64,000 nucleotides of DNA, taken from positions 291,462,001 to 291,526,000 of the forward strand of contig NC_091469.1 in the NCBI RefSeq assembly GCF_036971445.1. Reading direction: 5' to 3'. The position numbers and the translations under genes were made by a program. The notes beneath the pieces are model-generated. The model saw only the letters and a list, made by a program, of their open reading frames with translations, had not been told where the DNA came from and ran no database searches. Each line of letters opens with the position of its first letter. Position 1 is the stretch's first letter. Positions 1-64,000 of this stretch are shown piece by piece. Source of the DNA: Narcine bancroftii (Eukaryota).

Positions 1-132
1 CCCCCTCCCTCGCCTTCCCCATCTCATTCTCTCTCTCCCCCCTCGCCTTCCTCATCTCTCTCTCTCCCTCTCTCCCCCCTCCCCCCCCCCTTCTCCTTCT
101 CTCTCTCTCTCCATTGTAAAGTCCTCACACAC

Positions 133-264
133 CTTGATGATGCGGGCAAAGTACTCTCCCTGGATGTAGTTGTCAGTCTTGAGGTAGAGATCCCTCAGCT
201 CACTGGCTCCCACTGGGTTATACTTTGAATTAAATTTATCAAATCGATGGAAGGTCTGACGATC
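133..264 (-). CDS. AMPD3: AMPD3-like AMP deaminase, coding exon 8 (gene continues beyond the left edge)
   Basis: Minus strand reads [44 protein letters not shown]. Flanked by ttttag| acceptor and |gtgtgt donor, phase 0/0. Confidence 0.93.
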
Positions 265-1330
265 CTAAAATCATTAATTTTTGCAAATGAGCTTTTTCAA
301 CATTCAAACAATTTCATGTTATCAAAATAAGCTCCAACTTCATGGTGCTCCTAAGGAGAGAGGCCATTTGTCAGTGCCACCTCAGACTGTCCACTGCTCC
401 AGAATCCCCTTGCTGTTGGATTGTTCCTGTCGAACCTGTTCTCACAGATTACTGCAGCTCATTGCACAACATTCCCCTCCAGACCTTCGACCCTGCTCTG
501 TAACCCCTGGGCTTTCCCCTTCCCTCCCTCCCTCTCTGTTTCCTTCACTCCCTCTGTACACACTCCCCTCCCTTGTTCAATCCACAAATCTGCAAAAGGC
601 AGTCGGTGTTTCAGCCTGAGCCCTTCCACCCTCCCTCCCTCAGAGCACCCTTCCTTCCTCCTCCACTCCCTCTGGCACCTTCCCTCCATCACTTCCCCCC
701 ACCTCAGCTTTCCTCCCTTCCTCCTCTACCTATTCTAGTTTCCCCCTCCCTCCTTCCTTCACTCCCACTGGCGCCCTTCCTCCTTCACACCTTCTGTCCT
801 TCACTCCCACCTTCCTTCATCCTTCCCTCCCCCCCACCCACCCTCACTTGCTCCTTCAATCCCACCCTGCCACCAGACCATGGTGATCTGTAGCCTCATT
901 GACTCTCCTGTGACCCTCTGTAATAGGGGACCAGACCCCTGCAGATCACCCCCCTCCCACCTCAGCTCCATATCTACTCTAAATGATCGGTGACTGGGCC
1001 CAGGGTCCAGTGATGGATCCGACTCCCACCTGACACAATGACTGGAACCCTGGAGAACAGTGAGTGATGGAATTGGAACAGGAGGTCATTCTGCCCCTCA
1101 TCTCTGTTGCACCAATCAGAATAGATGATCTGCCCTGGCTCCTTAACCTTGAATATACCCACCACCCCTAGTGATACAGCACTGCAACAGACCCATCACA
1201 TCTATTCTCCCTCCCCAGTAGACCCTTCCCCTCCAAGCGGATGGCCCCCACTTTCTTGGGAGGGGTAGGGAATGAACTCCGACCTGGGCACCCGTTCTAC
1301 CACCCAAGGGCAAATTGTCCACATACTCAC

Positions 1331-1525
1331 CGCATGCACATCCAGAGAGTCGATGGTGAGGTCGTAGGGGTCCATGTGGAGCATGGCGAAGAGCTGGCGC
1401 AGGGTGAGCAATTGACCGTCCCTCTCCAGGACCACCCGCTCTGCCTCTTCTTTGTTGGTCTGCTGGATGAACCTAAGCAGATGTTTCTGGCTCATACAGG
1501 CAGCAGCGTGGATGTGAGTGTCCAC
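1331..1525 (-). CDS. AMPD3: AMPD3-like coding exon 7 (Zn-binding HxH motif)
   Basis: [20 protein letters not shown]...[15 protein letters not shown]. Acceptor cttag|, donor |gtgagt. Confidence 0.95.
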
Positions 1526-2329
1526 CTAAGTACAACCAGACACACAATACCCTTCAGTTCGATCCATGCTGCATCCCTGACCATCCAGGAATGGGGGAGT
1601 TACATTTGCATAGCACCTTTCACAACCACTACCCACCAACTCATCTGACATGAAGCCACTTTACAAGCTGTGTGCAGTCTGTTGCAAACTCCATAGCAAA
1701 AGATATGAAGTTTGGAAGAATTCTGGATCATATTGAAGGATGTCGTAGGTTACAACAGGATATAGACAGGATGCAGAGTTGGGCAGAAAAGTAGCAAATG
1801 GAGTTCAATCCAGTTAAGTGTGAGGTGATGCTGTTTGGAAGGACAAACTAGAAGGATAACATTCTTCTCCAACATTCCAAAGGTGTGCAGGTCAGTGTGG
1901 GTGAGGGGAGAATCGGAGGCAGGGGGAAGAAAAGGGAGAAGTTTGGGGAGTGTAAAGAGGGATCAGTAGAGTGGCTGTCACCGATTTGATGGACTGCAGG
2001 GTCTGTTTCTGTGCTGGACTACCAAGATCCTCCTCTGGAACGTCCACCTACATTATGCCCTGTCTCAGGTGGGAGCTGAGTCTCTGACAGAAACAGGACC
2101 TTAAGGCCACTGGCTCATGCTGACCCACATCCCCATCAACACCATCCCATTTTCCAGCATTTGACCCAGATCCCTCTGTTCCTTTCCCATCTACCTCCCT
2201 GATTGATATTGTTGAAACTGTGACTGTCCCACCTCCCACGGAGCTGGTATCCCTCCCACCATCTCCCCACCCTCAGAGCTGCTTGTACATTTACCCTCTC
2301 ACCTAAACTGGCATCTCAGGCTATCAGTG

Positions 2330-2630
2330 AACAAGTGGTTACTGGTGCCAGGGACAACACCACCCAGTGATGCCCGGTGCCCAGTAATGGTGATTGGTTT
2401 ATGGTGCTGGTACACAGCCCTGCTTAGTACCTGGTGATGGTGGCCAGTGTATGGTGCCTATACTCAGCCCTACCCAGTGATGGTGAATGGTAAACAGTAC
2501 CTGGTGATGGTGACCAGTAAACGGTGATCAGTGATGGTGCCTAATGAACAGTGATCAACGATGGTGACTGGTGCTAATGCCAGCTGAATGGTGACCAGTG
2601 AACGGTGATCAGTAATGGTGACTGGTCCCT
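2330..2630. repeat. Degenerate short tandem repeat (ggtgatggtgaccagt-like)
   Basis: Recurring ggtga/ccagt motifs. Confidence 0.6.
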
Positions 2631-2662
2631 GGCCGGGCACTTCCTTTCCATAGTGCCCTTAC

Positions 2663-2792
2663 CTTCCGGACATTGTAAAAGTCGCGGTGCGGCACGCCCT
2701 TCAGCTCCCGCAATTCCGCCATCTCATTCAGCATCTCGTGCAGGTTGAACTTGGAGGCCAGGAAGTTGAGCCTGCGGTGACAGTAGGTCTTC
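2663..2792 (-). CDS. AMPD3: AMPD3-like coding exon 6
   Basis: [43 protein letters not shown]. Acceptor ttgcag|, donor |gtaagg. Phases fit the neighbouring exons. Confidence 0.95.
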
Positions 2793-3416
2793 CTGCAAGG
2801 AAATCGCAGGAGATCGACATCAACCAGACCATCCCTATCGGCAAACCTCACGAGAGCTGCTGAGTCACTCTAGGACCAACCAATGGTGTGCTGCCTCTAA
2901 CATGTCCCTGCCTCTAACATGTCCCTCCCTCTTGTCCAACCATGGCTGGTGTTGAGTCCAGCAGCACTGCTGACACAGTGGGTTCCCAGTGGGGTCTTCA
3001 GACCGAAGACCAGCTGTGGAAGACACAATTGTACAATTGCTGTCTAGATACAGGAGGCATTTAGTCCATCCAACTCCTCCATTGGAACAATCCCATCTAT
3101 CCCATTTCTCAAGGACCTGAAACTTCTCCCACTTGGCACAGAGCACAGTTCCAGATGTATGGTGTTTGTGAGTGCTCTTTGCATTCCAGAGACCCCCGCA
3201 TCCTTGAACCTTCATTATCCACCCACCGACCTGTTACCGGTGACTGGTGACTGTAATGTTCCACCTGTTTCGAGAATGGAGAGCTCAGGTGCAGGCTCAG
3301 ACTGACCGATGGCAAGACACGACTTAGAGTCAGTGACCAACAGCGTTCTACCCCAGCTCTCTGTCGGAGGCACAGAGAAACCTACCAGTTGCCATCTCCG
3401 CAGAATCGTAACTTAC

Positions 3417-3636
3417 ATGGGGCCGTCTGCGATCAGTGCGAGGATGTGGCTTAGGTCCAGTGTGAACGTCTCCAGGTCAGGGTATGGGAGGCCTTTGGGC
3501 TCTCCCTGTTCCAGCCTCTCCTTGTTCTCATAGACAAAGATAACTCCTTCCTTCATCATGGCCACATAGTCCAAGTCCTCCGGGGCATCGCTGAGATCGT
3601 ACGGATCCTGACCATCTCCGGGGGCAGAGTGGACAT
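3417..3636 (-). CDS. AMPD3: AMPD3-like coding exon 5
   Basis: [13 protein letters not shown]...[24 protein letters not shown]. Acceptor ggccag|, donor |gtaagt. Confidence 0.93.
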
Positions 3637-3801
3637 CTGGCCAAGCGAGCACGGAACAGTTAGGCATTGGCTGAACAAATTTCAAACAGCAGGACGTCCA
3701 ATCACTGAACAGAGAACACCATAGGAACAGGCCCTTCAGTCCAACGTGTCTCTGCTGAATATGCTGCTCTAGTAAAACACAAAAATCTGCAGACACCATG
3801 G

Positions 3802-6800
3802 ATTTTTTTTTTCATTTAAGAACCCTTACTTGGGCACTTTATTGATTTTTCTCTGTCTTTTTTAGACAGTTTTGTTTACATTTCTTTATAGAGCTTCCCA
3901 CCTTATTCGTGGTTTCACTTTCTTTTTTTAAATTTTTTTATTTTTCACACTGTAAACCACATTGATCAAGATACATACATTTTTCTTTTCAAATATATAC
4001 TGTGTCGTTTTCTCCCCCCCTCCCTCTTCCTATCCCACCCTCACTACCTCCCCTCCCATTCATTTAAAGTTCAGAATCTAAGATACATTAAACCCGTCAA
4101 ACAATGTTGTCACTCAATAAAAATAAACAAGAAATTCCACTGAGTCAATTCTTTTCATTTCCTTCTCCTTCTGTCATTTTAGGTGGTAGATGTCCTCGGT
4201 AGGTTTTCTCTATTGTGTTTTATGTATGGCTCCCATATTTGTTCAAATATTGTAATATAATTTCTTAAATTATATGTTATTTTTTCTAGTGGAATACATT
4301 TATTTATTTCTATATACCATTGTTATATTCTCAAGTTATCTTCTAATTTCCAGGCTGACATAATACATTTTTTTGCTACAGCTAGGGCTATCCTAACAAA
4401 TCTATTTTGTGCACCATCCAAATCGAGTCCAAATTCTTTGTTTTTTATGTTACTTAAGAGGAAGATCTCTGGGTTTTTTGGTAAATTGCTTTCTGTGATT
4501 TTATTTAATACCTGGTTTAGATCTTCCCAAAATTTTTTCACTTTCTCACATGTCTAAATTGCATGAATTGTTGTTCCCATTTCTTTTTACAGCGAAAACA
4601 TCTGTCAGATACTGTTGGGTCCCATTTATTTAACTTTTGAGGTGTAATGTATAGCCTGTGTATCCAGTTATACTGTATCATACGTAACCTCGTGTTTATT
4701 GTATTTCTCAAAGTTCCAGAGCATAACTTCTCTCATGCTTCCTTCTTTATCTTTATGTTTAAATCTTGTTCCCATTTTTGTTTAGTTTTACCATTTGTTT
4801 CCTCATTCTCCTTTTCTTGCAGTTTAATATACATATTTGTTATAAATTTTTTGATTATCATTGTGTCTGTAATCACATATTCAAAATTACTTCCCTCTGG
4901 TAACCTCAGACTGCTTCCCAATTTGTCCTTCAAGTAGGATTTTAGTTGGTAGTATGCCAACACTGTATCTTGAGCTATATTATATTTATCCTTCATTTGT
5001 TCAAAGGATAGTAATCTATTTCCTGAAAAGCAATTTTCTATTCTTTTGATCCCTTTTTTCTCCCATTCTCTAAAGGAAAGGTTATCTATTGTAAAAGGGA
5101 TTAGCTGATTTTGCGTCAGTATTTGTTTTGATAATTGGTAATTTGTTTTATTCCTTTCTACATGAATCTTCTTCCAAATATTGAGCAGATGATGTAATAC
5201 TGGAGAATTCCTACGTTGTACCAATTTTTCATCCCATTTATATAATATATGTTCAGGTATCTTCTCCCCTATTTTATCTAGTTCTAATCTAGTCCAATCT
5301 GGCTTTTCCCTTGTTTGATAAAAATCTGATAGGTATCTTAATTGTGCGGCTCTATAATAATTTTTAAAGTTTGGCAGTTGTAAGCCTCCTTGTTTATACC
5401 ATTCTGTTAATTTATCTAGTGCTATCCTCGGTTTCCCCCCTTTCCATAAAAATTTCCTTATTATTTTCTTTAACTCCGTGAAGAATTTCTCCCTCAAATG
5501 TATTGGCAATGCCTGAAATAGGTATTGTATCCTTGGGAAAATGTTCATTTTAATACAGTTTATCCTTCCTATTAGTGTTAGTGGTAAGTCTTTCCAATGC
5601 TCTAAGTCGTTCTGTAATTTTTTCATCAGTGGATAATAATTGAGTTTATATAGATGGCCGAGGTTTTTATTTATTTGTATACCTAGGTAACGTATTGCTT
5701 GCATTTGCCATCTGAATGGTGATTCTATCTTAAATTTTGAGAAATCCGCATTATTCATTGGCATTGCTTCACTTTTATTTGCGTTAATCTTGTTACCTGC
5801 CATCTGAATGGTGATTCTATCTTAAATTTTGAGAAATACGCATTATTCATTGGCATTGCTTCACTTTTATTTGCGTTAATCTTGTAACCCGTCACTTCTC
5901 CATATTCCTTCAATTTCTTATGTAAATATTTTATTGATATTTCTGGTTCTCTTTAGTATACCATAACGTCATCTGCAAATAAACTGATTTTATATTCCTT
6001 GTCTTTTATTTTCATCCCTTTTATTTTATTTTCTGTTCTTATCAATTCAGCTAGTGGTTCTATAGCTAACGCGAACAATAAGGGTGATAGTGGGCATCCC
6101 TGTCTTGGTGATCTGCTTAAGTTAAATTGCTTTGATATATATCCATTTACTGTCACTTTCGCCAATGGCCCATTATATAATGCTTTAATCCAATTAATAT
6201 ATTTCTCTGGTAAACTGAATTTTTGTAATACTTTGAATAAATAATTCCGTTCTACTCTGTCAAAGGCCTTCTCTGCACCGAAAGCAACTGCTACTGTTGG
6301 AGCTTTATTTCCTTCTACTACATGAATTATGTTAATAAATTTACAAATATTGTCTGTTGTTCGTCTTTTTTTAATAAATCCAGTTTGGTCTAGATTTACT
6401 ATTTTTGTTACATAGTCGGCTAATCTGTTTGCTAATAGTTTAGCTATTATCTTATAATCTGTGTAAAGATATTGGTCTATATGACGCTGGTGCGAGTGGA
6501 TCTTTCCCTGTCTTTGGTATTACTGTAATTATTGCTGTTTTACATGAATCTGGTAAGCTTTGTGTTTTATCAATCTGGTTGATTACTTCCAGGAGGGGAG
6601 GAATTAATAAATCTTTAAATGTTTTATAGAATTCTATTGGGAATCCATCCTCTCCTGGTGTTTTATTATTTGGTAGTTTTTTTATTATCTCTTGTATTTC
6701 TACTATTTCAAATGGTTCTGTTAATTTATTTTGTTCCTCTATTTGTAATTTTGGTAGTTCAATTTTAGTTAAAAATTCATCTATTTTCCCTTCTTTCCCT

Positions 6801-9800
6801 TCGTTTTCAGTTTGGTATAATTGTTCATAGAATTCTCTGAAGTTTTCATTAATCTCTGTTGGATTATATGTGATTTGTTTGTCTTTTTTCCTTGATGCCA
6901 ATACCATTCTCTTAGTTTGTTCTGTCTTAAGCTGCCACGCTAGAATTTTGTGCATTTTTTCTCCTAGTTCATAATATTTCTGTTTTGTCTTCATTATGTT
7001 CTTCTCCACCTTATATGTTTGTAGTGTTTCATATTTTATTTTTTTATCTGCCAATTCTCTTCTTTTAGTTGTGTCTTCCTTCATTGCTAATTCTTTTTCT
7101 ATATTTGCTATTTCCCTTACCAACCGCTCTGTTTCCTGATTGCAGTCCTTCTTCATCTTGGTTACATAACTTATTATTTGCCCTCTGATGAACGCTTTCA
7201 TTGTGTCCCATAGTATAAACTTATCTTTCACTGATTCCATATTTATTTCAAAGTACATTTTAATTTGACTTTCAATTAATTCTCTAAAATCCTGCCTTTT
7301 AAGTAGCATGGAGTTTAATCTCCATCTATACATTCTTGGAGGGATGTCCTCTAACTCTATTGTCAATATCAGGGGTGAGTGGTCCGATAATATTCTAGCT
7401 TTATATTTTGTTTTTCTTACTCTGTCTTGCATATGAGCTGATAACAGGAATAGGTCTATTCTTGAGTATGTTTTATGTCTACCCGAATAATATGAATATT
7501 CCTTTTCCTTTGGGTGTTGTTTCCTCCATATATCCAAAAGTTGCATTTCTTGCATCGATTTAATTATAAATTTGGTTACCTTGTTCTTTCTGTTAATTTT
7601 TTTCCCAGTTTTATCCATGTTTGAATCCAAATTAAGGTTGAAATCCCCTCCTATTAGTATGTTCCCTTGCGTGTCTGCTATTGTTAAAAAAATATCTTGC
7701 ATAAATTTTTGATCTTCTTCGTTAGGTGAATATACATTGAGTAAATTCCAAAACTCCAAATATATCTGACATTTTATCATTACATATCTCCCTGCTGGAT
7801 CTATTAATTCCTCTTCTATTTTAATTGGTACATTTTTACTGATTAATATAGCTACTCCTCTAGCTTTTGAGTTATATGACGCTGCTGTTACATGTCCTAC
7901 CCAATCTCTCTTTAATTTCTTGTGCTCCATTTCAGTTAAATGTGTTTCTTGCACGAATGCTATATCAATTTTTTTCTTTTTTCAGTAAATTTAGCAGTTT
8001 CTTCCTTTTGATTTGGTTATGTATTCCGTTAATATTTAAAGTCATATAGTTCAACGTAGCCATTTCATACTTTGTTTATCTTTCCTTTCCGTTTCCTCAT
8101 CATCACCTTTCCTTCTTATCCATTTCTGCTTTCTTGTTTTGAACACTTTATAAGACAACATTTCTAAAACATCCAACATTTCTCTTATTCTCCTATCTAA
8201 AATTTCTTTAACCCCACTATCCCCTCCCCTTCCTGAGTTGCCCTTTATCCCTTGTCGGGCAACCACATCTCCCCTCTCCATTTGGATTTGCGAATTCACT
8301 CACAAGCGTCAACTGATTTCGCAGTGACTGTAACTCCTCCCCACCCAGCCCCCCCCAGAAAAGATTTTAATTTTCATATATAACAAAGGTCACTCTCTTA
8401 ATTCCCTCCTTACTTCCTCTCTTCCCTTTCTTTCCCTTATTAATTCTTATCTATACTCTATATATTTTCCTTTAAATACAGATNNNNNNNNNNNNNNNNN
8501 NNNNNNNNNNNNNNNNNNNNNNNNNNNNNNNNNNNNNNNNNNNNNNNNNNNNNNNNNNNNNNNNNNNNNNNNNNNNNNNNNNNNNNNNNNNNNNNNNNNN
8601 NNNNNNNNNNNNNNNNTTACTCTCGTTACATGTCTTCATCTCTCTGCCTGTTTTGTAGTTGTTCTGCAAATTTTCATGTTTCCTCCGGAACTGAGAATAG
8701 TCTGTTTTGCTGCCCTGGAATAACTATTTTAAGTACCGCTGGGTACTTTAGCATAAATTTATATCCTTTTTTCCATAGGATTGCTTTTGCTGTATTAAAC
8801 TCCTTTCTCTTCTTCAGGAGTTCAAAACTTATGTCTGGATAGAAAAAAATTTTTGACCTTTGTATTCCAGTGGCTTTTTGTCTTTTCTTATTTTCTTCAT
8901 TGCTTTCTCCAATATATTTTCTCTTGTTGTATATCTTAAGAATTTTACTAAAATGGATCTTGGTTTTTGTTGTGGCTGTGGTTTCGGGGCTAATGTTCTA
9001 TGTGCCCTTTCTATTTCCATTCCTTCCTGTAATTCTGGTCTTCCTAGGACCCTGGGGATCTAATCTTTTATAAATTCTCTCATATTCTTGCCTTCTTCAT
9101 CTTCCTTAAGGCCCACTATCTTTATATTATTTCTTCTATTATAGTTTTCCATTATATCTATCTTCTGAGCTAACAGCTGTTGTGTCTCTTTAACTTTTTT
9201 ATTAGATTCTTCTAATTTCTTTTTTAAGTCCTCTACTTCCATTTCTACGGCTGTTTCTCGTTCTTCCACCTTGTCCACTCTTTTTCCTATTTCCAACATG
9301 ACCATCTCTAATCTATTCATTTTTTCTTTTGTACTTTTAATTCTTCTTTTTATTTCACTAAATTCTTGTAATTGCCATTCTTTTACTGATTCCATATATT
9401 CTTTAAAAAAATATATATCCATTTTCTTGCCTTTCTCTTCTTCTTCCATTTCTCTATGTTCTTCTTCTTCCTCTGGGTTGGTCATCTGTTGTTTCCTTGT
9501 TTTCTTTTTACTTTCTTCTTTCTTGTTCTCGTTGTTTTCTGTCTTCTCTTCCTGTTGTTGTGTTGCAGCTGTCATCCTCAGCTGTGGAGATCGACTCCTC
9601 AGCTGGTCCCCCCTCCCGTCAGTGTTTTTTTTTCATGCGCGGTTGCGCACTTTTACTCGGCTCCGCGAGCCATTTTTGTAGTCCCGAGCTCGGGACTTCA
9701 ACTGACCTTAGGGAGTGGGCTTCTCTCTCCGCGGTGGGCCTCCTCGGACAGGTAAGGCCTTCACCTTCTTCTTCCAACATTCTTTCTTCTTCTCTTCTTC

Positions 9801-9967
9801 CCGTTGCTTTCGACTTTTCTTTCTTCGTTGCCATTTTCTTCCCACCTTTACTTTCACTTTGTTTTAATTTTTATGTTTGTGCCTTTGTGTTTTGTGTGTT
9901 TTTTTAAAACTTTTCCGGAGAGGGCTGGAGTTCCCCGACCGGCCACTACTCCATCACGTGACTCCTC
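3802..9967 (-). mobile_element. Full-length, disabled L1-clade LINE (ORF1 + EN/RT ORF2) in AMPD3-like intron 4
   Basis: ORF1 pieces at 9834-8630 (coiled coil, RRNNIKIVGL, IERAHR). ORF2 pieces at about 8070-4320 (QETH, GGDFN, SDH endonuclease; RQGCPLSP, FADD RT). 12-bp TSD CAGACACCATGG at 3790-3801 and 9968-9979. Poly(A) at the left end. Multiple frameshifts. Confidence 0.93.
8484..8616. other. Assembly gap (N run) inside the L1
   Basis: Run of N bases. Confidence 0.99.
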
Positions 9968-10560
9968 CAGACACCATGGTTGAAGTAAAAACACAATGCT
10001 GGAGAAACTCAGCAGGACAAACAGTATCCTTTATATAGCAATGGTAAAAAAACATCACCTACATTTTGGGATAGAGCCCTTCATCAGGGTATGGGAAAAA
10101 TGTCAGCAGGCACCTGAATAAAGAGGTAGTGGGGGAGGCATAGGGGAAGGATAATAGTCCCACAGGCAGGAGGTAATAGGTAGAGAAGGGAGGGGGGGGC
10201 ACAACAGCAAGCAGGGGGAGGAGGGATGGCTGGGTGAATAGAGAGGGAAAGGGTGGAGAACAGAGGGAAAGTAGACAGAGGAAGGGAAGAGAGGGGGGAA
10301 AAGGAGAGCAGGTTAGCAGAAACTGGAAAAAGTCAATGTTAATGCCATGCGGCTAGAGAGTGCCCAGGTAGAAAATCCTTTCATTTGCAGGTAATCTTGG
10401 TGGGATAGTACATTAGGCCATGGACAGACATGAGCATAGAATTGAAATGGTTGTTCACTGGGAGATTCCAAGTCACTGGTGCAGACAGAGCAAAGGTTGG
10501 TCAGCGAAGCCATCTCCCAGTCTGCATCCAGTCTCTCTGATTTAGAGAAGTCAGCTCTGC
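9968..10560 (-). mobile_element. Penelope-like element 3' remnant (host of the L1 insertion; its tip is at 3772-3801)
   Basis: Terminal repeat aatgctggagaaactcagcagg and degenerate GIY-YIG tail. Inverted homolog of 11170-11560. Confidence 0.6.
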
Positions 10561-10868
10561 TGCTTTCTCCTGACAAATGCCCCACCTCCCCTTCAATTTC
10601 ACTTGTCTCTATGGAAACCTCTTAACTTGCTGTAACACCATGCCCTGCACTCTGACTTGTTGTACCACTGCACTCTGACTTGTTGTACCACTGCACCCTG
10701 CGCTCTGTGGCTCACTGTAACACAGCACCCTGCACTCTTGCTTTCCTATTTAAGTGTGGGTAGGCTTGCCTGATAGCACGTAAATCAAAGTTTTTCATTG
10801 TGCTTTTGGTCATCAATAGTTCATCATGAGACCGAGACCACGGCCACTGCATTGTTGTCTCCACCTAC

Positions 10869-11034
10869 CTGGCATAACATTGCCATCCTCCTGCCAGTCA
10901 CCACTGTGGAATGACCGCATGTACTGTGCTGTGATCCTGGGGAAGGTCTGGTAGGCGAGCTGCATGTACTTCTCCCGAATGAATAAAGCTTTCATCAGTC
11001 CTCGGGCTGCGTGTTCGTAGTCCTCCACAGTGAC
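10869..11034 (-). CDS. AMPD3: AMPD3-like coding exon 4
   Basis: [38 protein letters not shown]...VMP. Acceptor ccccag|, donor |gtaggt. Confidence 0.93.
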
Positions 11035-11169
11035 CTGGGGAAAGCACCAGCGAGACACAGACTTTACCACAAACCACCCTTGGCCCACAACTCCCTCCCC
11101 TACCCCCCTTCCACTTCTGAGTCACACTCCCACATTGTCAACCATTTCAATTCTGGGTCACACTCCCAT

Positions 11170-11560
11170 GCTCACATGTCTTTCCATAGCCTTATGTACT
11201 ATCCCAACCTGACCACCCGCAGATTGGAGGAACAGCACCTTACTTTCTGTCTGGGCACTCTCCAGCCAGATGGCATTAACATCAACTTCTCTGCTTTCTG
11301 CTAAACTTGCTCGCCTTTTCTTCCCCCTCTACCCACCCAGCTATTTCTCCTCCCCTGATCACTGCTGACCCTCCCTCCCTTCTCCACCTATCATCTCCTC
11401 CTGCCTTTGCCTCCCCCCCCCCCCCCCATCTTTTGGTTTGGACACCTTTCGAAATTCGCTCATACCTTTGCTACATAAAGGACATTGTTTGACCTGCTGA
11501 GTTTCTCTAGCTTTTTGTGTTTTTACTTCAACCATGGTGTCTACAGATTTTCGTGATTTA
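11170..11560 (+). mobile_element. Penelope-like element 3' remnant
   Basis: RRLEEQHLTFCLGTLQPDGININFS (GIY-YIG C-terminal tail) followed by the same terminal repeat. Confidence 0.65.
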
Positions 11561-12118
11561 CTCCTCCACCTCTCCCTGAATGCTGCCCCTTCCCCCCCCA
11601 ATCGTGTTCACCTCCCACCAGTCCATCAGACATGGTATAAAATGCCAAGGTGCTGACTCCAGCTCCTGAGAGGACAGGTGATGGACAGAGGCTGGAAGAG
11701 CAGAGGGTTCAGGAAGGAATTCCAGACCATATCTTGGCAGTGGATCTACAGTACTGGGGAGTCCCCAGGAAATGAGAGATTGGAAAGGGTTATAGGGAGA
11801 GTTGTAGGCAATGCCAGCGAATCGCACTGCATAGAAACATGTATGGCGATCATCTATGCAGTTCCCATTCACCTGCATTCCCATTCCCATTCCATATCAG
11901 TTTCTGAAGAGGGCATGCAAAATCATTGAGGACCCCTTCCACCCCACTCACAGCATCTTTCAGCTGCTCCCATCAGAGAAGATATACAGGAGGATCAGAG
12001 CCAGCACCTCCAGGCTGAGGAACAGCCACGGGCAGTGAGAACACTGAATGACCAAAGGAACAGCTCACACTCACCATCTGAAACTCTCATATTCATGAAA
12101 CTATTTATTTGTATAGAT

Positions 12119-12483
12119 CAGTGGTTCTCAACCTTTATCTTTCCACTCACATCCCACCTTAAGTAATCCCTATGTCATCGGTGCTCTGTGATTAGTAAGA
12201 GATTGCTTAAGGTGGGATGTGAGTGGGAAGGGAAGGATGAGAATCACTGCCCTTGACCCAATTATGACTGAAAGATTTTGCTTGAGAAAAATTGTTATTG
12301 GCCCATTTCCTTTGGAGTTCTGAAACCGTGCACAATTAGGTACGATTAAAACAATGGTTTTCAACCTTTTTCTTTTCACCCACATCCTACCTCAAGCAAT
12401 CCCTTACTAATCACAGAGCACCGATGGCATAGGAAATAGTTAAAGTGATATGTGAGTGGAAAGAAAAAGGTTGAGAACCACTG
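12119..12483. mobile_element. hAT-like MITE
   Basis: TIRs CAGTGGTTCTCAACCTT / AAGGTTGAGAACCACTG. Non-coding, internally palindromic. Confidence 0.8.
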
Positions 12484-13949
12484 AGATGAAATACTCATCC
12501 TGCATATGTGTTTTTTGTTTGTATGTGTGTTACATCTGGTTGTGTGTCTGTGAGTTCTTGCACCAACATAGGCCTATCTAGGGTATGGCAGGTGGGGCAG
12601 AGAACAGGGGCGCCACTTGCAGAGGGGCCCCACTGTCTTCGCCTTACACCCCCCCCACCTAGTATCTGAGTCCCTAGCCCAATAATTAATCTCCATCCCA
12701 GGAGCGCAGTGCTACGCTGTTGGGACTGAGCACCGAGGACCAGAAAATGCTGTTCTGTCAGGTTGTACTTGTGCAATCAGATGACAGCAAACTTGATATG
12801 CGTTATCCCCACTTCCTCCAACAGCTCTTTCCACACACCCTCCACCCTCTGTTTTCCCCTCTGATCCCTTTTAAATCTTCCTCCTCATCACCTTAAACTC
12901 TGTCCCCTCTAGTTTGGGCTCTCCAACCCCGAGGAAAAGCTACGACCATTCATCATGACTATGTCCCTCATGATTTTATGCCTTCCATGCCATCATTCCT
13001 TAGCCTCCTACTCTCCAGAGAACAAAAGCCGCAGCCTATCCAGCTTCTCTTTATAACTCAAGCCCACCAGTCCCTGTCACACTCTTGTGAATCTTTTTCA
13101 CTCCATTTTTATTCTTCCTAGAAATGGGTGACCAAAACTTCACATAATGAGTGTGGTCTCACCAGTGTCTGTGATATAACATCCCAGCTTCTGTACTTAG
13201 TGTCCTGACCAATGGTCAGACACCACCTCCACCATGCTGTCTACCTTTGTCGCAGAAAGGTTTAGAGGGATTTGGGCCAAATGCAAGTAAATGGAACTAG
13301 TTCAGGTTGGCACCTTGTTTGGCATGGAGGAGAGAGGCAGAGATTTCTCAGACATTTGCAATCAAGATACGTAGATATTACATTGGTGAGGAGATGTGGG
13401 CCAAGGAGAGGGAGGGGGCTAGAAAGAGTCAGCCTAGTCAGTTGAAGGCAGGATCACTATTGACAGATTTTAGAGCCCATAGGGGACCAGAGGGAGGTTA
13501 CAGAGACAGAGAGGGGTTTAGGAGACTGGAGGGGGTTGCCAAGATGGGGAGGGGTGCAGGGGACTGGAAGGGGTTACAGAGACGGGGAGGGGTGTAGAGG
13601 ACAGGAGCAGCTTTCAGGTGCTTGGACGCAGATAATGCGCCAGCAGACCCAGCTGGGGAAGTGCAGCTAGGACGTTCAGGTGGCCGCAGAGAAGACACCT
13701 TTCTGTCACCTGAAAGTCCCAGCTGAAGGAGAGCCATGTCCGAGCGAATGCCGGCTCCTGTGGACTGTGGCTGTAGTCCCACTGTTGCTTTCAGGTGCAA
13801 CAGGGGATTCTCAGAACCAGAGATTATACCTACAGGAGGAGGGTTAGGTAAGTGCTCCTCCTTGCCAGGTTCTCCACTTTCAGATGGCCTCCCGACAGCT
13901 GCATAGGGGTAGAATATGCGGCTTTACATTGGGGTATTTTGGCCACCTG

Positions 13950-14120
13950 GAAGTGCCTAGAGACAGGGAAGGGTGTAGGGGACTGGAGGGGGTTACAGAA
14001 TCAGGGAGGGGGTTACAGAGACAAGGAGGGGTGTAGGGGACCAGAGGGGGTTACAGAGACGGGTATAGGGAATACAACAATGTTACAGAGACAGGGAAAG
14101 GTATAGGGGCTGGAGGATTC
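13950..14120. repeat. G-rich satellite-like repeat (ggggttacagagacagggaggggtgtaggggactgga)
   Basis: The same unit also occurs at about 13480-13605 and 14725-14905, flanking AMPD3-like exon 3. Confidence 0.7.
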
Positions 14121-14156
14121 TGTGTGTCAAAATCAGAGGGCGAATGTGGTTCTTAC

Positions 14157-14340
14157 CCCAGCACAGTAATCTCCACTGATGGTCACACGTTGAAACTCAG
14201 GCACTTCATAGGGTGGCTGGATCCCAGACTGAATGGATATCTGTGAAGTCATGGACGGGGAGGCCAATGAGAATGCCCCATCAATGACTGGAATCTGTAA
14301 GGACAGCGAATGGGATCGAATCAGCCTCAAATTCTTCTTC
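14157..14340 (-). CDS. AMPD3: AMPD3-like coding exon 3
   Basis: KKNLRLIRSHSLSLQIP...PEFQRVTISGDYCAG. Acceptor ctacag|, donor |gtaaga. Confidence 0.93.
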
Positions 14341-15387
14341 CTGTAGAAGAATCCAGAGCACAGAGCAAAATGAAAGCATGGTAATCTCAGCATCCCTGCA
14401 TTGGTAGCAGGGTTTTAGTTGAAAATGTTACATTGAAAAGTTCAGAGACAGCTGTGCCCAACAATTCTGTAGATTGCACCTTTCATATCATAACCCTTCA
14501 ATGGAGATTTCTCAAACAATGGAGATATTACTGGGGAGGTGGTCTGGGCCGGGGAGAGAGAGGGGGCTAAAAAGATGGGGATGAGAAACAGTGGAAGTGG
14601 AGTAAGATGGGAGAGGGGAGGGGAGGGAGGAGAGAGGGAGTGGCAGAGTGAGCCCAGTCAGCTGAAGGCAGGGTCACTATTGTCAGATGCTGGAGCCCAT
14701 GAACAGGTAGGGAAATCACAGATGGGTAACAGAGACGGAGGAGTGTAGGGACTGGAGGGGGTTCAGAGACTGGGAGGGGGGTAGGGGGCTGGAGGAGGGG
14801 ACAAAGTCGGAGGGGTGTAGGGGACCGGAGGGGGGTTACAGAGACAGGGAGGGTTCTAGGGGACTGGAGGGGGGGGGGGGTTACGGGGACGGGAGGGTGT
14901 AGGGAAGAAAAGTTGATTCAAACAGGAATGGATGGATTTCCGGTCATTGAAGGAATGAAGGGTCACTGACATTGTGCTGGAACACGGTGTTGAGGTCAAT
15001 TAACCACAATGTTGATGAGTGACAGGACAGGTTAGAGGGGCCAAATGTACTTCCTGTTCCTGATTCTTCTGTTCGTACATAATCTGAATCTCCTTGTGCA
15101 TGGTCCCATCACACACCCAGGCCAGTGACGGTTGGACTCAGAGTGACTCATTCTGCACGAAAACAGTAATTATGCCATGTGTGGGGGAGGGGTGGTGGTG
15201 GGAAGGGGGTTAACGAACACTGCTGTCTCCTCGTGCACCATCTCAGCTTCACCAAGGTGGCTGAAATGGTCACTTCCAGGAGTCAGCGTGGGAAGATCAA
15301 AGCCCATGGAAGAAGGGGTTGATAGCTCCAACCCCGGTGCAGAGTTCAGCCCAGCTGAGTGCTCCCCTACCCAATGCATGGACAGAC

Positions 15388-15613
15388 CTTCTGGCAGACA
15401 TCTCCGACTGTTGCTCAGCGATTTCTCTAAGCAACTCCCTCTCCTTCGCCTCCTGTTTGCCAATTGGGCAATCTTCGGCAATGTCGAACAGAGACAGCAC
15501 ATCCTTAGTGTCTTCTTCACGCAGAACAGAGGCAAACACCTTCTCCGCGATGATCCTCACGTGCTCATCCTCCTCCGACTGGGCAGCTTTTGGGAACTGT
15601 CTCGGCATCTCCA
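15388..15613 (-). CDS. AMPD3: AMPD3-like coding exon 2 (contains the MPRQFPK start at 15608)
   Basis: [37 protein letters not shown]...EDCPIG matches the AMPD3-type N-terminus. Pyrimidine tract plus tcag| acceptor, donor |gtctgt. Confidence 0.92.
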
Positions 15614-16060
15614 CTGACAGCCGACAGGGAAGGGAGAAAGGAAAGTAATCAGGGCTTAGACTGGAGTTAGCATTGAACACTTCTTGTCTAGTGGACTCAT
15701 CTCTGAATATTTCTGATCTAGCATGTATTTATTTTCTTGAATGCGGGCTTGATTTCAGCATCTCAGAAGAATTTGGTCAGGTACATGGGTGGGAGGGGTA
15801 TGGAGGGCTATGGACTGGGTGCAGATCACCAGGACGAGGCAGAATAATAGTTCAGCACAGACTAGAAGGATTGAAGGGCCTGTTTCTGTGATGTAATGTT
15901 CCTTGGTTCTAATATTTTTATCAATCATATTCTTATTTTGTTGAATATTTGTTTTTTTTGTTTCTTTTAATTAAATCACTTTATTATTATAGTCTTTCTT
16001 TGCAATAAAATCCCCATCATCCAATCAACCAGAAACTCAAACAACTGGCAAAATATAGAG

Positions 16061-16435
16061 CAGTGCTTCTCAACCTTTTTCTTTCCACTCACATCCCACT
16101 TTAAGGAATCCCTATACCTTCGGTGCTCTGAGATTAGTAAGAGTTTGCTTAAGGTGGTATGTGGGAGGAAAGAAAAAGTTTGAAAACCACTTTTTTAATT
16201 GTACCTAATTGACTTGCGATGTGCACGGTTTCATAACTCCAAAGGAAATGGGCCAATGACAATTTTTCTCAAGCAAAATATTTCAGTAACAATTGGGTCT
16301 AGAGCAGTGATTCTCAACCTTCCCTTCCCACTCACATCCCACCTTAAACAATCCCTTACCAATCACAGAGCACTGATGGCATAGGGATTGCTTAAAGTGG
16401 TATGTGAGTGGAAAGAAAAAGGTTGAGAACCACTG
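16061..16435. mobile_element. hAT-like MITE, same family, opposite orientation
   Basis: Same TIRs. Its internal spacer is the reverse complement of that in 12119-12483. A partial copy lies at about 17340-17455. Confidence 0.8.
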
Positions 16436-16850
16436 ATAGAGAGGAAATAAATAAATTTAAATCAATAGGTCCGGGCAGATAGACCCCACGGTGGAGCGCT
16501 GAAACTTTGATGAACACGTGCAGGTTTGCCCCGCTGAACTAGCAATGCCCCTCAATGTGCGTGCGTTCTTTTCGCTGTCGCCACTTATGTGGAGGTGAGT
16601 CAGGTCGTCAATACAAGGAAGGTGCACTGAGCATCTGACCAGGACACTGGCGAGGATGTGAGTCAGATTGTCAGTGCGAGGGGAGGGGGTTAATTATGAT
16701 GGCATCATGGTTAGCCTAGTGGCAAGCGACTGCGATTCAAATTTAAATTTGTAAGTTACGGAAATTAGCTGATTAACTTTACATAATTAAAAACTACAAT
16801 ACTGATTTTTTTTTTCCAAATTACTTTACATTTTGCAATGTATTTTACAT

Positions 16851-16851
<1 letters not shown>

Positions 16852-16917
<66 letters not shown>
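16852..16917. repeat. (TG)n microsatellite
   Basis: Perfect TG run of about 33 units. Confidence 0.98.
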
Positions 16918-16919
<2 letters not shown>

Positions 16920-18619
16920 CTTAGTTAGGCATTGGAAGAGAGTGCCAGTCAACCAGAAACTTTGCATATCTGACACCTGCGATCTCCCTAGATGCCAGAT
17001 AATGGGGATTTTACTGTTCCTGTTTGGATGCAGCAAGTGTACCTTGTACAATGTGTATGACAATAAACTGGTCATTATCCCCAGAGTGTGAAAAGGATAA
17101 GTTTACACCTTAGTTCATTGTGAGAGAATACTACCTCGCCCAGAACAAGGACTCATTACCATCAGCACAGGAAAATGGTTTAAAACAGAGATTGATGGAT
17201 TTTTGTCTGCCTGCATTCTCAGGGAGACAGGAGGGCAGGAGATGGAGCTAAGGAACTGAGGAGTTTGTTGCCTTGTGTACCAATGCAGACAAGTCAACCT
17301 CCACAAAGAACAGCCTTTCCCCTCACGTATGACTTTATGTAATCCCTTACTAACCACAGAGCATCTATGGCATAGGATGGCAAAGGTGCTCTATGGATAG
17401 TAGGGGATTACTTAAGGTGATATGTGAGTGGAAAGAAAAAGATTGAGAACCACTGGTGTGGTGTTGAAGACGAATTTACAGTTAAACAGGAAGAACCGGT
17501 CCTTGAATCTGGAGGTGTGTGCTTTAATCTGATGGATTGTCCGCCTGATTGTGGGGGAGGGAGGGCTAGAGAATGGATAGGGGCAGCAGAGGGTACCGCA
17601 GGGGCTGAATGGCCACCTTCTGCTACTGTTCTGGGGCAAGCAAGGCAGTGGTGCTGCAGGTAGTGCTGCTGTCTCACCGCTCCAGGGACCTGGGACCAAT
17701 TCTGACCTCCAGTGCTGTCTGCGTGGAGTTTGCACGTTCACCCTGTGACTGGATGGGTTTCCCTTGGGGGCTCTGGGTTCCTCCCACACCCCAGGGACAT
17801 GCGGGTCAGTGGGATAATGCCCCCCCCCCCAGGGTGTGGGTGAAGGGTAGAATTTGGGGCCTGGTTTTGTGCTGTAGAACTCAGTGACAACGTGGCGGAC
17901 TTCTGCCTGAACTCTGGAGAGGATCAGTGAGGTGCTCAGATCAAGGACAGATCTTGGGAGTAATGGAGTTCACTTTGATGGGGGAGGGGGGGAGTTGGGG
18001 AAACAGAGCGACAGCTCGTGCCTGCGACATATCCTGGCAGGAAGCAAGCTGGCATGGATCTGCTTGTTCACAGGAGTTCACTTACGCTGAGTGCTGCCAA
18101 GTTAGACACAACTTGTTTTCAAAATCCCCCTACAATTAGTCAGGATGTAAATATAATTTCTGATGAGACCCCCAAGACACAGGAGCAATGTGAAAATGAA
18201 CCTGCTCTGTCCTAATACCACTTTCTATTTATTCCTCCAGTCTCACTTACATCTTTATTGTTGCATAATGGCATTTTGAAATGAACCAGGGGCAGGAGTG
18301 TTGCACTGACAACTGTTCAATGACCATAATGTTTAGCATGAAGCTTCAATTCACACCCATAGATCGTTATAGCACAGTACAAACCCTTCTGCCCAGGATG
18401 TTGTGCTAACCCATATACACCCACCCAAAAAGTACTAAACCCTCCCTATCTCACATCCCTCTATTTTCCTTCCATCCATGTGCCTGTCTAAGAGTCTCTG
18501 AAATGCCCCTAATGTTCCAGACTCCACCACCACCAAGGCATTCCAGGCACCCACTCTGTAAAAAAAAACACCATGATGTCACCCCTAAACCTCCCTCACA
18601 GGTCTCTCCCCTACAGTCC

Positions 18620-19695
18620 TGAATCAGTCCCATACTAATCCCACTGCCCTGGTTTCTCCCCACAGCCCTACTCTCCCCACACCCCCCCCCCAGCCCTGTA
18701 TCAATCCCACACTGATCCCACTGCTCCGCTCTATCCCCACAGCCCTGAATCAGGCCTACACTAATCTCACTGCCTCACTCTCTCCCCATAGCCCTGTTTC
18801 AATCTCACATTAATCCCACAGCCCTATATCAATCCAACATTGATCCCACTGCCCCACTCTCTCCACAGCCGTATGTCAGTCCCACATTAATCCCACTGCC
18901 CTGTTTCTCCCCACAGCCCTACTCTTCCCACACCACCCCCCCCCCCAGCCCTGTATCAATCCCACACTGATCCCACTGCTCCGCTCTATCCCCACAGCCC
19001 TGAATCAGGCCTACACTAATCTCACTGCCTCACTCTCTCCCCATAGCCCTGTTTCAATCTCACATTAATCCCACAGCCCTATATCAATCCAACATTGATC
19101 CCACTGCCCCACTCTCTCCACAGCTGTATGTCAGTCCCACATTGATCCCACTGCCCCACTCTCTCCACAGCCGTATGTCAGTCCCACATTGATCCCACTG
19201 CCCCACACTCTCCACAGCCATATGTCAGTCTCACATTGATCCCACTGCCCCACTCTCTCCACAGCCGTATGTCAGTCCCACATTGATCCCACTGCCCCAC
19301 TCTCTCCACAGCCGTATGTCAGTCCCACATTGATCCCACTGCCCCACTCTCTCCACAGCCGTATGTCAGTCCCACATTGATCCCACTGCCCTGTTTCTCC
19401 CCACAGCCGTGTCAGTCCCACATTGATCCCACTGCCCTGTTTCTCTCCACAGCCGTATGTCAGTCCCACATTGATCCCACTGCCCTGTTTCTCCCCACAG
19501 CCGTATGTCAGTCCCACATTGATCCCACTGCCCTGTTTCTCCCCACAGCCGTATGTCAGTCCCACATTGATCCCACTGCCCTGTTTCTCCCCATAGCCGT
19601 ATGTCAGTCCCACATTGATCCCACTGCCCTGTTTCTCCCCACAGCCGTATGTCAGTCCCACATTGATCCCACTGCCCTGTTTCTCCCCACAGCTC
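18620..19695. repeat. 41-42-bp minisatellite in AMPD3-like intron 1
   Basis: Unit gtatgtcagtcccacattgatcccactgccctgtttctccccacagcc-like, tandemly repeated. Confidence 0.95.
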
Positions 19696-20365
19696 TATAT
19701 CCAATCACACTAGTTTGCCAAATGAACAAATTATGCTCATCAGGAATAAAACATGAAAGTCTGAAGACACTGTTGTTGAAGTAAAAACACAAACCTGTAG
19801 AAACTCAACAGGTCGAACAGTGTCTTTTATATAGCAAAGGTAAAGACACATAACCAATGATTCAGGCTTGAGCCCTTCATCAAGGTCCTCTCTCTCATCC
19901 CCACTCCTTCCCCCTCCCTCTCCCCTCTTTTTCCCTCCCCTTTCCCCTCCCTCCATCTTTCCCTCCCCATCTATTGCTCCCCTTTCCTTCTCTTCCTCCC
20001 TGTCCATTCTCTTCCTCTCTCCACACCCTCTATCCTTCACCTTCTCTCACTCCTGCCTCTCTCCCCCTTCCTCCCCTCCATCTTTCTCCCTTTGTCCTCC
20101 TGCTCTCTCTTCATCTCCCCTTCTCTCCCTTCCCCCTCTCCCTCCCCCGCAGTCCCTCCCTCCATTCCCCTTTTCCCAGCCTCCACCCCTCTCCCTCCTA
20201 CCGCCCCTTCATTCTGAGCCTCAGAGGCACAGTCCAGCTGCCCCCCTGACTCCAACAACGAACCTCATCGCCAGACCGAGAATGCGACAGGTGCTCCAGC
20301 AAGACTTCTGCCTGCTGTCACACCAACAGATACAAAGTCTGATCCCAGCCCGATCCTGCCCTTAC

Positions 20366-20387
20366 CTTCCATGAGGGTCCCGGCCAT
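20366..20387 (-). CDS. AMPD3: Putative AMPD3-like first coding exon (MAGTLME)
   Basis: ATG GCC GGG ACC CTC ATG GAA G|gtaagg. The phase-1 donor joins exon 2 (TG GAG ATG) in frame. No transcript evidence. Confidence 0.6.
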
Positions 20388-21049
20388 TCGTGCTCTAGAT
20401 TGCTGCTTTGTCTCCCAGAATCTATCCCTCTCCACAGCGACCACCCCGTTATGTGGTCCACGACCCCTCACCCTCTCTCTCCCCTGGTTTCTCTCTCTCC
20501 TGGTCTGTCTGTCTGTCAGTCTCGCCCTCTTCCTCTTGGTCTGTCTCTCTCTCTTTCTCTCTCCCAGGCTCTGAGTCTCTGTGTGTTTTATTTCTGGGAC
20601 CTGTGGCTATTTTCAGAAAATGAGACAGAAGAGGGAGTGTTTCCGAACCTGGATTAACAGCATCCCTGAGTGACAGATACGGCAGGGTGTAGGGACACTG
20701 ATAAGCATGGCAGGGGGTAGTGACATTGACAGTAAAAACACACACAAATGCTGGAAGAACTCAGCCACATTCGGTGGGGGGTTGGTCGGGATGGGAAGAG
20801 TATGCGGCAGGTTTGCTCTGGAACACAGGAGAGTATGAAGGAGCTGGAGACCAGTGCGGGAGGGGGACGGGAAAGTTTTGCTTCAAAGGGGTTAGTTGAA
20901 AGTAAAAGCCGAATCCTCTGTACTTCCTGCCTTCTCAGGACGACGGCCTTCCGCATCTTCCTGGTCCCAAGCAGAAAGAGCCGTTTCGGTGGGGGTGGGG
21001 GTTTGGGAAGGGAGAGGTCACCAGCCCCAGAACTACCCCATCCCCGGGT

Positions 21050-21350
21050 TGTGTCCCGGTGTGGGGGGGGGGGGGGGGGCGCCAACGATCCCTGGGCGAG
21101 GACAGCGCAGCATCGGCCGCAGGTGTCCGTGCCCTGTGCCCCCCTGGCCCGAGACGGGACAGCGGTCGTTGCCCACACTGACCGGCAGGAGCGGCCCGGC
21201 GGGGACAGGGCAGTTGTCTAACCTTTTATCCGGGATCGTTGGGACCCGACACCCGCCGTTGTTCGGAATCTTCCAGATTTTGGAATTATTTTGATCCCTT
21301 TAAGCCTGCCCGCCCGAGTCGCGCTGCCGTCTCTCCACTCCTTCAGCGCG
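21050..21350. promoter_or_regulatory. Small CpG-rich patch, candidate AMPD3-like promoter
   Basis: Local CpG enrichment 0.7-1 kb upstream of the putative first coding exon. Confidence 0.35.
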
Positions 21351-22214
21351 GGGCTCCCTCACTACCCATCCCACAGCACATTGCTCCTCCCTCAATCCTG
21401 CCCCTTCGAACAGAGCACAGGATCAGTGCTCTCCGAAAGTCCCTGCCTCCCCTGAGGCGCTTCCTGGTTGTAAGTGCAGGGACTGCAGACCTGCCCCAAC
21501 TTGCTCCCTCATCTCCACCCAGGGCCACAGGGACAGGTAAGGCTGATCTTATCTGCATGTCGGCCCAGTTCGGCTCCTCTCAACATCGGTTTGGGGACCG
21601 CTTCACCTGCGCAGTGTGGGTCTTTCTAAACCCATTACTCTCACCCTCGTCGTGAAATTATGAAGCCGACCATTTCAACTCCTCCAACAGGCCTGTCCTC
21701 TGCCTCATTCACTGTCAGGATGAGGCCATAAGTAAACGACCAGAGGAACAGCACATCACATTCCTCCTGGACAAGCATGAGGAATGAACATTGATCTGAT
21801 TCCATCTCTTCCTTACCTACTCCTGTACTTGGGTTCCCCCCTCTCTAACATTTCTTCCACACACGCCCCCCCCCCCCACTTTCTTGGTGGCTTCTCTTAC
21901 CACCTCTCCCCCTATCCCATTAGTCTGGGGCCCCTATCCAGCATTTTTCCCCTTTATGTACCCAACATCTCCCCTTATGTCTGGTCCTGTTTAATGGTCC
22001 TCACCCAACAGAATCAGAGGGCAGAGAGCTTACATCGTGGGACGGGGGAGCTGGGATGGACTGCCTCTGGATTATGGAAGTAGGGAGTGAAGAGGAAGGT
22101 GAATTGAAAAACAAAGGGGTGCAGGAAGGGGATGATTTGGGCAGTGGGCCACTGCGGACTGGCGAGTGCTCTCCCACTACTGGGTCAACTCCACCCAGCA
22201 GTCTGAGGAAGTTG

Positions 22215-22760
22215 TCATGTTGCAACTCTACAAATCTTTGGTGAGACCAGTTCTGGCCTCCTCATTATCGGAAGGATGTGGAAGCTATCGAGAGGGTGCA
22301 GAGGAGATTCACCAGGATGTTGCCTGGATTGGAAAATAAGTCTCATGAGGCAAGGTTAGCAGAGCTGGGTTTTTTTGGAACAAAGGAGAATGAGAGACTT
22401 AATAGAGGTCTACAAGGTAATGAGAGTCAGAGACAGGGCGGACAGCCAGCACTTTTTCCCAGGGCAGAAATAGTAAACACCAGAGGACATCTGTACAAAG
22501 TAAAGGGAGGGAAATTTAGGGGAGACATCAGAGTTAAGTTTTTTCCCCCCATAAAGAATTGTGGATGCCTGGAATGCCTTGCCAGGAGTGGTGGTGTAAT
22601 AGGGGCATTTAAGACAGGCACATGATGGAATAAAAATAAAGGGTTATGAGGTAGGGAGGGTTTAGTATGTTTTTTGGAAGGAAATGTTTTTAGGTCAGCA
22701 CAACATCAAAGGCTAAATGGCCTGTACTGTGCTGTAGTGCTTTATGTTCTATTTATGTAT
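22215..22760 (+). mobile_element. CR1-type LINE 3' fragment
   Basis: EAIERVQRRFTRMLPGL and TRGHLYKVKGGKFRGD. Related fragments at about 32755-33240, 45970-46400 and 54640-55230. Confidence 0.75.
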
Positions 22761-25700
22761 CCCCCTGCATATCTTCCATGGGGTGTGGAGAAAGCATGGC
22801 ATGGGGAAGGTCCCTGTAACCTCTATCCAGAAGGCAGCCTGGGATGGCCAAGACATTCCCTCAGGCAAGAATAGAACAGGAACGTGCAACTGCCAGGCAC
22901 AACTAGGATTTAGACCATGGCATGTTATTTACTGCACTGCTGCTTGCTCTCAGCTCCACATTACAGAACAGAGTTCAGGGTGACCGGCTACTGGCAGTCA
23001 GAAGTTCAAGTTCAGCATCATCTGACTACTGACTCTCGATAGTACTATTCAGTACAACCAGGTGGAATGGTACTTTTCTGGACCAGAATGCAGACAGACA
23101 CACACACACACACTGACTGCAGCGTGTGGAGGTAACAGACACAAGGTTTGCCCTTCACGGTGTTCATGGACTTGAGTGAGTTACAAATCGATCATAAAAA
23201 CCCTCTCCACAAAAGCAAACTAACTGCACAAGCCAAAAATTGTAAATTGAAACAGAACAATTCCGCAAACACTCAGCAGGTCAGGCAGACCCTGTGGGGA
23301 GAGGAACAATGAACCTCTCAGGATGAGAACTCCTTGGAGTTCCAGGGTGGAAAAGAAATTGTCTGCAGTGAAGCAACAATAATCTGCTTGGGTGTCCGGC
23401 GGAGAACTTCCTGACCCAAGACAAACCCCATGTACGCCCACCTCCAACCTTCCCCACCATTCAATATGAACTCAGCCAGCTCCATCATGGGCAGTCTTCA
23501 ATCCATCGAGGACATCTACAAGAGGCGGTGTCTTAAGAAAGGCAGCCTCTATCCTAAAGGACCCCCACCACCCAGGCAAAGTTTAGGGGAAAGATCAGGA
23601 GTGAGGAAGGAGGTACAGAAGACAAACACCCAATGATTCAAAAGGAGCTTCTTCCCCTCAGCCATCAGAATGGACAATGAACCCTAGACACAGCCTCGCT
23701 TTCTTTTGCACTAATTTATTTATTTTTGAAATGTAATTTGCGCCTTTGACGCTGCTGCAAAACAATGAATTTCATGACATGTTCACGACAATAAATTCTG
23801 AATCTGACTTTCGCATTGAAGCTCCACAGCATGAGGGACCTTGTCACACCTTACTAAAATCTACGTAGGCAACATCCACTGCCTGACCTCCATCAAACAT
23901 CTTTGTATCCTCTTGAAAAAAACAATCAAATTGAAAGAGAAAAAATTCCCCATGAAGCCTTATTGACTGTCTCTAATCTGACCACGCCAAACTTATCCCC
24001 AGACATCCCTTCCAAAATCTTGCTCGCCACTGATGTCAGGCTCACCAGTCTATAATTTCCTTACCTGCTTCTTGAACAAAGGGACAGCATTGGCCACTCT
24101 CCAGTCCTCCAGGAGTGTTCCTGTTGCTCGTTAGATTTTCACCAAGGACCCGGCTCACTCCTCACTGGGCTCTTTCAATGCCCTGGGACATGCATCTTCA
24201 GGCCAAAGGGATTTGTCCATTGCTCCACATACGACCCAGCATCACCTCTTCCTGCTGTAAAGTATCAACAATCCCCACACTGCTCCCACCATCTTCCACG
24301 TTCTCTCCCCTGGTAAACTCTGATGCAAAACACTCGTTTACCACCTCGCCCACTTCTGCCGACTCCAAGCACAAATTTTCTCCTTCATTCTTGAGTGGTC
24401 CTCTCATCTCCCTCTTGTTTTTAATCCAAATATAAAATACATGGGAATGCTCTTTAATCCATTCACCTTTAGCCTTCATTTCCTATAGTCTTTTAATTCC
24501 TTCAGGGCCCTGTCTGATTGGAGCTTCCTGAACCTCACATATAACTCCTTTCACCTTTTGACTATTCAGGACCTCTCTCGTCATTCAAGGTTCTCTCACC
24601 TTGCCTTCCCTGCCCTTCCTTCACATTGGAACATGCCGGTCCTGGACCTTAATTAGTTGGCCCTTAAACATCTCCCTCAGATAAGTTGTGGGCTTGCCTG
24701 ATAACAACTGCTCCCAGTTCCTCCCCCCTCCCCCCCCTTACAATCTAATGCAGTACACAGACGGGCTGGAGAAACTCAGCAAGTCATGCAGTGTCCAAAG
24801 GAATTAAAAGGCAGTCAGTGTTTCAGGCCTGAGCCCTTCTTAAGGGGACCGAAAATCAGGCAGACACTTGAATAAGTTGGCCAGGGTGGGGGTCAGGGTT
24901 GGGTGGAGGGGGAGTATTGGGTAGCAGGTGATAGGTGGATATCAGTATGGGGGGAAAATATAGAACACTACAGTACAGCACAGGCTTTTCGGCCCACAAT
25001 ATTGTGTCAATCCAATGTTGTGTCCATCCATGAGCCTACGAGTCTCTTAAATGCCCCTAATGTTCCAGCCTCCATCACTATCCCTGGCAAGACATTCCAG
25101 GCACCCACAGCTCTCCATATAAATAAGCTTACCCTTGATGTCTCCCCTGAATTCTCTTTGTACACGTGGCCTCTGGTGTTTGCCCTGGAGAAATGGCACT
25201 GGCTGTCCACCCGATCTATGCCTCCCAGAATCTAGTAGAATTCTATTAAGCCACCATCCCCAGCATTTTTGCGTACTATCCTAGACCCCAGACCTCTTCC
25301 AATCTAGTATTTTCCTCACAAGGTCTTGGATTATCCATGTAACAATCATAAGAATTGTAATCACTTGTCCCTGGTTGAGTATCTAATGGTGCTGCAAGAC
25401 CCCATCCTGGGTGCACCAGATTCTGCCCCATCTCAACTTCTGGCACAAATGACATGCTGGTCAATACTGGGGAAATTCATATACCACTGCCACAACCGAG
25501 TTGTGTTTACATCTATCCACAATCTGTTCCTCTCTCAGTGGCAATTGGGTGGCCCAGGTGATTGCATTTTTCTTATTTCAGATCACTACCCATACTGTCT
25601 TGGTGGACAGGACATCCTCTCTGAGTGTCTCTTGTACAGATCCCACTAGCCCTGTAAGAGAGCCCAATGATACAGCTACCTGAAGCCCTCTCTCCCTGCA

Positions 25701-27394
25701 CAAGCTCCTCAGCCACATATCAAACTGTACTATCTTTGTCTAGCCTCAATAGCATGTGGCATCATTAGAGGTTACAACCCTGAAAGGCCTGCTTTTTAAA
25801 CTTGCTACCCAGCTCCCTAAATCCTTGCCAAGGATCACATCTCTCTTCCTACAAGGACCATGACCTCAGGTTACTCTCGCTCTCCCTCTTCTCTCCCCCC
25901 CCCCCCCCCCCGCCAGAATGTCCTGCACCCACTCAGAGACATCCAGGCAGGTAACACCCCATCTTGGAGTCTCGTTTGCATCCACAGAAATACCCATCTG
26001 TGTTCCTGACCATGGAGTCTCCAATCACGGTTGTTCTTCTGACTGACTTCACCCTTTCCTGCTGAGCCCTGATCCAGTGATGGTGACACTGACCTTGCTG
26101 TTGCAGGTACCCTCTGATAGATCATTCCCCCTAGTTGTAGCCAAAGTGCTTACTTGTTACTGAGGTGAACCCTGTGAAACAAAGAAGTCTGATTGTAGTA
26201 AAAACAAAATGCTGGAGGAACTCAGCTGGTCTTGCAGCATCCACAGGAGACAAAGATAATATTACTGACATTCTGGCCTGAGCCCTTCAAGGTACAAGAA
26301 CTCTGACCTGACTGCCTGATCCTTTTTTCTCTCCCAGTGGTCACCGGACTCTCTGCAGCCTTTACCTGAGGGGTGACCACCTCACTATACCTGTTACCCA
26401 TGACCCTCTCTGCCTCCCAACCGATCCTGAGTTCGTGGATATTGTCTGAGCCGCTGATCCCCTCCACTGTCTAATAAAAACACACCGAAATGCTGGAGGG
26501 ACTCAGCTGGTCTTTTCAGTATCTATAGGAGACAGATACATGGCCAATATTCCGGGCCAGAGGCCTCAAGGAATAACCAGAATGAGCCAAAAGTGGAAAA
26601 TTTCAAAATTCAGACAGTTCTGGCTGGGGGAGGAATCCTGACCAAATGATAAAGGGGGAGGCGAGAGGTGGCTGTCCACCTTATCTATACCTCATATTTA
26701 AATTTAGACATACAGCACAGTAACAGGGCCTTCCACAAGCCCGTGCCATCCAATTACACCTGATTGACCTACATCCCAACCCCCCCCCCCGCCCGGTATG
26801 TTTCAAACAGTGGGAGTCCCCAGAGGAAACCAATAGACACGGGGAGAACATACACACACCTTACAGACAGCATGGGATTTGAAACCCGGTCCTGATCACT
26901 GGTGTTGTAATGGCGTTGCACTAACCACTACACCAAATGTGCTGCCCTGTCGGGAAAAGGTGCCCTTCCGGTCTCTTAAATCTCTCCCATCACCCCCCCC
27001 CCCCACCTCATCTGCGCCCTCTAGTTTTAGGCTCCCCTACCCTGGGAAAAAGACAGTCACCATTCACCTTATCCATGCTTCTCTATAAGAAGAGGCCCTA
27101 GTCTCTGACACTCCAAGGAAGAAAGCCTCAGCCTCACCTCAACTCATTCCCTCTTGTTGTGGTTCTTCCTTATGAATCTCTTTGACATCCTTCTGGTAAC
27201 AAGGTGTTATCTTGCTCCCTTAGAATATTCCCACAGTTTTACTTCTAGCTCGTGGAGGTTTAAAAAAAACCATGAGAGGCCATGATAAGGTGGAGAGTAG
27301 GAATCCCCAGGGTTGAAAAAATGGCAAATACAAAAGGACATGCAGTTAAAGTGAGGGGGAGGAAGTTTAAAGGAAATGTTTTAATTTTTAAAAA

Positions 27395-27610
27395 AAATTT
27401 AGACATATAGCACAGTAACAGGGCCTTCTGGCCCATGAGCCCGTTCCGCCTAAATACCCCAATTAACTCTGAACCCCCATACGTTTTGAAGGGTTGGAGG
27501 AAACCGGAGCCTCTGGGGAAAACCCACGCAGGCACAGACAGCACAGGATTCGAACCCTGGTCCCCATCGTTGGTGCTGTAACAGTGTTGCGCTAACCGCT
27601 ACGCTGACCT
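27395..27610 (-). mobile_element. HE1/V-SINE-like SINE (representative copy)
   Basis: Recurrent ~220-bp unit (aaatttagacatacagcac...gaaacccacgcag...ttcgaaccc). Other copies at about 26697-26945, 36930-37140, 42405-42605, 42680-42890 (opposite strand) and 55245-55460. Confidence 0.6.
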
Positions 27611-27884
27611 TGCCGCCCCAATATTTAGTATCTTTTTTCCCCCACACAGGTGATTTAACGTACCCTGCTGGAGTCAGATGTTTGATTACAAAAGGCCCTT
27701 TGTGGCTGCAGTAGGAATCTGTGTGTCTGTACATCGCACTTGTGTGTGCATTACAGTAAGCTCGTTCTTGCAGGGCAGCCACCTTGGGAAGCATCCTGGA
27801 AGATTCTCAAATGTCCCAGTGAGAGTCCCACTTCCCTGCAGGATGGAGGTTGCAGTGAGGAAGGAGACATTGTTTCAAATCACC

Positions 27885-27890
27885 TTTATT
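27885..27890 (-). terminator. Candidate HRAS polyadenylation signal (AATAAA)
   Basis: tttatt on the plus strand, in unique sequence downstream of HRAS, after a candidate terminal-exon acceptor at 28210. Confidence 0.35.
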
Positions 27891-30588
27891 TCACCATGGA
27901 AATGTACAACGTGTTAAATAAAGCAAGAGCAGAGGCAGCTGGTGCCCAGGGACTGGCAAGATCGGGCTGGGGGTGGACACGTGACCGAGTGAAGAATCCA
28001 GAGATGGTGGAGCTCTCAGCCCTGGCCCATCCCAACAGGTGGCAGACTTCCAGCCCAACCCCCTGGGCAATGGGTGAGCCGTTACCCCACCCCTCCGGGG
28101 TCAAAGGCAGCTCGAGCTCCGGCCGAGACCAGGTAACGTTCTGGCCCTGTGGATGCACACCACAGCAGTGTCCCCCAACCCAGGGCTCAGTATGGCAAGG
28201 AAAGGGTAACTGTGGGCAGTGAAGTTGCCTCTTTTCAAGGGGGGGGGGGTGGGAGGTCTACACAGGGCACCACCCATCCCCATCCTAACCACAGTGCCCT
28301 TCCCACCGTGGGGTGGGGAAGAGACCTGCGTACAGGGGGTGAGGAGAGAGAGACATGTACAGAGAGTAGGGAGAGGTCTGTGCATAGGAGATGGGGGTGA
28401 GACAGGCATACAGTGGGGAAAAAGATCCATGCACGGGGGGATAGGGAGTGGGGAGGGGTCCATGCATAGTGGGGTGGGAGGAGACCTGAATACAGGGGTG
28501 GGGGGTGAGCTGGGCAGGTAGCTGTAGGAATATCTCAGTGTGACCAGCCCCACATTGGGATCCTTCAGGTCAGGGAGAGCTTGCCAGTCCCAGACACCAC
28601 CCCCACCTCCACCAGCTGCTGTGCCTGCCTCACCCTTGGGCGGCTGGAGGAATCATCCACTGCTCCACGCACCTGCAGGGACAGAGACAAAGATCGTTAC
28701 ACACCCTCCGTGCAGTGACTCTCTGCACCACAGCTCCCTTCCCCACCTCCCACACACCGCAGAGGGTGGGATAACGAGGGGAAAAGGGAGATTATTCTCT
28801 GTACATCAAATGGAGTCACTGAAAGCTGGGCTTCAGCTATGATCTTCCAACAGGAGGTGAAGAAATAGCTTCCATGGCAGTGGGGAGGGGTTAAATCGAG
28901 ACAAGTTGCTGCTAGTAGGAGCTAGGTGGGGAGAGTGAGCTTCCCTTGTGTTGCTGCGGGAGACATGGCTCGGCAGCGCCATCATGTGATGACAGCTGCA
29001 GTTGCAATCGAGTTATCCTTGACCCTTCTGCAGTCAGACCTGTCTCCTCATTCCCCCTCCACAAGATCAAAGCTCCCGTCCCCTCCTGCCACCCCCCTAT
29101 TTGCAGAGACCACCTTCCCCTCCCTGCGCAAGGTGGCCCACAGCACTCTACCCTAAGCATGTGAGCAGCCCGTGCCAGCTGACGGGAGGCTGGGAGAGAA
29201 GCTGTGAACCTCTCGGATGTTATTGAGACTCAGATATATTCATGGGGAAGCAGCTGTGGCCCTTGTGGTTGAAGGGACTGAGGGAAATGGAGAGAAGGCC
29301 CCTTAATTGTAGATTGTGGTGCAGAACGAAGGGCTGAATGGCTTTGTGTCTGTATCTAGTTAGTCAAAGATGTCAGTCTCCAAGATTCACCACTCAGCCC
29401 TGGATATCACCGTCTCTGAGCTCCTCACCATCCATCCCCAGGGGGTTTCCAGGAGCAGCTTGGGCTTCCTGTAGAGTGTCCCACCCCCAATACCCCGAGG
29501 ACTCTCCCCGTCTGCAAGGGAGGACAGAGCAGATGGTATTGCTGGTCCCCATGCCCCACACTTAACACTTCCTCCCTCGCCACCACCACCCTGCACGTCT
29601 TCACAAGACACCTCTGACAAATCTACCCCCCCTGCAGGTTCCCCTCCATGCCTCACACACCCCCCCAACCTCCCCCCCCCCCCCCCAGCAGTCTCTAAAC
29701 TCTGGTACATCCTCACACCAGCACCTTCCCCGTATGGACCGCAGCGGTTCAACTCATTTCCCAAACCCCCACTTTCGAGGGTTGGGGCCTGTTCAGTACT
29801 CTATCAAAAATATAAAGAGTTTTCACAGGAGCTGCTAATTTGTGACCCCATCTATATCTTCCAGCAGTGATGAGGCAAATAACAGGATTGTCTGCTCTTG
29901 ACTCAGCCCTCCTCTGAGAGGATACACAGGGCCTGGGGGTAACGCGATCTGAGGGAGTTGACCCCCTTCGCTCTCAAACTGTGAGCCACACCACTCCTGG
30001 CTCTGCGCATTCTCGGATGCTGTGCTAATCCCCAGCCAACATCGTCGTCCTCCTTGTTCTCCGCTGACCCTCACCTTGGCCAGCTCCCTCCCTTGGCCGA
30101 CTGCCCTTCTTCTGCTCCAGTATCCTCTCCCACCCCCCCACCAACTCATGATAACATTATCCAAGTGCTTCTCCCAACCATCTCCACCAGTGTCCACCCA
30201 ACATCCACACTGGATAAGCAAATTCTCTCCATGGTATGACAGTATCCAGCACCTGTGGGGATTGGTAGAGGCCGGATAAGTGAATCTTCCGGTTGCTTCA
30301 GATTGTGTGTTGCATGATTGGTGAACTGACGACAAGGCAGACCAATTTTAAACTTCTGAATTTTTTACCTATTTATTTTCTGCAATTGTTTTGCCGGTTG
30401 CTTGAGGCTGCTGGTTCCTTCAATTCCGGATAACGGGGGTTTTACTGTATTGGGAAGACAGAATCCATCATCTTCCACCCATCATGGACTGCTCTCCCCA
30501 ACTTGGACCCCCACTGGTGATTAGGGAGGGGTAGGGAGGAGGAGCGATTGACTGCTGGCACTGCCTCCGGATTATATACTTACCCTGG

Positions 30589-30708
30589 TCACAATATCAC
30601 ACATTTACAGTTATTGCAGTCTTGGCCACTGTCGTCGGGAGGATTCGACTTCCTGACTTTGTGCTGACTAATCTCTCGCACCAAAGTGTAGAATGCATCC
30701 TCCACGCC
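30589..30708 (-). CDS. HRAS: HRAS coding exon 4 (hypervariable region, CaaX, stop)
   Basis: Not in the ORF track frame. Read manually as [39 protein letters not shown]. Acceptor tttcag|; donor |gtaagt 5 nt after TGA. Total protein 189 aa. Confidence 0.95.
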
Positions 30709-31179
30709 CTGAAACCCAGAGCAGACAGGTCAGGAGGAACTGAGAGGTCAGGGGCTGGGCTGCAGCAGGACACTAAGGCTGTAGGGGCGGGGACAGATCG
30801 AGGGAGTAGGTGAGGGTGCAGCAATAGACAGCGACTTGGAAAGAGAGGAGTGCCACTGGGGGAACAGATCTGTGCACGATGGCGAGAGGCTGAGAAGTGA
30901 TCACAGGTTTTCCTCACGCAAAAATCTGTGAACACCAATGCACGGTTCCAACAATAATCTCGCTCACTGCAACATCACAGGGGGCTGGTGGAGTGTGGGT
31001 AGGTCCAGTCTCCCCACACAAGATGGGATATGCTTGCATTAGAGGGCTCGCCTGCTGGGGTGCCCTTGCTCAAGTTCAGAAGTCGTACCAAACACTACTG
31101 AACCACAATTCCGGAGATGTAGGTTCCATCCTGACCTCGGATGCGGTCTTTGTAAAGTTTATATGTGAATCCCTTCATC

Positions 31180-31605
31180 CTAGAACCCATCCAGTAAATC
31201 TTCACACTCCCTCCAACCCAGAACATGTCCATAAATCTTCACACACTCCCTCCATCCCAGAACCAGTCCACAAATCTTCACACACTCCCTCCATCCCAGA
31301 ACCAGTCCACAAATCTTCACACGCTCCCTCCATCCCAGAACCAGTCCACAAATCATCACACACTCCCTCCATCCCAGAACCAGTCCACAAATCTTCACAC
31401 ACTCCCTCCATCCCAGAACCAGTCCACAAATCTTCACACACTCCCTCCATCCCAGAACTAGTCCACAAATCTTCACACACTCCCTCCATCCCAGAACAAG
31501 TCCAGTAAATCTTCACATACTCCCTCCATCCCAGAACCCATCTATAAATCTTCACACATTCCCTCTATCCCAGAACAGGTCCAGTAAATCTTCACTCTCC
31601 CTCCA
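31180..31605. repeat. 33-bp minisatellite in the HRAS intron between coding exons 3 and 4
   Basis: Unit cagtccacaaatcttcacacactccctccatcccagaac-like (approximately 39 nt by ORF periodicity of 13 codons), about 11 copies. Exact unit length needs a tandem-repeat finder. Confidence 0.85.
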
Positions 31606-32081
31606 CACCACACACATCCACAGCTCTCCCAGGAGTGGTTTCCACAAAACCATCCAAGTTCACAGCCTCTGTGAAGAAACATAACTTTTTGTCCTGGCAA
31701 CCTCCAGCCCAATCACTTGAAATGGAGGAGTGTTTGGGGTGGCATTGAGAAGGGGTCTATGGTCCAGGAGTACACAGAGACACCCACCCACTGCTGATCA
31801 TCGGTGGAGCTACCTACAGTTCCCACATTGACCTCAGCACCAGGTCAGCAGTGTAACCCTTCATTTCGAGGAGCAGGAGGCAATTAACCTCCAGATTCCT
31901 GAATTCAAGACCAACGAACCACCTGTTGCCCCTGCCTTCACAGATCATTGTGCACAGATGTGTGTCTAGGCAGGTCAACAAGCCAGGAGCTGGTGAGACC
32001 TGGGAATGGAGGTGGACGGGACAGATTTTGAATGTCTCCTACCTAGAGCCACACCACATACCACAGAGACTCAGCAGGTCA

Positions 32082-32537
<456 letters not shown>

Positions 32538-33844
32538 CTACCCATGCTACTCTCAACAGGCTTCTCCAATCAGTCCCACTTCTCTGAACTTTCACAAACT
32601 ACAGCCTTCCCACATCTTAATGGTGAATGGAAATAGTCTGAACAAGCTCTTAAAAGAATTTCCAATCCCCATCAGTCACTCGCTTTGAGCTCCATACTGC
32701 TCCTGGATCAGATTTTGTCCATAACATCTCATCACCCACCTGAAGTGCCTCAGCAGGGTGGATAAATCAAGGCAAGCAATGGATTGTTGGGCTTCATTGT
32801 TAGAGGGGTTGAATTTAAGAGCAGGGATGTTGTGCTGCAACTATACAGGGTACTGGGAGGCCACACCTGGCGCACTGGTCTCCTTACTGTGGAGAAAGGA
32901 TATCACCGGCTTTGGAGACGGTGCATAGCTGGTTCACCAGGTTGATTCCAGAGATGAGGGGGTTGGCCTGAGAGGAGAGATCGAGTCACCTGGGACCGTA
33001 CGTGGAGAACAAGGGAGGATATGATGTAAAAGGAATCAATGAGATAGAATATGGAGGCTGTTTCCTCTGGGAGGTGAGACTAGAACTCAGGAATTTGGGT
33101 AGTAGATTTAGGACGGAGATGAGAAGGAACTGCTTTTTCCAGGTGGTAGTGAATTGGAGGAATTCACTGCCCAACAAAGCAGTGGAGGACACTGCATTTA
33201 ATTTATTTCAGATGCATTTAGATGGATTGTTTTGCATCTTTGGGGAATTAAGGCAGACAGGTGGAACTCAGACCCCAGATAGATCACCCACAACCTTATT
33301 GCATGGCACAGCAGGTTCGACAGGCCAGATGGCCACTCCTGCTCTGGTTTCTGATGTAAATCCCCAGGGCTGGATGGTTTGGGCTTTGTGTGGAGACAAG
33401 GGAAGGATTTGCAGGGGCTCTGGTTGAGATTTTTACATCTTCACTCGGCACACGAGGTACTAGATGACTGGAGGAGTGAAAATGTAGTCCCTCTTTTTGA
33501 GAAGGGCGGTAGGGAAATGCCTGGTAAATTCAGACGTGTGCCTAACATCAGTGGAAGGGGAAGAAGCTGGAAAACTTCTGTGGGAGACGAGGAATCATTT
33601 GAAAGGCAAGGATTAACCAGACAGCTAATGTGGATTTGTCAGGGGTATATCCTGTCTGACCAACGTGACTATGGATCACCCAGGCATAAAAGACTATGGG
33701 CTAAGTGTTTAACCCCAGTGGGTGCCCACTGGACTGCATAGGTGAGCTGGGCTGAATGGTCTCTTTTCGTGCTGTACGATTTTACAACTCTAAATAAATT
33801 TAAACACTTGCTTAACAGGTTTTCCATTTTACAAACAGTTTCTA

Positions 33845-34183
<339 letters not shown>

Positions 34184-35967
34184 TCACCGCCGGCTGCCTC
34201 CACCCTGCTTCAGAGCCTATCCACCTTAACCCAATTTCATATTCACCACTAATAACCCTTCATTTATCTTCCTGGAATTGGAAGAAATTCAGAGCCAACA
34301 GGAAACTGCTTCAAGGTGGGATGATAATCTGAAACTGCAGTTTGTGTTGGAAGGTAGATGGGAGCAATGGGATTAGAACGCAAGGAGTCCCCACTCTCCC
34401 AGTGGGTGCACCTTGCTCAGTCTCCCCTGGTCCACGCCAAGGCTCAGACTTTTCCATCACCCCTCTGCCCTTGCCCTTTTCTGTAATTTCAAATACATTT
34501 CATGCCTAATCTTCCCCAGTCTGATGACAGGTAATCAATCTGAGACACCAACTGTTTCCCTCCCCACAGGCAGGAAGGGAGGTGGAGACGCGAGGGGGGC
34601 ACCGGGGGAGGGCCCGCGTACTCTCCCCCACACACGGGAATGAGTGAATGCTGGTGTGGATCCAATGGATGAATGAGTTCCTACTGTAGTGTTACAGGCA
34701 AGTCAGATTGGTTTGTAGGGTTACATAAGCAGGGCATTACTCAATGCATAATTTCAGATGTGTAGAGGCAGACAGCGTGGTGGAGACAGGAAGACGGTGG
34801 CGAAGGCAGCATTCTTGCCTTCCTCTGACAGGGCACCGAGTACACAGGAGCAGGCATGTCATATTACAATTGCATGGAGTATGGTGTGAATATGCAGGCA
34901 ACATTAAACTGGAAAAGTTTCACGAGAAGCTTGCTGGGACTGGTGGGCTTGGGTTACAAGGAGAGTCTGGCACATTTCTCCCTGGAGTGTAGAAGACTGG
35001 TGTAGAAGGACAAGGCAAATGCTCAGTCCTCTCCTGGAGGAAAATCTTAAATGAGAAGCCAGAGATTCAAGGTGGCTGTGGGTGGGGGGATTTGAATGGG
35101 ACCCATGAGGCATCATCTTCACGCAGAGGATAGTATGTCAATGGAAGAGGGAGAGGTGGAGGCATTTAGACACATGTATGGATGGGACAGTTTGAAGGGA
35201 ATACAGACTGAGTGTAGGCAAGGGCGTGTCACCTGCATAGACAATGTGGTTGGTATGGATGTGTTGGGCCGAAGAGTCAGTTTCAGTCTGTAAAACTCAG
35301 TGACTGATCACAGACTGAGGCAGAGATCCCTAGACTTTGGGCCAAGTGGTGATTTGTGAATGTTTCCAGGTACGAAGAACTGGTTGGGAGTTTGACCCTA
35401 ATAGTAGCTGGGACTATCTCTGCTCAGAGGAGGGAGATGTTCAGAACTATACAGGGTCAGTTTATTTTAAAACCCAAACCGTTAACAACTTTTGGTTCAG
35501 AGCAGAAAAAAGGGATCGGGGTAAAGGTGGGGAACGGACAATCTCACGGAATGGCAGAAGAGCAAAATGTTCTCCCCCGCTCAGAAATTCCCGAAGGAGC
35601 ATTAGCTCTGGTAGGGTGAATGTTCCATTGCTGGGAGACTTGGATGGATTCTTCCGAGACTCAGTGCCCTCTCTGCCATCATCACAGGGAAAATCAGAGG
35701 GGGTGGAAGGCCACTCTCTGGAACCAGCTCCCCAGAGACAAGGGGCATTTGTACTTTATTAGTCAGGAGGAAGTTTCCAAGCAACACTTCTGAGAGGGCC
35801 ACAGCTCTGAGGTATGAGTCATGGCAGCCACAGTGGAGGGAGAGGTTAGTGGGCTGTCCTAACTACACATCCTGACCCACACCCAGGGACAGATGGAAGC
35901 TTGCGGAGGGACACTGTGGAGGTGGGGGAGGGAGGGGCAGAGTGGGGGGGGGGGGTTTCATGCTTCA

Positions 35968-36270
<303 letters not shown>

Positions 36271-37238
36271 TCAGTCATCACAGAAACAACCCTTTGTCTG
36301 TGTCACGCATCCTGCTCCATTCTCCCCACACTGACAAGGGGCAGGAGTCACGAGGCAGCAGTCCAGCTCAGGTTCTAGAATAATCCATCCCAGAACCAGA
36401 TCAGTAGATCTTCATACACTCCCTCTTCCCAGCTCATCCCTTGCAGCCTCACCCTCTGACCACTGGAGGCAGAGCAGGAGGAGCATTGAGGCAGCAGCGA
36501 TCCCAGCCTGACCCCCAGACCCCCTGTCCCCTCTGCACATCCCAATCCGAGGGGAGGCCAGCACATTGCTCCCTCCAAAGTATCAGGGAACTTAGGCACA
36601 GGGAGCCGTACCCAAAATCAAATGAAACCACGAGGATACAGAGTTAATGTTCACTCCCCACGAATGCTGCCTTACGTACTAAGTGTTTCCAGCCACTGCT
36701 GTTTCATTTCACACTTGCAGAATCTGCACGATTTTCCTCTTGGACATCAGTCTCTTGGTACAGGTCGGGGAAGGCCAGGTGACCCGAGAGGTGGAGGCAC
36801 CTGCGCGTTCAGGTGCCTGGGCGGCTGAAGTTCTGCAGGCGTGGGGCACCCTTCACAGGAGCTTGTTATGTACACAGTTAGCAGGTTGTGCTTTGGTTAT
36901 ATGAGAACATGTGAGACCACATTTAAATTTTAAATTTAGACACACAGCATAGTGACAGGTCCTTCTGGCCCACGTTGCCCAAATTCTCCAATTGATGCAC
37001 GTTTTGAAAGGTGAGAGGAAACCGGAGCCCCAGGAGGAAACCCATGGAGACACAGGGAGAACGCACAAACTCCTTAGACACATCAGCAGATTTGAACCCG
37101 AGTCATTGTTGCTGAAATGGCGTTGGGCTAACCATGCTCCCCTGTGTACAGTAACCGTTTCCTTGTGTAAAGAAAGGCGTTGATGTTCAAAGGGTGTTGT
37201 TGGACCAAGATCTAGAATGGGTGGGTTGTTGTTTGAGT

Positions 37239-38250
37239 TCTTTCTTGGGCTTGGCTTCGCGGACGAAGATTTATGGAGGGGGTAAAAGTCCACGTCAGCT
37301 GCAGGCTCGTTTGTGGCTGACCAGTCCGATGCGGGACAGGCAGACACGGTTGCAGCGGCTGCAGGGGAAAATTGGTTGGTTGGGGTTGGGTGTTGGGTTT
37401 TTCCTCCTTTGCCTTTTGTCAGTGAGGTGGGCTCTGCGGTCTTCTTCAAAGGAGGTTGCTGCCCGCCAAATTGTGAGGCGCCAAGATGCACGGTTTGAGG
37501 CGATATCAGCCCACTGGCAGTGGTCAATGTGGCAGGCACCAAGAGATTTCTTTAGGCAGTCCTTGTACCTTTTCTTTGGTGCACCTCTGTCACGGTGGCC
37601 AGTGGAGAGCTCGCCATATAACACGATCTTGGGAAGGCGATGGTCCTCCATTCTGGAGACGTGACCCACCCAGCGCAGCTGGATCTTCAGCAGCGTGGAC
37701 TCGATGCTGTCGACCTCTGCCATCTCGAGTACTTCGACGTTAGGGATGAAAGCGCTCCAATGGATGTTGAGGATGGAGCGGAGACAACGCTGGTGGAAGC
37801 GTTCTAGGAGCCGTAGGTGATGCCGGTAGAGGACCCATGATTCGGAGCCGAACAGGAGTGTGGGTATGACAACGGCTCTGTATATGCTTATCTTTGTGAG
37901 GTTTGTCAGTTGGGTGTTTTTCCAGACTCTTTTGTGTAGTCTTCCAAAGGCGCTATTTGCCTTGGCGAGTCTGTTGTCTATCTCATTGTCGATCCTTGCA
38001 TCTGATGAAATGGTGCAGCCGAGATAGGTAAACTGGTTGACCGTTTTGAGTTTTGTGTGCCCGACGGAGATGTGGGGGGGCTGGTAGTCATGGTGGGGAG
38101 CTGGCTGATGGAGGACCTCAGTTTTCTTCAGGCTGACTTCCAGGCCAAACATTTTGGCAGTTTCCACAAAGCAGGACGTCAAGCGCTGAAGAGCTGGCTC
38201 TGAATGGGCAACTAAAGCGGCATCGTCTGCAAAGAGTAGTTCAAAGAGTA
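37239..38250 (-). mobile_element. 5'-truncated RTE-clade LINE in HRAS intron 1
   Basis: Uninterrupted ORF from ELLFADD through FTYLG, AFGRL, LRWVGHV to a C-terminal CxxC...HxxxC. Candidate TSD GTTTGAGT at 37231-37238 and 38251-38258. Confidence 0.88.
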
Positions 38251-38989
38251 GTTTGAGTGAAGATTAGATAGACCTACATCACACCCTCAAAAGCTCAGAG
38301 CAGTAGATGGAGGTAGTCTCCTCTTGGGGAGAATCTACGACTGGAGGTCACTGTTTAAAAGATCTCACACGCAAGATAGTAATGAGGGGATTTTTATTTT
38401 CTCTCACAGAGCAGCGACGCTTTGGAATTCTCTTCTTCAAAAGTTGGAAGACATCAAATGATTTTTTTGACAGAGGGTGGAGTTTTGTATGGTTGGAGGG
38501 AGGTTACAGACCCAGACTGGTTCGATAAATGGCAGAGGATGTGTGTTTGACTGGACTGGATACAGGAAAGGTTTAGGGGTCTCTGGGCCAATGCAGGCGA
38601 TGAGCCAAAGGGCCTTTCTCTGTGCTGATCCACTCGACCACTTCTCCTGGCCCTGATGTACAAGTTAAATCACTGCACTGGCCCAAAAATCAGGTGGTTT
38701 TGTTTAATCCATGTAAAAATCGACCCCCCCCCCCCCCAATTTTTGTCCCCAGCAGCCCACCCATCCGAGCCCCTGACAGCAGACCCTCACTTCAGCCGGT
38801 TGCCCACCAGAGCTCCTGATTCCCCGGCCACAGACTTTCCACCCAGTCCGGGCTGTCCAAGCTCCAGAGGCCTTGAACCATGTAGGGACTTACCAAGGTC
38901 AAAAGATTGACCTGTTTAAAAGACGACCCCCACCTCCCCCCCCCCCCCCACCAACCTTATTTTCTGGCCTGAAAAAATTGGCACACACA

Positions 38990-39960
38990 CACACCTCCGC
39001 CCCATGCACAATGACAGGATACACCTTGTCCTCAGCTACCAGCCCATCAGTGTCCGCATTCAACACATTATCCCCTGCCATTTCCTACTACAGGATCCCA
39101 CCACCAGACAGATCTTCCTTGATCCTCCCCTTTTCCACCTTCCACAGAGACCACTCCCCAACTCCTTTGTCCATTCCTCCCTCCCTACCAATTGTCCCCT
39201 TAACACCTATCCCTGTGACCGCAGGAGATGCACCACTTGCGCCCACACCTACTCCATCACTACCATTCAGGGCCCCAAGCAGTCCTTCCAAGAGAAGCAA
39301 CACCTCATTTGTGAAACTGCAGGGGTCATCAACTGTATCCGGTGCTCCCATTGTGGTCTCCTCTACATTGGAGTCTGGATGCAGACTGGGAGATCACTTT
39401 GTTGAGCATCTCGACTTGGTCCACCTCAATATTGTGGATCTCCCAGGGACCACCCATTTCAGTTCACCATCTCATTCCCTTGCAGACATGTCTACAGCCT
39501 CATGCACTGCCAGACTAAGACCTCCCGCAAATTGGAGGAACAACATCCCATCTTCTGTCTGAGCACCCTCCAATCGGATGGCATTAACATTGACTTCTTT
39601 GGTTTCCATTCCCCCCCCCACCCCACCCCCCAATCTCAGCCCCTGGCTCCAATCACTGGGTCTTCCAATTTCTGGAGGGAGAGATCATTCTGTCTGTGCT
39701 GACCACACTGGTACCTTACTGTAAATGAAGGCAGAGACCACTCTGTGCTGACCATTCTAACACCACCCTGCTAGTATTTCATTGCAACCTACTTGCAGCC
39801 TGCCCAGTGCCTCTCAACGCACAACCAAACACAGTGACAACTGGTCAAACCCATCTTCCCCTTGATGAAGGGCTCAAACCCAAATCACTGACAGCCTTTT
39901 ACTTCCTATTGATGCTGTGTGACTAGCAGAGTTTCTCCAACACGATTGTGTTATGCTCTC
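38990..39960 (+). mobile_element. Penelope-like element fragment (GIY-YIG region)
   Basis: CDRRRCTTC, CIRCSHCGLLYIG, RLGDHFVEH and RKLEEQHPIFCLSTLQSDGINIDF, spread across frames. Confidence 0.75.
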
Positions 39961-40330
39961 GATCTCAGAGTGCTTTGTTCTCCAAGCAGGGAGAAATGGA
40001 TTACTATAGAGCCCACATATCACCCTGGGAAATCGATATGGCCTCTCTCTGAACTGGATTAAATTTAATCAGCAATGAAACAACAAGTGTTCGGACCAAT
40101 GACATCATCCCTGCTCGAAGCCCAACATCAGCATTTCAACATCTGTTTGGTAGTCAAAGCCAGATTGGTTACTTTCCCAGTAAACAAGAGGGTAGCCACA
40201 ACAGTTAGGCCCAACCGTCATGAGTCATCAGGTCACACAGTGGGGAAAACAGGCCCTTCAGCCCATCCTGACCAAACCGTCCCACCCATATTCGTCCCAC
40301 TTGCCTGTGTTTGGCCCATATCCCCTAAAC

Positions 40331-40819
40331 CAGGGTTGCCAAATATGCTTGATGCAAGAGCCACACACAAAGTTCAGATGTTTGAGAGCCACAAGAGATG
40401 AACAAATATTACACACGATCTTACATGAACATTTTGTTACAAAAATTGCATACAAATATTAAGAAATATGAATAGGTAATATTTATTCATGCATATTGTT
40501 TTTAAATTGCTACTTTGAATCAACAATAATCAACAAGTACACATACCACAAATATGTGTGTAAGTGGAATTTGTGGACCAATTTTAGAAGGTTGACCATT
40601 GCACGCATAATACTTTTGAACATGACAAGTACCTGCATTGTTCGAACTGCCAGGAGCTGGTTGGGCAGGCAGCCGGGGTGCTGGGAGCTCAGGCAGGCAG
40701 CCTGCCTGGGCCCAGTTGAGTCTGCAGTCACATGCAGCTCTGACATCTAGCACACAGCTCGCACATGATATGTCAAAGAGCCGCATGTGGCTTATGAGCT
40801 GCAGTTTGGCCCACGTTCC
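40331..40819. mobile_element. Degenerate hAT/Charlie-like non-autonomous element
   Basis: Ends cagggttgccaaa / tttggcccacg. Near-identical 8-bp flanks ccctaaac / ctctaaac. Confidence 0.5.
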
Positions 40820-41026
40820 TCTAAACCCATCCTATCCACGTATCCATCCAAATGTTTTTTAAACATTGTTCTGGTCTCTGTCTCAGCCACCACCTCCGGT
40901 GGCCTGTTCCATACACCCACTTGTGTGTTTAAAAAAAAAAATTACCCCTTGGGATCCTGTTAAATTTCTCCCCCCTCATCCCAAACCTCTGTCCTCTGCT
41001 TTCCAATCCCCTACTCTGGCAAAAGA

Positions 41027-41461
41027 TGAAGTTTGTGGAAGAATAAGTTTTACAAATATGCTTAATAAATGGTTAATGGATTAGGTAAGGCTTTCAGTTA
41101 CTGTTGCTTGTGCAGGCGTAGCTTGCTTAACACCTGTGCCGTTTGTAAGATAACTAAGTTCGCAAGTATGTCAATAAGCCTTGAATTCGGGACACTCCAA
41201 CTTTCCCAGAAACATTTGTAGACAATATGTAATGGTAAACACAAAATACAGGTGTGTGAGGCTTGTGTGAAACTTGAGGGTCTCATGCAGACAGACCCCT
41301 ATCCAAATTGTGTATAAACGAGTGATGAACACTCTTGATACTTTGAGCGAGTGGGATTCAGTGCATGAATCCTCTCACTCCCGCTGGCGTTACAAAGGGT
41401 TAATAAATAAAAGCTGTTGTACATTTACTCCGTTCTCTGCTGTTGATTTCTGACTTTAACA
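41027..41461 (+). mobile_element. Possible solo LTR
   Basis: A ~435-bp TG...CA segment with internal TATAAA and AATAAA interrupting another repeat. No clear TSD. Confidence 0.3.
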
Positions 41462-44400
41462 CATTCACCTAATCATTCCTTTTGTACACCTTGTGTCACC
41501 AATGGCCTTAGAATCAGTTTTAAAGCACAGAAACAGATCATTCAGCCCATCTCATCTATACCCGTCACATCATCTATTTGACCCCTTCGAACAGGGATGA
41601 TGTCATTGGTCCGAACACTTGTTCCATTGCTGATTAAATTTAATCCAGTTCAGAGATCCCTTTAAACCTTTCCTATCTGTGCACCGAGCCAGATTGAGAT
41701 GGGGACGATAAACAACACTCTCCAACAGGAGAGCATCTAACCTTCTACCCTTGATGTTCATTGGCATGACTATTGCCGATTCCTCCATCAACGCGCTGGG
41801 GAGGTCACCAAGATAACTGAAAATTCATTCACCATGGCCAAAGAGCAGGTCGGAGGCTGGGGAGTGAGTCACCAGCCAAGCCTTGCCAGACAAGTCAAGA
41901 TTACTGCAGCTCCAATGACCCTCAAGAATCTCAACACCACCCAAGACAAAGCAGGATATTTCTCTGCTCCCCGTCCCCACCCTAAATATTCATCCCCAGC
42001 ACAGTGCATCTGCTCCAAATTTACTCCAGCTCCTGCCCCCTCTACCCCAACACCACCTCCCCAAGCCAATAAGCTCCCAAGGGGAACACCACCATCGTCA
42101 AGTCCCACATAATGGTGGATGTGGAACTATCTCACCATTCCACAATCGTCACCAAGCCTGGATCCCGGAACTTGTTCCCCTTCACTGGAGGAACTTCACC
42201 AGGAGCAGCCTCCCCAGGGACACAACCAAGGTTCTGGTACAAACACCACCACCACAACCCTTCCCCTTGCTTCTCACAGCCCATGTCTTCAGTGTCACCG
42301 ATACCTGGAATAACCCATTGAACACCTCCACCTCTGGTTGCACAGGGCAGGTAGAACAGGCCTTCTGCCCCACCACATCCATAATGACCACTGATTATGC
42401 TTAAATTTAGACATACCGTATGGTAACCGACAAATAGGTGCCCAATTAACCTACAACCCCAGGTCATTTTGAAGGGTGGGAGGAAACCCACACAAACACA
42501 GGGAGAACATACAAACTCCCGACAGACAGCATCTGATTCGAGGATTTGAACCTAGGTCACTGGAGCTGTAATAGCATCGTCCTAACCACCACACAAACCT
42601 TGCCGCTCAAGATTTTATACCAAAATTCAGTAATTAGCTTTGTTTTATGTGCTAACCAGGCAGATTGCTATCCAGGGCAGCACGGTTAGCGTGATACTGT
42701 GACAGCATCAGCGAAAGCAGGTTCAAATCCCGTGGGTGGTCTGTAAGGAGTTTGTACGTTCCCTCCCCTCCCCCCATCTGCATGGATTTTCTCCGGATGT
42801 TCAGGTTTCCAAACATACTGCAGGTTGTAAATTGGGTGGTATGGGCTCGTGGGCCAGAAGGGCCTATTACCGTGCTGCATGTCTAAATTGAAATTTATTT
42901 CACCACAGGTCGTGCAATAAACAAATAATTTAAAACCAGAGCATAGAGTCATGCAAGGAGTGGAGAAAGTACCAAAACAGTACAGGGAATAGAGGAAAGT
43001 ACTATCATAAAAGAAAGAGCAAAGGCATCATCTATCCCAGTGGGTCCATTCAGGAGCCTGATAACAGCAGGTAAGAAACTGTTCTTGAATCTGGAGGTTC
43101 ATGTTTTCTAGCTCATGCACCTTCTGGTGGGAGAAGGCAGGTGACCAGGTGAGATGGGCCAATTAATATTTTTAACCAGCTTTCCCAGACAGCAGGTACG
43201 GACATAATTGATGGAAGGAATGGGAAGTGCATGTGCACGTGACGGCCTGAGCTGTGTTCACAGCTCGATGCATTTTCTTGTGGTCTTGGGTAGAGCAGTT
43301 CCTTTCCTAAGCTGTGATGCATCAGGACAGGATATATTCTATGTTGCATCTGTAAAGGTTGGTGAGAGACCTTTGGGAATTGCCAAATTTCCTCAGGTTT
43401 TTGAGAAGGCAAAGTCTCCCATCCATGTAAATTGGATTGATGTGGAGTAGGTTTCCATAGGTTGGCACAACATTGTGGGCAAAGGGCCTGTACTGTGGCT
43501 ATCACCCAGATAAGATTGCTTGCATTAATCACATTTAACTTCTATACCTTGGCCATTCACGTTTGAAGTCAACTGTGCCTTCCTGCGAACTCGTTTCTGC
43601 GGTGCTTTTAGTATTTAGAAAATAACTTTTCTCAAGGAGTCAGATTGCACAGACCTGAGTGGAGAAGAGGGATGGGCTCCTAGTGTGTTATTCCAGATCA
43701 CCATCACTCCCATCCTCCAAGGATACCAGCCTACCCTAGTCAAAGCCAGCCACAAAAGCTGCAGTGATCTGAAGAGTGGTGGGAGCAGTTTACTAAGTGA
43801 ATGGGAGCCATTCTGATGAAAGGAACAAGCTGGGGTGTGGACTGACTCCAGAGATTGTTCACAGAGCTAACACACACAACTGGTGTAGTTGTCTCAACAT
43901 CAGGTTCACAGGACACCATCCCCACCCCACTCCCATTTAATGTGCTCTTTTGGTCACATAGCCCAAAGCATGTACACATTCTTTTCCACAACAATGGAAG
44001 GCCATTCCTTTGTTCTTACAGATTCAGAGAAAGCTCAGGCAGGTGAGGAACCAAGCCCACCTCACATTGCTTGCCTTGAACCTCAAGGGTCAGGGCAAGT
44101 CCTCCACCCTGCCCCAATTTATCCTGCTTCCCTTGACAAAGGCAATGATCTCTGTCTCAATCACTCCTTGTCATTTTGTATTCAACAAACCTTGAAAGCA
44201 CACCCACTTCTCTCCTTATTCCTATGGTGACTCTATCCTGTCAACCCTCCACAGCCAACTCTCTCACAGATGAGCACCTTCCAACCCATCAAAACTCCCT
44301 TGATTGAAGAACCCCAGTGAACCTCCCCGTTTGATTAATACTGTACTCTGGCTCAATCTCTTCTCTCTCTCTCTGGGAAAGCAGGACTCCAGTGGGACTT

Positions 44401-47119
44401 CAATGACCTTTCCTAGATGTTGACCAGAACTCATTCCACATTGCTACTTCATCCCCATTTTTAAAAATCCCAAATTCCACTTCTCTTTAAATGAAATCTA
44501 AAAGGCACAGATGTGACAAATCATGTTTTGGATCAGATTTCAATGTGGGCATGCAGTACAATCCTGATTTCTTGAAGGCTGCTGTGGACATTATCTTTGA
44601 CCTGGCACTATCAGCGACTGCTAGCCCATTTCTTCCTTGTACCTTCATTGCTGCTTCCTGACCTCCTATTACTCACCCCCCCCCCCCCCCACCTCAAATG
44701 TCCAGAATCATTGATCACTCCCTCAAACCAAATCAGGCTTAGTAATGACCCCAAGAATTCAATCTTTCAATCCAAATGAATTCAATTTCCCCTTGTCAAC
44801 TGTTGAGAAACTTTTTACTCAGTTCTTCAACTCACAGGTCTGAAGCTAGCCTCTTGAGACCCATATTGATTGTCCTGTGCACATCTCTTGCACTGTGTTC
44901 CTCGGGAACAGGGAAGGAGAGGGGGATTCTCTCAGTTGCCCTCATCACATAACAGCTGATCAATGCAGAATTCCCTCCCCACCTTGGTTCTGAACTGCAG
45001 TGCCATTGTTCAACACAAATCTAAACAATAAACACCAGTTAACCAGACCCTGGCACCAAACAGCTGCCATCACCAAATTCAAGTTCAGGAAAATGTACAA
45101 AAAAAAATGATTGCCCAAGATTTGTTCAAAGGTTCTGCAACATATGAGCAACTAAACATTATTTCTCCACAGATTCAACTCAGCACTGCTGCAATTTCCT
45201 CTGGCATTTTACCAGCCCTCACACAGATCTTCCTGCTTGGCCAACACTGGGGTGGCCATTCCATTCACAAGGCAGTCTGTCTGAGCCAAGCCTGCTCCAC
45301 ATTCATGGTTTGGAGGGTTACAACATCAAACCTAGCCAAAGCCCCTCTTGCTGAACATAATAATCTCAGACATTCTCTTCCCAGCTGGATCAAGCCACCC
45401 TAGTTGGGATACAGCATCGTCCATCCACACCCTGCTGTTCTAATACCAGGATCGAGGTTCAAGTCAGCCTGCCACACACAGCCATCTTGCCTTTGGTTTG
45501 GGTTCTAGTCCAGCACATTGAAATTCTCTCCCTGGATATCACACTCCCCTGTGGTCTCATTTCTGAGCTACCTCCAGGCCCATGAAATATGCAAAACAGA
45601 CCTTCAACCCATTTATTCCAGCCCAGTTTGCCCATAACCTTCCAAACCTTGCCTATCCTAATTGGATTAGCCACCTAGATGTCCTTTAAACACTGTAATT
45701 ATACCTGCCTCTATCACTTCCTCTGGCAGCTAGTTCTACACACACCACCATCGTGTCTCTTTTAAATCTATCATCTTCAATCTGTTTTCTAGTTTTAGAT
45801 TTCCCTACCTGAGGAGGTGGGGAGAAAGAATATGATTATCTACCCTATTTATAACCTTCATGTTTTATAACTGTCTCTAAAGTTCCCCAACCCATCATGT
45901 CTCAAAAACATACTTGTGAATTCTTTCTCCACCTTCTCTAACTTAATCATGTCCTTTGTATTAGAATGGAGGCTGTGGAAATGGTTCAGAGGACATTCAC
46001 CAGGATGTTGTCTGGTTTAGAGGCTTTGAGCTACAAGGAGAGGTTGGACAAACTGGGTTGCTTTATCTGGAGCTGAGGGGATACCTGATAGAGGTTCACA
46101 GGATCATGAGGTGTTGATAGTCTGTCTTTTCCCCAGGGTAAAATTTTACAGAGTGCATGCACTTAAGGGGAGGAGAAAGAGGATTGAGGAAGTTGGGGAA
46201 GGGGCCATTTTTCTTTTGATCAGAGGTTCCTGGAACAGGCTACCAGGGCTAGTGGTGGAAGCAGATGTGGCAGTATCATTCAAGTGGCTTCTAGATAGAA
46301 ACAGGAATACAAGAGGATTGCATGGGATGCATCACATGGAAGCCAGCTTTAATTTTAATTGTACATTGTGTCCAGCATAGACATATGGGCCAAAGGGCCT
46401 GTTCCTGAGCCGCACTTCTCTATTCTTCCTATCGCGTCCAGAGCAGCACACAACTCTGTACAACCTAACCAAATGACTTGTATGGCAGTAACACACCATC
46501 CCAGATGCCATAGACCATGCTACATGTGCCAGGCAGCTTCTTCACCACCCAGTCTACCCATCTCACTACTTTGGGGAAATAATACACCTGTACTTGATCT
46601 CTCCAGAGCCTCACCATTCACTGTGCAAGCCCTGTCTGGGTTTAACTTCCCAATTTTCAACACCAATTTTGATGTCAGCTGTAACTAATCAGACTACTCA
46701 TTCTCTTTCAAAACAACAGTGGAACCAGCACTGATCCCTGTGACATACCACTGGCCACAGGCTTCTAATCTCAAACACAGCCCTCCAGCATTACCCTCGG
46801 ACCACCAGGCCAAAATTACCTGTAACAGGCCAATTCACCCTGGATCCCAAGCACTGACCTCCCAGATCAGCCTTGTAAAAGGCCTTGCTGAAGTCCACGT
46901 CAATTACATTTACTACCTTCCCCTCATCAAGCTTTTTCACTTTCTCAAACACCACTCAGACATTTCCCAAAGCCATGCTGACCATCCTTAATTAGTCACT
47001 GAGCTCAGAAACCAACCCTTCTGTCTAACTTGTCCACATAACTAAGATATCTACCTGAACTGGTCCTATTTACATGCATTCAGCCCATATCCCTATAAAC
47101 CAGCCCTATCTTGGCAACA

Positions 47120-47940
47120 ACAGAATCAGGATTTATTGTCCTGAACAAGTCATGAAATTCAGTGTTTATGGAGCAGCGTCATAGAGCAAATATTCATATT
47201 ATAACCATCTTACAACATCACTATAAATAAATAAAAAGGGCATGAAAAGGCAGTTAGTTCATTGATCAGTCAGGAATCTGATGGCAGTGGGGAAGAAGCT
47301 GCCTTTGAGTGCTCGTCTTTAGGCTCCTGCACCTTTTTCCTGATTGTAGCAGAGTGAAGAGGGGTGGCCTGGGTGGTGGGGGGGGGTCTTTGAGGATAGA
47401 GGCTTTTTTTTTTTTTAAAAAAGACACCTCCTGGCATAGATGTTCTTGAGTGAAGTCCAGTGCCTGTGATGTCACAGGCCAAGTTAACAACCCTCTGGAG
47501 TTTATTCTTGTCCTGAGCATTGGCGCCTCCATACCAGGCAGTGATGCAACCAGCCAGAAGGCTCTCCTCAGTACACCTGTAGAAGTTTACGAAAGTCTTT
47601 GGAGACATACTGAATATCCTCGGACACCTCACAAAGTGTAGCCACTGACAAGCCCTCTTTGTGATTGCATCTTAGTGGAGGCTCCAGGGCAGATCCTCGG
47701 AAATGTTGACATCCGTGAATTTGAAGTTCTTGACCCTCTCCACTACTGAGCCCTCGATGAGGACTGGGTCATGTTCCCCGACTTCCTCCTGAAGTCCACA
47801 ATCATCTCCTTAGTTTTGCTGATTATTGTCATTACACCAGTCAACAAGTTGATGTATCTCCCTCCTGTACGCTTCCTCTTTGCAGTTTATGATTCTGCCA
47901 AAAACTGTAAATAGCATTGGAATTGTGCCTGTGCAACACT
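47120..47940 (-). mobile_element. Rex1/L2-like LINE 3' fragment
   Basis: NFYRCTEESLLAGCITAWYG motif and attctgattctg-type tail. Related copies at about 59110-59690 (+), 23470-23810 (+), 11880-12790 (+) and 60940-61395 (-). Confidence 0.65.
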
Positions 47941-49189
47941 GTGACTACTTACCTTATCCAGGTTCCTTGTGATTTTATAAACCTCAGCCTCCTTCACTCC
48001 TGGAAAAAGATCCAGCTCACCTTGGACCTTACTTTCGAGACCAGCCTGCCATGAGGGACCTTGTCAAAGTCCTTGTCAGGTTCTTGAGATGCAATTCTCC
48101 ACATACACAGACCTTGCCTTTCAAATGCAGAGAGGTCCCTTCCAAGAAATTCCCACAATGGACATCAGGTTCACCAGCTCTGGTTCCCACAACCTGCTCG
48201 CCCCAACACGTGTCCTTAAATAAGTGCACATCCCCAATTTCCACCTCAGCCCTTCCAGCTGCTCAGACATCACCTGGAAACTCTCCACACACCCCTGCTC
48301 CGTTCATTAGCTATTGCCAAACTCTGCCCTGCTCCCTCCTCACACATCTAGCACGAATCAAACACACCATTTGAGACATGGCTCACAGTAACTCCAGTCT
48401 GACATCTGAAGAAGGACTCAGGCCCAAAGCATCGACTGCCTATTGCTTTCCTCAGATGACGCGTGACCTGCCGAGTTTCCCCAGCACTGTGTACACTGCA
48501 ACTTCACTCTCCACCCTGTCCAGGAGGAGGAACTGTCTCCTGATGGGTGGGAAGGCCATGAGATAACAGTCAGTACTCTGACAGCTATCAATCAACACCA
48601 TCATCCATCAATCACATGCAGCCATGTCCCACAGACTGTCAATCGTACACCTACTCACTCCTGTGGTCAGCAGTTAAGGTAAAAACACACAAAATGCTGG
48701 AAGAACTCAGCCGGTCTTTTCAGCATTCATAGGAGACAAAGATATATTGCCGACATTTCAGGTGTGAGCCTTTCTTCAAGGAATAAGTAGAATGAGTAAA
48801 AAACAAGGAATCCTGTGTTCACATTGGCTAACCAGTAAATTGGCAGTGCAACAAACTGGTTCAAAATAGCATTTTTGCTGTTCACACTGGACCAATTTCA
48901 CTCACCACCATTCTCTACGCCATTTCACACTCACCACTTGGCATCCCAGAGTAATGGGGCACCTATCCTCCAGCAGTGACATCCTGCATACCCCCATCCC
49001 TTTTACACTGAGCCAGTACACCGATTCAAAATTAGTTGATGCTGAAACACCCTCCCTAAGAGGTTCATCCCTGGGGTGATTGGACACCTGTGTGTTGGTT
49101 CTTGAGTGTTCACACTGGCGTGTTAATCGATAGATTAGCAGTTAATTACTGGGTTAAGTGCCAGTACAAACAATACTTTCTGGGCCCTG

Positions 49190-49540
49190 GGAGAGGAATC
49201 CAGACCAACAAAAGGTGTTAACTGGATATTATAAGGGGAGAGGTGAGAATTGATTACTACTGTGTGAAGGGAGACGGGGGAAAAGGGAGAGAGATAAAGC
49301 CGTGGGAAGGAGACTAGGAAAGAAATGGGGGAAGGTTTAAAGAAAACTAGAGAAGGCGCTATTAATGCCACCTGGTTGAAGGGTGCCCATTCGTTAGATG
49401 AGGTGTTGTTCCTCCAATTTGCGGGTGGTCTCAGTCTGGCAGTGCATGAGACCATGGACAGTCAAGGGAATGAGATGGAGCATTGAAATGGGTAGCCGCT
49501 GGGAGATCCACGCCATTACAGCGGACGGAGCAGTTAAGGT
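49190..49540 (-). mobile_element. Penelope-like element 3' remnant
   Basis: Homologous to 39440-39600 (SCTARLRPPANWRNN off-frame signature). Confidence 0.6.
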
Positions 49541-50783
49541 TCACACAGACAAGAACTGCGACTGTTGGCATCTTGAGCAGACAATAGAGAGGCTGAACAA
49601 CATCCATGGAGGGAAATGGTCAGTGCTTCGGGAAGAGACTCTTTTTCAGGAGTCCAGTTTGTGAACACAAGCCTGAGTGGTCAGTTGGAATGTTTAGGTT
49701 AAGGCATTAACTCGCAGGCAGGCAAAAAGTTTCCAAACGGAGTACAAACCCGCTGGTTTATAAAATGCCAATCGTTACAGAAATGCAACAGCATATCTGT
49801 AAGAATTTACATTTCCTCAGCCCAGGGCTTGACGCGGAACACTGGCCCATCCCTCTGCCTCCACAGACGCTGAGATCCCCCAGCAGTTTGGCCAGAAAGG
49901 GCGTGCACGCTGACTGCTGGATCCAGAGGCAGCGGGAGGGATTCAGGCATAGCCAGCTGAGAAGGTGCTGCCCCACCCCGCCTTCCCCTCAAACCCGGCC
50001 CCATTGCCTCGACCGCTCCACGCCTGCAAGGCAGGCACAGCGTCGGGGTTTTGGTGGACAAGGCTAATTCACAACCACTCCAGACCAACACTGCGGGTGC
50101 TTCAGCCATAACAGCGCCTGCTCCGGTGTGCTTAGCCAGCGCGGCGCCCCGAATCTCGAGTGGATGACAGGTCGCTCTCGCTTCCCCTCACTCCACATTC
50201 CCATCTGAAGGGTGAACGCTGCAACAACAGCGTGCAGGTAGATGTCTGCCTCTTGCCCGCAGCATCTCCACTGCCTCTCCTGCATTGGAATATTGATCCC
50301 ATTTACTCTGATAAGCAGAACTGCCCAGTGCCCAAATTGATTACTAATCAATTGATAAACAAAACCAGGCCGCGCCTCCCTTACCTTGTAAAGAAACAAA
50401 TACAAAACGTTCTCAGGAACAAATACAAAACACTTATTTTTAAAACTTTTTCCCCCGAAAGCCGAATATTTGTAAATGAGATGTTATTACCAAACATTTG
50501 TATTATACAAGTGAGATGTTAAATTCACCCTCCATTCTAAGAGGGTTTGCAACCATGTGCGTGGAGCCGTGTTGTGCGGTGGGCTCGTCGCCCAGCTGCC
50601 GGGGCGGCACCCAGCGATGACATGCCTTGTAACTGTGCCTGTGTGAAGTGTTCACTGAGTGAGGAGTGCGGTGGGTTAGTCGCCCAGCAGCCGGGGCGGC
50701 ACCCAGTGCTTTGTAACTATGTGCATGTAGTGCTCCCTGAGCCGCGTCGGGGGTTCGCTTCCCAACAAGCGGGGCTGACTTAC

Positions 50784-51240
50784 CAGAAACTGCGCCGAGG
50801 AAACGCCGCAATCAGAAGCAGATCGAGAGACAACACATAGCAGTGCTGGGCGCCGGCGGACGCGGAGCTTGGCGGCTTCTGTCGTTCCCCTGGCTGCGGC
50901 AGCAGGAGTGGAGCCGACGCGGCACCCCCACTGCACGCTGTCTCGGTACGGTGCCTTCTGCCCCTTCCACTACTCCGGTGCCCGCACCCCCGCCGGTCTA
51001 CGCTGCCCGGCAGCCGCTTCCAGCACTCCGGTGCCCGCACCCCCGCCGGTCTACGCTGCCCGGCTGCCGCTTCCAGCACTCCGGTGCGCAATCCCTCAAG
51101 CACGGGTGCCTGCCCGGCTCTTCGGTCCTTCGGTTCCCTCCTCCCCCCCCCCAACCCCCGGACCCGGTACCCGCTCCTCGCCACCCGGCTCTCTGATGCC
51201 GGCTGCCGCCTCCAAGCCCTCCGCGGCCAGGACAATGTAA
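50784..51240 (-). other. HRAS: Probable non-coding first exon (5' UTR) of HRAS; 5' end approximate
   Basis: CpG-rich segment ending in a strong minus-strand donor CTG|gtaagt at 50784/50783. CCAAT boxes lie just upstream. Confidence 0.55.
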
Positions 51241-51680
51241 AGTTAGATTGAGATGTAAGGTCCGCCTCAACCTAACTCGCTCGCTCCGTCTTATTGGTCC
51301 GGACAGGCTGCAGCAACACCGACACCTGATTGGCTCACATCCATCATCGAGAAAGCGGTTCGAGCGGGAATAACAACCGAGTTATAAGAACAACGAAGCA
51401 GACGAAGTACACGTGTATTTTCAACGTTTCGATGATTAAAATGTGATAGACTTGATTTATCTCCATATTTGCCTTTTTGAGCAAGATGCGTTCACTCATT
51501 GGAACAAGTGAACGATGTTTACTGACGGCGCACGCGCAGGTGAAAGGTGCCGTGGCCGACGGGAGTTGAAGTTTAATGTGAGGGATGGACATAGCATTTC
51601 CAGGACTACAGGTTCCATCATGCACCTCTCCCCGCCCGGAAAAGGAGGGACGCCTGGTGGTTGCTAAGGGAAACTGGCCA
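51240..51680. promoter_or_regulatory. Bidirectional HRAS/LRRC56 promoter in a CpG island
   Basis: ATTGG boxes at 51293, 51329 and 51498. NRF1-like GCGCACGCGCA at 51528-51538. ZNF143-like GACTACAGGTTCCATCATGCA at 51604-51624. GC box at 51631. RFX X-box-like GTTGCTAAGGGAAAC at 51660-51674. Divergent splice donors at 50783 (minus) and 51707 (plus). Confidence 0.65.
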
Positions 51681-51794
51681 GGCTGGTGTAGCTGTCGAGA
51701 GAACGGGTGAGTGGTGGAGGCGGCTGCACCGGGTATAGGGGATGCCTGGCCTGAACCTGGGTATGGGAGGGCACCAGGTCCAGGTCCGGGCCTG

Positions 51795-53650
51795 GGGAAA
51801 AGGAGGGAGGGGGAGAAGGGGGATTGGGAAGGAGGGAGGGGGAGGATTGGGTGGGAGGGAGGGAGAGGATTGGGTGGGAGGATTGGGAGGGAGGGAGGAT
51901 TGGGAGGGAGGGAGGATTGGGAGGGAGGGAGGGAGGATTGGGAGGGAGGGAGGGAGGATTGGGAGGGAGGGAGGGAGGATTGGGAGGGAGGGAGGGAGGA
52001 TTGGGAGGGAGGGAGGGAGGATTGGGAGGGAGGGAGGGAGGATTGGGAGGGAGGGAGGGAGGATTGGGAGGGAGGGAGGGAGGATTGGGAGGGAGGGAGG
52101 GAGGATTGGGAGGGAGGGAGGGAGGATTGGGAGGGAGGGAGGGAGGATTGGGAGGGAGGGAGGGAGGATTGGGAGGGAGGGAGGGAGGATTGGGAGGGAG
52201 GGAGGGAGGATTGAGAGGGAGGGTAGGGGGGGATTGGGTGGGAGGGAGGGTAGGGGGGGATTGGGTGGGAGGGAGGGTAGGGGGGGATTGGGTGGGAGGG
52301 AGGGTAGGGGGGGATTGGGTGGGAGGGAGGGTAGGGGGGGATTGGGTGGGAGGGAGGGTAGGGGGGGATTGGGTGGGAGGGAGGGTAGGGGGGGATTGGG
52401 TGGGAGGGAGGGTAGGGGGGGATTGGGTGGGAGGGAGGGTAGGGGGGGATTGGGTGGGAGGGAGGGTAGGGGGGGATTGGGTGGGAGGGAGGGGGGGATT
52501 GGGAGGGAGGGAGGGGGGGATTGGGAGGGAGGGAGGGGGGGATTGGGAGGGAGGGAGGGGGGGATTGGGAGGGAGGGAGGGGGGGATTGGGAGGGAGGGA
52601 GGGGGGGATTGGGAGGGAGGGAGGGGGGATTGGGAGGGAGGGAGGGGGGGATTTGGAGGGGGGGAGGGGGGGGAGGGGGGGATTGGGAGGGTGGGGTGAG
52701 AGGGGGATTGGGGAGGCCAAGGGGGGGAGGGAGGGGGAAATGGGGGGAGCCCGGGAGGGGGAAATGGGGGGAGCCCGGGAGGGGGAAATGGGGGGAGCCC
52801 GGGAGGGGGAAATGGGGGGAGCCCGGGAGGGGGAAATGGGGGGAGCCCGGGAGGGGGAAATGGGGGGAGCCCGGGAGGGGGAAATGGGGGGAGCCCGGGA
52901 GGGGGAAATGGGGGGAGCCCGGGAGGGGGAAATGGGGGGAGCCCATGGAGGTGGGGTCCGGGAAGAGGAGGGGATTGGATGGAGGGGGCCCGGGAAGAGG
53001 AGGGGGCCTGAGAAAAGGAAGGGATTATATTGGGGGGCCCCGGAGAAAGGAGGGGATTGGATTGGGGGGACCCCGGAGAAAGGAGGGGATTGGATTGGGG
53101 GGGCCCCGGAGAAAGGAGGGGATTGGATTGGGGGGCCCCGGAGAAAGGAGGGGATTGGATTGGGGGGGCCCCGGAGAAAGGAGGGGATTGGATTGGGGGG
53201 GCCCCGGAGAAAGGAGGGGATTGGATTGGGGGGGCCCCGGAGCAAGGAGGGGATTGGATTGGGGGGGCCCCGGAGCAAGGAGGGGATTGGGGGGGCCTGG
53301 GGAAAGGTGGGGATTGGGGGGGCCGGGGAAAGGAGGGGATGGGGATGGCAGCGGCCCTGGGCAGGGGATGGGGAGTGGCCCTGGGAGGGGATTATAATGG
53401 GGGGGCCTCGGAGAAAGGAGGGGATTGGGGGGTGCCGGGGAAAGGAGGGAATGGGGGATGGGGATGGTGGCGGCCCTGGACAGGGGATGGGTAGTGGCCC
53501 TGGGAGGGGATTATAATGGGGGGGCCCCGGAGAAAGGAGGGGATTGGGGGTGCTTGGAGAAAGGAGGGGATTGGGGGGCCCGGGGAAAGGTGGGAATGGG
53601 GAATGGCGGCGGCCCTGGGCAGGGGATGGGGAGTGGCCCTGGGAGGGGCA
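51795..53650. repeat. Compound G-rich tandem array
   Basis: Successive blocks of 21-, 27-, 24- and ~30-bp GGGA/GGGG-rich units. Confidence 0.95.
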
Positions 53651-54401
53651 GGCGCTGTGTTTCGTAAGTGTCACAACCACCTCCTCTGTCATTAAACTAG
53701 AAAGTCTGCAGATGCTGTGATTGTAGTTTACATAAAAATACTGAAGAAACTCAGCAGGTCATGCAGTATTCTTTATGTAGCTAAGGTAAAGCTGCATAAC
53801 CAATGTTTCGAGCCTGATTCCTTCATCAAGCTATAGAGGAAAAAGCAGGCACCTCCTCTGGTAGCTTGTTCCATATACCTACCACCTTCTGTAGGATAAA
53901 AAAAGTTGCCTATCTCTTCCTGCTCCCTACCTTGAGCCTTTATCCTTTGGGTACTGATTTCCCCTACTCTGGGCTGGCAGAATTAATTATATTTGCTTGA
54001 AACATTGAGAGGAACAGTAGGATTCTATCAAAAGTTTTAATTTATTTTGCAATAGTACAAAGTCTAGAATCTCGCAGAGAAACAGCTGCTACTTATAGCA
54101 GCTCTGTACTACCTGTAGCACATCTGAAAATATGATAAATACTGCTTTCCATAAAGACGACTAATGCGATTAAAGATCTGCACTTTCCCTGTCTGCTTAT
54201 TGTGTAACCAGTCATATCTTTGCCTTCTGGCTTGAAATGGTGCCAGTACTTGAGTACTGGTGGTTGCAAATGGCAATAGTTTGTGAGGGGATAATTAAGA
54301 GTGATGAAGCAAGGCGGTAAACCTTTCTGTTATGGACTTCAGTGAGGCATTTGACAATGTCTTGTACAGTAGATTTCTCTAGGAGGTTAGAGCACATGGG
54401 A

Positions 54402-54547
54402 CATTTTTTTTTTAAATTTTTTATTTTTCACACCATAAATCACATTAGCCATGATATACACTATTTCTTTTTCACACATATACAGTGACTTTTTCTCCCC
54501 CCCCCCCCCCTTCCCTCCTCCCAAGCCACCCCCCACCCCCCCTCTCA
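54402..54547 (-). mobile_element. Short 3'-end-only L1 insertion
   Basis: Matches 3922-4050 (tttaaattttttatttttcacac...). Flanked by ggacatttt direct repeats. Confidence 0.7.
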
Positions 54548-56559
54548 TGGACATTTTAAAGCAATGAGAGCAGAATAATTAAATCCTCAATTTCTTCGTG
54601 ATAAGAGGCAAAAAAAAAAAAAAGCTGCTGAAGGATATTTTTTCTGGTTGGAAGACTGGTGCACAGTGTGTATCCTGCAGGGATTGGTGCTGCAACCCCA
54701 TTTGTTTGTGATGTACATTAAAGAGTTGGATATGAATGTTGGAAGTGCGAATGGCACATCTGTGGATGACCTGAAAATTAGTGGTGTATGGATATCAAGG
54801 AAGGTTATCTCAGCTGCAGCAGGATTGCGGAACAGTTGGAAATTTAGCTCAAGACTGGATCAGTAATAGGTAGTGCACTAGTGAATGTTGTTGATGAGCA
54901 GAGGGACCTCGAGATCCAAGTCCATACGAAAATGGCAACAGCATAGATTGGATAGTGAGGAAATGTTGGGCCATAGAATGCAAAAGGTGGGGTATCATGT
55001 TGAAACTATACAAAAATTGGTTAAATTGCATGTGGCATGTTGTGTGTATTTTTGGTCACCTCACTTGGGAGGATGTGGTTGTGTTGAAGAGAGTTCAGAA
55101 TGGATTCACCAGGATTTTCCTGGATTGGAGGACTTTATGGGGGGTGGGGGTGGTGAGATTGGATGAGTTAGCCTTATTTTCCCTGGAGCAAAGGAGACTA
55201 AGGTGTGACCTGATAGAAGTAAATAAGATTTTAATTTTAAAAAAATTAGACATACAACACTATAACAGGCCATTGAACCCGTGCAGCCCAATAAGCCTGC
55301 AACGTGGGTACGTTTTGAAGGGTGGGAGGAATCTGGAGCCCCCAGAGGAAACCCAAGCAGACACAGGGAGAATGTACAAACTCTTTACAGACAGTGCCAG
55401 ATTTGAACCCCTGTCCTGATTGCTGGTGCTGTAAAGGCGTTGCGCTAACTGCTACGTTAACCTGAAATAGAGGAACTTGGGATGGGCAATAAATGCTGGA
55501 TTTGCTAGTGATGTTTGTGTCCTATCGCTCAAAAGGAATGGGTATCCTTAGGATCTGAAAACACTTATGCAACCTGCAAGGTGCCAACTTTGGACGTCCC
55601 ACATACATGTTTGTATGCTTCAGTTAACATCCTAGGAGCTGACTTTCAATGTGCCTTGCTCACATTGCTCTGCCTGGGAGGAAACTCCTTTGGCCTATAA
55701 ACAAGTTAAATTATTGAACAAGCCATTCAGAAATACAGCTAATGATCCAGGGGTCCCAAGTTCAAATCCATCCAAGGCAGATGGAAGGTTGAAATTCAGT
55801 TAAATAATCAATAATTTAAAAGGCTATTATCAGTACTAGTGACTCACCTGCTTCAATAACGTACATTAGACGGGGAAATCTGATGTTCATTCCAAGGCTT
55901 AAAATTTATAGCATGCCCAGTAAAACTGATAATCTGGCACCCTTTGCATTGGTGGTGGACAAGCAGAGTTTCTGTACTATTGGATGTTACTTCTACTAAT
56001 ACCCAACAAACATATTTCACATTTTTAAAATGTTTTTTCAGAGCAAAAATTATTTCTTATTGAAACTGGTGAGGAGGAAATGTAACCTTTTCCCCTTGTT
56101 CCTTTGTGTGATATTCTGGGTGCAGACCCTGCTGGCACTGTAGTTCCTTAGAATGTCTTCTGTGCTGAGTGATCCAGATGCTGAATTTACAAACAGTTGT
56201 ATGTTGGACAATCAGGGTTTACTGTAATTGATTGGTATCTGTCCTGTGAAATGGCTCAATTAGCTCCTCTATTCAAGGGTAAATCATATTTGTGATTAGG
56301 CAACATCCTGAAACATTACAATATTCCCATTAAATTTGCTCTGACATTGGGGACCATCAGAAGAACTTGATAACAGGCTTGAAAAGTTTCCTTGGATCAA
56401 GGATTTCAAAGTAGCCTGAGAAAGGTGCATTCATTAGATGGGGCTGGCAGATCTTTGGGATAGATAGCGCAGACACAGCCCCTCTGAACAAACTCATCCA
56501 CGCAGACCAGGTTGTCCACCTGAGCTAGTCTCAATTGCCAGAGTTTGGCACACATCCTC

Positions 56560-57950
56560 CTCTAACCTTTCCTATCAAAGTACCCATCTAAATGTTCTTT
56601 AATCATCTTAATTGCATGTGCCTCTACAGCTTCCTCAGCAGCTCATCCCATTACACTCACCAGCACCTGTGGCAAACATTTTCTCCTTGGGTCTCTTTAA
56701 ATCATTCCCCTCTTTGAATCTATGCCCCTTAGATTGGAACTTTATTGTCCTAGAAGGACTGTGCCCTTCACTGTATCTGTACTCCTCATGATTTTATAAT
56801 CCTCATATGGATCACCCATCAGCTGCCTCACCTGCAGGGAAAAAATGCTCCAGGCTATCCATCCTTGTTGCTCAACCCTGCCAGTCCTGGACACATCTTC
56901 GTGTATCTTTTCTGCATCCTTTCCAGCTTAATGCCGTCCTTCGATTCGCTGGGTAACTAGAACTGTATACAAGACTCCAAATAAGGCCTCACCAATGTAT
57001 AGTTGGAACGTGATGTCTCTACTCCTGAATACTATGTCCTGATCGATGAAGGCAACTCTGCCATGCATTTTCCTCACCAAGTTGTTTACCTGTGTTGTCA
57101 CTTTTGGTTACTTTATCCTGATATGCCTAAGTCTGTCTGATCAACAGCATTCTCCATGGCCTCACCGTTCACTGTGGAAGTCCTGCCTCAAATTACCAAA
57201 GAACAACACCTCACATTTATCAGAGTTAAATTTCATCTGCCATTCTTTGACCCGCATTCCTAGTTGATTTAGATCCTTTTGTTATCTTGGACATTTTCAC
57301 TCACTCTCCACTATAAAACCAATGCTGGTGTCACCTGCAAATTTACTAATCATGTTAACTATGTGTTGCAATCTCAGATGCTGATGGAAAAGATGAATGA
57401 CAGCCAACCTAACATTAATGCATATGACACACTGTTGATTACAAGCCTCTAATCTGAGAACCAATTCTTCATGACCACTCTTTCATTCCTTCCACTGAGC
57501 CAATTCTCTATCCAATTGGCCATTTCACCTTGCATCCCATGAGATACAATCTTCTGAACTAGCCTAAAATGTAGGATCTCAAAGGCCTTGGTAAAATCCG
57601 CTAGACTGCCGAGTGTCCTGCCTCTTTGCTGTCTTTTCAGAACAACTCCGTCGTTTGTGAGACATGCCTCTCCTGCACAATCTTATGCTGAACATGATCA
57701 TTTTGGTATGTCCTGTCCATCAGAATCTCCTTCAGTAACTCCCAGCATTGATGTTAGGTTTACTGGCCTGTAGTTCCCTGGGTTGATCTTGAAGATCTTC
57801 TTAAATAAAGGTATAAAATTAGCCACATTCCAGGCATCCTGTACCTTTTCCATGGCTAAAGATGATGCAAATATCTCTGCCAGGGCTCCAGAAATTTCCT
57901 CCCTAGCTTCCTGCCATTCCGAGGATGGACTTGGCCAGGCCCTGGGGACT
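56560..57950 (-). mobile_element. Degenerate CR1-type LINE fragment
   Basis: Antisense CR1 RT and 3' motifs (e.g. gtgtcacctgcaaat = FA(G/D)DT; gatgttaggtttactggcctgtagtt = NYRPVNLT). A related piece lies at about 23840-24710. Confidence 0.6.
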
Positions 57951-59717
57951 TGTCCAACTCAGCTGCTTTACCACCACGAACACCTCTTCTGTAACAATAT
58001 CCTAAATGAATATCTGAGAAGTGTATCATATGTATGCAAGCAATCCAAAGTTGGGATGAAATTGCATTGTTTGAAATAAGGAATTTGCTTGGGTATAATA
58101 CCTTTCAGGTTCCCAGAAAAGATTTGGTAGTTAATAATTTGCTGATAATAGGTTAACAATATGTACATGGATTTTTACCAATTCAACTAAAGTTGCATCA
58201 CTTTTTAGAAACATGTTGGATCTATTGCATGATCACAGTTCATAAGTATTTTTTTAATTACAAAATAATTAAAAACATTCTGAAAAGAGGCAGGTTTTTT
58301 TTGCACATCTTCATTCAGTTGAAGACACTGGTCAGAACTTCTAGGAAACCAGCATGGAGGAAGATCTGAGGGTAGACTTGTTAAGGAGTAAAACAGGAAA
58401 GTCTGCAGACTCTGGTTGAAGTAAAATCTCAATGCTGGAAAATCTCAGCAGGTCAGACAGTGTACTTTATATAACACAGATAAAGATAACCAACATCTTG
58501 GATTTGAGCCCTTAATTAAGGTATGAGCAAAATATAGGCAGGTGCTCAAAACAGGTGCCTGCCTACATTTTACTTGTACCTTGAGAGAACCAAAGAACAC
58601 TACAACACGTAAACAGGCCCTTTGACCCTTCTAGTCTGTGCCAAAATCAAGTGCCTGCTTACATTTTTCTCATTCCTTGATGAAGGGCTTAAGCCCGAAA
58701 CATTGGTTATGTATCTTTATCTTTATTATTGTAAAGTACACTGTTTGACTTGCTGAGTTTCTCCAGTATTGTGTTTTTACCTATTATTTATTGTGCTGTT
58801 TTGTGAATTTTGTCTTTGGTTTCCTTAAACCCCCTTAGATTGAGCTTATTTTGTCTTCTGCCTTTCACATTCCTTGGCTCAGTGTCAGATTCCACGATGT
58901 GCCTGCAGAATTTTGCAACCTGACAATTGAAAGCTATTTCTAAACAACAACATTCTTTAATGGCACAACTAAGGCACCTGCACTTGATTAGTAATTTGAG
59001 TTTGATTCTTGAAGGAAATTTATTATAAAATTAAAAATAATATTAATTAGTAACAATTTTAAGAGCTAAAAATTGAGTGATGATAGTCGGTCCAAAACTG
59101 AAGGGATTCACAGTTTTGAAAGAGTTAAGAGTGTCTACATCTCTGAAGATCTGTCCTGGAGGCTCCATATTGATGCAATCAAGAAGAAGTCTCACCAGCA
59201 CCTATACTTCATGAAGAGTTTGAGGAGGTTTGGTATGTCACTGAAGGCTCCTGTAAATTTATGCAGATGTACCGTGAAGAGCATTCTGAATGGTTGCTTA
59301 GCTGTCTGGTACTTGGTATACAGGTGTCAATGTATAGGAAAAGGTTATAGAACTCAACCAGTGCCGTCGTGGGCATCAATATTCACTCCTTGGAGGACAT
59401 CTTAAGGTTGTGTCTTAAGAAAGTAGCCTCTATCCTCCAGGACCCTCATTGCCCAGGCCATGCCCTCTTCACACTGCTACCATCGGGGAAGGAAGTACAG
59501 GAGCCTGGAAACGGACACCCAACGGCACAAAAACAGCTTCTTCCCCTCCACCATCAGATTTCTGAATGGAGAATACTCCTCTTTTGCATTAATTAATTAA
59601 TTTTTAAATATAATTTATAGCAATTTTTGCATTGTATTGCAGTCGCATATTTTGTGACACGATCATGACAAGAAATTCTGATTCTGACTCCTCATCATTC
59701 TGTTTTTCAGGGTATCA

Positions 59718-59873
59718 ATGGAACTTCACCAATGCCCAGCCTTTATTATGAATAGAGGGACTACAACAGTCAGGGTGCTGGAGTTTGGACATCCTGGTTT
59801 ACTGAATCCCAAGCTGGATATTAAAGATGAAACTGCTCTTCTTATTGAAGAATATCTCTCCCCCTCCAAGCTG
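59718..59873 (+). CDS. LRRC56: LRRC56 first coding exon (exon starts at 59711; gene continues beyond the window)
   Basis: MELHQ...TVRVLEFGHPGLLNP...LLIEEYLSPSKL resembles the human LRRC56 N-terminus as I recall it (VRVRELSWQGLHNP...LVEEYLSPARL). Acceptor ttttcag|, donor |gtgaga. Head-to-head with HRAS as in human. Confidence 0.85.
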
Positions 59874-62800
59874 GTGAGACATTTTTTTAAAAAAAATTAT
59901 AGAAGGAATTTTGTGCAAAAAAAACTTTTAAATGAACAAGTTAAATTATAGATATCTTTAAAAAGATGGTGTTGGATCTGCCAGATGCAGTGAGAGTTGC
60001 TGTCTGAGATGTGAAAGCATGGAGATGCGTACTGTTGTAACTCCAGACTCGACCAGCTATTGGCCTTTCCCTGGCCACGGGACTTGTGTCAAAATGGCTT
60101 TATACCATGTGCACTTGAAATTCATGATCATGCTTTGGTCCTGTTCTAATTTTTTTTTGAGTTTGCACTGCCGATCTGCTTTTGCTGTGCTAATTCATGT
60201 AAATTAGTGTAGGATGGCTGCTTGAGATATCAGCAATTGTTTGGAAACTAACTTTTTTATTGCGGGATAACCAGAAGGCACAGACTTGAAGAAATTGTAG
60301 CAATGTGTGAAGAAAATTTACGCAGAGATATGTTGTGATCTAGGATGTGTCTAAAACAAGTGGGAACTGATCCAGTATTAATTTTGTGGATAAATATAAT
60401 CAAGTCTCTGAGGAAAGATTGGAGGAACTATTGGAAATCCCATAAGCATAGGGAATGAGAACAGGAGTAGTACAATTAATCCAGCACTACTTTTCAATGC
60501 TAACCCATATCCTTTAATTGCCTTCATATTTAAAAATCTATTGAATCCTGGTTTGAAACTGAGCCTCCACTGCCCTCTTAGGTAGAAGATTCACCACCCT
60601 CTGGTGGAAGAAATTTAGTCTTCTCTCTACTGAATGACACCTCTTTATTCTGAGACTATGATCCCTGGTTGATGACATCCCAACCAAGGAATATATCCTC
60701 AGGATTTACCTTGTGAATCCCATAAGAAACGTGAGAAATTTCAATGTGATCACCTTGCGTTCTTCTGAACACCAGAGTACTAGCCCAGTTGCAGTCAGTA
60801 CAGGCACTACCTTATGGCACAGATACATTGATTCTTTCGGTCATTGGATGCTGCCTGTGTGGAGTCTGCATGTTCTCCCTCTGACCATATAGGTTTCTTC
60901 TGGGTGCTATGATTTCCTTTCATATACTCAAGATGTCGTCAAGATTATTGTCACCTGATTGTACAAGTATAACCCGATGAAACAGAGTTCTCCAGTCCTT
61001 GGTGCAAAACACGCAGACACACAAGAAGGCATAATATGTTTTTACAGACAAACAATATATATGCAGACAAGTATTTTATCCATACAAACAAATGAATAAA
61101 TATTGTCCTTTACATATGAAAGTCTTGGATGGTTAGTGTGAACAGTTCCTTTGGTCGTTCAGCATTCTCACTGTCTGTGGGAAGAAGCTGTTTCTCAGCC
61201 TGGTGGTCCTGACTCTGATACTCCTGTATCTCTTCCCTGAGAGCAGCTGAAAGATGCTATGTGCAGGGTGGGAGGGGTCCTCAATGATTTTGTGCTCCCT
61301 CTTCAAACAATGATCCCAGTAAATTATGTTTGGTTGGGGGGGGGGGGGGGGAAAGAGGAGAACTCCAGTGATCCTCTCTGCCACTCTCATGGTCCTGTGG
61401 CAGTAACCGAATTACACTAATATGGGTTGGCAGGTTAATTGTTTGGTGTAAGTAGAATCTTGGGGGAGCTTGTAGAAATTTGGGAGAATAAGAATTGGAA
61501 TCCATGCATTTGGGCTGCATCCTGTTTCTTTGCCATATGGATATATTAGAACATTGAACAGTTTGTAATAGGAAAGGGTCTTCAGCCCTCACATCAGTGC
61601 TAAACATAATGCTCAAGTTAAATGAAAGCTCTGTTTGCACTTGATCCATATGCCTCTATTCTCTTTGTACTTGCATATCTATCTCAAAGCCTTTTAAACA
61701 CTACTGTTTTATTTGCTTCCACCACTGCTCCTAGAACCTAATCCAGGCACCCACCAATCTCTCTGTAACCTTGATGAAGGGCTCAAGCATGAAACATTGG
61801 TTATGTATCTTTGCTATATAAAGTACACTGTTTGACCAGCTGAGTTTCTCCAGCGTTGCACTTTTACTCTCTCTGTAAAATAGTTGTCCTGTACATCTCC
61901 TTTAAATTTAGCCCTCCCAATTCCTAACGCGTGCAATCTAGTGCAGTCATTCTCAACCTTTTTTTTTTGCCTCTGACCCCGTTTGGACTCTACTCAAAGT
62001 TTATGGACTCCCGTTCCTGTGAAGCAGTTTTGGTTTTTTCTGTACTTCTCTCCTACTGACTACATTAAAAAAAATTGTGTTGCGTGAGGTGAAAATAAAA
62101 CGAGGCTTTTGCTTAAACATGCTATGGCCCCTGGTGGGCTGTAAGACCTCCATTGCAAATGGCCACTCGAGTGTGCGATGCTTTTGCCCTGGTGAAAAGA
62201 ATCTTCTCAATCCATTCCAATATCAGATTTTATTCATTAATGTCTTGTGGGACCTTAATTGAAGGCCTCTGAAATCTTTTTGCATCACATCATCTGTCCT
62301 CAATGGTTCTTCAGATCAATCAGAGATGATACAAGCACAGCAGGTTCAATGACATCCTAGTCCATGATTTTACCATGAAGAAAAACAGAAAATTAGGGAA
62401 TAAATACAAAGAAAGAATGAGTTCTGAAAGTGTATTAAAGCAGAATCCATGAATTTATTTGATCTGATGAGAAGTGTATGAAAGGTAAGAGGGTAATGGC
62501 TCGATGGGAATAAAGCAGACAGTGGTTCACAAGTTCGGATCATGGATTCACTTGACAAACATAATGGTGCATTTTATGAAGTTCCTTTTAATATAGACAA
62601 ACATGGTATGAAATTTCACAAGTTGTTATTGAACACAATTTAACACTGAGCCAAAGATTAGGGCAGCTGACCTAAATTTTGGTCAGGGTTGAGTCTTAAG
62701 GCAAGGGGGCTGGAAATGTAGAGAGGTTTAGGACAAACCTAGGGCCTTGCTCACTGAGGTAAAACACTTAGTTACTGATAAGTGGTTGAAAGAGAAGGGG

Positions 62801-64000
62801 GCTTGGGGATCCAGGTTTGTCATGGGGTCTGAATCCCTCTGTCTTCCCAACTCTTTGTCAAATAGCAAATGTTGCACTGAGATATTGAGAGTGATGTGAC
62901 TAGTGGTATGCATTTTATTAATTTTTGGAACCTGATGTTATTTTGGATAATATGCAATTTGTTCAATCCTATAATCTGTTTCTTACCAGTCAGATTAGAA
63001 CAATATATTCTCCATGAGACCTGTGTGCAAAACCTGTTGTGAATGGGTTTTAAAATACAAATGCTTTACACTCTTGTCTATCCTGCTAGCTGCACTCTCC
63101 AAAAGGAACTCTTGGCTTGGTCAAATACCAGCTCTCTTTTCATCACAAATCCTCAATGATGTTGCCTAATTGTCTATTTTTTCCCTGTAACTAATAACAA
63201 AACACAAGGTCAGTACAGAATTGATGGGAGCAGCTCTGAGAAAGGTAATGCAGGTCTGGGAAAAAACTACTTGAAATTCTGTACAGGAGACAACGTTCAG
63301 TGTGGGTGAATTTCATTGATTGTTTTGAAATTTCAGATTTCTGGTGTGAAATATTGAAAACTGTTCAGCTCCAAAGTAATTACCTCAGTGAGTTCTATAT
63401 GCATTTGCAATATGTACTGAATAGCATAAAATAAGGATACAACTCTCTACGACAACATACTATAATACTGTTACCAATGAACCAAATATACTGGCTTACT
63501 TTGTCTTTTCATGCACTATTTTTTTGGTAAGGTGGTTTACATAAATATTTACACTGTGATGCTGCCACAAAACAATAAATTTTGTGACTTGTTCATGACA
63601 ATAAATTCTGATTCTGATAAAAGTAGTAAATTGTTAACAATATTAATGTCGAGATTTTTTCTTGCTCCAGAGAATTGCATTACTTTGCCATGGAGAGAAA
63701 AATGGACAATGTGCTGTCCTCCACTTCATCCTGACTCCATTAGCCTCCCCTAATTCTTTCAGCCTTGTGTGGCACCATTCCATACATCCCAGCCCATCTG
63801 TGGCAGGGTATTACATTCACCCCACCCTCTGGGTAAAGTAGTTTTATGGAATTTTGTATTAGATTTATTGGTGGACTGTAATAGGAGTAGGTGAAGGCCA
63901 TTCAGACCTTCAAGCCTCCACCATCATTCAGTACTATCAAGGACAATCACATTAGTCCCCTATTCCTGCTTTCTCTCCATACAATCCTTTTAGCCACAGT

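What the first reader, a model, noticed from the sequence alone, without database searches (positions are those of the whole stretch)
30589..30630. HRAS ortholog ending in CVIL: predicted switch from farnesylation to geranylgeranylation
Seen in sequence: the last exon reads ...[17 protein letters not shown], keeping C181, C184 and C186 but ending in Leu. Established: human HRAS ends CVLS and is farnesyl-only; CaaX boxes ending in Leu are GGTase-I substrates, and engineered H-Ras-CVLL resists farnesyltransferase inhibitors. Inference: this is a natural, doubly palmitoylatable, geranylgeranylated HRAS with possibly different membrane trafficking. LRRC56 linkage supports HRAS orthology.
Basis: partly seen in the sequence, partly recalled or inferred. 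Interest (0 to 1): 0.75.

Follow-up and report, generated by a model that had tools for sequence, protein, structure and literature searches.

The report
Ray HRAS with shark-type lipid tail
This is the normal HRAS signalling gene of what is likely an electric ray; its spliced transcript ends in CVIL like HRAS of sharks and chimaera, so it is predicted to carry a longer (geranylgeranyl) membrane anchor than human HRAS, a group-wide quirk that is already in print.

Summary
Four minus-strand exons (36111-30589, all GT-AG) encode an intact 189-aa RAS ending CNNCKCVIL*. A spliced contig spans the exon with no mismatch, and 2 of 4 runs join it to exon 3 and to a 3' UTR exon. It is HRAS: 174/189 identical to human HRAS, sister to bamboo-shark HRAS in a tree (99/97), and between LRRC56 and an AMP deaminase gene. 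It is not new. Garcia-Espana and Philips (PMC9882654) state that cartilaginous-fish HRAS is the vertebrate exception with a geranylgeranylation CaaX and list elephant shark CVIL and skate CVLL. Bamboo-shark HRAS has an identical exon 4. Human GGTase-I fully modifies a CVIL reporter but not CVLS; human FTase also accepts CVIL. Geranylgeranylation is therefore likely and escape from FTase inhibitors very likely, but neither is shown for the fish protein. Published H-Ras data point to a modest effect on trafficking. One unremarked detail: the same tails lose hydrophobic residues at 171 and 182, possibly in compensation. Already known; low interest.

The parts
36001..36111 (-). HRAS coding exon 1 (residues 1-37)
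   Evidence: GT donor; Pfam Ras E 3.9e-10
33984..34162 (-). HRAS coding exon 2
   Evidence: AG/GT; Pfam Ras E 2.2e-19
32277..32436 (-). HRAS coding exon 3
   Evidence: Pfam Ras E 8.2e-14; its 3' end is the loose end of the exon 4 contigs in X1 and X2
30584..30708 (-). HRAS exon 4: last coding exon (residues 151-189, stop, 5 nt of UTR), holding the hypervariable region
   Evidence: best PDB sequence match full-length HRas, E 1.9e-16; 39 of 39 residues identical to Chiloscyllium HRAS P0230
30592..30603 (-). CaaX box C186-V-I-L189; Leu codon TTG at 30594-30592
   Evidence: contig without mismatch
30607..30618 (-). C181-N-N-C184: the two cysteines that align to the palmitoylated cysteines of human HRAS (palmitoylation inferred)
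   Evidence: alignment to human HRAS P0012
28673..30583 (-). 1911-nt GT-AG intron in the 3' UTR, starting 5 nt after the stop
   Evidence: joint in X1 and X2, 2 of 4 runs; ends read
27885..28672 (-). 3' UTR exon, down to an AATAAA at 27890-27885 (its use as the poly(A) signal is inferred)
   Evidence: contig depth in the thousands against tens in most of the intron; motif scan
59727..59873 (+). N-terminal coding stretch of LRRC56, divergent from HRAS
   Evidence: 49 of 49 residues identical to a Narcine bancroftii LRRC56 record, 76% to Amblyraja and Mobula records
50001..52000 (.). CpG-rich stretch between HRAS and LRRC56; likely shared promoter region (inferred)
   Evidence: CpG observed/expected 0.82 and 0.66
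3416..15608 (-). AMP deaminase gene downstream of HRAS (exons seen at about 15608 and 3416-3811; more near 1370-1520)
   Evidence: Pfam AMP_deaminase E 8.6e-17 for 3416-3811; motif positions

Best explanation
This is the intact, spliced HRAS gene of a cartilaginous fish (likely an electric ray), and its CVIL ending is the clade-wide CaaL tail that is predicted to be geranylgeranylated on C186 by GGTase-I rather than farnesylated. After prenylation the protein would be clipped by RCE1, methylated by ICMT, palmitoylated on C181 and C184 at the Golgi and cycled to the plasma membrane like other HRAS proteins (established pathway, inferred here). The C20 anchor would slow release of the depalmitoylated form modestly and make membrane targeting independent of FTase. 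Shown: gene, splicing, sequence, orthology, conservation across chimaera, skate, shark and this ray. Inferred: which lipid is attached in the fish, palmitoylation, any change in trafficking, and that Leu is the derived state (hagfish, lamprey and bony vertebrates have Ser).
For: Gene model and codon. Spliced contigs. 174/189 identity to human HRAS, 160/166 in the G domain; 185/189 to Chiloscyllium HRAS against 154-162 to NRAS, KRAS and KRASBL rows; tree pairs it with Chiloscyllium HRAS at 99/97 inside a 12-row HRAS group at 92/93. LRRC56 and AMP deaminase flank it, as in the synteny text of PMC9882654. That paper names cartilaginous-fish HRAS as the exception and lists CVIL (Callorhinchus) and CVLL (Amblyraja). 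Of 274 stored proteins, 136 have an HRAS-type tail; 130 end in Ser, 2 in Leu (the shark P0230 and a divergent 310-aa rodent hypothetical protein) and 4 in other letters. Human GGTase-I in yeast fully shifts a CVIL reporter and leaves CVLS unmodified; CVIL stays prenylated without FTase (PMC11152559 passages).
Against: [quoted passage not shown] No fish enzyme or fish protein was assayed, and I did not check the GGTase-I gene of this species (no genome held). The HRAS group in the tree falls just under the tool's support mark (92/93). Only four chondrichthyan HRAS tails were seen directly.
Confidence: 0.8

Rival explanations
1. The CVIL tail is a dual substrate and in the fish is largely farnesylated or mixed, so the Ser-to-Leu change is close to neutral and no real lipid switch occurs.
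For: FTase accepts CVIL, CVLL, CAIL and CCIL in vitro; RhoB (CKVL) and CVIL a-factor carry both lipids (PMC1175975). Yeast FTase cross-farnesylates CAIL and CTIL reporters (PMC4358939).
Against: CVIL is among the few motifs completely modified by low-level human GGTase-I and is the natural tail of yeast Rho5, treated as canonically geranylgeranylated (PMC11304957). Leu is kept in chimaera, skate, shark and ray, which argues against free drift.
Confidence: 0.17
2. The gene is not HRAS but KRASBL (which also ends in CaaL) or NRAS.
For: KRASBL proteins end CIIL or CVIL and are often annotated 'HRas-like'. An AMP deaminase neighbour is shared with NRAS.
Against: No polybasic tail; two upstream cysteines; 185/189 identity to shark HRAS against 153-156 to the five full-length KRASBL rows and 156-162 to NRAS rows; tree position; LRRC56 is described as single-copy and linked to HRAS only.
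Confidence: 0.01
3. The Leu codon is an assembly error, or transcripts end in another coding exon.
Against: Contig over the codon without mismatch, joined to exon 3 and the UTR exon; identical exon 4 in an independently sequenced shark.
Confidence: 0.01

Closest known systems
Cartilaginous-fish HRAS (Callorhinchus milii XP_007907535.1, Amblyraja radiata XP_032894766.1 in PMC9882654; Chiloscyllium P0230)
   Same: CaaL tail, C181 and C184, S164, V168, S171; exon 4 identical to Chiloscyllium (39/39) and 37/39 to each of the two published sequences (compared by eye).
   Different: Four G-domain residues differ from Chiloscyllium (124, 127, 132, 138); skate ends CVLL.
Human HRAS (P0012)
   Same: 174/189 residues, four coding exons in phases 0/2/0, C181/C184/C186, LRRC56 neighbour.
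   Different: Ends CVLS, which human GGTase-I does not modify; has R164, L171 and M182 where this protein has S, S and N.
KRASBL of non-mammalian, non-avian vertebrates
   Same: Classical RAS with a CaaL box.
   Different: Polybasic second signal instead of palmitoylation cysteines; separate branch of the tree.
R-Ras (RRAS)
   Same: Works like it: geranylgeranyl CaaL (CVLL) plus palmitoylation, with palmitate needed for Golgi exit (PMC3442799).
   Different: R-Ras has one palmitoylated cysteine and is only 56-62% identical to classical RAS G domains as a group; this protein has two such cysteines and the classical RAS switch signatures.

Membership tests
Classical RAS oncoprotein subfamily | Signature residues 31-42 and 59-72 as given in PMC9882654 | tested here: met
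   No difference from human HRAS before residue 121; signatures
Classical RAS oncoprotein subfamily | Four coding exons with introns in phases 0, 2, 0 | tested here: met
   Exons of 111, 179, 160 and 120 nt; rule
HRAS | Two cysteines upstream of the CaaX cysteine and a short basic patch (K/R-hydrophobic-K/R-K/R) | tested here: met
   K167-V-R-K170, C181, C184; rule
HRAS | Groups with HRAS orthologues in a tree | tested here: met
   Sister to Chiloscyllium HRAS 99/97; HRAS group 92/93; 29 rows chosen by me from 274 stored proteins
HRAS | Linked to LRRC56 | tested here: met
   rule
KRASBL | Polybasic domain before the CaaX box, no palmitoylation cysteines | tested here: not met
   Tails compared
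NRAS | One upstream cysteine, Met-ending CaaX, NRAS branch | tested here: not met
GGTase-I substrates | C-terminal Caa-Leu motif at the true end of the protein | tested here: met
   CVIL reporter data
GGTase-I substrates | Geranylgeranyl actually attached in vivo | not testable with these tools
   Needs lipid analysis or an enzyme assay
Dually palmitoylated RAS | S-acylation of C181 and C184 | not testable with these tools
   Cysteines present; acylation inferred from human HRAS

The most novel reading that the evidence does not exclude
Cartilaginous fishes rebuilt the whole HRAS anchor as a unit: they gained the stickier C20 lipid and at the same time lost hydrophobic and basic residues nearby (L171 to S, M182 to N or S, R164 to S), which would keep net membrane affinity, and so the palmitoylation cycle, near that of farnesylated HRAS. 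That would be a natural, roughly 400-million-year-old test of whether RAS needs a weak anchor. Support: L171 in 38 of 38 and a hydrophobic residue at 182 in 35 of 38 distinct Ser-ending tails, R164 in 37 of 38, against S164, S171 and polar 182-183 in all four chondrichthyan tails seen. Against: one evolutionary origin, so co-occurrence could be chance; three Ser-ending tails also lack the hydrophobic 182; no assay.
Probability: 0.2. Interest if true: 0.45.

Novelty: already known. Interest (0 to 1): 0.15.

Why it matters
As a finding it adds one more ray to a published clade-wide exception. Its use is as a natural control: PMC9882654 argues that vertebrate RAS proteins needed the weaker farnesyl anchor, and chondrichthyan HRAS is the standing counter-example, which I found tested in no paper. 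A GFP-tail swap would show cheaply whether the lipid, or the neighbouring substitutions, changes the Golgi to plasma membrane cycle. It also predicts that shark and ray HRAS would not respond to farnesyltransferase inhibitors.

Tried and rejected
Own-genome search for paralogues and for the GGTase-I gene: no genome held. No run on record as RNA was listed; the four laid are guessed RNA, and their canonical splice joints are what I rely on. X3 and X4 gave no joint at exon 4, which the tool's filter can cause. The exon 4 protein searches returned no chondrichthyan HRAS, because these sit inside larger clusters; one was reached through cluster members (15 of 173 members listed). A leucine-rich-repeat pattern scan of ORFs did not pick out LRRC56; the N-terminal stretch did. 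Pfam gave nothing for exon 4, the 15300-15728 ORF, the LRRC56 stretch or the two ORFs near 50100-50500. The journal version of the preprint (recalled as Oncogene 2023) is not held. Suppl. Fig. 6, the larger CaaX survey, is a picture and gave labels only, so I could not count its shark sequences. Searches for H-Ras-CVLL inhibitor resistance and for 'HRAS shark CVIL' (0 papers) gave no primary paper. Earlier scan notes: nothing. A joint in X3 from 27646 to about 21532 lies on a 6-nt shared word without GT-AG ends and was set aside as a likely chimeric contig. No structure or complex prediction was run: it cannot decide between prenyl lipids.

Full report
Observation. The minus strand carries a classical RAS gene in four coding exons, 36111-36001, 34162-33984, 32436-32277 and 30708-30589, with GT-AG introns in phases 0, 2 and 0; they give an open 189-residue protein ending CNNCKCVIL* with the last codons TGT GTG ATA TTG TGA. 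Exons 1-3 match Pfam Ras and exon 4 matches full-length HRas best among solved structures (E 1.9e-16, against 4e-05 for KRas4B).

Transcript evidence. Four public runs of one study hold the stretch; they are guessed to be RNA and are kept as contigs. Laid on 27500-31150, no run shows a differing letter. In X1 a 157-nt contig covers 30582-30711 without mismatch. X1 and X2 (2 of 4) skip a 1911-nt GT-AG intron that starts 5 nt after the stop, and both have a loose end at the exon 4 acceptor that matches the end of exon 3. So exon 3, exon 4 and a 3' UTR exon are spliced together and the Leu codon is in the transcript. X3 and X4 show no such joint, which the tool's removal of human-like contigs can explain. 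The study may be the source of the assembly, so this is a consistency check, not independent proof. Exon 4 is the last coding exon, not the last exon.

Identity. The protein is 174/189 identical to human HRAS (160/166 in the G domain). Against 28 stored proteins that I chose to span the paralogues it is 185/189 identical to Chiloscyllium HRAS, with all of exon 4 identical, 169-178 to other HRAS, 156-162 to NRAS, 154-159 to KRAS and 153-156 to the five full-length KRASBL rows; the tree pairs it with Chiloscyllium HRAS at 99/97 inside an HRAS group at 92/93. On the plus strand 59727-59873 encodes 49 residues identical to a Narcine bancroftii LRRC56 record and 76% identical to skate and manta records, which makes the source likely an electric ray. 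An AMP deaminase gene lies downstream on the HRAS strand and a CpG-rich stretch lies between HRAS and LRRC56. This is the neighbourhood given for HRAS in PMC9882654. KRASBL, the other CaaL-ending vertebrate RAS, is excluded by tail and tree.

What is known. The preprint by Garcia-Espana and Philips (PMC9882654; I read parts 1, 2, 3 and 6 of 6 of the text, part 1 of 5 of Suppl. File 1, and the text layer of Suppl. [quoted passage not shown] Its file lists elephant shark HRAS ending CVIL and thorny skate HRAS ending CVLL, and hagfish and lamprey HRAS ending in Ser. The finding is thus a rediscovery. My own tally agrees: of 274 stored proteins 136 have an HRAS-type tail, 130 end in Ser and 2 in Leu, one the shark and one a divergent rodent hypothetical protein. 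With jawless and bony vertebrates on Ser, Leu is most simply a single change on the chondrichthyan stem (inference). The images of Suppl. Fig. 6 and the unread parts of Suppl. File 1 may hold more shark sequences or remarks than I saw.

Mechanism. Established pathway: CaaX prenylation, aaX removal, methylation, then palmitoylation of C181 and C184 and cycling between Golgi and plasma membrane (PMC3442799 passages). For the exact motif, human GGTase-I expressed in yeast completely shifts a CVIL reporter and does not touch CVLS, and CVIL remains prenylated without FTase (PMC11152559 passages); CVIL is also the tail of yeast Rho5 (PMC11304957 passages). Against exclusivity, CVIL is an FTase substrate in vitro and CVIL a-factor carries both lipids (PMC1175975 passages), and related CaaL motifs are cross-farnesylated in yeast (PMC4358939 passages). 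I put mainly geranylgeranylated at about 0.8 and prenylation that survives FTase inhibition at about 0.9; both are inferences from other enzymes and reporters. On trafficking the evidence is for a small effect: a farnesyl-to-geranylgeranyl H-Ras mutant is cited as not changing retrograde Golgi trafficking (second-hand citation of Rocks 2005, which I did not read), and GFP-CLLL recovers at the Golgi only twofold more slowly than farnesylated constructs (PMC2171405 passages). The same R-Ras paper suggests the prenyl motif may matter for anterograde sorting, so a difference is not excluded.

A detail not remarked on in the parts I read. All four chondrichthyan tails seen also carry S164, S171 and two polar residues between the palmitoylation cysteines. 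Among 39 distinct tails matched by a fixed pattern (126 records), the 38 Ser-ending ones have L171 in 38, R164 in 37 and a hydrophobic 182 in 35; hagfish and lamprey keep a hydrophobic residue at both places (read). The pattern requires several fixed residues, so it favours typical tails, and the changes have one origin. Compensation for a stickier lipid is therefore a hypothesis (about 0.2), but an easily tested one.

Verdict. Real, expressed, orthology secure, lipid prediction reasonable but untested, and already in print as a clade-wide trait. No paper testing the fish protein came up in searches, which cover only open-licence PubMed Central and bioRxiv. Novelty: already known. Interest 0.15.

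Noticed in passing
window 27663-26172, minus strand: A second GT-AG splice, from beyond the AATAAA of the HRAS 3' UTR exon to an exon starting at 26171, appears as a loose end in X1 and X2. It may be a longer HRAS 3' UTR isoform (then likely a target of nonsense-mediated decay), a read-through towards the AMP deaminase gene, or that gene's 5' leader.
   Followed up: partly
window 30667-30613, minus strand (residues 164-182): Chondrichthyan-specific R164S, L171S and M182N accompany the CaaL tail; L171 is otherwise invariant in 38 of 38 Ser-ending tails.
   Followed up: partly
window 31170-31595: 39-nt tandem repeat, 10.9 copies, 91% matches, in HRAS intron 3.
   Followed up: no
window 37295-38263 and 4733-9632, minus strand: Reverse-transcriptase-like retrotransposon ORFs: a 322-aa ORF with a sub-threshold RVT_1 hit between HRAS exon 1 and the CpG-rich stretch, and a fragmented LINE-like element inside the AMP deaminase gene (read by eye).
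   Followed up: no
window 51344-53758: Long G/C-skewed low-complexity repeat tract next to the CpG-rich stretch, giving spurious proline- and glycine-rich ORFs.
   Followed up: no
window 28238: One extra G in a homopolymer run of the 3' UTR in one contig of each of the 4 runs: allele or assembly slip, non-coding.
   Followed up: no
P0136, P0113, P0063 (stored proteins): A few divergent HRAS-like records (a rodent, a bat, one unnamed) align with CVLL or CVLF at the CaaX place; they look like retrocopies or gene-model artefacts, not checked.
   Followed up: no
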